A DNA stretch of 64,000 bases from Deferrisomatales bacterium (GTDB taxonomy: Bacteria; Desulfobacterota; Deferrisomatia; Deferrisomatales; JACRMM01), in NCBI GenBank assembly GCA_033551855.1, contig JAWSUI010000014.1, positions 14,406 to 78,405 of the forward strand. The letters run 5' to 3'. A program made the position numbers and the translations under genes. Numbering within the stretch: position 1 is the stretch's first letter; each line of letters opens with the position of its first letter. Of the stretch, positions 1 to 64,000 are shown piece after piece. The notes below the pieces were generated by a model. It did not search any database and was not told where the DNA came from. It saw nothing but the letters and a program-made list of their open reading frames with translations.

Positions 1-132
1 GTGCCAGGTGCTGAACTTGATGTGCATCGTGGGCTCGGAGGCACCGGCACCGCCGGCAACGGTCAGGGCGACCGCCACGCCCGCCAGGAAGGTCACCCAT
101 CTACCCGCTCTGCTCTGCGTCCGGATCTTCAT
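1..132 (-). CDS. TRAP transporter substrate-binding protein (DctP-like), N-terminal part; runs off the window edge
   Basis: Not in the ORF track. ATG at 132 follows GGAGG. Translation MKIRTQSRAGRWVTFLAGVAVALTVAGGAGASEPTMHIKFSTWH is a signal peptide followed by a DctP-like 'IKFSTWH' start. Confidence 0.6.
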   Translation of the reverse strand, partial: MKIRTQSRAGRWVTFLAGVAVALTVAGGAGASEPTMHIKFSTWH

Positions 133-191
133 CGCCGTCCTCCGTCGTGTGTTGGGGTTGCTCAGCCGTGCCGAACGTCCACGAAATCCGG

Positions 192-740
192 CTACCACGT
201 GGGCGGTGCCACCACCCACACCACCTCGACCTCCTCATCACCCTCGTTGACCCAGCGGTGGGGCACCCGGCAGGAATAGTAGAAGCTTTCCTTGGGCCGA
301 ACTCGATAGGTATTCTCGCCCACGGTGATGGTGAGGGTACCGTGAAGCACCACTCCGAACTCCTCCCCCACGTGGCTGTAGGCATCGTGGGACCCGCCCC
401 CGGGGGCGACGACCGTGAAGAACGGCTGCATGAGCTTGCCCTCGGTCGACCCCACCAATTGCTGGATGCGGGCGTTCCAGTTGCTCAGGTAGACGTCGCG
501 CCGATCCTCCTCGCGGGTCACCACGGGCTCGGTGGTCTCCTTCTCACTGAAGAAGTCGACGATGTTCACGCCGAGGGCCTCGGCGATTCGCTTGAGGGTC
601 GCGATGGAGGGGGAGGTGTGGCCGTTCTCGATCTGCGAGAGGTGGGCACCGGTGCACCCGACCTGGTCCGCGAGCTGCTTCAGGGTCAGGCGGCGGCCTT
701 CCCGGAGGGTCCTGAGGCGGGGGCCGATGTTGTCCGGCAC
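192..740 (-). CDS. XRE-family HTH transcriptional regulator with C-terminal cupin domain
   Basis: N-terminal 'LTLKQLADQVGCTGAHLSQIENGHTSPSIATL' HTH; cupin motifs 'HVGEEFGVVLHG' and 'PHRWVN'. Confidence 0.93.
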   Translation of the reverse strand: MPDNIGPRLRTLREGRRLTLKQLADQVGCTGAHLSQIENGHTSPSIATLKRIAEALGVNIVDFFSEKETTEPVVTREEDRRDVYLSNWNARIQQLVGSTEGKLMQPFFTVVAPGGGSHDAYSHVGEEFGVVLHGTLTITVGENTYRVRPKESFYYSCRVPHRWVNEGDEEVEVVWVVAPPTW

Positions 741-767
741 GGGGCGACTCCGGAGCGAAAGTCCACA

Positions 768-813
768 TTAAAGTATGTTTAACGTATTTAACCCACACTT
801 ATTCGCGCGTCAA
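768..813 (-). promoter_or_regulatory. sigma70 promoter and AT-rich palindromic operator of the XRE-cupin gene
   Basis: Minus strand TTGACG-17-TAAATA (813-785), followed by the TTAAA-gtatg-TTTAA palindrome (768-782). Confidence 0.6.
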
Positions 814-982
814 GCCCGAAACAGACAGCCGCAAGCAGAACGACTGCGGCCGGCGGCCCCATTACCTGCACGGTCCAGGTCGGCCCCGAAGCCGCGGGGC
901 CGGTAACGGAGCCGCCGGTGTGAGTCTGCGGCACACGACACCACGCCGGGTGCCTCGCGCCCTCGCGGTCGACCTTCTGACG

Positions 983-1015
983 ACAGAAGGGCGACCCGCG
1001 GGGTCGCCCTTCTGT
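983..1015 (-). terminator. Hairpin downstream of the cytochrome c3 gene; probable terminator
   Basis: Perfect 15-bp stem ACAGAAGGGCGACCC / GGGTCGCCCTTCTGT with a 3-nt loop, ~20 nt after the stop codon. Confidence 0.7.
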
Positions 1016-1037
1016 GCTGTCGCCGTTGCGAAGGCGA

Positions 1038-1382
1038 TTACTTCTTGTGGCAGTCTCCACACCGGAGCTTCTGGGCGCCGTCGTCGAAGTGGCAGGAGCG
1101 GCAGGCACCGGTGGTCCGGGCATGCATGGCGTCCTGGGCCTTCGAGACGCCGTCCTTACCCTCCACCGTGTGACAGACGCCGCACTTGGGCTCGTCGAGA
1201 CCATTGTGGTGGCACTGCTCGCACTTCAAGTCCGCGTGCTTGGCGTGGTCGAAGGTCACGGGGTCCCGCTTGGCTCCTTCGGTAGCGATGGTGATCGGCT
1301 CCGTCGGGGCAGTCGCGGCGATGGTCAGGCCCACACCGGCGCAGATCAGCACAGCAGCGGCGACAAGGATCAACTTCTTCAT
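1038..1382 (-). CDS. Periplasmic tetraheme cytochrome c3-family protein
   Basis: ATG 1382 after GGAGG; Sec signal peptide; 'VTFDHAKH' motif; four CxxCH motifs (CEQCH, CGVCH, CRSCH, CGDCH). Confidence 0.92.
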   Translation of the reverse strand: MKKLILVAAAVLICAGVGLTIAATAPTEPITIATEGAKRDPVTFDHAKHADLKCEQCHHNGLDEPKCGVCHTVEGKDGVSKAQDAMHARTTGACRSCHFDDGAQKLRCGDCHKK

Positions 1383-1456
1383 GGCATTTCCTCCTCCCGT
1401 GATGGTGACGGCGCCTCTCCCAATGGAAGCGCCCCTGTACTCGCGGATCGCGGCCC

Positions 1457-1485
1457 TGTATAGCACCGCACCCCGGGGCGGTCAA
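1457..1485 (-). promoter_or_regulatory. sigma70 promoter for cytochrome c3
   Basis: TTGACC-17-TATACA with TG extension. Confidence 0.6.
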
Positions 1486-1581
1486 GCGGGCCCGGTCACC
1501 AGCGCGCTCGGACGCCAAATTCCACCGACTGCCCAGCGGGCGGGGCCCGCCCCGGCCGGCGAGTGGCCCTGATCCCCGCCC

Positions 1582-2856
1582 TCAGCACCTCTCGAGGGCC
1601 TTGCGCCCGATGTCGGTGCGGTAGTGGGCCCCCGGCCAGGAAATGGCACCCACGGCATCGTACGCCCGCCGGAGGGCCTGGTCCACCCCATCCCCCAGGG
1701 CCGTCACCCCCAGCACCCTCCCGCCGGCGGTCACGACCTTTCCGTCGCTCCTCCGGGTGCCCGCGTGAAACACCACGATGTCGGGATCCCGCCCCGCTTC
1801 CTCCAGGCCGCGGATCTCGACCCCCTTCGGATAGCTGCCGGGGTATCCCTGGGAGGCCATGACCACGCAGACGGCAGCCCGGTGGTCCCACTCCAACTCC
1901 ACGTGCTCGAGCCGGCCGTCGATGCAGGCTTCGAGAACCGGAACCAGGTCCCCTTTCATCCGCATCACGATGGGCTGGCACTCCGGGTCGCCGAAACGGC
2001 AGTTGAACTCGAGGACCTTGAGGCCCCCGTCCCGGATCATCAGGCCCGCGTACAACACCCCCACGTACGGCGTCCCTTCCGCGGCCATCCCCTCGACCAT
2101 CGGGCGGACGACGGTGTCCACCGCGGCCTGGAAGAGGTCCGGGCTCAAGACCGGTGCCGGGCTGTAGGCCCCCATCCCCCCCGTGTTCGGGCCCCGGTCG
2201 CCGTCGAAGACGGGCTTGTGGTCCTGGCTCGATGCCATGGGAAGCACGGTCTTGCCGTCGCAGTAGGCGAGGAAGCTCGCCTCCTCCCCCTCCAGGAACT
2301 CTTCCACCACCACGGTGCGCCCCGCCTCGCCGAAGGCGCGCTCCACCATCATGGACTCCACGCCTTCCAGGGCCTCCTCCACCGTGCGGGCGACGATCAC
2401 CCCCTTCCCCGCCGCGAGGCCGTCGGCCTTCACCACGAGGGGCGCGCCCTTCTCCCGGATGTAGGCCCTGGCCTCGCCGGGTTCGGTGAACTCCCGGTAC
2501 TCCCCCGTGGGAACCCCGAACCGGGCCATCTTGGCCTTGGCGAACGCCTTGGAGCCCTCGAGGCGAGCTGCAGCCCGGCTGGGCCCGAACACCCGCAGCC
2601 CTCGCTCTCGGAACCGATCCGTCAGCCCCAGGACCAGGGGCCCTTCGGGGCCCACGACCGTCAAGCCGATCCCCTCGGCCTCGGCGAACGCGGCGAGCCC
2701 CTCTACGTTCTCCGCGTCGAGGGCGACGTTGTGGGCCAGCCCCTCTGTGCCCGCGTTTCCCGGGGCGGCATAGACTCGGGAGACCTTGGGACTCTGGGCG
2801 ATCTTCCACACCAGGGCGTGCTCGCGCCCCCCGCCGCCCACCACCAGGACCTTCAT
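1582..2856 (-). CDS. purD: Phosphoribosylamine--glycine ligase
   Basis: [15 protein letters not shown] start; '[12 protein letters not shown]' and '[10 protein letters not shown]' motifs. Confidence 0.97.
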
Positions 2857-3449
2857 GCCCCTCTCCCCTCCAGCCACCCACTGATCGCTGCGTCGTAACG
2901 GGCCGTGCGCCCGAAGGCCTTCGCCGCGAGCTCGAAGCGCAGCTCCGGGCTCGTTTCGCCCCCGAGTCGGTCCAGCTCGTCCAGGACCCGGGGGTAGTCC
3001 GCCGGATCGACCACCACCGTCACGTGCCGGTGGTTCTTGGCCGACGCCCGGATCATGCACGGGCCTCCGATATCGATCTGCTCCACCGCCTCCTCGAGGG
3101 AGCAACCCTCCCGGGAGACCGTCTGTTCGAAGGGATACAGGTTCACGGCGACGAGGTCGATCGGCTCGATGCCGTGGGCCTTCATCTGGGCAGCGTGCTC
3201 CGGTCGGTCCCGCAGACCCAGGATCCCTCCGTGGATCTTCGGGTGCAGCGTCTTGACCCGTCCGTCCAGCATTTCCGGGAAACCGGTGTAGGCGCTCACT
3301 TCGGTGACCGCCACCCCCGCCTCTCGAAGCATCCGGGCCGTACCCCCGGTGGACAGGAGCTCCACACCCCTTCGGGCGAGCCCGGCGGCGAACTCCACTA
3401 CCCCCTCCTTGTCCGAGACGCTCACGATCGCCCTGCCCACTCTCGCCAT
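2853..3449 (-). CDS. purH: IMP cyclohydrolase (PurH N-terminal MGS-like domain only; no AICAR transformylase domain)
   Basis: 'SVSDK', 'STGGT', 'GRVKTLHP', 'VNLYPF', 'IDIGGP' motifs. Ends at 198 aa; stop overlaps the purD start (ATGA). Confidence 0.9.
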
Positions 3450-3490
3450 CAGCCGTCCTCCCGCGTCGCGCTTCGGTCCGCCGCCCGCCC

Positions 3491-5206
3491 CTACCGTGCC
3501 GCACTCGCCGCCGGCGAGAGCAGGTACTTGATATCGTCGTCCAGGAACCGGATCCCGCCCCCCACGAAGTAGTCCGCCCGGCCCTTGTTGTCGATGAAGT
3601 CGTCCAGGCCCGCCGTGACGAAGAGATGCTTCAGGACCGTCCAGCGGGCGGCAAGCTTGAGGTGCGGCGGGCCCTCGTCCCTCGCGAAGTCGAAGGCCTC
3701 GAAGGTCAGGCGGAGCCGGTCCGAGAGCAGATCCAGGTCGGCCCCCACCCCCCCGGACGACTCCAGGATCCCGCCCCGCACCGTGAGGAGAGAGAAGCGC
3801 TTGCCCACCTGGGCCGAGAACTTGAACCGATCCCGGGTCACCGTCTCTTCCTCCCGCACCGTGCGGGTACCACCCTCGTCCGAGATCACGCGCTCGGTGA
3901 CCTTGGTTTCCTCGTCCCCCCGGGGGTCGTCCACCAGGCCCACGTAATAGAAGCGGTCCGGGCGCGGCCGAATCTCGAGCCCGAAGGTGTGCTTGCCCTC
4001 CCCGAGCTTCGCGAGATACTCCCCGCTGTACCCGAGCTCGAACTGGAAGCGGTTCGTGCCGGCCACGAAGTCGGTGATCCCCTCCAGCGTCTGATTCAGG
4101 TTGTGGTGGACGCTCTCCTCGTTGACGAGCCTTCCCAGGGTCCCCTCGCCCCGGTCGATCTTGTCCGCGATGCTGCGCAGGCTCCCCAGGCTCTCGGAGA
4201 GCTCGGAGTAGGCCGTGTCGTCCGTCAGCAACTTCCCCAGGGTCCCTTCCCCCCGCTCGAGACGGCCCAGCACGTCGCGCACGTCCCCCAGCGCGGCGTC
4301 CAGGTCCCGGTGGAGGGAGTCGTCGTGGATGAGCTTGCCGAGGGTACCTTCGGCACGGTTCAGGGAGCCCAGGGTCTGCGCGAGCTCGGCAGACGCCACG
4401 CGGAGATTCGCCACGCCGACCTGGAAATCCTCCCGGCTCTCGGACACCACCAAGGCCAGGTCCCCGGTGAGGGCCTCGAGATTTCTGGCGATTCCGGGGG
4501 TGTGCTCCGCCAGGGTCTCGGTGAGGTCCCGCACGCGCTCGAGGCTCTCGTCGATGTTCGCCCGGTTGCGAGCCACCAGGTCACGGAGGTCCCCGGACAG
4601 AGCGGCCACGGTGTCCAACGACGCCTTGAGCGCCTCCCGGTTCTCCGCCACCACCTCCCTCAGGGAGACAGCGGTGTCACGCAGGCCCTCCAAGAGGTCG
4701 CGGAAGCTGTCCTCCCCTTCCTGGGTCCCGAGCACGTTGGCCAGGCGCCCCGTCACCCGCTGGATGTCGGCGGCCGCCTCGTTGAGGTTGGTGACGAGGC
4801 GGTCCAGATCCCCCGGGGGCGGGCCGGCCGGCAGAACCGATCCCTCCTCGAGCGCTTGCCGGCTCGTGCCGGGTTGGATCTCCACGTATTTCTCTCCGAG
4901 AACTCCCTGGGTCCGCACGTTGCCGGTGCTGTCGATCGGAAGCTCGACATCCCCTCGAAGCCGCAGCACCACCAAGGCTCGTCCGTTCCGCAGCCGGATC
5001 TCCTCGACCCGGCCCACGGGAATGCCCGCCACCAGGACTTCCCCATCCTTGGAGAGCCCGACGGCGTTGTCGAGCTCCAGGGACACCGTGTAGCCGCCTC
5101 CCGGGCCGAAGCCGATCTTTCCCACCTTGAAGGACATGTACACGAGCAGGAGCAGGCCCGCGAGAACCAACAGCCCCACCTTCGCTTCGGGTGACATGCG
5201 CTTCAC
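3491..5206 (-). CDS. mlaD: Elongated MCE/MlaD-family protein (TM, MCE domain, long helical region, beta-strand-rich C-terminus)
   Basis: 'EAKVGLLVL' N-terminus; MCE motifs 'AGIPVGRV' and '[10 protein letters not shown]'; repeated GEGTLG(K/R)L; downstream of mlaEF. Confidence 0.9.
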
Positions 5207-5214
5207 GGCAGTCC

Positions 5215-5973
5215 TTACTGGATCCGGATGGGACCCTCGGAGCTCCCTTGCAGGAACTGCACCAGGTAGGGATTCCGGTTCGAGCGGATCTCGTCGGGGG
5301 TTCCGTGGGCGATGATCCGCCCCTCATAGAGCATCGCAATGTAGTGGGCGATCTGGAAGGTGGCGCGGATGTCGTGGCTGATCACCACGTACGTCCGCCC
5401 CGACTCTCGCTGGGTCTCCCGGATGAGATGGTCGATGGCATCGGCCATGATGGGGTCCAGCCCCGACGTAGGCTCGTCGAAGAGCACGATCTCGGGGTCC
5501 CGGATCAGAGCCCGGGCCAGCCCCACGCGTTTGCGCATCCCTCCCGAGAGCTCCGACGGCATCTTCTCCTCGATGCCGGGAAGCCCCACCACCCGCAGCA
5601 TCTCCGCCACTCGAGCGCGGATCTCCTCCTCACCCAGCTTCGTGTGCTCCACCAAGGGGAACGCCACGTTGTCGCCCACGTTCATGGAGTCGAACAGGGC
5701 ACCTTCCTGGAAGAGCATCCCGAAGCGCTTCCGCACCCGGTTGCTCTCGCGCCTGCCGAGGCTGACGACATTCTCGCCATCGATCAGGAGCTGGCCGCGG
5801 TCGGGCCGGATCAGGCCGACGATGTGCTTGATGGTGACGCTCTTTCCACCCCCGCTCCGCCCGATGATCACCGTGATCCGCCCCCGGGGGATCTTCAGGT
5901 TGAGCCCGTCCAGAACCTTCTCGTTCCCGAAAGACTTGTGCACGTCCACGAACTCTACGATGGCCGGTTCCAT
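5215..5973 (-). CDS. mlaF: ABC transporter ATP-binding protein, MlaF/Mkl family
   Basis: Walker A GRSGGGKS; 'LFQEGALFDS'; 'LSGGMRKRVGLARA'; 'DEPTSGLDP'. Confidence 0.95.
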   Translation of the reverse strand: MEPAIVEFVDVHKSFGNEKVLDGLNLKIPRGRITVIIGRSGGGKSVTIKHIVGLIRPDRGQLLIDGENVVSLGRRESNRVRKRFGMLFQEGALFDSMNVGDNVAFPLVEHTKLGEEEIRARVAEMLRVVGLPGIEEKMPSELSGGMRKRVGLARALIRDPEIVLFDEPTSGLDPIMADAIDHLIRETQRESGRTYVVISHDIRATFQIAHYIAMLYEGRIIAHGTPDEIRSNRNPYLVQFLQGSSEGPIRIQ

Positions 5974-6743
5974 CAGAACATGATCGCCGTCAGGAAGTAA
6001 TCGTTCACCAAGATCAGCACCGACGAGAGCACCACGGCCTCGGTGGTGGCCCGCCCCACCCCCTGGGCGCCCCCCCGCGCATTGTATCCCTTGTAACATC
6101 CGATAGCCGCCAGGATCAGCCCAAAACAAGCGGCCTTCACCAGCCCGTTGTAGATGTCCGAGAGCTCCACGTACTTCACGGTGTTGGCGATGTAGATCCC
6201 GGAGTTGATGCCCAACAGGTTGACCCCGACAAAGTACCCACCCAGAACGCCGACGAAGTCGCTGATCACCGTGAGCACCGGGAGCATCAGGAACGCGGCC
6301 AGGATCCTCGGGACGACCAGGTAACGCACGGGGTCCACCGCCATTACGAAGAGCCCGTCGATCTGCTCCGTGACACGCATGGTCCCGAGCTCCGCCGCCA
6401 TGGCCGAGCCGGCCCGCGCCGTGACCATGAGCCCGGTGAGAACCGGCCCGAGCTCCCGGGCCATGGACAGCGCCACGGTGGTGCCCACCAGCCCTTCCGC
6501 CCCGAACTTCCGGAACCCGTAGTAACTCTGGAGGGCCAGCACCATGCCCGTGAAGGTGCCGGTAAGGATCACGACCGAGAGCGAGTGGACCCCCACGAAC
6601 TCCATCTGCCGGAAGAGGAGTCGCCACCGGACGGGTGGGGTGAAGCACGCGACGACGGTTTCGAAGAGGAACAGGAAGACCCGCCCGACCTCCTCGATCC
6701 GCACGATCACGACTCGGCCGAAGAGCTCGAGAAGTGCGATCAT
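5973..6743 (-). CDS. mlaE: ABC transporter permease MlaE
   Basis: 'RELGPVLTGLMVTARAGSAMAAELGTMRVTEQID' signature; 'GVGRATT'. Confidence 0.95.
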   Translation of the reverse strand: MIALLELFGRVVIVRIEEVGRVFLFLFETVVACFTPPVRWRLLFRQMEFVGVHSLSVVILTGTFTGMVLALQSYYGFRKFGAEGLVGTTVALSMARELGPVLTGLMVTARAGSAMAAELGTMRVTEQIDGLFVMAVDPVRYLVVPRILAAFLMLPVLTVISDFVGVLGGYFVGVNLLGINSGIYIANTVKYVELSDIYNGLVKAACFGLILAAIGCYKGYNARGGAQGVGRATTEAVVLSSVLILVNDYFLTAIMF

Positions 6744-6875
6744 TCCTTCCCTGCCGGCGAGCCGGCGCGGTGACGGTGCGCAGCGCAGTCGGGCGGTCCT
6801 CCGGGGCGAACGCCGCTCCCCGTCCAATCCGGCGCGACCGGCGTCCACAGAGAACCGTAGGGTTCGCGCGGGTCG

Positions 6876-6905
6876 ATCATAGTCAAGCCCTACGGGAGGA
6901 TTCAA
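6876..6905 (-). promoter_or_regulatory. Candidate sigma70 promoter for mlaEFD-purH-purD
   Basis: TTGAAT-18-TATGAT on the minus strand. Confidence 0.45.
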
Positions 6906-7252
6906 GGCGAAACCGCCCACCGGCCTGCCCCATCAACGCCGCACCCCCGACCGCCGGGACGCCGGCGGACCTGGCGTCACCGACTCCTTTCGGCTCCACC
7001 TTGGCGTGTCTCGGCCCTGGCGGCGCGACCGAGAATGGAGCTCACCCGGGCGGGAACCGAGTCCTCGGGCACCGGGATGACCGGGTGGACCCGACCGGAT
7101 CGGCGGACGCCCGGGGAATACCCGTCCGGCCGCGGGAGGCCCTGCGGCAGGCGACCGCGCTTCCCCCTTGCGGCCCCACATCGCAGATCGCAGTGGGCAG
7201 GGCCACTCGGCCGCAGAGAGAACAAGGGGAAGAACGGCACCGGAAGCGGTGC

Positions 7253-8494
7253 TCAGCGTTCCTCGCGCACGATCCCGCGCAGGCGGTCCTTGATCTGGCG
7301 GAACTCCCCCACCTCGATCGGGATGGCCACCTTCAGGAGCAGCGTGTAGATCATCAGGCCGACAGCCCAGATCCCCAAGGTGATCAGGACCTCCGGGGTC
7401 GTGGGCCAGTAAGTCCAGATCTCCCCCAGGGGAGACGGCACGAAGCCCGGGATGATGAGGCCCGGCCCCTTCTCGATCCACACGCCGATGAAGGTCAGGA
7501 CGCAGGCGATGTTCAGTGTGACGAAGTTCTCCCGGGTCTTCGGGATTAGGAACAGGAAGAAGGCGGTCACGTTGAATACGATCGCCGTCCAGATGATGGG
7601 CACCAGCTCGTTGTGGCCGTGCAGCCCTTGGAACAGGTACTGCATCGGGGCGAGATGCACCGTCCCGCCGTAGTACTCCTTGAAGAGCTCCGCGATCAGG
7701 AGGAAGAGGTTGATCCCCATGGCGTACGCCACGATCTCGCCCAACTTGAAGATGGCACGATCCTGAATCCGGATGGCGGAGTTCCTCCGGATGATCTGGA
7801 AGGCTAGAATGATGAAACTCGGTCCGGAACAAAATGCCGAGGCCAGGAAGCGGGGCGCCAGGATCGACACGTTCCAGAAGGGACGACTCGGGAAGCCATT
7901 GTAGAGAAAAGCAGTGACCGTGTGGATGGAAACGGCCGCCGGGATGGAAAGGATAATGAGCGGCCACAGTATCTTGTAGTTCGGCTCACGGTCCTGGTAG
8001 GCATTGTAGAGGATGTAGACAGGAACAATAAGGTTGATGGCGAGGTAGAGATTCAAGACCACGACGTCCCAGGCCAGCATCGAAATGGGAAAGTTCAGAA
8101 TGCCCCAGCCCGGGATCAAGTGCCAGAAGCGGTCCGGGCGGCCCAGGTCGAAGGTGACGAACATGAGGCACATGCTGATGGCGGCCACCGCCAGGAGCTC
8201 GCCGAGGAGCACGATCTCCTTGATCGGGCCCCACTTGTAGATGTAGGCCGGAATCACGAGGAGGACCGCGGCCGCAGCCACACCCACCAGGAAGGTGAAG
8301 TTCGCGATATAGAGCCCCCAGCTGACGGGGTCCCGCATGCCGGTGACGATCAGCCCTCGGTCGAGCTGGTACATCCAGGCGCCGACCCCGATCAGGGCCA
8401 CCAGCGCCAGAAAACCCATCCAGAGGAAATACTTCCTGCCGCCCCGGAACACCAGAAGCAAGGTCCCGACGAAGAACTCCATCAGAGTGTTCAT
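7253..8494 (-). CDS. NrfD/PsrC/DsrP-family integral membrane quinone-interacting subunit
   Basis: MNTLMEFF start; 'WGLYIANFTFLVGVAAAAV', 'DLGRPDRFWH', 'IHTVTAFL' motifs; about 10 hydrophobic segments. Confidence 0.9.
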   Translation of the reverse strand: MNTLMEFFVGTLLLVFRGGRKYFLWMGFLALVALIGVGAWMYQLDRGLIVTGMRDPVSWGLYIANFTFLVGVAAAAVLLVIPAYIYKWGPIKEIVLLGELLAVAAISMCLMFVTFDLGRPDRFWHLIPGWGILNFPISMLAWDVVVLNLYLAINLIVPVYILYNAYQDREPNYKILWPLIILSIPAAVSIHTVTAFLYNGFPSRPFWNVSILAPRFLASAFCSGPSFIILAFQIIRRNSAIRIQDRAIFKLGEIVAYAMGINLFLLIAELFKEYYGGTVHLAPMQYLFQGLHGHNELVPIIWTAIVFNVTAFFLFLIPKTRENFVTLNIACVLTFIGVWIEKGPGLIIPGFVPSPLGEIWTYWPTTPEVLITLGIWAVGLMIYTLLLKVAIPIEVGEFRQIKDRLRGIVREER

Positions 8495-8505
8495 TGCATC
8501 CGCCT

Positions 8506-9453
8506 CTAACCGAAGAAGTAGAAGAACTTGGGTTCCGTGAGAAGGTCTTCCTTGATCCGGAACACTCGCTTGTTCTCCAGGATGTAGCGGATCTCGGACT
8601 TCGGATCGAGGAGGTTCCCGAACTTGCGGGCCCCCACCGGGCAGGCCTCGACGCACGCCGGGTAGCGCCCCTCCCGGCTGCGGTGGATGCAGAAGGTGCA
8701 CTTCTCCACCACCCCCCGCATGCGCGGACGGTTGCCCAGGTAGTGGGTGTCGGGGTTCAGCTCCCCAGGGGAGAGGATCGGGTCCATCCAGTTGAAGTTG
8801 CGCCCCTCGTAAGGGCAGGCCGCGACGCAGTATCGGCAGCCGATGCACCAGTTGTAGTCGACGACCACGATGCCGTCGGGTTCGGTCCACGTAGCCTTCA
8901 CCGGGCAAGCCTTCACGCAGGGGGCCCGTCGGCACTGCTGGCACTGGACCGGCATGTAGTAGTATCCGTCCTCGGGAACGGCCTCCGGGTCGTAGTACCG
9001 CTCGGACCGCTCGAAGTCCATCACGCCGTCCTCGAAGCGCAACACTCTGATGTAGTGGATCTGCTCGCCTTGTTGGGGAAGGTTGTTCTCGCGGACGCAC
9101 CCGTACACGCACCGGCGGCACCCGACGCAGAGGTTCAGGTCGAGGCCATACGCGAAGCCGACATTGTCCCGGGCGGGCGTGCCCTTCACCGTTACCGGCC
9201 GGCCATACTGGTCGCTATACTGTTCCTCCAGTCGCCTCAGGACCTCCTGTTTCTCGTCGTCGGTCATGACGAGATAGTTCTTCTGGAAGTACTCCGACCA
9301 GGAGGAGTACCCCAGAAACCCCCTCCTGCTCTGAGCCAGAGCCTTCCCCGGAAGGGTCGCCGCGACCGCCCCCGCCGCCAGGCCCCGCAGAAACTTCCGC
9401 CGGCTCGCCCGCCGGGGCTCCAGCGTCTTCACCCGTCTCTTCTGCTCAGACAT
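8506..9453 (-). CDS. Tat-exported 4Fe-4S dicluster protein (NrfC/DsrO/QrcC-like)
   Basis: 'SRRKFL' Tat motif; CVGCRRCVYGC, CQQC..PCVKACP, CIGCRYCVAACP, 'VEKCTFC..PACVEACP'. Confidence 0.92.
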   Translation of the reverse strand: MSEQKRRVKTLEPRRASRRKFLRGLAAGAVAATLPGKALAQSRRGFLGYSSWSEYFQKNYLVMTDDEKQEVLRRLEEQYSDQYGRPVTVKGTPARDNVGFAYGLDLNLCVGCRRCVYGCVRENNLPQQGEQIHYIRVLRFEDGVMDFERSERYYDPEAVPEDGYYYMPVQCQQCRRAPCVKACPVKATWTEPDGIVVVDYNWCIGCRYCVAACPYEGRNFNWMDPILSPGELNPDTHYLGNRPRMRGVVEKCTFCIHRSREGRYPACVEACPVGARKFGNLLDPKSEIRYILENKRVFRIKEDLLTEPKFFYFFG

Positions 9454-9504
9454 CGATCGTCTCTCCTCGCGTCGGCCCTCGGGCCCATCCTCGCGGGCGT
9501 CGTC

Positions 9505-10071
9505 TCATTGGGGTGTCGGGGCTTTGGCTCCCCGACGGGACGGCAGCGTCCTGGACCCGGGGACCTGGGGAGGCGGCTCCGGCTGCCGGTCGGCGGTGGC
9601 GGTCCAGTTCGTGGGGTCTGCGCGGAGCACGTAACGGGGATCGTGGGGATCGTGGCAGTGGGCGCACAGGAGATATTCCTTCCGCCCGTCCCAAAACCCG
9701 CTGCGCTTGCCGTGGATGCCCGCCCGCCAGTCCCGGTACTTGTCGCCGTGGCACTGGCCGCAGAGCCGGTAGGACTCGGCAAAGTCGAGCTTCTCCCCGC
9801 TCTGCAGGTGGAGCTTGTCCCGGTTTTCCGCATCGTGGCAGTCGAGGCACCACCGGAACTGCTCGGCGTGGTGGAGCTCAACCTCACCGTGCTCGTCCTG
9901 GAGCTCCCGAGGGGTGGGATCGGTGGGGATATCCGCGTGGCACTGCATGCAGGGGTAATAGTCCTCGCTCAGCGGGGGAGGCGGCACCGGAAACTCCTGG
10001 GCTCCCTGGGCGTGCGGCTGCCACGCGAGCAAACACACGGGAACGACGGCGAGAACCCAGGCTCGTCTCAT
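9505..10071 (-). CDS. Periplasmic tetraheme c-type cytochrome
   Basis: Signal peptide; CMQCH, CLDCH, CGQCH, CAHCH. Confidence 0.88.
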   Translation of the reverse strand: MRRAWVLAVVPVCLLAWQPHAQGAQEFPVPPPPLSEDYYPCMQCHADIPTDPTPRELQDEHGEVELHHAEQFRWCLDCHDAENRDKLHLQSGEKLDFAESYRLCGQCHGDKYRDWRAGIHGKRSGFWDGRKEYLLCAHCHDPHDPRYVLRADPTNWTATADRQPEPPPQVPGSRTLPSRRGAKAPTPQ

Positions 10072-10205
10072 GAGCTGTCTTCCTCCTCGGCTGCCGGAAT
10101 CGGGATGTGCTCGAGCATTGCGGCGGCGGGCTGTCGCGGGACGGTCAGAAACCGGCGTTTTGCGCGCGCACGGACCCCGCCGCCCCGGTGCGGTTGAAGG
10201 GCGGG

Positions 10206-10234
10206 ATCTTAGGAGAGGCCCCCATCCCTGTCAA
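10206..10234 (-). promoter_or_regulatory. sigma70 promoter for the cytochrome-FeS-NrfD operon
   Basis: TTGACA-17-TAAGAT on the minus strand. Confidence 0.7.
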
Positions 10235-10393
10235 GACGTTTCAAGGCGCCGAGAAGCCGCCGGTGAGGGGCTTCCTACCCGATTCCCCCGCCACGCTGCC
10301 GGATCCTCCCCGCGGGGTATCCCACGCTCCCCGGCCCCGGCCCGGAACGTTTCACCGTGTTCCGTTCGTTGCAGGCAAAGGGGACCCGCCCCC

Positions 10394-12199
10394 TCACTCC
10401 CGGCTCTTCTTGGGCCTCTGGTTCGCGGCGAGAACCCGTTTGCGCACGCGGATCTGGGTGGGGGTCACTTCCACCAGCTCGTCCCGATCGATCCACTCCA
10501 GGGCGTGCTCGAGGGTCATCTCCCGCGGCGGGATCAAGCGCAGGGCTTCGTCGGCGCCCGCGGCGCGCATGTTGGTGAGCTTCTTTTCACGGGTGACGTT
10601 GACGTCGAGGTCGCTGTCGCGGCTGTTCTCGCCGACGATCATCCCCTCGTAGGCCTCCACGCCGGGACCGGCGAAGAGGGTTCCACGGGGCTGGAGGTGG
10701 AACAGCGCGTAGGTTGTCGTCCTGCCGGCGCGGTCGGCGACGAGCGCGCCCGTGGTCCGTCCGGGAACCGCGCCCTGCCAGGGTTCGTATCCGTCGAACA
10801 GATGGTTCAGGATACCGGTGCCGCGAGTGTCGGTGAGGAACTCCGACCGGAAGCCGATCAGCCCCCGGGAAGGGATGCGAAACTCCATGCGGACGCGGCC
10901 GTGCCCCGGGTTGGTCATCTTGAGCATGCGGCCCCGTCGCGTCCCCAGCTTCTGGGTCACGACCCCCACGAACTCGTCGGGGCAATCCACCACCACCAGC
11001 TCCATGGGCTCGTGGACCGCCCCTCCCACCTCCCTCGTCAGGATCTCGGGCTTCGACACACTGAGCTCGTATCCCTCACGCCGCATGGTCTCGATGAGAA
11101 CGGCCAGCTGCAGCTCCCCGCGCCCCATCACCTGGAACGCGTCCGGCTGGGAGAGATCGAGCCGGATCCCCACATTGTGCAGCGCCTCCTTCTCCAGGCG
11201 GGCCCGGATCTGGCGGGAGGTGACGTAGTCGCCTTCGTGGCCGCCGAAGGGGGAGCTGTTCACCGAAAAGACCATGGCGAGGGTGGGCTCGTCCACCACG
11301 ATGCGGCGCATGGCGGCGGGGCGCTCCAGGTCCACGAGAGTGTCACCGATGGCGACGTCCTCGAGCCCCGCCACCGCGACGATGTCCCCCGCCATGGCCT
11401 CGGCCGTCTCGACCCGCTTGAGCCCTTCGTGAGTGTAGACCCCGCTCACCTTCACCGGCACGACGCCGTCCCGCGTCGCGAGCCCCAGACCGCCCCCCAA
11501 TCGGAGTCGCCCGTTGAAGATCCGCCCCACGGCCAATCGCCCCAGGTAGTCGCTGTAGTCCAGGTTGGTGACGAGGAACTGCAGGGGCTCGGCCGAATCC
11601 CCCCGGGGCGGTGGCAGGGTCCTGACGATCTCATCGAAGAGCGGGCGCAGGTCCTGGGAGCCATCCTCCGGCGAGCGCCGGGCGATCCCTTTGCGCGCAT
11701 CCGTGTAAAACACCGGGAAGTCGAGCTGCTCCTCCGTGGCATCCAGGTCGATGAACAGATCGTAGACCTCGTTGAGGACCTCCCCCGGCCGGGCATCGGC
11801 GCGGTCGATCTTGTTGATGACCACGATCGGCGCCAGGCCCACCTCAAGCGCCTTCCGCAGCACGAAGCGCGTCTGGGGCAGCGGCCCCTCGGCCGCATCG
11901 ACCAAGAGCAGCACGCCGTCCACCATCCGCAGGGTTCGCTCCACCTCCCCCCCGAAGTCGGCATGGCCGGGCGTGTCCACGATGTTGATCTTCACCCCTT
12001 CGTAACGCACTGCTGTGTTCTTCGCCAGGATCGTGATGCCCCTCTCGCGCTCCAGGACGTTGGAGTCCATGACCCGTTCCTGCACCCTCTGGTTGTCCCG
12101 AAACGTGCCGCTCTGCCAGAGCATGGCGTCCACCAGGGTCGTCTTGCCGTGGTCCACGTGGGCGATGATGGCGATGTTCCGGAAGGGAAGCCCGGTCAT
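10394..12199 (-). CDS. typA: Translational GTPase TypA/BipA
   Basis: '[18 protein letters not shown]', '[12 protein letters not shown]', '[14 protein letters not shown]', 'GRGELQL' motifs. Confidence 0.97.
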
Positions 12200-12226
12200 G
12201 GAATACCTCTGCAGAGCGGAGAAAAG

Positions 12227-12432
12227 CGGATCATCCGGGAAATGGCCGGGACCTCGTGTCCAGGGACGATCGGGTGGGCCCGACCACGTAGGCGGACGGC
12301 CGCTCGACGGGAGCAGCCGCTTCGGGAGCCGCGATGCCGCGAGGATTCCGGACGCGGCGGGGAAGAACACCTACCGTGCCGTCCGGCCTCGTCTGCCGGA
12401 GGGGGCGGGCCCACCCGGTCGTTTACCGGAAG
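12227..12432. repeat. Dispersed ~205-bp self-complementary repeat, family 1, copy 1
   Basis: Collinear, highly similar copies at 15562 and 58301; long internal inverted repeat. Confidence 0.9.
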
Positions 12433-12449
12433 AAACAGAAAAGCTGGTC

Positions 12450-12480
12450 CTTATATCACTGCCGAGTCGCCCGACACAAA
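12450..12480 (-). promoter_or_regulatory. Candidate extended -10 promoter reading through the repeat into typA
   Basis: Minus strand TTGTGT-18-TATAAG with TGn immediately before the -10. Confidence 0.45.
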
Positions 12481-12672
12481 GAGTTTCCACCCCCCGCATC
12501 CACCGCTTGGAGCGCGAACGGGGTCCGGCGGGCCCCCCACGAACGTCTGGCCGTGAGCCTCGGGGGTCGAGTAGCGCCCACCCGATGCCCGCGAAAGAGG
12601 GGGCCGGCCGGGCGAGCGCTGCAGGGAACGGCCGCACCCTGCGGCACCGCATCATCGTCCCCGGGGTCTCCC

Positions 12673-13566
12673 TCAGAGCAAGAAGCTCAACACCGCCGAC
12701 AGGGACAGGGCCGAGCCCAGGGTCGAAACGAAGATGCAGGAGGCCAACCAGCGCGGATGGCACTCGAATCGGAGGGCATAGAGGAGGACGAGCACGGCCG
12801 AGGGCGTGGAGGTCTGCAGGACCAAGACGCTGCGCTCGAGCCCGTCGAACCCCAGCAGCGTGGAGAGCCCCCAAGCTAGGACGGGGCTGAGAAGGAGGCG
12901 TAGGCCCACGGCTGCCAGGAGGCTCGGCCCGAAGCTCTCGATGCGGGTGCGCTCCAATTGCATACCGAGGATCACCAGCAAAACCGGGATCGCCCCCTGG
13001 GCCAGGAGCCCGACCCCCTTGGCGATGGGACTCGGGACGTTCCACCCCAGCGCGCCCAGCGCGAAAGCGAGGATCGTCGCGTGGAAGATGGGGATCCGCA
13101 GGGTGGCACCCAGGCCCCTCAGGCTGGAGAAGGTTCCGCCGGCGGCCAGCCAGATGGCCCAGGTGGTGAGGGGGATGTTGAAGATGACGAAGACGAGGAC
13201 CGAGAACGGCTCGGCTTCCGCGCCGAACGCGAATCGCACCAGGGGGAGGCCGTAGTTCCCCACGTTCATGGGTACCGTCGCCAGGGCGAAGGCACGGCGC
13301 ATGCCGCCCGTGAGTCCCAAGCACCGCGCCACCCCCTCGGCGATCACCCAGAAGAGACCCGTGTACAGTCCCATCAAGGCGAGCAGCCGGCCCACTTCTG
13401 CGGCCGAGACCGGGTTGCTCAGCAGGGCGTGGAACACCAGGGCCGGCGCGGCCAGAAAGAGCGCGAACTGGCTCAGGGGCTCCAAGGCCGGCCGCAGGGT
13501 GCGGGAAAAGACGGCTCCTGCACCCACCAGCACGAAGATCGGCAGCAAAATGTCGAGGAAGACCAA
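12673..13566 (-). CDS. AEC (auxin efflux carrier / Mem_trans) family transporter
   Basis: TTG start after AGGAGG; 'NVGNYGLP', 'PALVF', 'LVILGMQL' motifs; about 10 TM segments. Confidence 0.88.
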   Translation of the reverse strand: MVFLDILLPIFVLVGAGAVFSRTLRPALEPLSQFALFLAAPALVFHALLSNPVSAAEVGRLLALMGLYTGLFWVIAEGVARCLGLTGGMRRAFALATVPMNVGNYGLPLVRFAFGAEAEPFSVLVFVIFNIPLTTWAIWLAAGGTFSSLRGLGATLRIPIFHATILAFALGALGWNVPSPIAKGVGLLAQGAIPVLLVILGMQLERTRIESFGPSLLAAVGLRLLLSPVLAWGLSTLLGFDGLERSVLVLQTSTPSAVLVLLYALRFECHPRWLASCIFVSTLGSALSLSAVLSFLL

Positions 13567-13808
13567 GACGACCTCCTGACCGGCTTGTCCCCACGGGTCG
13601 GATGACGGATGGTCGGGGTCCCGGAACGGCCCGCGAGCAGGTCGGGCTCGCACGGACGCACGGGTGCACGGCCGCTCGCCTCCGCGACGCGAAGGATTCG
13701 CTCTTTCGGGCCCGCCCACCCGCTGCACCCGGATCGCCGCCAAGGCCCACGGGATCTCCCGTACCGGCCCCCTGTGATACAAATGAGCTCGTGACGGAGC
13801 ACCGGAGA

Positions 13809-14618
13809 ATGGAGATGCCCGAGGAGGAGCCCTTCGTCTTGCAGGTTCCCGCCTCGTCGATCCCCGCACGAGGGTGGGATGCGGCAGTGGTGGGTGCAGG
13901 CTCCGCCGGGGCCGCCGCCGCCCACCTGGCGGCGGAAGGGTACCACGTCCTCCTCCTGGACCGCGACGCGTTTCCCCGGGACAAGACGTGCGGTGACGGC
14001 CTGCTCCCCGACGCAATTGGGGCCCTGGGGCGGCGGCTTGGTCTGCGGGAAATCGTGCAGGCGGCAGGCCGGCGATGGGCGGGGCACTCCGTCTGGAGCC
14101 CCGGGCAGGTGCCTGTGGACGTACCGGGAGACTACCTCGCCCTCCGCAGGAGCCGGCTCGATGCGCTCCTCGCCGAACGGGCCGTGAAAGCCGGTGCCTG
14201 CTTCGCACGGGGCTGCGTTCTGCGACTCGCAGGAGCGGGGGGGCCGCAGGTGGTCCTGAGGGTGGCCGGGTTGGAGCACGCGATTCACGCCCGCTTCGCT
14301 GTCCTCGCCGCCGGGGCCCGTCTCGACATCCTGCGCAGGCTCGGCCTCCCCGTTCCCCCGTCGCCACCCGACGCCGTGGGCATAACCTGCTACGCCCGCT
14401 CTTCCGTCCGAGCCGTTCACCTCGCGGTCTCCCGCACCCGCCTCCTCGCCGACGTCTCATCCGAATGTCGCGGACGGCGGGGCGCAGCGGAGGGGCACTC
14501 CGACCCCGAACACGTGCCAGGCGGTGGAACGAGGGTCCAACGGGCGCTGTTGGAGGTCCAACGGGCGCTTGACACGGGAGGGCCGTCCCTGGCATACGTA
14601 TTCCCCACAACCGCATAG
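13809..14618 (+). pseudogene. Truncated geranylgeranyl-reductase-like FAD-dependent oxidoreductase
   Basis: 'VVGAGSAG' dinucleotide fold and 'FPRDKTCGDGL'. Family resemblance fades after ~200 aa, the C-terminal GDAA region is absent, and the tail runs into the riboswitch promoter. Confidence 0.6.
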
Positions 14619-14778
14619 GAAACCGTCCGCCGGTGCCCGCGAGGGCTGAAAAGGGAAGTGGGGTGAAAATCCCCCGCGGACCCGCCGCTGTGAGCGAGGA
14701 CGAGGGGTCAAGGTGCCACTGGCCGCGAGGCCGGGAAGGCGACCCCGAGGTCGATTCGCGAGCCAGAAGACCTGCCGG
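14615..14778 (+). ncRNA. Cobalamin (adenosylcobalamin) riboswitch
   Basis: Canonical elements in order: GGTG..AAAAGGGAA, GGTGAAAATCC, CCCGCCGCTGTGA, GCCACTGG..CCGGGAAGGC, B12 box GAGCCAGAAGACCTGCC. Confidence 0.93.
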
Positions 14779-14848
14779 GCCGGACGCCCCACCGCAGCCT
14801 CCCCGGGCCGAAGGGAGGGTGGGACCGACGAGGCGCTTCGCATACGGG

Positions 14849-14880
14849 AAGCCCGCACGCACCGTGCGGGCTTTTTTTTG
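14849..14880 (+). terminator. Intrinsic terminator (riboswitch expression platform)
   Basis: AAGCCCGCACG-cac-CGTGCGGGCTT followed by a poly-T run; lies between the aptamer and the ATG. Confidence 0.85.
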
Positions 14881-14943
14881 TTGGCGCGCGTCCACCGCCC
14901 TTCCGGTGCCGCAGGGGGTTGCCTCCGCCAGAGGAGAAGCGCC

Positions 14944-15201
14944 ATGCAGCAGGGAACCGTTCTCTACATCGCCGACGTCCGGAGCCTGCCCCAGGACTGG
15001 GAGGCGGAGGAAGCAGCAGCCGCCGCGGGCTTCGATCCCGTGTGGACGGAGGTCGCGGCCCCGGGCCCCGGCTTCTACACGCCCCAGGAGGCTCAGCTCC
15101 GCCTCGCCGAGCGGGGGGCGGGGCGGATCGAGGCGGCCCATGCCCGGTACGCCGACGGGCGTCTCGAGGTGGGCGCGCGCCGGGTCCGGCTGCAGGGCTG
15201 A
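14944..15201 (+). CDS. 85-aa hypothetical protein under cobalamin riboswitch control
   Basis: AGGAG RBS before ATG 14944; GC-rich third codon positions; directly after the attenuator. Confidence 0.75.
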   Translation: MQQGTVLYIADVRSLPQDWEAEEAAAAAGFDPVWTEVAAPGPGFYTPQEAQLRLAERGAGRIEAAHARYADGRLEVGARRVRLQG

Positions 15202-15561
15202 GAGCCACTGTGCTCCCCATTGACTGCGCCCGTCCCGGGGGGCCCCGGAAGGGAGCCCTCCCGGCTCCGACCGGCCCGGGCCTCCTTGCCGCGGCACCTG
15301 GTCCTTTCGTCCCGGGGGAGGCCCGTCCTCCCCCGGTCATTTTTGGTCTTCCGGGGAATGACGGGTTTCCGCACCCAAGGACGGCCGGGTGGGTCCGGCA
15401 GCGCAGGCGGACGGCCGGTCGATGACCGTACCCCCCATCGGGACCTGTGATCCCTCCAGGCGGATCGGAAGACCTGAGAGCTCGCAGCGTCGGGTCGTCC
15501 GGCATCGGCCGCCGGAGTCGGCGGACCCACCCGGCCGTTTCCCGGGTGAGCCTCATTTCTA

Positions 15562-15767
15562 CGGATCATCCGGGAAATGACCGGGACCTCGTGTCCAGGG
15601 ACGATCGGGTAGGCCCGACCACGTAGGCCGACGGCCGCTCGACATGCGCAGCCGCTTCGGGAGTCACGATGCCGCGAGGATTCCGGACGCGGCGGGGGAG
15701 AATACCTGCCGTGCGTCCGGCATCGTCTGCGGGAGTGGGCGGGCCCGCGCGGTCGTATTACCGGAAG
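15562..15767. repeat. Dispersed repeat family 1, copy 2
   Basis: Collinear with 12227-12432 and 58301-58505. Confidence 0.9.
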
Positions 15768-15882
15768 CACGATTTTTCCGTATCCCCGGGCGCGCGCGGG
15801 AGCCGGCCTTCCTTTCACGTCTCGGGTAGTCGACCATCGCGGAGGCCGCCGGCCCGGCTTCTCCGGGGGCCGGGACCCCCCC

Positions 15883-16905
15883 TCAGGGTACCGGCGTCAG
15901 AAGAAAGGCGCGGGGCTCCCCGTGCAACAGCCCCTGGCCCGCGATATGGCCTTCGTCGCTGATGGCGTATGCCCGCGAGAGCTCCCATCCGGACCCGGTC
16001 GTGAGCAGGTCGTTCAGGTCGACCATGCGCCCGGCTTCCCACAGGAAGGCGTGGGCACGCCCCCCGAGGGTGAGGGACTCCCCCACCACCCTGCCAAGGT
16101 TGTCCACGTCGTAGGCCACGCTGTAGCCGCCCAGAGTACCCAAGCTCACCAGTTCACCATGGGGTTCGACCAGGAACGCTCGATCCGCGCCGTGGGTGGT
16201 GGTCGAGTACCCCGCAGCCTGGCCCGCCTCGTTGATGGCGTACGCCACGCTCGTCGGCCCCCCCAGGGTTCCGAGGGGGGTCATCACCCCCGCCTCCCAC
16301 CGAAACGCCACCAACCGCCGGTCCTCCGTCTCCGCCCACCCCACCACCTGGCCCCCGTCGTTGATCCCGTAGGCCGCACTCCAGTTGCCTCCCAGGCCCC
16401 CCAACAGGTGCAGGTGGTCCTCCTGCCACAGGAACGCCGCGGTACCAGCCCCCGTCTCCACCTCGCCCACCACCTCACCGGCGCTGTTTACCCCCCGCGC
16501 GATGCTCCGAAACGGCAAGGCCCGGATTCCCCCGTCGGCACCCCAAAGGCATGCCACCCCCCCCGACTCCCCGGCCACCTCGCCACGGTCGTTCACGGAC
16601 CAGGCGTCGCTGCCGTCGAGGGCCTGGGTGTACCCGGCCCGCCAACGAAAGGCCTGCCCCGCCCCCTCGGGCCCCTCCGCCCCTCCCACCACCAGGCCGG
16701 CCCCGTTCACCGCGCGGGCGGCGGCCGTGCGGTCTCCCGGTCCCACCGCCGTCGTTTCGTAACCGGTCCCGCCACCCGAGGTGCCGCCGGCCGAGTCTCC
16801 GCAACCGATGGCGAAAGCGCACGCCAGCGCCGCGAGGACGCAGACCACGGTCCGTCGCCTGAGGATCGACCGACGAGAGGTGGGGGTTCCGACCGGTCCC
16901 TTCAT
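15883..16905 (-). CDS. Extracellular HAF-repeat (beta-propeller-like) lipoprotein
   Basis: Lipobox-like 'FAIGC'; repeated 'AYGINDGGQVVG..AFxW..LGTLGG' and 'HAFLW' units. Start codon uncertain. Confidence 0.8.
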   Translation of the reverse strand: MKGPVGTPTSRRSILRRRTVVCVLAALACAFAIGCGDSAGGTSGGGTGYETTAVGPGDRTAAARAVNGAGLVVGGAEGPEGAGQAFRWRAGYTQALDGSDAWSVNDRGEVAGESGGVACLWGADGGIRALPFRSIARGVNSAGEVVGEVETGAGTAAFLWQEDHLHLLGGLGGNWSAAYGINDGGQVVGWAETEDRRLVAFRWEAGVMTPLGTLGGPTSVAYAINEAGQAAGYSTTTHGADRAFLVEPHGELVSLGTLGGYSVAYDVDNLGRVVGESLTLGGRAHAFLWEAGRMVDLNDLLTTGSGWELSRAYAISDEGHIAGQGLLHGEPRAFLLTPVP

Positions 16906-17455
16906 GCGCGTGCCTCGCGTTGCGGCCGGGCGTCGGGGCCCGACGGTCCTGGTGGTCCGTGTCCCCCCTGCACAGCAAGAAGCAGACCAGGCCGGTGTCA
17001 GGAACTCCATCCCCCTGCGTCACCCTCCCCGACACGGTGCCCCGGGGCACACTGCAAGCGGAGATCCGATCGCTTACGCGCCCCGCCCGCAGCTCCCCCG
17101 AAGGGCCCAGCGGGCCCCTTGGGCTGACCTCGAACCCTCCGGTTGGGAGCGGGTGACCGGCAGGAACCTCAAAATGTGCAAAAGTCTTCCACCACGGGTC
17201 GCCGAGGGCTCCTGCCTCCGGTAAAGCACCTGCAGCCCGCTGCGCGGCGCGGTACCGCGCAAAGCCTCGACCCGGGGGGAGCCCCGGGGCAGAGCCTCGC
17301 ACCGCCTCGACCGACTCGCCCCGTCCGGCGCAAACGGGTGAAGCCCGGCGCACCGGGCCCTGCTGGGACACCCCTTCGCATGGCGGGGCGGAGCGGAGGG
17401 GCTCCCCGGCCCCGGGCACGTGCCGGGGAGGTGGATCACGGTGGCCCGGTCCATG

Positions 17456-17484
17456 TTGACACCTCCCCCGGCCGCTGCTACGAT
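17456..17484 (+). promoter_or_regulatory. sigma70 promoter for fliA
   Basis: TTGACA-17-TACGAT with TG extension. Confidence 0.7.
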
Positions 17485-17517
17485 GCGTGCGATTTTCCAG
17501 CGAAATGTGCCCTCCGG

Positions 17518-18261
17518 GTGTCAGGAGAAGCGGCCATCAGCAGCGGCGACCCCCAGCGCACGAGGGACGAGCTCATCGAGGAGTACGCACCCCTCGTCAA
17601 GTACATCGCTGAGCGCCTCTCCGCCCGCCTACCCTCCTCCATCGAGGTGGAGGACCTCATCAACACCGGGGTTCTCGGCCTCATCGACGCCATCGACAAG
17701 TTCATCGCCGAGCGCGGGGTCAAGTTCAAGACCTACGCGGAGTTCCGCATCCGCGGGGCCATGCTGGACTACCTGCGCCGCCAGGACTGGGCGCCACGGT
17801 CCATGCGCCGGAAGGAGAAGGAGCTCGCGGGCGTCTTCCGCCGCTTGGAGCAGAAGCTGCAGCGCCAGGCGTCCCACGAGGAGGCGGCCGAGGAGTTGGG
17901 CGTCTCCATGGAGGAGTTCAACGTCCTCCTGTACAAGGCCCGAGGCCTCTCCATCCTTTCCCTCAACCGGCCGCGGTCCGACGACGGGGACGAAGACGCC
18001 AAGGAACTGGGGGACTTCATCCCGGACGAGCCCGAGAACAGCCCTTACGAGCTGCTCAAGAAGCAAGAGGTTCGGGACCTGATGGCCCGTCAGATCGATG
18101 GTCTGCCGGAAAAGGAGCGCCTCGTGGTCTCCCTCTACTACTTCAACGAGCTGACCATGAAGGAGGTGGGGCACGTCCTAGGGGTCACGGAGTCGCGGGT
18201 GAGCCAACTCCACTCCTCTGCGGTGCTTCGGCTCCGGGGCTGCCTGGAGGGCCTTCTATGA
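17518..18261 (+). CDS. fliA: RNA polymerase sigma-28 factor FliA/WhiG
   Basis: 'YAPLVKYIAERL', 'FKTYAEFRIRGAMLDYLR..DW.PRS', 'LGVTESRVSQLH'. Start codon uncertain. Confidence 0.92.
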   Translation: MSGEAAISSGDPQRTRDELIEEYAPLVKYIAERLSARLPSSIEVEDLINTGVLGLIDAIDKFIAERGVKFKTYAEFRIRGAMLDYLRRQDWAPRSMRRKEKELAGVFRRLEQKLQRQASHEEAAEELGVSMEEFNVLLYKARGLSILSLNRPRSDDGDEDAKELGDFIPDEPENSPYELLKKQEVRDLMARQIDGLPEKERLVVSLYYFNELTMKEVGHVLGVTESRVSQLHSSAVLRLRGCLEGLL

Positions 18262-18638
18262 GAGCGGTGAAGGAATCGTCGCGAGCAGACCGGGGCGCGC
18301 GTCACGCACAAGCGAACGACGTGGCACGTCAGGCAGATCTTGGGGGAGTGAGCGACCGGGCAACGGAGCAATCCGGCCGCGCAGCCAATGTTTTCATGAG
18401 GCGCTGAGCCGACCCTGACCCCCCGCAGGCCCCAGGGACGAGGCAAATGTCGGACGGCTCTGGGCAGCCGGGTCCTCGCGCCGCTCCGGGACAGGGGGCT
18501 CCCGTGGAAACGACGGTCCGAGATCCCCTGGCGGTGAGCCGCCTCTGCGCCCCCACTGCGTGACGGGAACGCGGCGGCTCCGAGCGGGGCGGCGCGTCCC
18601 CGGCCGCTGACGGGCCGATGCCCGGAAAGGGCTGACCG

Positions 18639-19712
18639 ATGTCCGAGCTCCTGACCCAGGAAGAAGTCAACGCCCTGCTGCAGGGCGTGCCGTTTCTGGA
18701 CGAGGTGCCCGTGACCCCGTCGTGGACGGAGCCCCCTGCCGTCCCAGGGACGCGGGTGGGTGCCCGCGACGGGAAAACCGCGCCCTACGACTTCCGTCGC
18801 CCGAACCGTGTCCCGAGGAGCCTCCTCCAGAGCCTTCACGTCCTCCACGAACGCCACGCCCGCAATTTCGCGCTCAACCTCTCGGCATACCTGCGCACCG
18901 TCGCGGACGTCGCGCTGCTCAGCATCGACCAACTCTCCTACTCCGAATTCCTCACCGGCCTTCCGGAAACCACCAGCATCAACGTGGTGAAGATCGAGCC
19001 CCAGGGCGGCACCCTGGCCTACGAGGTCAATCCATCCCTCGTGTTTGCCGTCATTGAAAAGCTCATGGGCGGGGCTTCGGAGACCCCCGCCATGAATCGG
19101 GAGATCACCCAGATCGAGCAGCAGCTTGTGGAGGGGTTCCTCCAACTGTCCCTGCGGGACCTCCAGGAGGCCTGGCAGACCGCGGTGCCGACGGGTTTCC
19201 GGCTCGTGCGTCAGGAAACCAACCCTCGGCTCGTGCGCATCGCGGGCGCCGACGAGATCGTTGTCGTGATCACCTGCGAGGTCCGGATCGGGCAGAGCTC
19301 CGGCATGATGAGCTTCTGCATCCCCGCCGTGTACCTGGAGCCTTTCGCACGGACGCTGGAGCGGGAGAATCACATCGACCTCGCCGCGTCCCCAACCGCA
19401 GAGGTCCGGGCGCGCATCGACGCAGTGCTGGCGCGGGTGCCGGTGAACCTGAGCGCCGATCTCGTGGAACAGCGCATGGCCATCCGCGATCTCCTCTCCC
19501 TGAGGGTCGGGGACGTTCTCCCCTTGGAGCGGGAGACCAGCAGCCCGGTGACGGTGAGGGTGGCGGGAATCCCGAAGTTCCTAGGGGCGCTGGGGAGCAG
19601 GAGGCGAAGGCGCGCGGTGCGCATCCTGTCTCCGGTTCACAGGTCTCCGACAGGCGAACCGCGAGAACTCGGGGGGGACTTCGATGTCCTGGCGGGTCCC
19701 CGCCGCCCCTGA
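18639..19712 (+). CDS. fliM: Flagellar motor switch protein FliM
   Basis: N-terminal 'LTQEEVNALL'; 'YDFRRP', 'LMGG', 'REITQIE', 'ETNP'; C-terminal SpoA domain. Confidence 0.92.
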   Translation: MSELLTQEEVNALLQGVPFLDEVPVTPSWTEPPAVPGTRVGARDGKTAPYDFRRPNRVPRSLLQSLHVLHERHARNFALNLSAYLRTVADVALLSIDQLSYSEFLTGLPETTSINVVKIEPQGGTLAYEVNPSLVFAVIEKLMGGASETPAMNREITQIEQQLVEGFLQLSLRDLQEAWQTAVPTGFRLVRQETNPRLVRIAGADEIVVVITCEVRIGQSSGMMSFCIPAVYLEPFARTLERENHIDLAASPTAEVRARIDAVLARVPVNLSADLVEQRMAIRDLLSLRVGDVLPLERETSSPVTVRVAGIPKFLGALGSRRRRRAVRILSPVHRSPTGEPRELGGDFDVLAGPRRP

Positions 19713-19811
19713 AGCCGCCGCAGATCCCAATCGCGCTGCGTGTGCCGGGTTCGAGGGCGCGCGTTCGTTCTCCATCGTGCTCACCCCGGGGCAAGGAAGG
19801 GAACCCACATC

Positions 19812-20228
19812 ATGGCCGACATGCTCTCCCAGGAAGAGATCGACCGCCTCCTCGCTCGCTCCACACCGTCGCCGGGGGCACGCCCTGCAACTCCGACCGC
19901 CACACCCGCGACTCCGGGCAAGGGAAAGCAGGGGGCAGGCGCTGCGGCGTCGGATAGGGAGATCCCCAACATCGACCTGATCCTCGACATCGAGGTGGAT
20001 GTGATGGTCCGCCTGGGTGAAACCGTGATGCCGCTTCGAGAGGTTCAGGCGCTGGGGCCCGGGTCGGTGATTGCCCTGGACAAAGACACCGATACCCCGG
20101 TGGAGTTGGTCGTGAACGACCGGGTGGTGGCAAAGGGGGAGCTCGTCGTCACGGGCTCAGACCACTTCGCCCTTCGGGTGACGGAGATCGAGACCCCAAG
20201 CGAACGGATCCGCACCCTGGGCCCCTGA
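19812..20228 (+). CDS. fliN: Flagellar motor switch protein FliN
   Basis: 'NIDLILDIEV..VRLG', 'GSVIALDK', 'VNDRVVAKGELVV'; N-terminal 'LSQEEIDRLL'. Confidence 0.9.
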   Translation: MADMLSQEEIDRLLARSTPSPGARPATPTATPATPGKGKQGAGAAASDREIPNIDLILDIEVDVMVRLGETVMPLREVQALGPGSVIALDKDTDTPVELVVNDRVVAKGELVVTGSDHFALRVTEIETPSERIRTLGP

Positions 20229-20240
20229 CGGGAAGCGGCG

Positions 20241-20984
20241 ATGGGAAGGGACTGGAACCGCGAGCTCTTGCACCGCAGCGGCCTCCTCTTCCAGGGTGCC
20301 TCACCCTGGGGAGAGGTCGCCTGCATCGATGTGTGCGGCCCCACCCTTCTGCTCTCGCCGCTCTCCCGGCACCGGGAGCTGCCGCCAGAGGCGGGCCTGC
20401 CCGCCTGTTTCGAGGCAGCAACCCCCTTCGGAGTGTTCCGGGCCTCCGGAATCCTCGTGGGGAACCGCACCATCGAAATCAACCGCGTCCCTCAGGAGGT
20501 GATGGAGTTGGAGGTGCACCCGGGGGGTATCGATCGTCGCAACCGGAGGGCGCACTTCCGGGTGGCCGTGAACCTCAAGGGGGAGCTCGCCCTCTTCTCC
20601 GAGGAAGACCTCGCGCGACGCGGGCTCGCCGTCCCGGCAGGGGGCGCGGCGGCCTCTCTCCTGGAGGATGTGGCCAGAGGCACTTCCTCCTTGCGGAGGC
20701 TATGCCTGGTTCGGGAGATGGGCATCGGCGGGGCGCGTGTCTTCACGGCTCCCCCCGAACCCCTCCCCGGCACCCTCTTCCTCCTCGATCTCTCGCCGAC
20801 CCCCGGCGAACCGTTGACGAACCTTCCCGGGAACGTCATCGAGAGCCTGCCCCCGGGGGGGCCCCACCTCCCGATACAGATTCGCCTGCGCTTCGACCCG
20901 CTTTCGGGGGCACCAGAGGCGAGGCTCGCCCGCTACCTAGCCCGGGTGCAGCGGGAAATGCTCCAGAAGGGAATCCGGGGGTAG
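20241..20984 (+). CDS. PilZ-domain (YcgR/MotI-like) protein
   Basis: RxxxR motif 'NRRAHFRV'; degenerate (D/N)xSxxG motif 'EMGIGGA'; C-terminal 'QRE' helix; follows fliN. Confidence 0.7.
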   Translation: MGRDWNRELLHRSGLLFQGASPWGEVACIDVCGPTLLLSPLSRHRELPPEAGLPACFEAATPFGVFRASGILVGNRTIEINRVPQEVMELEVHPGGIDRRNRRAHFRVAVNLKGELALFSEEDLARRGLAVPAGGAAASLLEDVARGTSSLRRLCLVREMGIGGARVFTAPPEPLPGTLFLLDLSPTPGEPLTNLPGNVIESLPPGGPHLPIQIRLRFDPLSGAPEARLARYLARVQREMLQKGIRG

Positions 20985-21010
20985 CCCGCCGCGGGCCGCG
21001 GCGCCTGCCT

Positions 21011-22216
21011 TCACCTCCCGCGTTCACCCAGCAGCGCCACGGCGTGGGCCGAGATCCCCTCCTGACGGCCCTCGAAACCCAGTCCCTCGGTCGTCGTCGC
21101 CTTCACCGTCACACCCCGTTCCGGCAATCCCAGGGCTCCCGAGAGGTTGGCCTCCATCGCGGCGACGTGGCGCGAGACCTTGGGCCGCTGGGCCACCAGG
21201 GTCGCATCCACGCGGCAGATCTCCAGCCCCCGGGCGTGCACTCGCAGGCTCACCTGTTCGAGGAGCCGCAGGCTCGAAACCCCCTCCCAGGCGGGATCCG
21301 TATCGGGGAAGTGCCGCCCCAGATCCCCCAGGCCCGCCGCACCCAGGCAGGCGTCGGCGACCGCGTGGGCCAGAACGTCGGCGTCCGAGTGTCCCAGGAG
21401 CCCCCTCTCATGGGGCAGCTCGACCCCCCCCAAAATCAAAGGCCGCCCTGCCACAAGCCGGTGCACGTCGTATCCGTGGCCCACGTGGAATCTTGCGTCA
21501 CGGAGCCCGGCACGCCGCTTCCCTTCCGGACCGCCCATCGCCGAGAGGAGCACCTCGGCGAGCTCCAGATCCTCGCGGCAGGTCACCTTGAGGTTTCGGG
21601 GGTCCCCGGGTACCAATCGGGGCCGCCGCCCCAGCGCCTCGGCCAGGCTAGCCTCGTCCGTGCCGGCTCGGCCCTCCGCGGCCCCCCGGTCTAGGGCCTC
21701 CCGAAGAACTGCCAGCGGAAACACCTGCGGGGTTTGGGCCTGCCACAGTCCCGCACGATCCACGGTGCCGGCCACGGATCCGTTCTCCTCCCTCTTGACG
21801 GTGTCGCGGCAGGCCACCGCCAGGATCGCCCCATCGGGCCGGGCCGCAGCCGCCAGATCCGGAAATCGCTCCACCGGCGGAAAGGGCCGCACGCCGTCGT
21901 GGACGAACACCAGGTCGTCCGGGCCCGCCTCTGCCAGGGCTTCGACACCCCGCCTCACCGAATCCTGCCGGGTCGCTCCTCCCGCCACGACCCGGAGGAC
22001 CCCTGCGACCCCGGCCCCCTCCAGAAGCCCTCGGGTCCGCGGCACCTCCGCTTCCGGCGCCACGACCACCGCACCAGCGAACCTTGGCCATGACAGGAGA
22101 GTCTCGAGGGTCCTCACCAGGAGGGGGCGCCCGCCCAGCGGCAAGAACTGCTTGGGGGTTCCACCGCCCATCCGGCTGCCGGCGCCCCCTGCCGGCACGA
22201 TGGCCCAGATGGTCAC
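21011..22216 (-). CDS. ispDF: Bifunctional IspD/IspF (MEP cytidylyltransferase / MECDP synthase)
   Basis: '[14 protein letters not shown]', 'VHDGVRP', 'QTPQ', then in frame 'GHGYDVH', 'GHSDADV', 'KATTTEGLG'. Confidence 0.95.
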
Positions 22217-23235
22217 GCCCGGCGCCTCCACACACGCCGGCGCGCCGGGGTTTCCAAACCCTCCTCGCCCGCCGGCTTGGCGAAGATCAACCGCCCGGCC
22301 GTGGTCTGGAGGACCGAGGTCACCACGCCCCGGATGGACTGCCCCATCCGGTCTCCTCCCCCCTCCACGACCACCATGGTTCCGTCCTCGAGGTAGCCCA
22401 CCCCCTGCCCGGGCTCCTTCCCTTCCTTCTGGACCGTCACCTGAACCTCTTCCCCCGGCAGGACCACAGGCCGCAGGGCGTGGGCGAGCTGGTTCACGTT
22501 GAGGGTGCGGACCCCCTGGAGCTCCGCTACCTTGGAAAGATTGAAGTCGTTGGTCACCACCGTGGCTCCCGTGGACTTGGCCAGGGCGACGATCTTGCCG
22601 TCCACCTCCTTCACCCGCGGGAAGTCGTGGTCGGTGATCCGGACCTCGATCCCCTCGAGCGCCTGCAGTCGCTCCAGGATCCCGAGCCCCCGGCGCCCCC
22701 GGGCTCGCTTCAGGGGGTCCGTGCTGTCCGCAATCCCCTGGACCTCGTTGAGCACGAACTGGGGCACCACCATCGGTCCGCCGATGAACCCGAGCTCCAC
22801 CATGTCCGCGATCCGGCCGTCGATGATGGCAGAGGTGTCCAGGACCTTGGGGCTCACGGAGGCGGCAACGCCGGACTTTCCCGTGGCCAGGCGAAAGGCG
22901 CGGATACCCCTCTGGCCGGCCAGGGCCCCCACGTAGGCGAGCACCACGGTGATGCCGACCGCAGCGGGCGCGGGGATGACCTCGAAGCCGAAGGCTCTGC
23001 GGGCCCACACTGCCGCCAGGAGCCCGCCGAGGGCTCCGAGAGCGGCCCCCAGAACCCCCGAAGGCGGTGCCCGCTGCAGCGACCGCTCTACGACGTATGC
23101 GGCCGCGAACAGTGCCACCCCAACCGCCGCCCCGGCCAGCGGCGCCTGCTCCCAGGACGTCAAAGCGGGGCCCGCGAGGGCCCCGGCGACGAAACAGATG
23201 AGGAAGAGACCGGTACGGAAGACGGCGCTGCCCAA
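22213..23235 (-). CDS. Membrane PIN/TRAM-domain protein (YacL-like)
   Basis: '[12 protein letters not shown]', 'RGRRGL', 'TNDFNL', '[14 protein letters not shown]'. Confidence 0.92.
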
Positions 23236-23238
23236 GGC

Positions 23239-23739
23239 TCAACCCTCCGCGTGGCAGACGTCCCCGAAGGCCAACAGGATCTGCTCCTCCGCCTGGCTCG
23301 CCTTCTGGCCGTTGGCCACCGCAATCTCTTGGGAGAGGAGCTCCATCGCCGTGTTCAGCATGCGCTTCTCGCCGTAGGAAAGGTTCTTCCCCGCCCGCAG
23401 CAGATAGAGGTCGCGCAGCACCTTGGCGATCTCCACCGCCGACCCGGTCCGGATCTTGTCACTGTACTCCCGGAACCGGCGGTTCCAGGTCTGATTGTCG
23501 CTGACGCGCCGCCGCTGCCGCAGCACCTGGAAGACCCGGTCGACCTCCTCCTGGCCCATCACCTGACGAAGCCCCACGTCCCCGCACTTGACCACCGGGA
23601 TGATGATCGTCATCTCCCGGTCCAAGATCCGCATGACGTACACCTCGATCTGCCCTCCCATGATGTCGCGTGTCTCGATGGCGGTGATCTCCCCCACCCC
23701 GTGGGCGGGATAGACGGCCTTGTCGCCAACAGTGAACAT
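23239..23739 (-). CDS. carD: CarD/CdnL-family RNA polymerase-binding regulator
   Basis: '[15 protein letters not shown]', 'WNRRFR', 'LSYGEKRM'. Confidence 0.93.
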
Positions 23740-23868
23740 GCAGCGTCCTCCTGCCCGGCGCCCGGCGCCGGCTCCCATGCCATGAAAAAAGATCCAACCG
23801 AATGTTTTGTCCCCCCGCCCCCTGTGCTAGATTCCGGCCCGTCACCCCCCAACAGGAGGCGCCCGCCG

Positions 23869-24990
23869 ATGAAGGTTTCCGAGGTGTTCTACGCCGACCT
23901 CCGCACCAGCCCCCGCAAGAGCCTCCTGGACAAGGTCGAGGAGCTGCTCCACGCCTCCGGCGCCCCGGCGCGGGTGAAGCGGGGGGATCTGGTCGCCGTC
24001 AAGCTCCACTTCGGCGAGAAGGGGAACACGGCGTTCCTACGACCGATCTTCGTCCGACGCGTCGTGGACGTGCTCAAGGGGTTGGGAGCCAAACCCTTTC
24101 TCACCGACACCAACACCCTCTACGTGGGCAGCCGCGGGCAGGCCGTGAGCCACCTCGAGACCGCGATCCAGAACGGATTCGACTACGCTGTCGTGGGCGC
24201 CCCCCTGATCATCGCCGACGGGCTCCGGGGAAGCACCTCGGTCCGCGTCGATATCGGGGGAAAACGTCTGACCCATGTTCTCTTGGGCGCCGAGATCGCC
24301 CACGCGGACGCGGTCGTGGGCCTGGCCCACTTCAAAGGACACGAGCTCTCCGGCTTCGGGGGCTGCTTGAAGAACCTGGGCATGGGCTGCGCGGCCCGCG
24401 AAGGCAAGCTGGCGCAGCACTCCACCGTGGCCCCCAAGGTCAAGAAGAAGCTCTGCGTGGCTTGCGGCGAGTGTGTGCGGTGGTGCGCACAGGGGGCCAT
24501 CGCCGTGGGCGAGGTGGCGTTCATCGACACCGAGCGCTGCGTCGGGTGCGGAGAGTGCATCCTCACCTGTCCCGAGGGCGCGATCCAGATCCAGTGGAAC
24601 GAGGGCCCCGAGGCGATGCAGGAGAAGATGGCCGAGCACGCCCTCGGTGTCCTGAAGGACAAACGCCACAAGAGCCTCTTCCTGAACTTCGCCACGCAAG
24701 TGAGCCCTGCCTGTGACTGTTACGGGCACAACGACGCCCCCATCGTGGGGGACGTGGGCATCCTCTCCTCAACCGACCCGGTGGCCCTGGACCAGGCCTG
24801 CGTCGATCTCGTCAACGCCAAACCGGGCAACGAGGGCACCGCCCTCGCGACAAACCGGGCCCCCGGAGAGGACAAATTCCGGGGCGTCTACCCGAAGATC
24901 GACTGGTCGGTCCAGCTCCGCCACGCGGAGGAGATCGGTCTCGGCAGCCGCACCTATCGCCTGCGGAACATCGGGACCCCGGGCGGGTAG
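23869..24990 (+). CDS. DUF362-domain Fe-S protein with 2x[4Fe-4S] ferredoxin insert
   Basis: 'AVKLHFGEKGN', 'HFKGH..GFGGCLKNLGMG', CVACGEC..CA, CVGCGEC..CP, 'SPACDC', 'DPVALD'. Confidence 0.9.
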   Translation: MKVSEVFYADLRTSPRKSLLDKVEELLHASGAPARVKRGDLVAVKLHFGEKGNTAFLRPIFVRRVVDVLKGLGAKPFLTDTNTLYVGSRGQAVSHLETAIQNGFDYAVVGAPLIIADGLRGSTSVRVDIGGKRLTHVLLGAEIAHADAVVGLAHFKGHELSGFGGCLKNLGMGCAAREGKLAQHSTVAPKVKKKLCVACGECVRWCAQGAIAVGEVAFIDTERCVGCGECILTCPEGAIQIQWNEGPEAMQEKMAEHALGVLKDKRHKSLFLNFATQVSPACDCYGHNDAPIVGDVGILSSTDPVALDQACVDLVNAKPGNEGTALATNRAPGEDKFRGVYPKIDWSVQLRHAEEIGLGSRTYRLRNIGTPGG

Positions 24991-25173
24991 CCCCTCCCGC
25001 GGGGCCGCCGGCGTCGGCGCCCGGCCCTCGGCCCCGTGCAGCGACCGCACGCGGCCCGTGGCACCAGCCCACAGGGTCAAGAGCATGCCGACGACGAGCG
25101 CCAAGGTCAGTGCAATCAGGAGCCACTGGGAAACATCTCGGCTGCGCACCGACCACACCTTTCCGAAAGGCAT

Positions 25174-26328
25174 CTATTTATACCACACTTTTCGCCCGCC
25201 GGGAACCTGGGCGACGAATTCGTCCCACTCCGGGGCCCTCCGTTCCCAGTCCCAGACCCCGAGAAGGGAACGGAGGGTCTCCGGAGCGAGTCGGGCCTCC
25301 TGCCCGGTGAGGAGGCTCACGAGACGGCTTTCGAGGTCCGCCTCGTCGCGGTACAGGCACCCTGGGTGGAGCTCCGGGGGCAGCACCTCCGGATAGCTCA
25401 GGCGCCGGGGGGCCAGGGGGTGGGCCCCCGCGTAGGCCGCCTCCAACAGACTGATCCCGAAGTTCTCCTGCCGAGCCGTGCTCACCGCCACGTCGGCCCG
25501 AGCCAGGATTCCCAGGTACTCCTCCCGATCCGGCACGAAACCCCACCGCACGATGCGCTCCCCCAGAGACCGCCGGGCCTCCTCGAACGCGGGCGGGCGG
25601 CGCCGAAACGACTCTCCCAGCACCGCGACCCGAAACGCCACACCCCGCTCCGCCAGTCGGCCGAGCACGCGGAAGAACGTCCCGGGGTCCTTGTCGTATT
25701 CCCATCGGTGGTTCCAGACGAGCACCGGGGGACCGCCGTCCGCCCCCCTTCGGGCGGGGATGTCGCTCAGGCTCACGCCGAGGGGGAGCACCGCGCACTT
25801 GGCCCGGACCTCCTCCAAAGCCCACCGGGGACGGGTGTCGGGCATCCTACGGATCAGTGCCCCCATGGCGGAAAAGAAGGCCTGCTGCTGGTAAGCCGAG
25901 TTGAAGGCCACCCGATCGGCCGCCAGCGCCCCGGCGAGGTCCGTGAAGGCGTAGGAGAGATCCGGCTCCGGCGCACCCTCCTCCTCCAGGGACGGGTAGG
26001 AGGCCTGATTCTCATGGAAGTACAGGACCGTCGGGATCCGCTCGGGAAGAAACGCGCGCAGATGGGCCAGGTCCATCACATTGGTCGCAAACAGGACGTC
26101 GATCCCATCCAAGCGTCCCCGCAGGCGCCGGGCGAGCTCGAAGGCGGCCCCCCTCATGCGCCACTTCCAGAACCGCGCGGGAAGGTGCTCCAGCGAGACG
26201 GCGTGTCGGCTCGCCCGTGACCACCCTTCGGCAGCGGCCCGGTGGCTCCCCCCCCAGAAGCCCTCCAAGACGAGCACCCGCAGGGCCCCTGCCCGTAGGC
26301 CCAGGGGCGGTTTCTTTCCCCTCCCCAC
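25174..26328 (-). CDS. GT-B glycosyltransferase, DUF3524/GTDC1 (QTMAN)-like
   Basis: 'GGSH', 'WKWRMRG', 'YFHENQ', 'FNSAY', 'WNHRWEYDKDP', 'ENFGIS', 'LSYPE'. GTG start after GGAGG is tentative. Confidence 0.85.
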   Translation of the reverse strand: MGRGKKPPLGLRAGALRVLVLEGFWGGSHRAAAEGWSRASRHAVSLEHLPARFWKWRMRGAAFELARRLRGRLDGIDVLFATNVMDLAHLRAFLPERIPTVLYFHENQASYPSLEEEGAPEPDLSYAFTDLAGALAADRVAFNSAYQQQAFFSAMGALIRRMPDTRPRWALEEVRAKCAVLPLGVSLSDIPARRGADGGPPVLVWNHRWEYDKDPGTFFRVLGRLAERGVAFRVAVLGESFRRRPPAFEEARRSLGERIVRWGFVPDREEYLGILARADVAVSTARQENFGISLLEAAYAGAHPLAPRRLSYPEVLPPELHPGCLYRDEADLESRLVSLLTGQEARLAPETLRSLLGVWDWERRAPEWDEFVAQVPGGRKVWYK

Positions 26329-26443
26329 CCTTCCGATCCCTCCCTCCCTCTTCCAAGGCCCCGGAGGCGCCCACTCTGGAACCGTCCCCGCCGCCCCGCC
26401 CGGGCATGCCGGCGCGAACGGCAGAACGCAGTTTATTTTCCCC

Positions 26444-26472
26444 TTGACACGGTACCGGGCGCCATCTAGCCT
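26444..26472 (+). promoter_or_regulatory. sigma70 promoter of the fad operon
   Basis: TTGACA-17-TAGCCT. Confidence 0.7.
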
Positions 26473-26481
26473 CGACACACC

Positions 26482-26497
26482 GAATGAACGTTCATTC
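26482..26497. promoter_or_regulatory. Palindromic operator, probably bound by the TetR-type FadR encoded in the operon
   Basis: Perfect 16-bp palindrome GAATGAAC|GTTCATTC just downstream of the -10; shares the GAATGA..TCATTC half-sites of the B. subtilis FadR(YsiA) box. Confidence 0.8.
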
Positions 26498-26507
26498 AGA
26501 GGGCCCC

Positions 26508-28304
26508 ATGACCATTCCCGAGATGATACGAGACCGCCACGGTCAGTGGAAGGACCGCCCCTGCATGAGGACGAAGGACTCGGGCGCATATCGGGACGTC
26601 ACCTGGGACGAGTTCTACGGGTTTGCCGTCGCGACCGCCGGCGCCCTGGTCGGTCGCAGTTTTCAACCGGGCGACCGGGCCGCGGTTCTGAGCCCCACCC
26701 GCTACGAATGGGCGGTGGCCGACACGGCCATTCTAACCGCCGGCGGGCTCACCGTGCCCCTCTACCCCACCCTCACCCGCCGGGAGGTCAAGGACCTTCT
26801 GGAGCGCAGCGGGTCCACGATCCTCTTCGCCTCCGACACCGAGCAGATCGAGAAGGTGCTGCCCCTGCTCGACGAAGTCGCGGGGCTGCGCCTCCTGGTG
26901 GCCTTCGACCCGGACGCCCTCGCAGGCATGAGCGATCCGCGGGTCCTCACCCTCGAGGCCTTCGCCGCCGAGGGGCGCAACCACCCCCTGTCCGACATCG
27001 AGAAACGGCTCGCGGCAGTCGGGGAGGACGACGTGGCCACCGTCATCTTCACCTCGGGCACGACCGGCGAGCCCAAGGGGGTCGCCCTCACCCACCGGAA
27101 CATTCTTTCCAACGTGGAGGCGAGCCTCGAGGAGTTCGACCTGGGCCCCCAAGATGTCTGCCTGGCCCACCTGCCCCTGGCACACATCCTCGAGAGGATG
27201 GGGGGCTACTATCTGATGCTCTACTGCGGCACGGTGATCGCGTACGCGGAAAACCTCACCACAGTGGCCCAGAACCTCGCAGAGGTGCGACCGACCGTGG
27301 CCGTGAGCGTCCCCCGGATCTTCGAGAAGGTCTACGCGGGCATCCAGATGAAGGCGGCGGAGGCCCCGGGACCGGTGAAGGCCCTCACCTTCTGGGCCCT
27401 CGGCGTGGCCCGTCGCGTCGGGGAATGCCAGGCCACCGGTCGCAAGTTTCCTCTGGGGCTGCAGCTCTCATACGCCCTCGCCGACCGGCTGGTCTTCGCC
27501 AAAGTTCGAGAAAAGATGGGCGGGCGGATTCGCTTCTTCATCTCGGGCGGGGCCCCGCTGTCGCCAGAGCTGGCGAAATTCTTCAACGCGGTCGGCATCC
27601 GGATCTACGAGGGCTACGGTCTCACCGAGACCTCCCCGGTGGTGGCCGTCAATACTCCGACGCGAAACCGCATCGGCACCGTCGGGCCGCCTCTGTCCAA
27701 CCTGCGGGTACGCATCGCGAAGGACGGCGAGATCCTGGTCAAGGGGCCGAGTGTGTTCCCCGGCTATGACGGTGACGAGCGGGCGACCCGAGAGGCCTTC
27801 ACGGACGACGGCTTCTTCCTCACCGGGGACATCGGCGAGTTGGACGCCGACGGATTCCTCAAGATCACGGACCGGAAGAAGGACGTGATCGTGACGGCGG
27901 GGGGCAAGAACGTGGCACCCCAGAAGGTCGAAAACATCCTCAAGCTGAGCAAGTACATCGCGGACGCCATGCTGTTCGGGGACCGGAAGAAGTTCATCTC
28001 CGCCGTCATCGTGCCCGACCCGGAGTGGCTCCGGCGGTACGCCCAGCTCAAGGGAATCCCCGAGCAACCCCTGGAGGCACTCGTCGAGAACGAAGTGGTG
28101 CTGGACTACTACACCCGCCTCGTCGAGGAGCTCCAGCGGAAGGCCCAACTCGCCTCCTACGAGAGCGTGAAGAAGTTCGTCCTCATCCCCCACGAGTTCT
28201 CGGTCGGTGACGGGGAAGTGACGCCGACCATGAAGGTGCGCCGCCAGAACGTCACCTCCCACTACCGAGACCGGCTCGAGGCCCTCTACAAGGAAGGCGG
28301 ATGA
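26508..28304 (+). CDS. fadD: Long-chain fatty acid--CoA ligase
   Basis: 'IFTSGTTGEPKGV', 'EGYGLTETSP', 'TGDIG', 'ITDRKKD', 'TPTMKVRR'. Confidence 0.93.
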   Translation: MTIPEMIRDRHGQWKDRPCMRTKDSGAYRDVTWDEFYGFAVATAGALVGRSFQPGDRAAVLSPTRYEWAVADTAILTAGGLTVPLYPTLTRREVKDLLERSGSTILFASDTEQIEKVLPLLDEVAGLRLLVAFDPDALAGMSDPRVLTLEAFAAEGRNHPLSDIEKRLAAVGEDDVATVIFTSGTTGEPKGVALTHRNILSNVEASLEEFDLGPQDVCLAHLPLAHILERMGGYYLMLYCGTVIAYAENLTTVAQNLAEVRPTVAVSVPRIFEKVYAGIQMKAAEAPGPVKALTFWALGVARRVGECQATGRKFPLGLQLSYALADRLVFAKVREKMGGRIRFFISGGAPLSPELAKFFNAVGIRIYEGYGLTETSPVVAVNTPTRNRIGTVGPPLSNLRVRIAKDGEILVKGPSVFPGYDGDERATREAFTDDGFFLTGDIGELDADGFLKITDRKKDVIVTAGGKNVAPQKVENILKLSKYIADAMLFGDRKKFISAVIVPDPEWLRRYAQLKGIPEQPLEALVENEVVLDYYTRLVEELQRKAQLASYESVKKFVLIPHEFSVGDGEVTPTMKVRRQNVTSHYRDRLEALYKEGG

Positions 28305-28921
28305 ATCGCTCCCCCGGCCGCAGGGCAGAGCGCCAGCAGAAGATCCTCGCCGCGGCCGTGCGGGCGTTCAGCCGCCAAGGGTACCACCACTGCACCGTAG
28401 CCCAGGTCGCCCGGGAGGCGGGGGTCGCCGACGGCACCATCTACCTCTACTTCCAGAACAAGGAGGACCTGCTGGTGAGCGCCTTCCGGCACGTGCTCGA
28501 GAGCCTGTTCCAGCCCCTGGACGCCGAGATCGCCGCCATCGCCGACCCGCTGGCGAAACTGCGCCGCCTGGTGGAGATGCACCTCGAGCTCATGGAGGGC
28601 GACCCGGACGTCGCCTCCTTTCTCCAGTTTCAGCTCCGCCAGCCCGAGACCTCGGTGCGGACCGCAATCTCCGGACCCCTGGGGCAGTATGCTCGCCGCA
28701 TCGAGGCCATTCTCGAGGCCGGCAAGGCAGCGGGGCAGATCCGTACCGACGTGGGCACCCGGATGCTGCGGCGTTTGATTTTCGGGGCCGTGGACGAAAC
28801 CGTCTCGGCGTGGCTGCTCCGGGCCGGGCGCGAGCCTTTGCTGCCCAAGGCGGCACCCCTTCTCGACGTGATCCTCGACGGGATCCGCCGCCCCGGATCG
28901 GCCTGCCCCGGGCACCCGTAG
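28301..28921 (+). CDS. fadR: TetR-family regulator, FadR(YsiA)-like
   Basis: 'AGVADGTIYLYFQNKEDLL' HTH; 'IFGAVDE' motif; embedded in the beta-oxidation operon. Confidence 0.85.
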   Translation: MNRSPGRRAERQQKILAAAVRAFSRQGYHHCTVAQVAREAGVADGTIYLYFQNKEDLLVSAFRHVLESLFQPLDAEIAAIADPLAKLRRLVEMHLELMEGDPDVASFLQFQLRQPETSVRTAISGPLGQYARRIEAILEAGKAAGQIRTDVGTRMLRRLIFGAVDETVSAWLLRAGREPLLPKAAPLLDVILDGIRRPGSACPGHP

Positions 28922-28986
28922 GACCGGCTCCAAGCTGGGGCCCGACGCTCGGGCCCCGTCGACCCGTTGGGAAAGGAGGAGCGTCC

Positions 28987-31389
28987 ATGCCCATCCGAAA
29001 GTCAGCCGTGCTGGGGGCCGGGGTCATGGGGAGCGCCATCGCGGCGCACCTGGCCAACGCCGGCATCCCGACTGTGCTCCTGGACATCGTACCCCGGGAG
29101 CCTACCGACGAGGAGAACAAGAAGGGACTCGACCTCAGCCACCCTCTCGTACGAAACCGGCTGGCCCGCGACGGCATCCAGAAGGCCCTCAAGGCGAGCC
29201 CTGCTGCCTTCGGCCACCGGGATCGGGCGGCCCTGGTGACCCCGGGCAATCTCGAGGACGACCTGCCGAGCCTCTCCGAGGTCGACTGGGTCGTGGAGGC
29301 GGTGGTGGAGCGCCTGGACATCAAGACCGCTCTGTTCGCCCGCCTGGTTCCCCACTTGAAACCCGGCTGCCTGCTTACCACCAACACGTCCGGGCTCTCG
29401 GTGAACGCCATGGCCGAGGCCCTGCCCGAACGCCTCCGGCCCCGATTCTTCGGCACCCATTTCTTCAACCCGCCCCGGTACATGCACCTCATGGAGCTCG
29501 TCCCGGCGTCCGGCACGGATCGGGCCGCTCTCGAGGCCTTCGCCCGTTTCGCCGAGGACCGCCTGGGCAAGGGGGTCGTGTACGCCAAGGACACCCCGAA
29601 CTTCATCGCGAACCGGGTGGGGGTCTTTTCCGTGCTCTACACCCTGCGGGCCATGGAAGACCACGGTCTCGCCGTGGAGCAGGTGGACGCCCTGACCGGG
29701 AAGGCCCTGGCCCGCCCCAAGTCCGCCACCTTCCGCACGGCGGACCTGGTGGGCCTCGACGTGCTGGCTCACGTGGCCCGCACGCAGTACGAAGGGGCCC
29801 CGGACGACGAGCGCCGCGACGTGTTCCGTCTTCCCCCGTGGCTCGACGCCATGGTGCAGAAGGGGCTCCTCGGCCAGAAGTCCGGCGGCGGCTTCTACAA
29901 GCGGGTGAAGCAGGGCGGGAAGAAGGAGACCCTCGCCATCGACCCCGCCACCGGGGAGTACCGACCCAAGGGCAAGGCCGACTTCCCCTCCCTGGCCGAG
30001 GCAAAAGGGGTAGAGGACCCGGGGCGGCGCGCGGCCAAGCTCCTGGGGGGAAAGGACGCCGGCGCACGGTTCGCCTGGGACGTCACCGCAGAGACCCTGC
30101 TGTACGCCGCCCGCCGCATCCCGTCCGTGGCGGGCGACGTGCCGTCCATCGACCGGGCCATGCGCTGGGGCTTCGGGTGGGAGATCGGCCCCTTCGAGCT
30201 CTGGGACGCCCTGGGGGTGAAGGCGTCGGTGGAGCGGATGACCGCAGAGGGCCGCGAGGTGCCCGAGGGGGTGGCGGCCCTGGCCGCGTCCCCCGAGCCC
30301 GCCTTCTACCTCCGGGAGGGTACCCGGACCCGGGTGTGGGACCCGGTGTCCAAAGCCCACGTTTCCATGGAAGAGCGGCCCCGGGTGGTGGCTCTCGCCG
30401 ACCTCAAGGCCGCGGGGCGCAAGCTCTTCTCGAACCCCGAGGCCACCCTGGTGGACCTGGGCGACGGTGTCGCGTGCCTGGAGTTCCACTCGAAGATGAA
30501 CGCCATCGGGGGCGGCATCCTCCAGGCCATCCAGAAGACCGTGGCGGAGGCCGGCTCCTCGTACCAGGCCCTGGTGATCGGAAACCAGGGGGAGAATTTC
30601 TCCGTGGGTGCCAACCTCATGCTGCTGCTCTTCGAGGCGCTCGAGGGCAACCTCCCGGAGGTCGATGCCATGGTGCGCGCCTTCCAGGAAGGGACCATGG
30701 CGCTCAAGTATGCGCCCGTCCCGGTGGTGGCAGCGCCCTTCGGGCGCGTCCTCGGAGGGGGCGCCGAGGTGTGTCTCCACGCCCACCGGGTCCAGGCGAG
30801 CCACGAGACCTACATGGGCCTCGTGGAGGTCGGCGTGGGGCTTCTGCCCGCAGGCGGGGGCACCAAGGAGTTGTTGCTCCGGGCGATGGCCCATGTCCCG
30901 ACCGGGACGGGTGCCGACCCCCTCCCCTGGGTCCGGAAGGCCTTCGAGGCCATCGGCATGGCCAAGGTCAGCCTCTCGGCCTGGGAGGCCTTCGACCTCG
31001 GCCTCCTCCGGGCGGGAGACTCGGTATCCATGAACCCCGAGCACCTGATCCTCGACGCGAAGCGCGCCGCCCTCGACCTCCTGGAGACGGGGTGGCAGCC
31101 CATGCAGCGGCCGGCGAAGGTCCCCGTCATGGGCCGCGACGGTCTGGCGAACATCCGGTCCATGCTCCACAACATGGTCCGGGGACGGCAGATCAGCGAG
31201 CACGACGCCCTGGTGGGGGAAAAGGTCGGCTGGGTCCTGTGCGGGGGCGAGGTGGACAACGGCACCGTGGTGGACGAGGACTACCTCTTGACCCTGGAGC
31301 GCCGAGCCTTCGTGGAGCTGTGCGGCCAGCGCAAGACCCTGGAGCGGATCCAGCACATCCTGAAGACGGGGAAGCCTTTGAGGAACTAG
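28987..31389 (+). CDS. fadN: 3-hydroxyacyl-CoA dehydrogenase / enoyl-CoA hydratase (FadN type)
   Basis: '[12 protein letters not shown]', 'HFFNPPRYM', 'PNFIANR', 'FSVGANL', C-terminal 'GKPLRN'. Confidence 0.93.
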
Positions 31390-31392
31390 CCC

Positions 31393-31450
31393 GTTGCACG
31401 TTGCGGGTTGCCGGTCGGGTTGCCTCCGACGAGCAACGTGCAACGAGCAC
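31393..31450. repeat. Heptamer-repeat inverted hairpin, copy 1
   Basis: GTTGCAC GTTGCGG GTTGCCG ... GCAACGT GCAACGA GCAC in the fadN-fadA spacer. Confidence 0.65.
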
Positions 31451-31486
31451 CGCGCACTGCCGGACCAGTCTCCCAAGGAGATCTCC

Positions 31487-32668
<1,182 letters not shown>

Positions 32669-32678
32669 CACTTGGCTC

Positions 32679-32742
32679 GTTGCGGGTTGCACGTTGCGCG
32701 TCGGAAGAATCTCAACCCGGAACAGGCAAATCGCGACGCGCA
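32679..32742. repeat. Heptamer-repeat inverted hairpin, copy 2 (degenerate)
   Basis: GTTGCGG GTTGCAC GTTGCGC ... CAACCCG GAACAGG CAAATCG CGACGCG in the fadA-fadE spacer. Confidence 0.55.
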
Positions 32743-32761
32743 CTTCCTTAAGGAGGAAACC

Positions 32762-34534
32762 ATGTCCGAGACGGCCTACGTGAGGGGCGGCAGCTTCCTC
32801 GTCCGGGAATCTCAACCCGACGACATCTTCACCCCGGAGGACTTCACCTCCGAGCAGCTCCAGTTCGCCAAGACCGCGCGGGACTTCATCGAGAACGACG
32901 TCCTGCCCGTCTCGGACCGCCTCGAGGCCAAGGAACCCGGCCTGAGCGAGGCTCTCATGCGCAAGGCCGGGGAGCTCGGCCTCCTCATGGCGGACGTCCC
33001 GGAGGAGTACGGCGGACTCGGCCTCGACAAGGCCTCGAGCGCCCTCATCACCGAGAACATCTCGGGCCAGGGGTCCTTCTCGGTCACGTACGGGGCCCAC
33101 GTGGGCATCGGCACCCTGCCGCTGGTCTACTACGGGAGCCCCGAGGTCAAGCGAGAGTTCCTGCCGGGTCTCGCCGACGGCTCCCGCATCGGGTGCTACT
33201 GCCTCACGGAGCCCACCTCGGGCTCCGACGCCCTCTCCATCCGCACCAAGGCCGTGCTGTCCGAGGACGAGACCCACTACGTGCTCAACGGCACCAAGAT
33301 GTGGATCACCAACGGCGGCTCCGCCCAGGTCTTCACGGTCTTCGCCAAGGTCGACGGCGAGCTCTTCACGGGCTTCGTCATGGGCAGGGACACCCCCGGC
33401 CTGAGCGTGGGCCCCGAGGAGCACAAGCTCGGGATCGTCGGCTCCTCCACCACCACGGTCGTCCTCGAGGACACCCGGGTGCCCGTGGGCAACGTCCTCG
33501 GCGAGGTGGGAAAGGGCCACAAGATCGCTTTCAACATCCTCAACATCGGCCGCTTCAAGCTCGGCGCCGGGTGCGTCGGAAGCTGCAAGCGGGCTCTGGC
33601 ACACGCCCTGGCCTACGCCCTCGAGCGCAGGCAGTTCGGCAAGCGGCTCGCGGAGCTCGGGCTCATCCGGGAAAAACTGGCCCGCATGGCCGTGCGCACC
33701 TACGCCGCCGAGTCGGCCGTGTACCGGACCGTCGGCCTCATCGACCACATCCTCCGGAGCGGCGAGGCCCACGGGGAGGCGGCGCTGCAGTCCATCGAGG
33801 AGTACAGCGTGGAGTGCGCCCTCGTGAAGCTCCTGGGCAGCGAGGCGCTCGACTTCGTGGTGGACGAGACCCTGCAGATCTACGGCGGCTACGGCTACTC
33901 CAGCGAGTACCCTGCCGAGCGCTACTACCGCGACAGCCGCATCAATCGCATCTTCGAGGGGACCAACGAGATCAACCGGCTCCTGGTGCCGGGGATGCTC
34001 CTCCGCAAGGCCATGAAGGGCGAGATCCCCCTCTTCGCCGCCGCCAAGGCCCTCCAGGAGGAGCTCCTGGGCATCCCGAGCTTCGACCTGGACGCCGAGG
34101 CCGGGCTGCTGGACCCGGAGAAGAAGATCGTCGCGAACCTCAAGAAGATCTTCCTCCTCGTCGCAGGCGTAGCGGCCCAGAAGTACGGGAAGGACCTGGC
34201 CGAGCAGCAGCCGGTCCTGGCCCGGCTGGCGGACCTGGCCCTGGCCGCCTTCACCGCCGAGTCCACCCTGCTCCGGGCCCTCAAGGATGCAGGACGGCGC
34301 GGCGAAGAGGCCGCCGCCTTCCCGGTCGCGGCGGCCCGGATCACCTGCGAGGAGGCCGTCTCACAGGCGGAAAGTCTGGCCCGCGAGGGGCTGGCCGCCA
34401 TGGAGGCCGGCGACACCCTGAACACCATGCTCGCCGCCCTGCGGCGCCTCTTGCGCCGCACCCCGGCCGACACCGTGGCCCTGCGGGAGCAGATTGCAAC
34501 CAGGCTGGTGGAGATGGAGCGCCTCGTGTACTGA
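32762..34534 (+). CDS. fadE: Acyl-CoA dehydrogenase (FadE/YusJ type)
   Basis: 'GGSFL' start, 'CLTEPTSGSDA', 'NGTKMWITN', 'RINRIFEGTNEINR'. Confidence 0.95.
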   Translation: MSETAYVRGGSFLVRESQPDDIFTPEDFTSEQLQFAKTARDFIENDVLPVSDRLEAKEPGLSEALMRKAGELGLLMADVPEEYGGLGLDKASSALITENISGQGSFSVTYGAHVGIGTLPLVYYGSPEVKREFLPGLADGSRIGCYCLTEPTSGSDALSIRTKAVLSEDETHYVLNGTKMWITNGGSAQVFTVFAKVDGELFTGFVMGRDTPGLSVGPEEHKLGIVGSSTTTVVLEDTRVPVGNVLGEVGKGHKIAFNILNIGRFKLGAGCVGSCKRALAHALAYALERRQFGKRLAELGLIREKLARMAVRTYAAESAVYRTVGLIDHILRSGEAHGEAALQSIEEYSVECALVKLLGSEALDFVVDETLQIYGGYGYSSEYPAERYYRDSRINRIFEGTNEINRLLVPGMLLRKAMKGEIPLFAAAKALQEELLGIPSFDLDAEAGLLDPEKKIVANLKKIFLLVAGVAAQKYGKDLAEQQPVLARLADLALAAFTAESTLLRALKDAGRRGEEAAAFPVAAARITCEEAVSQAESLAREGLAAMEAGDTLNTMLAALRRLLRRTPADTVALREQIATRLVEMERLVY

Positions 34535-34690
34535 TCCAGGCCCCCTGCGGGCGGCAGCTGGTCTCGCCCCACCGGAACACAGTTGCGCCGGGTCGGTTCT
34601 TCTTGGCGGAACCCGCGGGGCGGACGCCACATACAAGGAGCCTCCGAGGAACTTCTTACAGGGCAGCGGGAGAAACAGCTTTTGATTCCA

Positions 34691-34719
34691 TTGACACGGG
34701 AGGGGGCTCCCCATATCTT
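34691..34719 (+). promoter_or_regulatory. sigma70 promoter for the lipase-DUF1302-DUF1329-YCF48-RND cassette
   Basis: TTGACA-17-TATCTT; palindrome GCAAGCTTGC about 25 nt downstream. Confidence 0.7.
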
Positions 34720-34849
34720 CACGCGCGAACACGTGAACCCGCGCGCAAGCTTGCTCACAGTGTTGAACCATTCCATCTCCACATGAGGAGCGGAAGCTCG
34801 AAGTAGCGCACCCGGGGTCAACCTACAGCGACGCAGCAGAGGAGGACTC

Positions 34850-36940
34850 ATGAGACGCAAGCCGTGGCGCATCCACCTGCTGGCAGCACTGGCCCTTGCA
34901 CTCGCGGCCCTGCTCCTCGGTTGCGGGTCGGACACACTCCCGGGGTTAAACAGGGATTTCGAGGAAGACCCGACGTCGGCAGGGCACCCGGCGGCTCGTG
35001 GGTTCGTCGCCAATTTCGACCTGACGGGAGGCATCGTGCCCTCCGCCAACAATCTGCTCTTCAGCGGGTCCCAGGACGGCACCCTCAACATCCCCATCCC
35101 CGAAGGGGACCCGGCTGCCGCGCTCAAGGCGACCCTCAACGCCCTGGACGGGTTCTCCACGAACGTCCCCGTCACCACGACCTTCAGCGAGGCCGTCGAC
35201 CCGGCGAGCCTGACCCCGTCCACCGTGCGGGTCTTCGAGGTCGCCCTGGCCGGCATCGCCGGGGCCGTCACCGGCATCACCCGCGAGTTGGCCTTCGGCG
35301 TCGAGTTCGTCGCCGCCCCCTCCTCCGTGGACCTCACCGGGCGGACCCTGGCGGTGGTTCCCCTGCAGCCGCTCAAACCCAAGACCAGTTATCTGGTTGC
35401 CCTGACCAACGGCATTCGGAGCACCGACGGCCGGTCGGCGATGGCGGCCGATCACTACCTGACGGCGAAGACCGTGCCCCACGACCTCACCGGGTCGCCG
35501 GCGGGCGCCCTGGAGCCGGTGCGCCGTCTGGTGCAGGCCCAGGAGGCGGCGCTGGCAGCGTTCGGCGTGGACCCGGCCCCGGTGGTGCTCAGCTGGACCC
35601 TCACCACCCAGTCGGTGGGCGACGTGCTGGCCCGCGTCCGGCAACTGGCGGAGGGCGCCGTGGCCGTCGCGCCGGGGCCCGCGGCCACGACGGGCGCCCT
35701 GGTTCCGGGCAGCCCCGATGCCGCGCTAATCTATGTTGGGACCCTGACCGCCCCGTACTACCTCGGCGTGCCGTCGCCGGAGGCCCCCACCGCCCCGCTG
35801 ACCCGCTTCTGGCTCCCCTCCGCGCCCGACTTCGGCGAGCACCTGACCGGCCTGAACGCCGCGGTGGGGCCCGAGAAGGTGGCGGATCAGACCATGCCGC
35901 TCCTCCTGACGATCCCCCGCTCGGACAAGCCGCAGGGGGGGTGGCCGGTGGTCGTCTTCCAGCACGGGATCACGAGCAACCGAACCGCCTTGCTCGGCAT
36001 CGCCGACGCCCTGGCACTGGCGGGCTTTGCCGCGGTGGCCGTCGACCTGCCGCTGCACGGGCTACCGGCGGGGCACCCATTGCGTCTTCCCGGGGTGGCG
36101 GAACGAACGTTCGACCTGGACCTGGTCAACAACGAGACGGGGGCACCGGGACCCGATGGTGTGCCCGACGATTCCGGCACGCACTTCATCAACCTCTCGA
36201 GTCTCTTGACGATGCGCGACAACCTGCGCCAGGGCGTCGCAGATCTCTTCGCCCTCACCCAAGCCCTGGAGACCCTCGACTACGACGGCGGCGGGGCGGA
36301 CCTCGACCCGTCCGAGGCCTACTTCCTGGGCCATTCCCTGGGAGCCATCGTGGGCACCCCCCTGCTCGCACTCGAACCCGGGCTCCGAGCCGCCGTCCTG
36401 GGGATGGCCGGCGGCGGCATCGCGAAGCTCCTGGACGGCTCCGCCACCATCGGGCCGAGGCTCGCGGCGGGGCTGGCCGCCAACGGAATCCTCAAGGGGA
36501 CGGCCGATTACGAGAGCTTCTTCGGGGTGGCGCAGACGGCCTTGGACCCGGCGGACCCCCTGAACTACGCGACCTCCGCCGTCACGGGCCGCGGTGTGCT
36601 CCTCTACGAGGTGCTGGGGGATCTCGTGGTCCCGAACAACGTCCTCCCCAGCAATCCGGTGCTGGCTCCCGGCACGGTTCCCGCGGTCCTGGCCGGCACG
36701 GAGCCCCTGATCCGCGCCATGAGCCTGGCGCAGGTGAGCGAGACCACACCGGCCGAAGGTCTGAGCCCGGCTCCCCTGCGCGCCTGGGTCGGCTTCACCG
36801 CCGGGGACCACGCCTCCCTGCTGAGCCCGGCGGCCAGCCTGGCCGCCACCCAGGTGATGCAGGCGGCGGCGGCCACCTTCCTCGCCACGGACGGCGGCCG
36901 CATCGTGATCGCCGATGAGACGGTGGTCCTGGGACCCTGA
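34850..36940 (+). CDS. Lipoprotein alpha/beta-hydrolase lipase (Pla-1/cef-like) with Ig-like N-terminal region
   Basis: Lipobox 'LLGC'; 'LNALDGFST'; 'FQHGIT'; 'DLPLHG'; 'RDNLRQ'; nucleophile elbow GHSLG; 'GDHASLL'. Confidence 0.85.
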   Translation: MRRKPWRIHLLAALALALAALLLGCGSDTLPGLNRDFEEDPTSAGHPAARGFVANFDLTGGIVPSANNLLFSGSQDGTLNIPIPEGDPAAALKATLNALDGFSTNVPVTTTFSEAVDPASLTPSTVRVFEVALAGIAGAVTGITRELAFGVEFVAAPSSVDLTGRTLAVVPLQPLKPKTSYLVALTNGIRSTDGRSAMAADHYLTAKTVPHDLTGSPAGALEPVRRLVQAQEAALAAFGVDPAPVVLSWTLTTQSVGDVLARVRQLAEGAVAVAPGPAATTGALVPGSPDAALIYVGTLTAPYYLGVPSPEAPTAPLTRFWLPSAPDFGEHLTGLNAAVGPEKVADQTMPLLLTIPRSDKPQGGWPVVVFQHGITSNRTALLGIADALALAGFAAVAVDLPLHGLPAGHPLRLPGVAERTFDLDLVNNETGAPGPDGVPDDSGTHFINLSSLLTMRDNLRQGVADLFALTQALETLDYDGGGADLDPSEAYFLGHSLGAIVGTPLLALEPGLRAAVLGMAGGGIAKLLDGSATIGPRLAAGLAANGILKGTADYESFFGVAQTALDPADPLNYATSAVTGRGVLLYEVLGDLVVPNNVLPSNPVLAPGTVPAVLAGTEPLIRAMSLAQVSETTPAEGLSPAPLRAWVGFTAGDHASLLSPAASLAATQVMQAAAATFLATDGGRIVIADETVVLGP

Positions 36941-37102
36941 GGAAGGGCCGAGAATGCGGCCGGGAGGGAGATACCGGGGCCGGGGGGCGTGCTCGGCGCA
37001 CCCGAGACAGCGCCGCCGGACACCTGCAAGGCCTCCCGTCCCGCCCGGCCGGTGGTCCCGTCGCGAAACCTTCACAACTCTCTCACGCCACGGGGAGCTC
37101 CC

Positions 37103-39115
37103 ATGAAAAAGACGGCGCACGAGATCGCACGCCAGCGCGTACCGGCCCGGGGTCTGGTGGCCCTCGCCGCATCCCTGCTGCTCCTCCTGCCCACGGCTGG
37201 CGGGGCCTTCCAGCTGTACGACGGGGACTACTTCCAGGTCCGACTGGACACGACCCTCTCCTACGGCGTGATGTGGCGGGTCCAGAAGCGGGACAAGGAC
37301 CTCATCGGAATCGAAAACGGGGGGAGGGCCTTCTCCCTCAATGGGGACGACGGCAACCTGAACTACGACCGCGGCGTCGTGAGCAATCTCGGCCGGATCA
37401 CCTCGGAGCTCGAGATCCGAGGGCGGGACGTCGGTGCCTTCTTCCGGGGAACCGCCTTCTACGACTATGAGAACATGCGGCGGGACCGAGCCCGCACGAG
37501 CCTCTCGGACGATGCCAAGGAGCTCGTGGGCAAGGACATCGACCTGCTGGATGCCTACGTCTGGGGCAGGGTGAACCTCGGAACCCGACCGGCCCAACTC
37601 CGCGTGGGCGAACAGGTGGTGAGCTGGGGCGAGAGCACCTTCATCCAGAACAGCATCAACGTGCTGAACCCGATCAACGTGGCCGCCCTCCGGCAGCCCG
37701 GTTCCGAGCTGAAGGAGGCCCTCGTGCCGGAGGGCATGGTCTGGGGCTCCCTGGGCCTGAGCCGCAACCTGAGCCTCGAGGCCGTGTACCTCTACGACTG
37801 GGAGCCGGTGGAGATCGACCCGGTCGGCTCCTACTTCAGCACCTCCGACATCGTGGGCGCCGGCGGCAAGAAGGTGATGCTCGGCTTCGGGGCCTTTGCG
37901 GACGGCGGCAACGCCGAAGCGGCGGACGTGTTCCAGGCCGTGCCCCGGGGCTCGACCCGCGACGCCAGGGACCAGGGCCAGTACGGCGCAGCCCTTCGGG
38001 TGTTCGCCCCGGGGCTCAACGACACCGAATTCGGGTTCTTCTACATCAACTACCACAGCCGCCTGCCGGTGATCAGCTCCCGTACGGGCACCCTGGCCGG
38101 GGTGGCCGGTGCTGGCGCCATCGGGTCCACCTCCGGACCCCTCGTGGCGCAGACCGTCGGGGCGCAGCTGGTCGGCGGCGCGACGCCGGAAGCGGCCGTG
38201 GAGGCCGGGATCGCCGCCGGTACGGGGGCGGGAATGACGCAGGACCAGGCGGCGTTCGTGGCAGGCGTCACCGCCAATCAGATCGAGGGGTTCACCGTCC
38301 CGGCGGCGATATCGGCCGCCGCCACCGACGCCTATGCCAAGACCGCCCACTACTTCACGGAGTACCCGGAGGACATCAAGCTCTTCGGCGTCAGCTTCAA
38401 CACCCTTCTCCGGAACACGGGGATCGCCCTCCAGGGCGAGATCTCCCACCGCCGGGACGTGCCGCTCCAGGTGGACGACCTGGAACTCCTCTTCGCCACC
38501 CTCGGCACCCTCAACGCGGACCTCGCCGACAAGAACCAGCTCGAGAACACGTACATGAAGCTGGAGCACGAGCTCTCGGGCTACATCCTGCGCAACATGA
38601 CCCAGGTCCAGGTCACGGGCACCAAGGTCTTCGGGCCGGGTTTTCTGTGGACCGACCAGTCCGTGCTGCTGGGAGAAGTCGGCTACACGCGGGTCCACAA
38701 CATGCCCGACAAGAGCGACCTGCGGCTCGAGGCGCCCGGCACCTTCATCAGCGGCAACGAGGATCTGGCCTACACCCACGGCAAGTATGCCGCGGGCCTG
38801 GTCGAGCCGGCCTCGGCCTTCGCCGACGCCAACTCCTGGGGTTACCGACTCGTCTATCGGCTGGACTTCAACAACGCGGTGGGCGCGGTCAACCTCTCGC
38901 CCCGCGTGGCCTGGGCCCACGACGTGAGAGGGAACACCCCGGGGCCGGGGGGGAACTTCCTGGAGGGACGCCGGGCGGCGACCCTGGGCATCGGCGCCAC
39001 GTACCAGAGCTCCTGGTCCGGGGACCTGAGCTACACGAACTTCTTCGGGGCCGGGCGGCAGAACCTCATCAACGACCGCGACTTCGTCGCGCTCAACATC
39101 AAGTACTCGTTCTGA
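37103..39115 (+). CDS. DUF1302-family outer-membrane beta-barrel protein
   Basis: Signal peptide; 'DTTLSYG', 'NGDDGNLNY', 'GEQVVSWGES', 'YHSRLP', 'DRDF'; C-terminal 'KYSF'. Confidence 0.9.
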   Translation: MKKTAHEIARQRVPARGLVALAASLLLLLPTAGGAFQLYDGDYFQVRLDTTLSYGVMWRVQKRDKDLIGIENGGRAFSLNGDDGNLNYDRGVVSNLGRITSELEIRGRDVGAFFRGTAFYDYENMRRDRARTSLSDDAKELVGKDIDLLDAYVWGRVNLGTRPAQLRVGEQVVSWGESTFIQNSINVLNPINVAALRQPGSELKEALVPEGMVWGSLGLSRNLSLEAVYLYDWEPVEIDPVGSYFSTSDIVGAGGKKVMLGFGAFADGGNAEAADVFQAVPRGSTRDARDQGQYGAALRVFAPGLNDTEFGFFYINYHSRLPVISSRTGTLAGVAGAGAIGSTSGPLVAQTVGAQLVGGATPEAAVEAGIAAGTGAGMTQDQAAFVAGVTANQIEGFTVPAAISAAATDAYAKTAHYFTEYPEDIKLFGVSFNTLLRNTGIALQGEISHRRDVPLQVDDLELLFATLGTLNADLADKNQLENTYMKLEHELSGYILRNMTQVQVTGTKVFGPGFLWTDQSVLLGEVGYTRVHNMPDKSDLRLEAPGTFISGNEDLAYTHGKYAAGLVEPASAFADANSWGYRLVYRLDFNNAVGAVNLSPRVAWAHDVRGNTPGPGGNFLEGRRAATLGIGATYQSSWSGDLSYTNFFGAGRQNLINDRDFVALNIKYSF

Positions 39116-39125
39116 GAGACGGGAG

Positions 39126-40502
39126 ATGATCGCCATGTGCACGAAGGCAATCGCGATGAGCATCGGCGCCCTGTGCCTCGCCCTCACGGTGACGGCAGGC
39201 GCGGCGTGGGCAAAGGCCACCTCGGAAGAGATCGCCCGCCTCGGCGCCGACCTCACCCCCTTGGGAGCAGAGAAGGCCGGCAACCAGGACGGGACCATCC
39301 CCCCCTGGGAAGGCGGCATCACGGTGCCGCCCTCCGGCTACAAGCCGGGCATGCACCACCCGGACCCCTACCCGGACGACGAGATCCTGTTCACGATCAC
39401 GGCCGCCAACATGGATCAGTACGCGGACAGGCTCGCGGCCGGGCACCAGGCCATGCTCCAGGCCTACGATTCGTTCAGGCTCCACGTGTACCCCACCCGC
39501 AGGAGCGCCTCGGCGCCTCAGCGCATCTACGACATGACGCGCCGGATCGCGGCCACGGCCGAGCTCGTCGACGGCGGAAACGGCGTCACGGGGGCGGTGA
39601 ACGGGATCCCCTTCCCCATCCCCAGGACCGGGATCGAGGTCATCTGGAACCATCTCCTGCGGTACCGGGGCGACACCGTGGCGCGCTACGTCGCCCAGGC
39701 CGCGCCGACCCGCGGAGGGTCCTACACGCTGGTGCGGTTCGAAGACGAGTCGATGATCGTGTACAGCCACGAGGGGATGACCGAGGAGTCCCTCCAGAAC
39801 AAGATCCTCTACTTCAAGCAGATCGTCACCGCCCCGGCGCGGCTCGCGGGGGACATGCTCCTCGTCCACGAGACCTTGGACCAGGTCAAGGAGCCCCGCA
39901 GCGCCTGGATCTACAACCCCGGCCAGCGCCGCGTGCGCCGGGCGCCGAACGTCGCCTACGACAACCCGGGAACGGCCTCCGACGGCATGCGCACCACCGA
40001 CCAGTTCGACATGTTCAGCGGCGCCACGGACCGGTACGACTGGGAGCTGGTCGGCAAGCGGGAGATCTACGTCCCCTACAACTCCTACAAGCTCCACAGC
40101 GACCAGCTCAGGTACAGGGACATCCTGACGCCCCTCCACGTCAACCCGGAGCACCTGCGCTACGAGCTCCACCGGGTGTGGGTGGTGGAGGCCAAGGTGA
40201 AGGAAGGCTCCCGCCACATCTACAAGCGCCGCACGTTCTACGTGGACGAGGACAGCTGGCAGATCCTGCTGGCGGACCAGTACGACAACCGCGACCAGCT
40301 CTGGCGGGTTTCCGAGGGCCACGTCATCAACTACTACGACCTGCCGGCCCTGTGGACGACCCTGGAAGTCCACACCGACCTGCAGGCCGGGCGCTACCTG
40401 GCCATCGGCCTCGACAACGAGAGCCGCATGTACGACACCACCATCCGGCGGACCCTGGAGGACTACACGCCGGCGGCCCTGCGGGCGGAGGGCACCCGCT
40501 GA
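39126..40502 (+). CDS. DUF1329-family periplasmic protein (LolA-like lipid-carrier fold suggested)
   Basis: 'LTPLGAEKAGN.DGTIP.W.GG', 'PFPIP', 'YNPGQRRVRRAP', 'RYELHRVWVVEA', 'YVDEDSW'. Confidence 0.92.
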   Translation: MIAMCTKAIAMSIGALCLALTVTAGAAWAKATSEEIARLGADLTPLGAEKAGNQDGTIPPWEGGITVPPSGYKPGMHHPDPYPDDEILFTITAANMDQYADRLAAGHQAMLQAYDSFRLHVYPTRRSASAPQRIYDMTRRIAATAELVDGGNGVTGAVNGIPFPIPRTGIEVIWNHLLRYRGDTVARYVAQAAPTRGGSYTLVRFEDESMIVYSHEGMTEESLQNKILYFKQIVTAPARLAGDMLLVHETLDQVKEPRSAWIYNPGQRRVRRAPNVAYDNPGTASDGMRTTDQFDMFSGATDRYDWELVGKREIYVPYNSYKLHSDQLRYRDILTPLHVNPEHLRYELHRVWVVEAKVKEGSRHIYKRRTFYVDEDSWQILLADQYDNRDQLWRVSEGHVINYYDLPALWTTLEVHTDLQAGRYLAIGLDNESRMYDTTIRRTLEDYTPAALRAEGTR

Positions 40503-40525
40503 GGCTCGCGGCTGCGCCGGCATCG

Positions 40526-41482
40526 ATGCAGGGGCGAGCCCTCACCTTGGCCGTCGTCGGAGGATGGGCCGCGCTGTGCCTCGTCGCCGGATCTGCCTCC
40601 GCGGGCACCCCGGCCTCCCCGCGCCCGTCCGTCCCGGCCCGACTGGCTGCCCAGTCCCTCCTCCTGGACGTGTCGAGCTCCGGGGAGCTCCTTGCGGCCG
40701 TGGGAAAGCGGGGGCACATCCTCCTGTCCCGGGACGGGGGCCGCTCGTGGTTGCAGGCAGACGTACCGGTGCAGGCCCTCCTGACCGGAATCCACCTCCT
40801 CGACGACCAGTCCGGGTGGGCCGTTGGCCACGACGGGGTCCTCCTGCATACCGCCGACGGGGGCCGGACGTGGGAGCTCCGACGGTGGGCCCCGGAAGAG
40901 GAGAAGCCCCTGCTGGACGTGTGGTTCCAGGACCAGGAACGGGGCTTCGCCGTGGGCGCCTACGGCCTCCTCCTCATGACGACCGACGGCGGTGCGACGT
41001 GGTCTGAACAGCCGGTCGCGGACGACGAGTGGCACCTCAACCACGTGGCGGGATCCAGTACGGGGCGGATCTACGTCGCCGCCGAGGCAGGGCACATCTT
41101 CCGTTCGGACGACGGGGGGGAAACCTGGCGACCGCTGCCCTCCCCCTATGAGGGTTCTTTTTTCGGAACCCTGCCCCTCGAGGGCGACGAGTTACTCCTG
41201 TTTGGCTTACGGGGCCACCTCTTCCGCTCCCCGGACGCGGGGGAGTCCTGGGAGGAGGTCGAGAGCGGCACGGAGGCGAGCCTGACCTCCGGCCTGCTGC
41301 TCCGGGACGGTAGCGTTCGGGTCGCCGGCCTCGAGGGAATCGTGCTCGAGGGCCCCGACGGCGCCCCCCCCTTCACCCTCCGCCGGCACGAGGACCGCAA
41401 GGGCATCTCGGCCCTGGCGGAAGCCCCCGACGGCAGTGTGATTGCCGTGGGGGAGCTCGGGGTGCGGATCCTCGAGCGGTAG
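40526..41482 (+). CDS. YCF48/BNR-repeat beta-propeller protein
   Basis: Signal peptide; repeated Asp-box 'S/T.DGG.SW/TW'; 'WAVGHDGVLL'; 'YEGSFFG'. Confidence 0.9.
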   Translation: MQGRALTLAVVGGWAALCLVAGSASAGTPASPRPSVPARLAAQSLLLDVSSSGELLAAVGKRGHILLSRDGGRSWLQADVPVQALLTGIHLLDDQSGWAVGHDGVLLHTADGGRTWELRRWAPEEEKPLLDVWFQDQERGFAVGAYGLLLMTTDGGATWSEQPVADDEWHLNHVAGSSTGRIYVAAEAGHIFRSDDGGETWRPLPSPYEGSFFGTLPLEGDELLLFGLRGHLFRSPDAGESWEEVESGTEASLTSGLLLRDGSVRVAGLEGIVLEGPDGAPPFTLRRHEDRKGISALAEAPDGSVIAVGELGVRILER

Positions 41483-41549
41483 GGATACCCTTCCCCCCGG
41501 GGGCCCATCACGAAGAAGCGAAGAAGGCTTCGGCAGGAGAGGGACAGGA

Positions 41550-43883
41550 ATGAGTTTCTCCTCGGTGGTCCCTTTGCTGGAGCGCCTCGTGTTTCGGCGC
41601 AGACCACTGGTCATCGGGCTGTTTGCCGTCGTCACGGCCTTCATGGCCGTGTCCGCCACCAACTTGCGGGTCGATGCCGGGTTCGAGAAGCTCCTGCCGC
41701 TCCAGCACGAGTACATGCAGACCTTCACCCAGTATCGGGACGAATTCGGGGGCGCCAACCGCGTGCTCATCGCGCTCATGGCGAAAGACGGGGACATCTA
41801 CACCCCCGAGTTCTTCGAGGTGCTCAAGGACGCCACGGACGAGGTATTCTTCATCCCCGGCGTCGACCGGACCCGGGTCAGCTCCCTGTTCACGCCGAAC
41901 GTGCGGTTCACCGAGGTGGTGGAGGACGGCATCTCCGGGGGCAACGTGGTGCCCGACGACTTCCGCAACACCGCGGAGGACCTGGAGCAGGTGCGGCAGA
42001 ACGTGCTCAAGTCGAGCTACGTGGGCCGCCTCGTCGCGAACGACTTCACCGGGGCCATCATCAGCGCGGAGCTGCTGGAGATCGACCCCAACACAGGGGA
42101 GAAGCTCGACTACCTCGGTGTCGCGGCCCTGCTGGAGGAGAACATCCGCCAGCGCTTCGAGAGCGACGCCGTCGACGTGCACATCATCGGGTTCGCCAAG
42201 GTGATCGGAGACATCACGGCCGGCGCCCGGAGGGTGGTGCTCTTCTTCGCCATCACCTTCGCCATCACGGCCCTGCTGGTCTACGTGTACGCCATGCGGC
42301 CGAAGCTCGCGGTCCTGCCCCTGATCTGCTCGGTGGTGGCGGTGGTGTGGCAGCTCGGGCTCCTGCCGCTCCTGGGCTACGGCATGGACCCCATGGGCAT
42401 CCTGGTGCCCTTCCTGGTCTTCGCCATCGGGGTGAGCCACGGGGTCCAGATGGTGAGCGCCAACGGCGCCGAGGTCTTCGACGGGGCCGACGGTTTCACG
42501 GCGGCAAGGAACAGCTTTCGCCGGCTCCTGATCCCCGGGGGCATCGCGCTGGCCAGCGACACCATCGGCTTCATCACGATCCGCCTCATCGACATCCAGG
42601 TCATCCAGGACATGGCGGTGACGGCCAGCCTCGGGGTGGGCTCCATCATCCTGACCAACCTGGTGCTCCTGCCGGTCCTTTTGAGCTACGTGACCTACGA
42701 CGACGCCTTCCGGGAGAAGATGCACCGGCGCTCCGATCGGGTGAACCGGGGCTGGAGGAAGATGGCGTTTCTCACCGAACGCAGGCCGGCGGCGTGGATC
42801 CTCGCGGGCGCAGCGGCTCTCTTCGCCTTCGGCGCGTGGAAGGGATCGGACGTCAAGATCGGGGACCTTCACCGGGGGGTGCCCGAGCTGCGCGCGGACT
42901 CCCGCTACAACCGCGACAGCGAGGTCATCAGCGAGCGGTTCTCCATCGGTGTGGACATCCTGACCGTGATCGTGGAGACCGTGCCCGAAGGGTGCGTCGA
43001 CTACGAGATCATGACCACCGTCGATCGTTTCGAGTGGCACATGCGAAACGTCGAGGGGGTACAGTCGGTGGTGGGGCTGCCGGGCATCGCCAAGGTCATC
43101 ACCTCTGGCTGGAACGAGGGAAGCCTCAAGTGGCGGGAGCTTTCCCGAAACCAGCTCGTGCTGGTCCAGTCCGTGACCTACGTGCCCACCTCGAGCGGCC
43201 TCCTGAACGCCGACTGCAGCGTACTTCCCGTGCTCGTATTCACGGAGGATCACAAGGCGGAGACCATCGACCGGGTGGTGGACGCGGTCAAGGGGTTCCA
43301 GGCGGCCTCTGGATCCGACCGGCTGAACTTTCGCTTGGCGGCAAGCAACGTGGGGGTCATGGCGGCCACGAACGAGGAGGTGAAGGCTTCCCAGTTCCCG
43401 ATCCTCCTCTACGTCTTCGGCGCGGTCGTGGCCCTTTGCCTGGTCACCTTCCGCTCGGTGCGGGGAACCCTGTGCATCGTGGTCCCCCTGGGCCTGGTCT
43501 CACTTCTCGCCTACGCCCTCATGGCAGCCCTGGAGATTGGCCTGAAGGTCTCCACCCTCCCGGTGGTGGCGCTGGGGGTCGGGGTCGGGGTGGACTACGG
43601 GATCTACATCTACAGCCGCTTCCGAGGATTGTTGGAGCAGGGCCTGCCCATCGGGGAGGCCTACTTCACCACCCTGCGCCGCACCGGGAACGGGGTGGTG
43701 TTCACCGGAGCCACCCTGGCCATCGGGGTGGCCACCTGGATCTTCTCTCCCCTGAAGTTCCAGGCGGACATGGGGATTCTCCTCACCTTCATGTTCCTTC
43801 TGAACATGCTGGGTGCCATCATCCTCTTGCCGGCCCTGGCGACCTGGCTCCTCCCGGAGGGGCGGGGGGATGCCGGAGGCTAG
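41550..43883 (+). CDS. RND superfamily MMPL/HAE3-type transporter
   Basis: Two RND repeats; 'FAIGVSHGVQ', 'GVGVGVDYGIY', 'FQADMGILL'. Confidence 0.92.
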   Translation: MSFSSVVPLLERLVFRRRPLVIGLFAVVTAFMAVSATNLRVDAGFEKLLPLQHEYMQTFTQYRDEFGGANRVLIALMAKDGDIYTPEFFEVLKDATDEVFFIPGVDRTRVSSLFTPNVRFTEVVEDGISGGNVVPDDFRNTAEDLEQVRQNVLKSSYVGRLVANDFTGAIISAELLEIDPNTGEKLDYLGVAALLEENIRQRFESDAVDVHIIGFAKVIGDITAGARRVVLFFAITFAITALLVYVYAMRPKLAVLPLICSVVAVVWQLGLLPLLGYGMDPMGILVPFLVFAIGVSHGVQMVSANGAEVFDGADGFTAARNSFRRLLIPGGIALASDTIGFITIRLIDIQVIQDMAVTASLGVGSIILTNLVLLPVLLSYVTYDDAFREKMHRRSDRVNRGWRKMAFLTERRPAAWILAGAAALFAFGAWKGSDVKIGDLHRGVPELRADSRYNRDSEVISERFSIGVDILTVIVETVPEGCVDYEIMTTVDRFEWHMRNVEGVQSVVGLPGIAKVITSGWNEGSLKWRELSRNQLVLVQSVTYVPTSSGLLNADCSVLPVLVFTEDHKAETIDRVVDAVKGFQAASGSDRLNFRLAASNVGVMAATNEEVKASQFPILLYVFGAVVALCLVTFRSVRGTLCIVVPLGLVSLLAYALMAALEIGLKVSTLPVVALGVGVGVDYGIYIYSRFRGLLEQGLPIGEAYFTTLRRTGNGVVFTGATLAIGVATWIFSPLKFQADMGILLTFMFLLNMLGAIILLPALATWLLPEGRGDAGG

Positions 43884-44181
43884 TGCCTCAGACCACAGGT
43901 CCGAGTGATTTCGAGGGCGCCCCTGGGCACGGGCTGCAAGGCGCGACTCGCATCGACCGAGGCGCACAAACCGATCGGGATCGGTGCCGCTCGGCGCACC
44001 CGGTCCCCTGGCGGGCACCGTTTCGAACCGCCGCGGATTTCGCGGCGAGACGCAAGGGCTCCCCGACCCCGCTCCCCGCCGAGACGAGGGAGCCTGGGTC
44101 CTGCCGTCGCGTTGACCTGCGGCGATTCGGTGTGGTACCTAAGGCGCGCCCGCTCGCGGGCCCTCCGGAGGAACCCTCATC

Positions 44182-46071
44182 TTGCCCGTGACGCCCTCTG
44201 CCAAACCCAAGACCGAACCCCTGACCGGCGTCGAGGCCTGTGCCCGCGGCGCCGTGGAGGCCGGGGCGCGGCTCGCCGTCGGGTACCCGGGGACCCCCGC
44301 CACCCCTGCCATGGAGTACTTGCTGACCCGGGCCCCGCAGGAGATGCGGGTCGAGTGGGCCGTGAACGAGAAGGTGGCCCTGGAGATCGCCGCAGGTCAT
44401 AGCTGGGCCGGCCAGCGCTCCTTCGTGGCCATGAAGATGTCGGGGCTGAACGTCGCCTCCGACGCCCTCCTCTCCGTGGCGACCTCCGGCACCCGGGGGG
44501 GGCTCGTCCTCTACGTGGGCGACGACCCGGGGATGTACTACGGCATGGTGGAGCAGGACTCGCGCCTGTGGGCACGCCTGGCCAAGCTCCCCCTGGTGGA
44601 GGCGGGGACGCCGCAGGAGGCCAAGGACCTGACCCGTGCGGCCTTCGAGGTCTCGGAAGCGGCCGAGACCCCGATCCTGGTGCGGGGGACGAGCACGACG
44701 GCCAACACCCTCGCCGGCGTGACCCTCGGGAGCCCGCAGAGAGACCACCGGCAGAGCAGCGTTCCCTTCGACCTCGACCGGTACACCAAGGCGGGAGCGG
44801 CCCGCTGCCTCCGGCAGCACGCGGACACCCTGCGGCGGCTGGAGCGGGCCGGCCAGCTTCTGGCGTCCTGGAACAGCCTGACCCTTTCCGGCTCGGACCT
44901 GGGGATCGTCGCCACGGCCTCCGTGTGGGGCTACGTGGCAGAGAACCTGGGCCTCTTTCCCGAGAAGCCGAGCCATCTCCGGGTCGCGGTCCTGAACCCT
45001 CTGCCCGACGCGGAGATCCTCCGGCTCCTGGAGCACTGTGCCCGGGTGCTCGTCGTGGAGGAGTTGGAGCCCTACCTGGAAGAGCGGGTCCGCGCCCTGG
45101 CCTCTACCCTTCCCCGACCACCGACCATCCTGGGGAAGAGGGAGCACCTCCTTCCGCAGGTGGGTGACCTGGACCCCGATCTGGTCGCGTCGGCCCTCGC
45201 CGCACTGGCGGGAAGGGAGACCCCGGCCCCCCCGCGCCAGCCGGAGCCCCCTCCGCCTGGCCCGACGTGGGCGCCGCGGCAGCTCACCTTCTGTCCCGGC
45301 TGCCCCCACCGCTCCACCTACTTCGCCCTGCAGCAGGCCATCCGACGGGCCGGCTTCTCCCCGGACGAGGTCGTGGTCGCCGGTGACATAGGGTGCACCA
45401 TCTTGGGGATGAACCCCCCCCACCGGCTCTGCCGCACGGAGGTGGCCATGGGCTCGAGCATTGCCTTGGCCCAGGGCTTCACCTATGCCGGCATCGACCG
45501 ACCCGTGGTGGCGGCCATCGGCGACAGCACGTTCTTCCACGCCGGAATCCCGGCCTTGCTCAACGCCTCCGCGCAGCGGGTCAACCTGACGGTGCTGGTG
45601 CTCGACAACAGCTATGCGGCCATGACGGGCTACCAGCCGTCCCCGGGCAATTTTCGTGCGGAGGCCGGGGCGGTGGCGAATCCCCTGAGCATCGAGGAGC
45701 TGGCGCGGGCAGCCCGGGTCCGTCGCGTGCGCAAGGCTCTGCCCTACTTCACCCGAAGGCTCACCCGGATCCTGTCCCAGGCCCTCGGATCGCCCGGAGT
45801 GAACGTGGTCATCGCCGAGGCCCCCTGCGTGGCGCGCCTGCCCCGGCGCAACGTGGTGCCCTACCGCGTCCGGCCGGAGCGCTGCACGGGACTGGAGGGG
45901 TGCGCGCCGAGCTGCCTCGAGTCGGTGGGGTGCCCCGCGATGGACTTGGACGAGACCACGGGCCGAGTGGCCATCGACTCCGCCCGCTGCCTCGGGTGCG
46001 GCCTGTGCGCCGCCGCGTGCCCGCAACGAGCCATCCGCCGCAATCTCAAGGCCAGGAGGCGCGCCCGGTGA
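44182..46071 (+). CDS. iorA: Indolepyruvate:ferredoxin oxidoreductase alpha subunit-like
   Basis: 'GYPGTP', 'NEKVALE', 'FCPGCPHR', 'GDIGC', 'IGDSTFFH', C-terminal ferredoxin cysteines. Start TTG 44182 or GTG 44188. Confidence 0.88.
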   Translation: MPVTPSAKPKTEPLTGVEACARGAVEAGARLAVGYPGTPATPAMEYLLTRAPQEMRVEWAVNEKVALEIAAGHSWAGQRSFVAMKMSGLNVASDALLSVATSGTRGGLVLYVGDDPGMYYGMVEQDSRLWARLAKLPLVEAGTPQEAKDLTRAAFEVSEAAETPILVRGTSTTANTLAGVTLGSPQRDHRQSSVPFDLDRYTKAGAARCLRQHADTLRRLERAGQLLASWNSLTLSGSDLGIVATASVWGYVAENLGLFPEKPSHLRVAVLNPLPDAEILRLLEHCARVLVVEELEPYLEERVRALASTLPRPPTILGKREHLLPQVGDLDPDLVASALAALAGRETPAPPRQPEPPPPGPTWAPRQLTFCPGCPHRSTYFALQQAIRRAGFSPDEVVVAGDIGCTILGMNPPHRLCRTEVAMGSSIALAQGFTYAGIDRPVVAAIGDSTFFHAGIPALLNASAQRVNLTVLVLDNSYAAMTGYQPSPGNFRAEAGAVANPLSIEELARAARVRRVRKALPYFTRRLTRILSQALGSPGVNVVIAEAPCVARLPRRNVVPYRVRPERCTGLEGCAPSCLESVGCPAMDLDETTGRVAIDSARCLGCGLCAAACPQRAIRRNLKARRRAR

Positions 46072-46658
46072 CGCTGGACGTGGTGGTGGCAGGGGTCGGG
46101 GGTCAGGGGGTGGTGACCTTGGCAGGGGTGCTGGCCCGGGCGGCAGTGCTCGAAGGGTATGACGCCCACTTCACCGCCCAGTCCGGTCTGGCCCAGGTGG
46201 GCTCCCCGGTCCTCGCCCACGTGCGGGTCGGCACCCCGGCCGGGCCGAGCCCCAAGATCCCGAGAGGGCGAGCCGGCTTCGTCGTAGGGCTGGAGCGCCT
46301 CGAGGCCATGAAGCTGGCATCCTTCCTGTCCCCCTCGGGCCAGGCGCTGCTCTCGGACGAGGCGGTGCGGCCCTACGAGGCCAGGTTCCGGCGCGACCGC
46401 TACCCGACGCGGCGGCAGGCGGAGGAACGGTTCGGCGCAGGCCGTGTCTTCTGGGTCCCGGCACCCGACCTCGCCCGGCCTCACGGCCCCCCTCCCCTGG
46501 TGAGTGCGGTCATGCTCGGGGCGCTGGCCGGGATGAGCCGGGTCGTGGAGCGCGACAACCTGGTGCTGGCCCTTCGCGCGGCGGTACCCGCCCTGGCCGA
46601 CGCGGAGGCCGAGGCGTTCTTCGAGGGCTACCGGTACGTCACGGGCCTAGACGAGTGA
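46068..46658 (+). CDS. iorB: Indolepyruvate:ferredoxin oxidoreductase beta subunit-like
   Basis: 'AGVGGQGVV', 'GLAQ.G', 'HVR.G', 'ERLEA'; GTGA overlap with the iorA stop. Confidence 0.85.
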   Translation: MTLDVVVAGVGGQGVVTLAGVLARAAVLEGYDAHFTAQSGLAQVGSPVLAHVRVGTPAGPSPKIPRGRAGFVVGLERLEAMKLASFLSPSGQALLSDEAVRPYEARFRRDRYPTRRQAEERFGAGRVFWVPAPDLARPHGPPPLVSAVMLGALAGMSRVVERDNLVLALRAAVPALADAEAEAFFEGYRYVTGLDE

Positions 46659-47220
46659 GAGGGGGTGCGGGCCAGTCCTGGCCCCGGACGGCGGAGCGCA
46701 GCGGACGGGCCAACAGGGCGGCGAGGACGACCTTCACCAGGTCGAAGACGAGAAACCACCCGAACCCGAGGACGACCGTCCGGAAGGCGCCTGGCTTGCC
46801 CTGGAAGACGGCCAGGTTGAGGTAGAGCCCACCCACGCCGCAGGCGTACACGATCGCCATCCCCAGGGTCAACCCCCCCACCATCCTGCCCCAGCCCGGC
46901 TCGCCCCGCCCGTTCACCACCGCCGAGATCGCCCAGGCCCCCAGGGCGAACCCCACGAGGAACCCGAAGGTGGGGTTGAGCACGTAGCCGAGGCCGCCGC
47001 CGTACGCGAAGACGGGCAGGCCGAGGAGTCCCACCCCGAGGTACGTCAACTGGGACAGCAGAGCCAACCGCGGCCGGAGGATGACCCCGCACAGGAGCAC
47101 CACGAGGGGCTGGAGGGTGAAGGGCACCGGCCCCAGGGGGAGCATGAGCTTGGCGCCCACGGCGGTCAGGGCGGCGAAGAGCCCGGCAAGGGCGAGGTCA
47201 CGGGCGGGGGCGCGGGCCAC
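46639..47220 (-). CDS. bioY: Biotin transporter BioY
   Basis: 'VPFTLQ', 'GLPVFA.GG', 'PTFGFLVGF', 'DLVK'; BirA operator upstream. Confidence 0.92.
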   Translation of the reverse strand: MARAPARDLALAGLFAALTAVGAKLMLPLGPVPFTLQPLVVLLCGVILRPRLALLSQLTYLGVGLLGLPVFAYGGGLGYVLNPTFGFLVGFALGAWAISAVVNGRGEPGWGRMVGGLTLGMAIVYACGVGGLYLNLAVFQGKPGAFRTVVLGFGWFLVFDLVKVVLAALLARPLRSAVRGQDWPAPPLTRLGP

Positions 47221-47278
47221 GGGGTTCCTCCCTCTCGAAGATGAGCTCCGGGCGCGCAGGGTAAGGGGCTCCCGCCAA

Positions 47279-47312
47279 GTTGTCAACCTTCGGAGGAAGC
47301 GCGGTTTACGAC
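47279..47312. promoter_or_regulatory. BirA operator upstream of bioY
   Basis: TGTCAACC-N14-GGTTTACG matches the BirA palindrome TGTnAACC-N14/15-GGTTnACA. Confidence 0.8.
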
Positions 47313-47344
47313 GCCCCGTCCCTCCTCCGCCGTCTTGGTGTCGG

Positions 47345-47560
47345 CCGGGCAGCCCGGAATCCACCACCACATTGTGGGGCGGAGTCCGCGAGCCCAGGAG
47401 TGCAGCCCCGCACCGCATCCACCGACCCGACGAGGCCGGCGCAAGCGGGTGAGGCCGGGCCCACCGGGGACTGCTGGGACACTTCCTCGAAGTGTCGCGG
47501 ATTGTGGGGCGAAACGCAGGGGCTCCCGGACTCCGCTCGCCGACCAGCCGGTGGATCCAG
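47345..47560. repeat. Dispersed self-complementary repeat, family 2, copy A
   Basis: Second copy in the opposite orientation at 63271-63597; long stem GCGGAGTCCG(C)GAGCCC / GGGCTC(C)CGGACTCCGC. Confidence 0.9.
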
Positions 47561-47649
47561 GCAGCCGGGCCGACTTGACACCCTCTCGGCGAAACAGGTA
47601 TCAGTGCGCACTCGTTGTTCACCGGGTCCGGGGTCCCTCGGGAGGAATC

Positions 47650-48246
47650 ATGGCGTCCATGCGGACGGTGCGTCTCGATCACGTCATCTTGCTCGCCGTG
47701 GGGTGCCTGGTGGCCGGGTATCTGCTGGGGATCGGCACGGCGGTGGTGATCCAGGGAAAGCCGGCCCCGGTGCCGGGACCGGTGGCAGGGCCGGCCGCAC
47801 CGGTGGCGCCGCCGGGAACTGCCTTGGGCACTCTCCAGGCGGAAATCCGGGAGCTGCGCAACATCGTGGAGTCGAACCCGGAGAGCGTGGCGGCGTGGGT
47901 GCGCCTGGGAAACCTCTACTTCGACACGGACCAGTTCATGGAGTCCATCGACGCCTACTCGCGGGCGCTGGAGCTCCAGCCCGACAATCCGGACGTCATC
48001 ACGGACCGGGCGATCATGTACCGAAGCATCGGGGACTTTCAGCGGGCGGCGTCCGAGTTCCGACGGGCGGCGGAGATTTCCCCCACTCACCTGAACAGCC
48101 TCTTGAACCTCGGCGTGGTGCTTCGCTACGACCTGAACGACGCCCCCGGCGCCATCCTGGCCTGGAAGGGATACCTGGCCCGCAACCCCCCTCCGGAGAT
48201 GGCCGAGAAGATCAGCAGGGAGATCGCGACCCTCCAGGGCCGCTAG
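47650..48246 (+). CDS. Membrane-anchored TPR protein
   Basis: GGAGG RBS; N-terminal TM helix; TPRs 'AWVRLGNLYFD', 'AYSRALELQPDNPDV'; TTGACA at 47575. Confidence 0.85.
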   Translation: MASMRTVRLDHVILLAVGCLVAGYLLGIGTAVVIQGKPAPVPGPVAGPAAPVAPPGTALGTLQAEIRELRNIVESNPESVAAWVRLGNLYFDTDQFMESIDAYSRALELQPDNPDVITDRAIMYRSIGDFQRAASEFRRAAEISPTHLNSLLNLGVVLRYDLNDAPGAILAWKGYLARNPPPEMAEKISREIATLQGR

Positions 48247-48289
48247 GTTCGGGGCGGCCCACGCGAGCTCGCCCCCCTGCGGCGGCGTT

Positions 48290-49585
48290 TCAGGCCGCCT
48301 TCCCCCCCGGCATCTTCACCCGCAGGATCACCATGGGGCCGTCCGGAACGACCGCCCACCGTGCGGCGGGGCCGTGCTTCTTCAGGAGGGCGCGCACGCC
48401 GGAGACAACGTCTGCGACCGGCCGGAAGTGGAACCGCTCCAACTCCTCCGCGGAAAACCCCTCTGTGTAGAGGTGGACGTTTCGGTCCAGGAGCACCTGG
48501 TACGTCTCCTGGGCACACCACTGGTCCGGGATGAAGAGCTCCTTCTGCATGATCCGGCTCAGAAACGCCCGAGGGGAATCCACCCGCTCCAGGATCTCCC
48601 GGTACTCGGGGCTGCCCGCCCCCTCGAGACACCGGCTGGCGATGAGAATGTCCCCCCCGACCTTGACCGCCGCGGCCGCACCCGTGATCCCCTTGACCGT
48701 CTGGTAGAGGTTGCAGTCCAGAGGAGCCCCCGCGTTGGTGGTGACGATGAAGTCCAGGGGCGCCTCCACCTCGCGCACGCAGTGCTGCGAGAGGAAGGCG
48801 CACCCCTCCAGATGGGCCTGGACCGGGTGCCCGGAGAAGACCCCCGTGACCCGCTTCTGGGTGTCCAGGGTCACGTTCACGATGAAATCGGCCCCGGCCA
48901 TGGCCAGCACCTCCAACCCGGCTTCGTGGAACGGGTTGCCCTCCAACTGCCCGTACTCGCACCCGGGGTGGGCCACCATCTCGGGGCCGTGCATGAACTG
49001 CAACGTCTCCAGGGAAGAAATCCCGGGGAGAAGCGACTTGCGTCCGCCGGAGTACCCGGCCCACATGTGGGGTTCGATGAACCCCGTGAGGACTTTGAGG
49101 TCCGCCTCCACATAACGCCGATTCAGGAGCGCGGGCACCTCTCCGCCGATCCTTCCGACCTCCACCATCTCTTCCCGGGCCTTGGAGAGGTGGTCCACCA
49201 CGGGGTACCGGCCCGCCACCTCCGGGCCCACCAGGGCGGCTCGCTCCTCCTCGGTAGAGGCGCGGTGCATCCCGGTGGCCACCAGGATCAGCGTGCGTTC
49301 CCGGGGGACCCCCGCGGCGGACAGGGCTTCCAGCAGGGGAGGGAGGATCACGGCGTTCGGTACCGGCCGCGTGACGTCGCTGACCACGACGCACGCGCTC
49401 GTCCTCCCCCGAGCCAACGCAGAGAGCGGTGCGCCGGAGCCGGGATTCGTCAGGCTGCGGGCCACGGCGCCCCCGGGGTCTTCCAGGGCCGGGGGCTCCG
49501 AGGGGGTGAGGACCCCCACGAACCCGGGGCTCTCCTCCAGTTCCACGGGAAGGCCTTGCGTGCCATACTTCAGGGTGACCTTCAT
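48290..49585 (-). CDS. larA: Nickel-pincer lactate racemase family protein (LarA-like)
   Basis: 'SDVTRP', 'ATGMHR', 'PHMWAGYSGGRKS..PG', 'NLYQTVKG', 'DQW'. Confidence 0.88.
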   Translation of the reverse strand: MKVTLKYGTQGLPVELEESPGFVGVLTPSEPPALEDPGGAVARSLTNPGSGAPLSALARGRTSACVVVSDVTRPVPNAVILPPLLEALSAAGVPRERTLILVATGMHRASTEEERAALVGPEVAGRYPVVDHLSKAREEMVEVGRIGGEVPALLNRRYVEADLKVLTGFIEPHMWAGYSGGRKSLLPGISSLETLQFMHGPEMVAHPGCEYGQLEGNPFHEAGLEVLAMAGADFIVNVTLDTQKRVTGVFSGHPVQAHLEGCAFLSQHCVREVEAPLDFIVTTNAGAPLDCNLYQTVKGITGAAAAVKVGGDILIASRCLEGAGSPEYREILERVDSPRAFLSRIMQKELFIPDQWCAQETYQVLLDRNVHLYTEGFSAEELERFHFRPVADVVSGVRALLKKHGPAARWAVVPDGPMVILRVKMPGGKAA

Positions 49586-49673
49586 GGGGCACCTCCGGCG
49601 GAGCGGATCCTTGGGCAGCCCGAAGGGTAGCCGAAACCACAGGCATGGGGAAGGCGAAAGCCCGCAAGCCCCC

Positions 49674-52247
49674 TTGCCCTTTGCCCCCCTCCCGGTGGAC
49701 CAGGCCGGTCCGAGGATCCTGGACGCCCTGGCGGACCGCGGGGCGGTGGTCGTCGTGGCCCCGCCCGGCAGCGGCAAGACGACGCGGATCCCCCAGCTCC
49801 TGGCAGACTCCGGACTGCTGGACAGGGGGGCGTGCCTCGTCCTGGAACCCCGCCGTTTGGCCGCTCGCGCCGCCGCGCAGCGGGTGGCCGAGGAGCGGGG
49901 CTGCCCGCTGGGCTCCGAGGTGGGCTACCACGTGCGCTTCGACCGGCGGGCGGGGAGCCGCACCCGCCTGCTCTTCGTCACCGAGGGGATTCTCACGGCC
50001 CGGCTCCAGTCCGACCCCTTCCTCGAGGGGGTCTCCGCCGTGATCCTCGACGAGTTCCACGAGCGCAGCCTCGAGGCCGATCTCGCGCTGGCCTTTCTCC
50101 GGGAGATTCGCCGGGAAGCCCGGCCGGACCTCAAGCTCCTCGTCCTCTCTGCCACCCTCGACCCGGCCCCCGTTGCGGGATACCTGGGGGCGGAGGTGGT
50201 GGAGGCGAGCGGCCGCCCCCATCCGGTGGAGGTCGTCTACCTGGAGCAGCCGGCCCGCAGCCCCCTGCCGGAGACGGTGGCGGCGGGCGTACGCCGGGCC
50301 TGGAAGCTGCGTCCGGGGGGCCGGGGCGACATCCTCGTCTTCCTCCCCGGCGCGGGCGAGATACGCGCCGCCGCAAGGGTGCTGGAGGAATGGGCTTCCG
50401 GCCAGGGGGCGAGCGTCCTGCCGCTCCACGGGGACCTGCCTGGGGCTGCCCAGGACCGGGTCCTTCGGCCCTCCCCGGGGGCCCGCGTCATCCTGGCGAC
50501 CAACGTCGCAGAGACGAGCATAACAGTGGAGGGGGTCTCCGCCGTGGTGGACACGGGCCTGGCCCGTGTGCTCCGCTACGACCCGTCCCTGGGGCTCGAC
50601 CGGCTGGAGGTGGAATCGGTCAGCCGGGCCTCGGCCGAGCAGCGGGCCGGGCGGGCGGGACGGCTCGGCCCCGGGGTCGCCCTGCGCCTCTGGACGCGCC
50701 ACGACGACCAGGGCCGCCCCGAGCGCATCGAGCCCGAAGCCCACCGCGCCGACCTCAGCCATGCCCTGCTGGAGATCCTGGCGTGGGGCCACGGGGATGC
50801 CCGGACCTTCCCCTGGCTCGAGCCTCCCGCCCCGGAGCGGGTCGAAGCCGGCCTGGGGCTCCTGGCCCGACTCGGCGCCCTGGACGAGACCCTGCGCCTC
50901 ACCCTTCTGGGGGACGCCCTGCGGCGGCTGCCCCTCCCCCCGCGCCTGGGCCGCCTGGTGCACGAGGCCGCGCGCCGGGGCTGGGCCAGGGAAGGCGCGC
51001 GGCTTGCCGCGCTCGCAGCCGAGCGGGACCTCCTGCTCGCCGGCCGGGTGTCTCTGTCCGGCCGAGACCGGCGGGGACCGCCGCCCGCCACCCCCACCGC
51101 CCCCTCGGACTGGCTCCACCGCCTGGACCTCCTGGAAGAGGCCGCGTCCCTTCACTTCGATTCCGACCGTCTCCGAGCCACCGGCATCGACCCGACCGCC
51201 GCCCGGGCGGCCTGGCGCTCCGCTGTCCAGGTGGAAGCGACGGCGCGGAGGCTCCCCGAGGCGGCTCCCCGAAGGGAAGTTCCCGCCCCCGAGGACCTCC
51301 TCCGCCTGGCGCTGCTCGCCTACCCCGACCGGGTGGCGAGGCGCCGAGCGCCGGGCAGCGACCGCTTCGTGATGGTGGGCGGCCGCGGCGCGAAGCTGGC
51401 CCCCGAGAGCGGGGTCCGCAGGGAAGAGCTGGTCGTTGCGGTGCGCCTCGAAGCGGGCCGGCGGGGGGAGAGGGCCGAAGGGGTCATCCGCTGGGCGAGT
51501 GCCGTCGAGCCGGTGTGGCTGCAGGGCGTGGTCACCCGCACGGAGGTCGCCTTCGACTCCGTCGCCCGGAGGGTCTGTGCCTGGGAGAGGGACCGCTACG
51601 ACGACCTCGTGATCGCGGAGCGCCCCGCCCGGCCCGACCCCGAGGCGGCTCGGCAGCTCCTGGCCGAGGAGGCCGCCCGGGACCCCCTGGCCGCCCTGCG
51701 GCCCGGGAGAGAGGCGCGGGACCTTGTCTCCCGGTGGCAGTTCCTGGCCCGGGAAGCACCGGAGCTGGGCCTCCGGCCCTGGGGTGAAGAGCGCTGGAGG
51801 GCACTGCTGGAGGAGCTGGCGCGCGGGTGCACGGACTTTGCCGGGCTGCGGCGCGCAGACCTCTTGGCCGCCCTGCGAAACCAGCTCACCTGGGAACAAC
51901 GGCGAGCCCTCGAGCGAGAGGCCCCCGAGCGCGTGCGGGTGCCCAGCGGGAGCCTCCTCCGACTGGAGTACCCGGAAGAGGGCCCTCCGGTCCTCCCGGT
52001 GAAGATCCAGGAGGCCTTCGGGTGGGACCGGGGGCCGGTCGTGGCCGCGGGCCGGGTCCCGGTGCTTCTCCACCTGCTGGGCCCTCACGGCCGCCCCCTC
52101 CAGGTCACCTCCGATCTGGCCAGTTTCTGGCGGAACACCTATCCACAGGTGCGGAAGGAGATGCGCGGCCGCTACCCTCGGCACCGGTGGCCCGAGGACC
52201 CTTGGGCGGCCGAGCCCAGCCGCCGAACGACCCAGTCACGGCGGTGA
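49674..52247 (+). CDS. hrpB: ATP-dependent RNA helicase HrpB
   Basis: 'APPGSGKTT', 'DEFHER', 'SAT', 'ATNVAETS', 'QRAGRAGR', C-terminal 'GRYPRHRWPEDP'. Start codon uncertain. Confidence 0.93.
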   Translation: MPFAPLPVDQAGPRILDALADRGAVVVVAPPGSGKTTRIPQLLADSGLLDRGACLVLEPRRLAARAAAQRVAEERGCPLGSEVGYHVRFDRRAGSRTRLLFVTEGILTARLQSDPFLEGVSAVILDEFHERSLEADLALAFLREIRREARPDLKLLVLSATLDPAPVAGYLGAEVVEASGRPHPVEVVYLEQPARSPLPETVAAGVRRAWKLRPGGRGDILVFLPGAGEIRAAARVLEEWASGQGASVLPLHGDLPGAAQDRVLRPSPGARVILATNVAETSITVEGVSAVVDTGLARVLRYDPSLGLDRLEVESVSRASAEQRAGRAGRLGPGVALRLWTRHDDQGRPERIEPEAHRADLSHALLEILAWGHGDARTFPWLEPPAPERVEAGLGLLARLGALDETLRLTLLGDALRRLPLPPRLGRLVHEAARRGWAREGARLAALAAERDLLLAGRVSLSGRDRRGPPPATPTAPSDWLHRLDLLEEAASLHFDSDRLRATGIDPTAARAAWRSAVQVEATARRLPEAAPRREVPAPEDLLRLALLAYPDRVARRRAPGSDRFVMVGGRGAKLAPESGVRREELVVAVRLEAGRRGERAEGVIRWASAVEPVWLQGVVTRTEVAFDSVARRVCAWERDRYDDLVIAERPARPDPEAARQLLAEEAARDPLAALRPGREARDLVSRWQFLAREAPELGLRPWGEERWRALLEELARGCTDFAGLRRADLLAALRNQLTWEQRRALEREAPERVRVPSGSLLRLEYPEEGPPVLPVKIQEAFGWDRGPVVAAGRVPVLLHLLGPHGRPLQVTSDLASFWRNTYPQVRKEMRGRYPRHRWPEDPWAAEPSRRTTQSRR

Positions 52248-52390
52248 TCCACGCCCTCAACGGGCGGAGGTGGGCCGCAGAGAGCCTCGGTCCTTGCCCT
52301 GGCCGGGGTTCGCAGTATCCTTGTGCGGCAAACCGCGCAGGAAAGCGGCCGCCTCTCCCGGACGGCCTGCCCCGCCACAGGAGGAAGCCC

Positions 52391-52684
52391 ATGGCCACGT
52401 ACATCACCCTGCTGCGCTTCACCCAGACGGGCATGGAGAAGTTCAAGGACATGCCGTCGCGCCTGGACCGGGCCAAGGCCGCCTGCCGCGCGGCCGGCGG
52501 AGAGCTCAAGTCCTTCTACCTCACCCTCGGCCAGTACGACGCCGTCGCCGTCAGCGAGTTCCCCACCGAGGAGGCCTTCCTGCGGGCGTTCCTGACCATC
52601 GGCTCCACCGGCGAGACGAGCATGGAGACCCTACGCTCGTTCACCGAGCAGGAATACCGCCAGGCCATCACCGCCCTGCCGTGA
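52391..52684 (+). CDS. GYD-domain protein
   Basis: '[11 protein letters not shown]', 'TLGQYD', 'ETLRSF'. Confidence 0.85.
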
Positions 52685-52787
52685 CGAGACGAGCGGCGCG
52701 GCGACCCCCGGGGAGACGCCCGAGCATCGCAAGCGTGGGGGGCTGCGCGCCCCCGGGACCGGGGCCGCCGCCCGGAAGGACGCCGTC

Positions 52788-53207
52788 GTGAAGAGCTACC
52801 GGAAAGAGCTTTGGTTCGAGGTTCCCAGCCGCCGCGGCCTCGTGAACATCACCCCCCAGGTGGAGGAGTGCCTCCGCGAGAGCGGCGTGCGAGAGGGGCT
52901 TTGTCTCGTCAACGCCATGCACATCACTGCGAGTGTCTTCGTCAACGACGACGAGGGAGGGCTCCACCGGGACTTCGACCGCTGGCTCGAGGGGCTCGCG
53001 CCCCACGAGCCCGTGAGCCGCTACGAGCACAACCGGACCGGCGAGGACAACGGCGACGCACACCTCAAGCGCACGATCATGGGGCGGGAGGTGGTGGCGG
53101 CGGTGACCGCCGGGAGGCTCGACTTCGGGCCGTGGGAGCAGATCTTCTACGGGGAGTTCGACGGGAGGCGCCGCAAGCGGGTGCTCGTCAAGATCGTGGG
53201 GAAGTGA
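52788..53207 (+). CDS. yjbQ: YjbQ/UPF0047-family protein
   Basis: 'HITAS', 'NGDAHLK', '[14 protein letters not shown]'. Confidence 0.92.
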
Positions 53208-53268
53208 GCCCGGCGCCAAACCACCCGTCCAGGTGGCACGCATCGCCCCATCGGAAAGGAAGCTCGCG

Positions 53269-53733
53269 ATGAAGAAGCGGAGCGTAGCAGGGACCACGGC
53301 GGCGATTCTGGTGGGAAGCTTCGCCCTTGCCGGCTCTCACGGAGTGGTGACGTACACGGGACACATCAAACCAATCATGGAGAAGCAGTGTCTGTCCTGT
53401 CACGGCGAGGATTCTTCCAGCATCGACGAATTCGACGCCAACAAGGAGAAGTACAAAGAAATGATGCTGGGTCCGCGGATGGACAGTTATGACCTATTGG
53501 TCGACTTCGTGAAGGGCGACGACGCCGGGGCCATCATGCGTCGACTGGACAACGGAGAGAACACCCAGAGCGGCAAACCGGGGAATATGTATGAGTATCT
53601 CGGAGGGAGCGAGGAAGAGCGCGAATTGAACCTAGAGTTGTTCAAACGCTGGGTGGGGCACTGGACCCTGAAACGGGCCGCGGAGTTGACCGACGAAGAC
53701 CAAAAACTGTTCAATGTAGTGGAGCAGCCATAG
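53269..53733 (+). CDS. Exported monoheme c-type cytochrome
   Basis: Signal-like N-terminus; single CLSCH; visibly lower GC than neighbours. Confidence 0.75.
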   Translation: MKKRSVAGTTAAILVGSFALAGSHGVVTYTGHIKPIMEKQCLSCHGEDSSSIDEFDANKEKYKEMMLGPRMDSYDLLVDFVKGDDAGAIMRRLDNGENTQSGKPGNMYEYLGGSEEERELNLELFKRWVGHWTLKRAAELTDEDQKLFNVVEQP

Positions 53734-53879
53734 GGGAGTGGCAGAGCGGGACGGTTTTATCCCAGGGCGGCACGAACCTTCTGGAGCCTCAGCGGGTGTC
53801 TTCCCAGCGGACATCTCCCCGCGGCACCGTCCGACCGGCACCGTCCGACCGGCCTCGGCCGCACGCCGTCTCGCGTCCC

Positions 53880-54701
53880 CTACAGGGGGAACCGGCCCTC
53901 GAACACCTCGGTGGCGGGGCCCGTCAGGAAGACCCGCGAGCTCTCCTCGTCCCACCGGACGCGCAGCACGCCCCCGTCGAGGAGAACCCAGGCCTCCCGC
54001 TGCGCCCTGCCCGTCCACGCCGCGGCCACGGCCGCGGCACAGGCGCCCGTGCCGCACGCGGTCGTGACGCCCGCCCCGCGCTCCCAGACCCGCATCCGCA
54101 GCCGGTCCGGGCCGAGGACCTGAACGAACTCCACGTTGGTGCGCCGAGGGAAGAAGGGGTGGGTTTCGATCCGCGGCCCCACCGCCTCCACGGGATACGA
54201 CGTCGCATCCTCCACGAAGACCACGGCGTGGGGGTTCCCCATGGACACGCAGGTGACCCTCACCTCCTCGCCGTCCAGGGGAAGGGGGCGATCCCGCACG
54301 GGGCCGTCCGCCTCCACCGGGACCCGGCGGCCCTCGAGCACCGGAGCCCCCATGTCCACCTGGACCTCTTCGCCGAGGAACCGCGTCTCCACGATGCCTC
54401 CCAGGGTCTCGACCCGGAGCCTCCCTGCGGCGCAGAGCCCCCGGGTGCGGGCGTAGAGGGCGAGGCACCGGATGCCGTTACCGCACATCTCGGCCCGGCT
54501 TCCGTCCGCGTTGTAGATGTCCATCCGCAGGTCCGCCCTGGCCGACTGCCGGACGAGCAGAACCTGGTCGCACCCCACCCCCAGCCGCCGGTTAGCGACC
54601 CGCGGCGCGAGCAAGGGCCAGTCCCCCCTCTCGCACTCCCGCTCGTCGACCAGGACGAAATCGTTCCCCAGCCCGTGCATCTTCACGAAGGAAAGCACCA
54701 T
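53880..54701 (-). CDS. dapF: Diaminopimelate epimerase
   Basis: 'KMHGLGNDF', 'EMCGNG', 'MGNPH', 'ERGAG.T.ACGTG'. Confidence 0.97.
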   Translation of the reverse strand: MVLSFVKMHGLGNDFVLVDERECERGDWPLLAPRVANRRLGVGCDQVLLVRQSARADLRMDIYNADGSRAEMCGNGIRCLALYARTRGLCAAGRLRVETLGGIVETRFLGEEVQVDMGAPVLEGRRVPVEADGPVRDRPLPLDGEEVRVTCVSMGNPHAVVFVEDATSYPVEAVGPRIETHPFFPRRTNVEFVQVLGPDRLRMRVWERGAGVTTACGTGACAAAVAAAWTGRAQREAWVLLDGGVLRVRWDEESSRVFLTGPATEVFEGRFPL

Positions 54702-54870
54702 CCGTCCGCCTTTCCGAGGCCGTCGGCCCGACGCGTCCGACCCGAGCGGGCGAGGATCGGCCCACCGGGGCCTTCCGTGACGCCTCTTCCCATGACCGCG
54801 GGGGGCGGAGCGGAGGGGCTCCCGGCCCCCTCTAGCTAGCCAGGTGGTGGAGCGGGGACCCCGGGGCTCC

Positions 54871-54900
54871 TTGACCCCCTCTCCGGGCCGGTGCTAGATT
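54871..54900 (+). promoter_or_regulatory. Candidate sigma70 promoter for romX-like/rluD
   Basis: TTGACC-18-TAGATT with TG extension. Confidence 0.5.
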
Positions 54901-54926
54901 CGGCTCCTCTTCCGCCGGGAGAACCG

Positions 54927-55193
54927 ATGGACGACGCCATCCGCGACCCCGAGTCCGCCCGCCGCCTGGCCCGCGCGATTGTAAGCGACATCGCCCTGTA
55001 CCACAAAAGCGAGGCCGAGCGGGGGATCGTGGAGGACAGCCTGTTCCAGATCCTTTCCGGCGCGATCGAGGAGGGCCGGCGGCATTACGCTTCCCGGGTC
55101 GATCCCGAGCTCCTCGGAGACGGGCTCTACGAAAAGGCGTTGGTCGACGTTCTCCTTCGGCCCTTCGGCCGGCTCAGATCCCGCATCTGGTAA
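54927..55193 (+). CDS. romX: RomX-like small protein (MglA GEF-complex component in Myxococcus)
   Basis: 88 aa; 'ARRLARAIVSDIALY', 'EEGR..Y.SRV' and C-terminal 'SRIW' resemble M. xanthus RomX as recalled; stop overlaps the rluD ATG. Confidence 0.7.
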   Translation: MDDAIRDPESARRLARAIVSDIALYHKSEAERGIVEDSLFQILSGAIEEGRRHYASRVDPELLGDGLYEKALVDVLLRPFGRLRSRIW

Positions 55194-56176
55194 TGGTCTG
55201 CCCAAGGGTTCACGAGCTGGTCGCCGAGCCCGCGGCGGGTCGTCTGGACCGCTACCTTGCCGGGTCGGGCCTTCCCCTCACCCGCTCCCGCATCCAGAAG
55301 CTGATGGACGAGGGACGGGTCACCGTAAACGGCCTTCCGGCCCGTGCGAACCTCCGGCTCAAGGGAGGCGAGCGGCTTCGCGTGGAGATCCCGGCTCCCG
55401 CCGAGGCTGCGGCCCGGCCGGAGGCACTTCCCCTCGACGTCCTCTACGAGGACCCCCGACTCGTCGTGGTCGCCAAACCAGCCGGCCTGGTGGTCCACCC
55501 CGCCCCCGGTCACCCCTCCGGGACTCTGGTCAACGCTCTCCTGCACCGCTGCGAGGACCTCTCGGGGATAGGCGGGGTCCTCAGACCGGGCATCGTCCAC
55601 CGCCTGGACAAGGACACCTCGGGTCTGCTGGTGGTGGCCAAGGACGACGACGCCCACCGGAACCTGCAGGCGCAGTTCCAGGGGCGCACCGTGTTGAAGG
55701 TTTATCTCGCGGTGGTCCTCGGACACCTGGAAGGCGAGGGAGCGGTGACCCGGCCCGTGGGCCGGCACCCCACCGACCGCAAGAAGATGGCGGTCGACGC
55801 GCCCCGGGCCAGGCCTGCGGTGACCCGCTGGCGCGCCCTTCAACACCTGTCGGGCGCCACCCTGGTGGAGGCCCGGATCGAGACGGGAAGAACCCATCAG
55901 ATCCGCGTGCACCTGGCGAGCCTTGGCCACCCCGTCGTGGGAGACCCGGTCTACGGGGGGGCCCGACGGGCCAGGGGGATGGCGGATGCGGCCGTGAGGC
56001 GGCGGCTGGCCCTGGAGACCGGTCAGGCCCTCCACGCTTGGAAGCTGGCCTTTCGGCACCCCGGCACGGCGGAACCGATGACCTTCGAGGCTCCGGTTCC
56101 CGACGGGCTGGCCCGCCTCATCCGGGATCTCGGGGGAGCGGTGCCGGGTGAACGATCCGGGTCAGCTCCGCCGTGA
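55193..56176 (+). CDS. rluD: RluA/RluD-family 23S rRNA pseudouridine synthase with S4 domain
   Basis: 'RLDRYL', 'KPAGLVVHP', 'HRLDKDTSG', 'TGRTHQIRVH'. Confidence 0.95.
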   Translation: MVCPRVHELVAEPAAGRLDRYLAGSGLPLTRSRIQKLMDEGRVTVNGLPARANLRLKGGERLRVEIPAPAEAAARPEALPLDVLYEDPRLVVVAKPAGLVVHPAPGHPSGTLVNALLHRCEDLSGIGGVLRPGIVHRLDKDTSGLLVVAKDDDAHRNLQAQFQGRTVLKVYLAVVLGHLEGEGAVTRPVGRHPTDRKKMAVDAPRARPAVTRWRALQHLSGATLVEARIETGRTHQIRVHLASLGHPVVGDPVYGGARRARGMADAAVRRRLALETGQALHAWKLAFRHPGTAEPMTFEAPVPDGLARLIRDLGGAVPGERSGSAPP

Positions 56177-56891
56177 AGCTGCCGACCGCCACCGCGCTTT
56201 GGAGCCTGACAGGACGGCGCCACCCGTCGTCGGTGAGCCAGATGAGCACCCGGGCCCCCGGACTCCGCCGAAACACCCCCCCCACCCCTTCGATGTGGGG
56301 CTCCACGAGGACCGTGCGGAAGGTCCCCGCGGGGGTCTTGACGGTTTCCCGCTTGAGCACGGAAACGGTGCCCGTGACGAGGCGGTTCCCGTCGGTGATA
56401 TCGATGGAGACGGTATCGTCGGAGGTCAGCGCCATCGTCCGGAAGGCGTAGAAGGAGGAGAGGGGGTCCTGCACGCCGGGCGGAGCCAGGAGGGTGCCGC
56501 GGGGCTTGCCCCTCCGGAAGGACTGCACTTCGCCGGTTTCCGGATCGAAGACCGCCTCGTCCTCGCGAGACCGGCTCCGTCCTTCCCGGGTCTTCTTGTA
56601 GAAGCGCAGGACGGAGAGATCGGCGAGGCGGACCGTGGACTCGACCAGGTCCCTCACCGGGAAGACCGTATCGATGTAGGGAAGGGTCCGGGCCTTCGCG
56701 CGCAGCGTCACCAGGCCGTCCCCCCCCGGGGTCACCTCCAGGGACGCCCTGGCGGCCGGGATGATGCCCCATCGGATGTCGAACTCCAAGTTCTCCCCCT
56801 GGAGGGCCTCCAGGCTCGGCGGCGGTCCCAGGGCGGGCGAGGCCTGCACCGCCAGCAACACCAAGATGAGCGACACGAGGGATCGGAACAT
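56118..56891 (-). CDS. Exported DUF3108-like protein
   Basis: Signal peptide; 'GENLEF', 'DPLS', 'E.VKTPAG.F', 'IWLTDD..R.PV' motifs. Confidence 0.75.
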   Translation of the reverse strand: MFRSLVSLILVLLAVQASPALGPPPSLEALQGENLEFDIRWGIIPAARASLEVTPGGDGLVTLRAKARTLPYIDTVFPVRDLVESTVRLADLSVLRFYKKTREGRSRSREDEAVFDPETGEVQSFRRGKPRGTLLAPPGVQDPLSSFYAFRTMALTSDDTVSIDITDGNRLVTGTVSVLKRETVKTPAGTFRTVLVEPHIEGVGGVFRRSPGARVLIWLTDDGWRRPVRLQSAVAVGSFTAELTRIVHPAPLPRDPG

Positions 56892-57633
56892 GGGCCAAGC
56901 ATACCCGATGGGGGCTCTCCCCGAAAACCCCAGGTGGGTCCAGTCGGCCCTCCTCCGGCACGTGGACGGGCTGATCCATGGGTTCACCACCCGGCGGGCG
57001 GGCGACTTCTCCGCCCGTGGGCCGGTCCAGCGTCTCCTGAGGGCGACCGGGGCGAGGCGACTGCGTCTCTTGCGCCAGGTGCACGGCACCAAGGTCGTCC
57101 CCTGCGGGGGGGAAAGGCGGCGCGGCCCGCGCCCCCGGGCAGACGCCTGGGCAGGACGTCCCGCGCCCGGGGTGCTCGTGGGGGTTCTCACCGCGGACTG
57201 CGCACCGGTGCTCCTGTGCCACCCCTCCTCCGGGATCGTGGGCCTGGCGCACGCCGGTTGGCGGGGTGCGGTCGCGGGTGTGGCACGGGCCACGGTCCAG
57301 GCCATGGGGGTGCCCGCTCGGGAGGTCCGGGCCGCCATCGGCCCCGCCATCGGCCCCTGCTGCTACCAGGTGGGCGCGGAGGTCGTGGAGGCGCTCGGGG
57401 GCGGCTCGGAGCACCTCGGCCCGTGGCCGGGCGAACCTGGACGCCGCCGTCTGGACCTTCCCGGCCTGGTTCGCAGCGACCTTCTGGACGCCGGGCTCGA
57501 GGCGCGGGCGGTCGAGGTCCTTCCCCTGTGCACGGCTTGCAGCGGGGAGATCCTCTATTCGTACCGGCGGGAAGGGGCCACCGGGAGGCTCTGCGCGTTT
57601 CTCGGCTGGAACCGCTACCCTGCGAATCCCTGA
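56890..57633 (+). CDS. pgeF: Laccase-like PgeF/YfiH purine nucleoside phosphorylase
   Basis: 'HGFTTR', 'QVHG', 'TADC.PV', 'HAGWRG', 'IGP.IGPCCY.VG', 'SYRR'. Start 56890 or 56908. Confidence 0.92.
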   Translation: MGQAYPMGALPENPRWVQSALLRHVDGLIHGFTTRRAGDFSARGPVQRLLRATGARRLRLLRQVHGTKVVPCGGERRRGPRPRADAWAGRPAPGVLVGVLTADCAPVLLCHPSSGIVGLAHAGWRGAVAGVARATVQAMGVPAREVRAAIGPAIGPCCYQVGAEVVEALGGGSEHLGPWPGEPGRRRLDLPGLVRSDLLDAGLEARAVEVLPLCTACSGEILYSYRREGATGRLCAFLGWNRYPANP

Positions 57634-57648
57634 CGGAGGGGGAGGCCG

Positions 57649-58296
57649 ATGAAAGGACGGAAGGGGTGCGGCAGGGTGAGGGTCATCGGGCTCACGGGGG
57701 GCATCGCCACCGGAAAGAGCACCGCGTCGCGCTACTTCCAGGAGGCCGGGGTCCCCGTGGTGGACGCGGACCTCCTCGCCCGGCGCGTGGTGGAGCCGGG
57801 CCAGCCGGCCTGGAAGGAGATCCGTGAGGAATTCGGCGAGGGGGTGCTGCGCCCGGACGGAAGCCTGAACCGGGAGGCACTGGCCGAGTTGGTGTTTCAC
57901 GACCCGTGCGCCCGTAACCGCCTCAACGCCATCGTCCATCCTCGGGTGGCGGCGGAGGCCTCCCGGGAAGTGACGAGGCTGTTGGCGGAGGAGCCGGACG
58001 GAGTCGTCGTCTACGACGTTCCCCTGCTGTTCGAGACCGGCAGCGAAGACCGCTTCGACCTCGTGGCCGTGGTGTACGTGCCGCGCACGGAGCAGATCCG
58101 GAGGCTGCGGATTCGGGACGGCCTGTCCCGCGAGGCCGCCGAGCAACGCCTTGCCAGCCAGCTCGACATCGAGGAGAAGGCCCGCCGGGCCGACGTGGTG
58201 CTGGACAATCGAGGGTCGCGAGACGCCCTGAGGGCCCAGGTCCTCGAGTTGATCCGCCGGGCGGTGCGCAGGGTTCCGGCGGCTTCCCCCCCGTAA
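57649..58296 (+). CDS. coaE: Dephospho-CoA kinase
   Basis: 'IGLTGGIATGKS', 'DAD', 'IVHP', 'PLLFE', 'RDG', 'DN'. Confidence 0.95.
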   Translation: MKGRKGCGRVRVIGLTGGIATGKSTASRYFQEAGVPVVDADLLARRVVEPGQPAWKEIREEFGEGVLRPDGSLNREALAELVFHDPCARNRLNAIVHPRVAAEASREVTRLLAEEPDGVVVYDVPLLFETGSEDRFDLVAVVYVPRTEQIRRLRIRDGLSREAAEQRLASQLDIEEKARRADVVLDNRGSRDALRAQVLELIRRAVRRVPAASPP

Positions 58297-58300
58297 CGTT

Positions 58301-58505
58301 GGCTCATCCGGGGAATGACCGGGTACTCGCATCCAGGGACGATCGGGTGGGCCCGCCCACGCAGGCGGACGGCCGCTCGACGGGAGCAGCTGCTTCGGGA
58401 GCCGCGATATCGCGAGGATCTCGGATGCAGCGCGGGAGCGCTCCCACCGTGCAGCCCGGCATCGTCTGCCGGAGTGGGCGGGCCCGCCCGATCGTTTACC
58501 GGAGG
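58301..58505. repeat. Dispersed repeat family 1, copy 3
   Basis: 22-bp stem 58339-58360 / 58474-58495 (21 Watson-Crick pairs plus one G-U); collinear with copies 1 and 2. Confidence 0.9.
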
Positions 58506-58561
58506 AACCGTAAGACTGTGGGATGCGGCGGCTCCTGGAACAGGGCTTTCTCCCCCCTTTC

Positions 58562-58644
58562 TTGGCCTCTTGGGGGCGTTTGGGTCTTTTGGGGCCTTTT
58601 GGGGCCTTTTGGGGATTGACAAACGGCGCCGGACCTTTTACAAG
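58562..58644 (+). promoter_or_regulatory. rho promoter preceded by (TTTTGGGGCC)-like tandem units
   Basis: TTGACA at 58616, 17-bp spacer, TACAAG; about five 10-nt T/G-tract units immediately upstream. Confidence 0.55.
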
Positions 58645-58930
58645 AGGCTCGACTCACAGGCGAGAACTCCTTGCACCCTCCCCGGTTCCGCCTTTCCGCC
58701 ACGGCTCATCCCACAGAGGCCCACCCGCTCGAGCACCGACACCGGCTGCCCTGGCCCGTTCCCGGCCCACAGTGGACACAGCCCTCCCCCTTACGAGACG
58801 AAGAGAGACCTTGAAGCCACCCGCGAAGGATCCCCTTCAGGCCACCCCCGCCGGCCCCCCTCCTCCGCCGAAGATGAAACCCCATCCTCGCCGGACCAAG
58901 AAGCCCCATCAAGATGGGAGTGCTGCCCCC

Positions 58931-60178
<1,248 letters not shown>

Positions 60179-60346
60179 GGAAGGCTCTACGGGACAACGG
60201 GAGGGGCGGGAGGGGGTGACCCGCTCCGCGGGAGCGGCCCGACCGGGCCGTCGAAGCGCACTCCCGCGGCAGTGCTCCGGCGGCCCAACGGGCCTGCCGG
60301 GTCCGTTCCTCCCGCAGATCCCGTCATTTCGTCGAGAAGAACCCCC

Positions 60347-61762
60347 TTACGGCCAGATCCCGAGCCGCTGGTACGCCACCGCGATCTTGTCGATGGCGGT
60401 GACGAACGCCGCGGTCCGCAGGTCCGCCCTTCCTGCCAGACGCTCCGCCGTGCCGCGGATCTCCTGATAGGCGTAGACCATCGTTTCCTCCAACCCGGAG
60501 GACACCAGGGCCTCTTCGCCCGGCCCCCTTGCCAAGTATCCGGCTTCCTCGGTGGAGAACCGCCCGCCCGTCATCCGCTCGACGGCCTGCACCAGGCCCC
60601 TGTGGATGTCTTCGTCGAAGCGCTTCTCCAGGCGCCCGAAGCGCACGTGGGAGAGGTTCTTGAGCCACTCGAAGTACGACACCGTGACTCCCCCGGCATT
60701 GAGGTACACGTCCGGAACGATCAGGGCGCCGCGGGCGAGCAGGATCTCCTCCGCTTGGGAGGTGGTGGGGCCGTTGGCCGCCTCCGCCACGATCTGGGCC
60801 CGCACCCGGGGCGCGTTCTCCGCAGTGAGCTGGTTCTCGAGGGCCGCCGGCACCAGGATGTCGCAGGGCAGCTCCAGGGCCCGCACCGACGGGGTGAGGC
60901 TCTCCGCCCCGGGGTAGCCCAGGAGGGAGCCCGTTGCCCGCCGGTGGGCCATCACCCGCTCCAGATTCAGCCCCCGGGGCGCGTGGATCGCGCCCTCGTA
61001 CTCCGCCAGCCCGATGAGGAGCACCCCTGCCTCCTCGAGGAAGCGGGCGGCGTGGTACCCCACGTTCCCGAGTCCCTGGACCACGGCGGTCTTCCCTTCG
61101 AGGCCTGCGGGTAGCCCCAGCGCCCTCATGTCCTCCGGGACGGAGCACGCCTCCCGCACTCCGAAGAAGACCCCTTTCCCGGTTGCCTCGACGCGCCCCC
61201 GCACGCCCCCCTGCCCCACCGGCTTGCCGGTGACGCAGGCCAGGCTGTAGAGCTTATCCGGGGCCAGGGCGCTGTAGGTATCGGCGATCCACGACATCTC
61301 CCGCGTACCCGTGCCGTAGTCCGGGGCCGGCACGTCCACCCCCGGGCCGATGAAGTTCTTTCGCACGAGCTCGTACGTGTAGCGCCTGGTGATCCGTTCG
61401 AGCTCGGCCTCCGAGTACCGGTGCCGGGCGATCCGGATCCCCCCCTTGGCGCCCCCGTGGGGGACGTCGACCACGGCGCACTTGAAGGTCATGAGCGCCG
61501 CCAGCGCCATCACTTCGTCCCGGCTCACCGCCAGGCTGTAGCGGATCCCTCCCTTCGTGGGGAGGCGATGCTGGCTGTGCTCCACCCGCCAGGCGCTCAC
61601 GACCTCGATGGAGCCGTCGTCTCGTCGAACCGGGAAGCTCAATTGGTAGACGCTGTTGCACTCACGGATCTGGCGGAGAAGGGTGGGGTCGTGGTCCGTG
61701 AAGGCCGCCGCACGGTTGAAGGTCCTTCTCACCTGATTCCAGAAGCTCACGCCGCGCGCCAT
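60347..61762 (-). CDS. gdhA: Glu/Leu/Phe/Val dehydrogenase (glutamate dehydrogenase)
   Basis: 'KGGIRY', 'GGAKGG', 'DVPAPD', 'QGLGNVG', 'NAGGVTVSYFEW'. Confidence 0.93.
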   Translation of the reverse strand: MARGVSFWNQVRRTFNRAAAFTDHDPTLLRQIRECNSVYQLSFPVRRDDGSIEVVSAWRVEHSQHRLPTKGGIRYSLAVSRDEVMALAALMTFKCAVVDVPHGGAKGGIRIARHRYSEAELERITRRYTYELVRKNFIGPGVDVPAPDYGTGTREMSWIADTYSALAPDKLYSLACVTGKPVGQGGVRGRVEATGKGVFFGVREACSVPEDMRALGLPAGLEGKTAVVQGLGNVGYHAARFLEEAGVLLIGLAEYEGAIHAPRGLNLERVMAHRRATGSLLGYPGAESLTPSVRALELPCDILVPAALENQLTAENAPRVRAQIVAEAANGPTTSQAEEILLARGALIVPDVYLNAGGVTVSYFEWLKNLSHVRFGRLEKRFDEDIHRGLVQAVERMTGGRFSTEEAGYLARGPGEEALVSSGLEETMVYAYQEIRGTAERLAGRADLRTAAFVTAIDKIAVAYQRLGIWP

Positions 61763-61807
61763 CCAGCCCTCCCTCCTCCCGCCGCGGGTCGGCCCCCTTG
61801 GGGGGGA

Positions 61808-63181
61808 CTATCCTCTTCCGGGGGCCCCCAGCAGCTCCCAGAGCCAGGCACTCGCGCGGATTCCTTTGCGGAAATCGCCCAGGTCGAGCTTTTCGTCGGG
61901 GCCATGGGCGCCGTCGTCGGGGCGCCCCAGTCCGAGCAGCACCACCGGCACCCCCAGGAGCCGCTGGAAGGCCTCTACCACCGGGATCGATCCCCCTTCC
62001 CGGGTGAAGACGGGGGCTGCGCCGAAGCCCCTGCGCAGGGCCTCCGCGGCGGCGCGTACGGCTGGGGACTCCACCGGGACGAGCACGGGGCGGGCCCCGT
62101 GGAGGCGGCGGACCTCCAGGCGGCAACCCGGAGGCGTCAGCTCCCGAAGCCTCGCCTCCACCCTCTCGGCGATCCGCTCCGGGTCCTGGTCCGGGACGAG
62201 CCGGCAGGAGAGCTTGGCCGAAGCTACTGCCGGCAGGACCGTCTTCGCGCCCTCCCCGGTGTATCCCGACCAGAGGCCGTTCACGTCCAGCGTCGGACGG
62301 GCCCACACCCGTTCCAGCACGGAGTAGTTTCGTTCCCCGGAGAGACACTCGACCCCGAGGTCGCGCCGGTAGGCATCCTCGTCGAAGGGAAGGGCCGCAA
62401 ACGCCTCCCTCTCCCAGGCCTCCAGGGGGCGGACGTCGTCGTAGAAGCCAGGCACCGCCACCCTCCCGGCACCGTCGTGGAGCGCGCCGACCATGCCCGC
62501 CAGGGCATTGGCCGGGTTCCTCACCGCACCCCCGAAGGACCCGGAGTGGAGATCCCGGGCCGGCCCGTGCAGCGTGAGCTCCAGGTACGCGAGGCCCCGA
62601 AGGCCGTAGGTGAGCGCCGGGACGCCCGGGGCGAACTGGGAGGAGTCGCTCACCACGACCGCATCGCACCGGAAGCGTTCCCGCCGTTCCCGGAGGAAGG
62701 GCTCTAGGTGGAGGCTCCCGGACTCCTCCTCGCCCTCGAAGAGGAACACCACGTTCACCGGCAGTCTCCCGCGGGACCCCAGGTGGGCCCGCACGGCTGC
62801 CAGGTGGCAGAAGAGCTGGCCCTTGTCGTCCGAGACCCCTCGAGCCACCACCTTCCCGTCCCGCACGGCAGGTTCGAACGGCGCCGAGGACCACGCGTCG
62901 AGGGGCTCGGCGGGCTGGACGTCGTAGTGGCCGTACACCAGGACCGTGGGCGCCCCGGGCGCCCCTCGCCACTGCGCCACCACCGCCGGGTGCCCCCCCG
63001 TCGCTTCCGCCTCGGCGGAGAGCCCCGCCTCGCGGCACCGGGCCGCCAGCCATTCCGCACAGCGCCCCACGTCCCGGGCGTGGGCCGGGTCGGCGCTCAC
63101 CGAAGGGATGCGCAGGAAATCGAAGAGTTCCTCGAGGACTTCCGTTTCGTGGGCGTCGAGCCAGGAGAGAACGTCGTCCAT
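61808..63181 (-). CDS. M20-family dipeptidase
   Basis: 'YGHYDVQP', 'ARGVSDDKGQ', 'EGEEESGS', 'DLHSG', 'GGSIP', 'HGPDE'. Confidence 0.93.
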   Translation of the reverse strand: MDDVLSWLDAHETEVLEELFDFLRIPSVSADPAHARDVGRCAEWLAARCREAGLSAEAEATGGHPAVVAQWRGAPGAPTVLVYGHYDVQPAEPLDAWSSAPFEPAVRDGKVVARGVSDDKGQLFCHLAAVRAHLGSRGRLPVNVVFLFEGEEESGSLHLEPFLRERRERFRCDAVVVSDSSQFAPGVPALTYGLRGLAYLELTLHGPARDLHSGSFGGAVRNPANALAGMVGALHDGAGRVAVPGFYDDVRPLEAWEREAFAALPFDEDAYRRDLGVECLSGERNYSVLERVWARPTLDVNGLWSGYTGEGAKTVLPAVASAKLSCRLVPDQDPERIAERVEARLRELTPPGCRLEVRRLHGARPVLVPVESPAVRAAAEALRRGFGAAPVFTREGGSIPVVEAFQRLLGVPVVLLGLGRPDDGAHGPDEKLDLGDFRKGIRASAWLWELLGAPGRG

Positions 63182-63270
63182 TCAGACCTCTGGGGCGGCA
63201 GGAGGGCGGCGGTGTGCTGGCGGACCAAGTTACCGCCGATGGCCCTCGCCCGCCAGCCCACGGATCGGGT

Positions 63271-63597
63271 TGGATCCACCGGCTGGTTGGCGAGCGGAGT
63301 CCGAGAGCCCCTGCGTTTCGCCCCGCAACCCGCGGCAATTCGAAGAGGTGCCCCAGCAGTCCCCGGTGCGCCGGGCCTATGAACGAAGCCACCTTCCTCG
63401 AATCCCCTCTCCCCCCGGGAGAGGGGCCTGGGGTGAGGGCAACCGTCCCGCGACTGGCCGGCGTTTCATCCCTCAGGGTGACCCGAAGGTCATGGGCACT
63501 TCACCCGCCTGCGCCGGCCTCGTCGGGTCGGTGGATGCGGTGCGGGGCTGCACTCCTGGGCTCCCGGACTCCGCCCCACAGTCTGGCGGTAAATTCT
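63271..63597. repeat. Dispersed repeat family 2, copy B (inverted), interrupted by a 123-bp insert
   Basis: Reverse complement of 47345-47560 on both sides of 63379-63501. Confidence 0.88.
63404..63439. repeat. REP-like palindrome inside the insert
   Basis: CCCCTCTCCC-ccc-GGGAGAGGGG-cct-GGGGTGAGGG. Confidence 0.7.
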
Positions 63598-63607
63598 GGT
63601 CGGCAGC

Positions 63608-63995
63608 CAGTGTTGTCCGGTTAGGTAGTTGCATGTAACCAGGATACGGCCCTATTATTTTCAGCCGTTATGCATTTTGTTGTTGACATAGCAGTAAATG
63701 GGTGAGCGCGATTTTTCGCAATTTCCTTGCACAATAAGGAGTTGCGGAAATGCTTCGAACTATCGCTCGTCTTGGAAGGCAGCTGACAGCTCGCACGTTC
63801 GGGAGATTGCGAAAGCCACTGAGGCACCTTCTTTCTACAGCTCCTCCACTGCTTGCCGGAGGAGATAGGCCGCTGCAGATGACCTTTGAAGATCAACTCA
63901 ACGTGCTCATCTACTTCCACCTCGAAGAGCATGCCTCGGGGCGACACCAGCAATTCCCGGGCACGGCTGAAACGGCGGAAACTGGGGCCTCTTGA
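63608..63995 (+). mobile_element. IS4-family insertion sequence remnant (left end plus truncated transposase N-terminus, ORF 63750-63995)
   Basis: Abrupt drop in GC from about 63608; AAGGAG RBS; 'GDRPLQMTFEDQL..LIYFHLEEH.SGRH' resembles deltaproteobacterial IS4 transposase N-termini; ORF stops at 81 aa. Confidence 0.65.
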
Positions 63996-64000
63996 GCGTA

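Follow-up and report, generated by a model that had tools for sequence, protein, structure and literature searches.

How does a bacterium that encodes a lipase beside a full set of beta-oxidation genes, yet has no FadL, bring acyl lipids into the cell? The question is raised by five genes in the window (the whole 64,000-nucleotide stretch of DNA analysed here) that encode a lipase, a DUF1302 protein, a DUF1329 protein, a Ycf48-like BNR protein and an RND protein, all on the plus strand, with intergenic spacers of 162, 10, 23 and 67 nt along the row. A sigma-70-like promoter site, TTGACA-17-TATCTT, is predicted upstream of the lipase (34691..34719, plus strand; 10 of 12 positions matched); it is the single such site in the region 34400-44300, where shuffled sequences averaged 0.3, and both hexamers and their flanks are kept in the same-genus genome G001, the rest of the spacer having diverged. 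A second promoter may be present inside the 162-nt gap between the lipase and DUF1302 genes. An inverted repeat found at the lipase promoter was dropped as a regulatory site, as it is not conserved in G001. The same five genes are carried by genomes G005 and G008, and because the row recurs there and, across several phyla, at 22 of 80 lipase loci, it is a real unit and not a chance arrangement. An earlier note had described one promoter, five co-oriented genes and the lack of an MFP adaptor, TolC or fadL in the window, all of which holds: MFP, TolC and FadL were absent from the 38 window ORFs scanned, as were the HlyD-type MFP and TolC/OEP factor that mark a tripartite HAE1 system of the AcrAB-TolC type, and the ACR_tran profile matches in the window only at 2.5e-4.

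The first gene (34850..36940, plus strand), its ATG preceded by a GAGGAGG ribosome-binding site, encodes a 696-residue lipoprotein lipase of the VolA/Pla-1 type. The same note had recognised a lipoprotein lipase with a GHSLG nucleophile motif; the lipobox is LLLGC with Cys25 and a Gly at +2 (reading LLLGC-GS), and GHSLG spans residues 494–498. The N-terminal domain profile PF12262 matches at 1e-18 (68 bits against a cut-off of 22.3), and TIGR03502, the VolA/Pla-1 profile, matches at 1.5e-100 with 337.5 bits, under its trusted cut-off of 383.9. Ser496 of the GHSLG motif, Asp591 and His654 are unchanged in 16 of 16 homologues and are candidates for the catalytic triad, and by this conservation the lipase has an intact Ser-Asp-His set in addition to its lipoprotein leader. 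The family precedent is the fadL-volA pair of Vibrio cholerae (VCA0862/VCA0863), for which the available text of PMC3656444 describes cotranscription of the two genes, a surface location for the lipoprotein VolA and a proposed role for FadL as importer of VolA's fatty-acid product. VolA and the window lipase share PF12262, a GXSXG motif and a lipoprotein leader with a residue other than Asp at +2 (PMC3656444, as far as the available text goes), and in both cases the lipase is encoded beside an outer-membrane protein gene. The window differs in that the lipase gene comes first and is followed not by a FadL homologue but by the DUF1302 cassette, that is, an unrelated large barrel and three further envelope proteins; and, unlike the VolA/Pla-1 family proper, the lipase falls under the TIGR03502 cut-off, with surface exposure and lysophospholipase activity only predicted by analogy.

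The second gene (37103..39115, plus strand) encodes a 670-residue DUF1302 outer-membrane beta-barrel with a signal peptide (PF06980, 1.9e-169), and its C-terminus, NIKYSF, bears out the earlier description of a barrel ending in Phe. It is not a member of the FadL/TodX family, which is marked by PF03349 and a hatch-bearing barrel of 14 strands: PF06980 alone matched and PF03349 did not. A modelled homologue (L028, 57% identical to the window protein) is predicted to form a large barrel that most resembles the Occ, OmpF and AlgE channels (TMq 0.35–0.45), and no FadL entry is among the structure matches listed for that model down to rank 50. The third gene (39126..40502, plus strand) encodes a 458-residue periplasmic protein of the LolA superfamily (DUF1329, PF07044 at 1.7e-158; LolA_like PF17131 at 1.7e-9) with a signal-peptidase-I type leader that lacks a lipobox. 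In Foldseek comparisons its model (pLDDT 82.5) best matches LolA3 (9tp6, 1.2e-18), followed by 4z48, 3bk5, 3buu and LolA; 4z48, 3bk5 and 3buu are also named for the corresponding Ame protein in the available text of PMC6394551. As modelled, DUF1329 thus has a LolA-type lipid-carrier fold together with a leader of the soluble type.

The fourth gene (40526..41482, plus strand) encodes a 318-residue Ycf48-like BNR beta-propeller with an N-terminal signal or anchor (PF14870, 8.6e-23), the profile of which matches the Ycf48-like structure 2xbg at 3.4e-28. The fifth (41550..43883, plus strand) encodes a 777-residue HAE3/MMPL-type RND inner-membrane protein (MMPL, 5.1e-25), which matches the HAE3 model TIGR00921 over residues 17–764 at 4.8e-50, with 170 bits, under the cut-off of 351.9. 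A simple hydropathy scan gives 10 strong segments, against the 12 membrane segments of the AmeABCD-type HAE3 protein, and two large periplasmic loops, some 190 and 235 residues long, and the pairs S296-H297 and D682-Y683, both located in membrane segments, are invariant. Matches to MmpL3/4/5, and to models of HpnN and BstA, have E-values between 1e-7 and 1e-14. These proteins are of the same superfamily and alike in size and topology, but the model and PDB matches are weak and the likeness is distant and covers only the C-terminal membrane half; moreover, they are exporters without exception and have neither an outer-membrane barrel nor a LolA-like partner to work with. To our knowledge, the characterised bacterial relatives of the window RND protein are exporters throughout.

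The genes upstream of the lipase (26482..34534, plus strand) make up a beta-oxidation set with a FadD-like ligase, a YsiA-type TetR regulator, 3HCDH plus ECH, a thiolase and an ACAD. A FadR-type palindrome, GAATGAACGTTCATTC, at 26482-26497 occurs only upstream of fadD, and no copy with up to three mismatches was found near the lipase promoter; a FadR operator shared by the beta-oxidation set and the lipase row was rejected because the palindrome is absent from that promoter. The row had been described as lying directly behind beta-oxidation genes, which is true in the window and in G001; the arrangement is specific to the genus and is not kept outside it. The flanks of 26 cassette loci are mixed, including EF-P, tRNA synthetases, GlnE, T2SS L/M, one ECH plus SDR pair and one PLD, and conserved catabolic neighbours of the module were rejected on account of this heterogeneity. 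The lipase-led module is self-contained. The absence of FadL noted for the window extends to the entire genome, for which marker genes indicate 100% completeness: there is no FadL profile match and no tblastn hit under E 0.3; OmpW, an alternative channel, is also absent from the genome, and yet the full beta-oxidation set adjoins the lipase row.

The comparison that bears most directly on function is of 80 loci with homologues of the window lipase. The DUF1302 cassette adjoins the lipase at 26 of them, FadL lies directly upstream on the same strand at 18, and not one has both. All five genes are present, with the four cassette genes in the same order, at 22 of the 26; three are cut by contig ends, and one (L098) has lipase and barrel only. 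On the lipase tree (77 rows) at least four switches between cassette and FadL are needed. The same complement is seen genome-wide in the 80 lipase genomes, many of which are incomplete MAGs: with matches counted at E≤1e-35, DUF1302 and FadL occur together in 5, DUF1302 without FadL in 28, FadL without DUF1302 in 44 and neither in 3, such that strong FadL is lacking in 28 of the 33 DUF1302-positive genomes and present in 44 of the 47 DUF1302-negative ones. Within the window's own order FadL is found in one of five lipase-cassette genomes, compared with 16 of 16 others. Besides the five genomes in which both are strong, we note that the same-genus genome G002, with a FadL match at 5.1e-48, is an exception to the complementarity.

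The anti-correlation of cassette and fadL that had been suggested as a check is thus seen as a pattern, but it rests on related genomes, and there are only four independent pairs on well-supported branches; among these FadL runs opposite to DUF1302 in about 2.3 and the same way in 0–0.1, and with only four pairs a sign test cannot reach significance. In a phylum-wide sample of 201 genomes the lipase occurs in 2 and DUF1302 in 14, numbers too small for further contrasts. The PF12262 lipase is missing from 12 of those 14 DUF1302-positive genomes, and in 8 of the 12 the lipase-less cassettes coexist with FadL-family genes. Pseudomonas putida, in which the quartet also occurs, presumably has FadL homologues. 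The partner swap beside the lipase and the genome-wide complement, both read from gene content, support an uptake role in which the cassette would substitute for FadL, in agreement with the FadL-independent route that the earlier note had proposed; the lipase-linked partner swap, the repeated switching and the near-complementarity are what is added here.

The four-gene core itself is already known, from AmeABCD and from PP_0765/PP_0766 plus PP_2018/PP_2019 of P. putida KT2440, and the idea that it forms a novel transport system is already in print. Among the literature matches listed, none joins DUF1302 or DUF1329 with VolA or FadL. AupA and AupB of Marinobacter were considered as DUF1302/DUF1329 proteins and rejected, since AupA is described in its paper as FadL-like. 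The earlier view that the quartet's mechanism is largely uncharacterised goes too far, given a mutant and dye assay for AmeABCD, fitness data for P. putida and an AlphaFold model. AmeABCD of Castellaniella defragrans 65Phen, compared by its description in the available text of PMC6394551, agrees with the window in its four families and their order (DUF1302 first, the LolA-like DUF1329 second, COG4447/Ycf48-like third, then an HAE3 RND protein, a type that the window protein matches under the model's cut-off), and is likewise described there in an island of catabolic genes that serve a hydrophobic substrate, without MFP or TolC; unlike the window, its described context is monoterpenes and not acyl lipids, and includes no lipase gene. 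The deletion mutant showed poor growth when hydrocarbon monoterpenes were the only carbon source, could no longer tolerate limonene at more than 5 mM even when acetate was supplied, and took up slightly more Nile Red, an effect reported only under CCCP; the authors read the system as an exporter (PMC6394551, available text), whereas the comparative pattern here points to uptake. As far as the available sources go, transport by a homologous cassette has been assayed in this dye experiment alone, and the result pointed to efflux (PMC6394551).

The P. putida genes represent the same four families (PMC10866462, available text) but lie at two separate loci with a LuxR-type regulator and no adjoining lipase. 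Fitness data, in the part of the preprint available (bioRxiv 10.1101/2020.07.04.188060), link them to fatty esters and not to free fatty acids, on which the mutants grow normally; three of the four genes have defects specific to butyl stearate as against myristate. AlphaFold co-folding gives a model of a transport system with barrel-DUF1329 and DUF1329-propeller-RND assemblies (PMC10866462, available text), and co-folding in a second report, with an ipTM of 0.84, also predicts assembly; the available text of that report describes the quartet as conserved across P. aeruginosa, with 629 of 635 strains carrying it (PMC13499233). Price et al. found the quartet's phenotypes to be pleiotropic and proposed export of an envelope (cell-wall) component.

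We estimate a probability of slightly over 0.5 that the five-gene row works independently of FadL and conveys acyl lipids derived from the lipase all the way from the surface to the inner membrane. The lipase, presumably anchored in the outer membrane and probably surface exposed like VolA, would cleave acyl esters or lysolipids. What then passes the outer membrane via the DUF1302 barrel would be the released fatty acid or, as suggested by the P. putida data, the uncleaved ester. DUF1329 would hold the acyl chain in its half-barrel, ferry it across the periplasm and pass it to a propeller-RND complex, which would draw on the proton gradient to discharge the cargo into the inner membrane; FadD-type ligases would then convert the fatty acid to acyl-CoA, trapping it for the beta-oxidation enzymes encoded next door. 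That the RND protein acts in uptake is something we purely infer. The closest analogy is in eukaryotic lysosomes, where the soluble beta-sandwich carrier NPC2 gives cholesterol to NPC1, a protein of the RND/SSD superfamily, with insertion toward the cytoplasmic side; NPC2 has no sequence kinship to DUF1329 and works in another compartment, and the analogy is one of direction only. More tentatively, and at distinctly less than even odds, the lipase-led module may be the first bacterial RND-superfamily nutrient importer, a proton-driven, envelope-spanning acyl-lipid uptake line of barrel, LolA-like carrier and propeller-RND that has repeatedly taken FadL's place next to the same surface lipase and has moved between phyla as a five-gene unit.

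The export precedent of the RND relatives, the efflux-leaning Ame assay and the proposal of Price et al. all count against uptake. A rather unlikely reading, although the best placed of the rivals, has the cassette act as a tetrapartite pump of the AmeABCD type, serving efflux or detoxification, which would move fatty acids, lysolipids or other hydrophobics from the inner membrane or periplasm through RND, propeller, DUF1329 and the DUF1302 barrel to the outside, shielding the envelope from the products of the cell's own lipase. It agrees with the RND family's record of export and with the invariant titratable residues in the RND membrane segments, which suit a proton-driven pump; the Ame authors further liken the layout of one outer-membrane protein, two periplasmic proteins and an RND protein to HAE1 pumps, and their mutant's loss of limonene tolerance and its gathering of Nile Red point the same way (PMC6394551, available text). 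However, the dye difference is slight and reported only under CCCP, and the poor growth on monoterpenes suits an uptake defect equally well (PMC6394551, in the same text); and the P. putida mutants are described as failing specifically when insoluble butyl stearate is the only carbon source, and not on free fatty acids. Efflux also leaves unexplained why the cassette stands in FadL's place beside the same lipase, at 26 loci against 18 with no overlap, and why FadL is missing from 28 of 33 carrier genomes.

It is less probable still that the two halves have two jobs, with DUF1302-DUF1329 serving as an outer-membrane uptake pair that replaces FadL and propeller-RND as a separate, co-inherited unit for inner-membrane lipid export or homeostasis. 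The pairs do lie at separate loci in P. stutzeri and P. putida, with opposing phenotypes on tyrosine in P. stutzeri (Price et al.), L098 has lipase and barrel with the other genes not nearby, and the contact between carrier and RND protein in Foldy is weak (PMC10866462, available text); but cofitness links all four genes in several species, growth on Tween 20 needs every one of them, and 22 of the 26 lipase-linked loci hold them in one order. Export or positioning of an envelope component, either a lipid or the lipase itself, which the LolA-like protein would, with the barrel, take to the surface in Slam-like fashion, is very improbable: a cell-wall component is the export cargo proposed by Price et al., DUF1329 has a lipoprotein-carrier fold and the route of VolA to the surface is without an assigned pathway in the available text of PMC3656444, but VolA also arrives at the surface of E. 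coli cells, a host without such a cassette (same text), FadL-linked lipases do without the cassette, the cassette is widespread without the lipase (12 of the 14 DUF1302-positive genomes in the phylum), and complementarity with FadL is not predicted.

If the acyl-lipid uptake reading is true, a second route besides FadL would account for the feeding of lipid degraders that lack FadL, the widespread DUF1302/DUF1329/Ycf48-like/RND quartet would gain a natural cargo, and the rule that RND proteins in bacteria serve export alone would be challenged. The lipase-led form offers a practical handle, as the neighbouring enzyme defines the cargo, and FadL-less carriers are in culture and available for genetics, among them Marinicella gelatinilytica, Wenzhouxiangella sp. 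and Denitratimonas sp.

The row of five genes is real and conserved. All five of the co-oriented genes that the earlier note had described are present on the + strand of the window (34691–43883), and the one promoter that it noted has a candidate in TTGACA-17-TATCTT (34691–34719), the sole sigma-70-like site within 34400–44300; this site is also a conserved block in an alignment of the spacer with that of the same-genus genome G001. The first gene (34850–36940) encodes a lipase of 696 aa, the leader of which ends in a lipobox, LLLGC, with Gly-Ser as the next two residues. The protein also contains a PF12262 domain (Lipase_bact_N, 1e-18), an Ig-like region (Big_5) and a GHSLG motif, and its Ser496, Asp591 and His654 do not vary among 16 aligned homologues. 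Its nearest NCBIfam subfamily is the VolA/Pla-1 phospholipase (TIGR03502, 1.5e-100), but at 337.5 bits it lies under the cut-off of 383.9. Its leader sequence, read under the +2 rule, predicts that the lipase is a lipoprotein destined for the outer membrane, and it would be surface-exposed by analogy with VolA, described by Pride et al. as a surface-exposed lipoprotein lysophospholipase required for growth on lysophosphatidylcholine (PMC3656444).

The remaining four genes constitute the cassette. They encode a DUF1302 protein (37103–39115; PF06980, 1.9e-169) with a signal peptide and the C-terminus KYSF; a DUF1329 protein (39126–40502; PF07044, 1.7e-158; LolA_like, 1.7e-9) with a leader of the signal-peptidase-I type; a Ycf48-like BNR protein (40526–41482; PF14870, 8.6e-23); and an RND protein (41550–43883; MMPL, 5.1e-25; HAE3 TIGR00921, 4.8e-50, under its cut-off). 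With start codons as read, the intergenic gaps across the module are, in order, 162, 10, 23 and 67 nt. None of the 38 window ORFs scanned is an MFP, TolC or fadL, as the earlier note had observed.

The most useful result is that the cassette appears to substitute for FadL beside the lipase. A lipase-profile scan of one genome per species gave 599 candidate stretches, 492 of them confirmed, and the neighbours at the best 80 of the 492, a non-random sample, were typed by Pfam and by tblastn, including tblastn with the window proteins. Among these best 80, DUF1302 adjoins the lipase at 26 loci, FadL lies directly upstream of it on the same strand at 18 (the same arrangement as in the characterised fadL-volA operon), neither is beside it at 36, and the two occur together at none. 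All five genes are present at 22 of the 26 cassette loci; three others stop at a contig edge, and one (L098) has only lipase and barrel. The lipase comes first in 25 of the 26 and follows the RND gene in L030. A lipase tree of 77 rows, from which L049, L054 and L093 (internal stop in the matched stretch) and L079 (short) were left out, requires at least four changes between the cassette-linked and FadL-linked states, and with all three labels 14 changes are needed against a shuffled mean of 35.

We also searched the whole genome from which each of these best 80 of 492 loci comes. FadL-family matches at E<=0.001 are found in seven of the 26 cassette-linked genomes, four of them strong, and in 48 of the remaining 54. 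A strong DUF1302 is seen in seven of those 54. Four of the seven are without any FadL match, another two match the FadL family only weakly (E 5.3e-9 and 5.7e-14), and the last has both; for three of the seven, the contig with the lipase stops short of the following gene. With a threshold of E<=1e-35 applied to FadL and DUF1302 alike, FadL is present in five and absent from 28 of the genomes with DUF1302, and present in 44 and absent from three of those without it; because incomplete MAGs are numerous among these genomes, a missing match is no proof of absence. Fisher's test on this strict table gives ~3e-13, a figure that overstates the evidence because the genomes are related. At E<=0.001 the corresponding counts for the 80 genomes are 22 and 23 with DUF1302 and 33 and 2 without (76 computed, as 21/23 and 31/1, plus four added by hand), and many of the weak DUF1302 matches at this threshold are probably other barrels. 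Restricting the comparison to lipase-tree branches with good support leaves four independent pairs that are unlike in DUF1302 state; FadL differs in the opposite direction in ~2.3 of them and in the same direction in 0–0.1, and with only four pairs a sign test cannot reach significance.

Three related genomes have all five genes in this order: G001, whose contig stops within the module, G005 (same family, other genus; lipase ~60% identical) and G008 (same order, other family; lipase 54% identical); G002, of the same genus, has at least the lipase and barrel. Four-gene cassettes without a lipase occur once in the genome G020 and twice in G008. Of 201 sampled genomes of the phylum, 14 contain DUF1302 (E<=1e-30) and only two, G000 and G005, the lipase domain. 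Because the window clade on the lipase tree lies among sequences labelled Desulfuromusa, Deltaproteobacteria, Nitrospirota and Gammaproteobacteria, it looks as if the module transfers between lineages as a unit. Within the order to which the window belongs, FadL is found in one of five genomes with the lipase-linked module versus 16 of 16 others. The exception is a match in G002 (5.1e-48; G002:C455:642-1670) on a short contig of an assembly that is 86% complete and 4% contaminated, and it could be either contamination or real. Unlike the genomes with lipase-linked modules, those with a lipase-less cassette commonly have FadL-family genes (8 of 12 in the phylum).

Structural comparisons were made for each part of the cassette. 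The DUF1329 model (pLDDT 82.5) has an N-terminal alpha/beta part and then a half-barrel, the best structural matches of which are LolA3 of P. gingivalis (1.2e-18), 4z48, 3bk5 and 3buu, followed by LolA; by sequence it has no match among solved structures. DUF1302 was modelled from the L028 homologue (57% identical to the window protein), chosen as shorter, and gives a large barrel (pLDDT 83.6) closest to Occ, OmpF and AlgE channels (TMq 0.35–0.45), with no FadL entry among the structural matches listed. The propeller profile matches the Ycf48-like 2xbg at 3.4e-28. Similarity of the RND protein to MmpL4 and MmpL3 is distant (~1e-7) and confined to the C-terminal membrane half; its S296-H297 and D682-Y683 are kept in hydrophobic segments among 23 homologues, and MmpL3 has Asp-Tyr pairs at similar positions.

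The module is a new lipase-led variant of a known cassette, the AmeABCD type named by Puentes-Cala and Harder (PMC6394551). The FadL-substitution pattern appears to be absent from print. Among the papers listed by our literature search, none connects either VolA or FadL with the DUF names. Pride et al. report that fadL and volA are cotranscribed (PMC3656444). For the known quartet, the Foldy paper describes co-folding, in which the barrel pairs with the carrier and a trimer forms from carrier, propeller and RND protein, and proposes a novel substrate transport system (PMC10866462); ECLIPSE reports 18 strands for the barrel and, for the barrel with the carrier, an ipTM of 0.84 (PMC13499233).

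The earlier note had proposed FadL-independent lipid import. In such a route the lipase products, or possibly intact esters, would cross the outer membrane via the DUF1302 barrel, the LolA-like DUF1329 protein would pick up the cargo and deliver it to a propeller-RND complex at the inner membrane, and FadD-type ligases there would draw it into beta-oxidation. Going by gene context, we put the probability of import at about one half, because the cassette holds a known importer's place beside the same enzyme and the genomes carrying it are usually without FadL. Fitness data for P. putida, in which three of the four genes have butyl stearate-specific defects relative to myristate, fit this inward reading, and Thompson et al. 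suggested an esterase role for that quartet (bioRxiv 10.1101/2020.07.04.188060). The poor growth of an AmeABCD deletion mutant on hydrocarbon monoterpenes as sole carbon source also fits; the same mutant lost tolerance above 5 mM limonene with acetate and accumulated slightly more Nile Red under CCCP, from which its authors concluded export (PMC6394551). That paper raised the weight we give to efflux or detoxification. Its dye assay, the sole one on a homologue, points outward, and all characterised bacterial relatives of the RND protein export; this argument against import is strong in kind. We regard efflux or detoxification as rather unlikely. A split-function model of the cassette seems improbable. 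According to Price et al., the four genes are cofit in Shewanella, Kangiella and Pseudomonas, and those authors proposed that a cell-wall component is exported (bioRxiv 10.1101/072470); for the present cassette an envelope-component or lipase-display role is very improbable.

T2SS genes L and M directly follow the RND gene on the same strand in three Marinicella genomes and one other gammaproteobacterium (L074:18710-20361, L078:18680-20394, L082:18747-20395 and L062:12567-14233), and one Wenzhouxiangella locus has two tandem DUF1329 genes between barrel and propeller (L059:14137-17594). In L098 (10001-18673) the lipase adjoins the DUF1302 barrel and the next 4.6 kb lack DUF1329, propeller and RND genes; the barrel may be able to function, or be inherited, separately from the others. 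Lipases beside neither FadL nor the cassette have lineage-specific neighbours: malonyl-CoA decarboxylase upstream in Competibacteraceae (L052, L054, L091, L094), with an ABC-F ATPase downstream in L054 and L091, and an epimerase or a DUF2884 protein in Rhodanobacteraceae/Dokdonella (L040, L045, L046, L056, L064, L070).

The module is preceded in the window by genes for a FadD-like ligase, a YsiA-type TetR, a 3HCDH+ECH enzyme, a thiolase and an acyl-CoA dehydrogenase. This beta-oxidation adjacency, claimed earlier, stands for the window and for G001, where the entire set is also upstream, and fails elsewhere, the flanks of other cassette loci being unrelated. The module is followed by an indolepyruvate-type ferredoxin oxidoreductase on the same strand (44182–46658); in G008, also of the Deferrisomatales, one lies upstream and divergent (L020:3-1121), which may be chance or a trace of common ancestry. 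Directly after a TTGACA, and overlapping the first ATG of the fadD ORF, is a perfect 16-base palindrome, GAATGAACGTTCATTC (26482–26497, in the region 26444–26510), present as a single copy within the window and not found at the lipase promoter. The YsiA/FadR-type TetR (28301–28921) likely has this palindrome as its operator, and fadD probably starts at the ATG at 26508. On the - strand, at 3491–6920, the window encodes a second lipid-transport system, unrelated to the module: an MlaD/Mce-domain protein of 571 aa with an MlaE permease.
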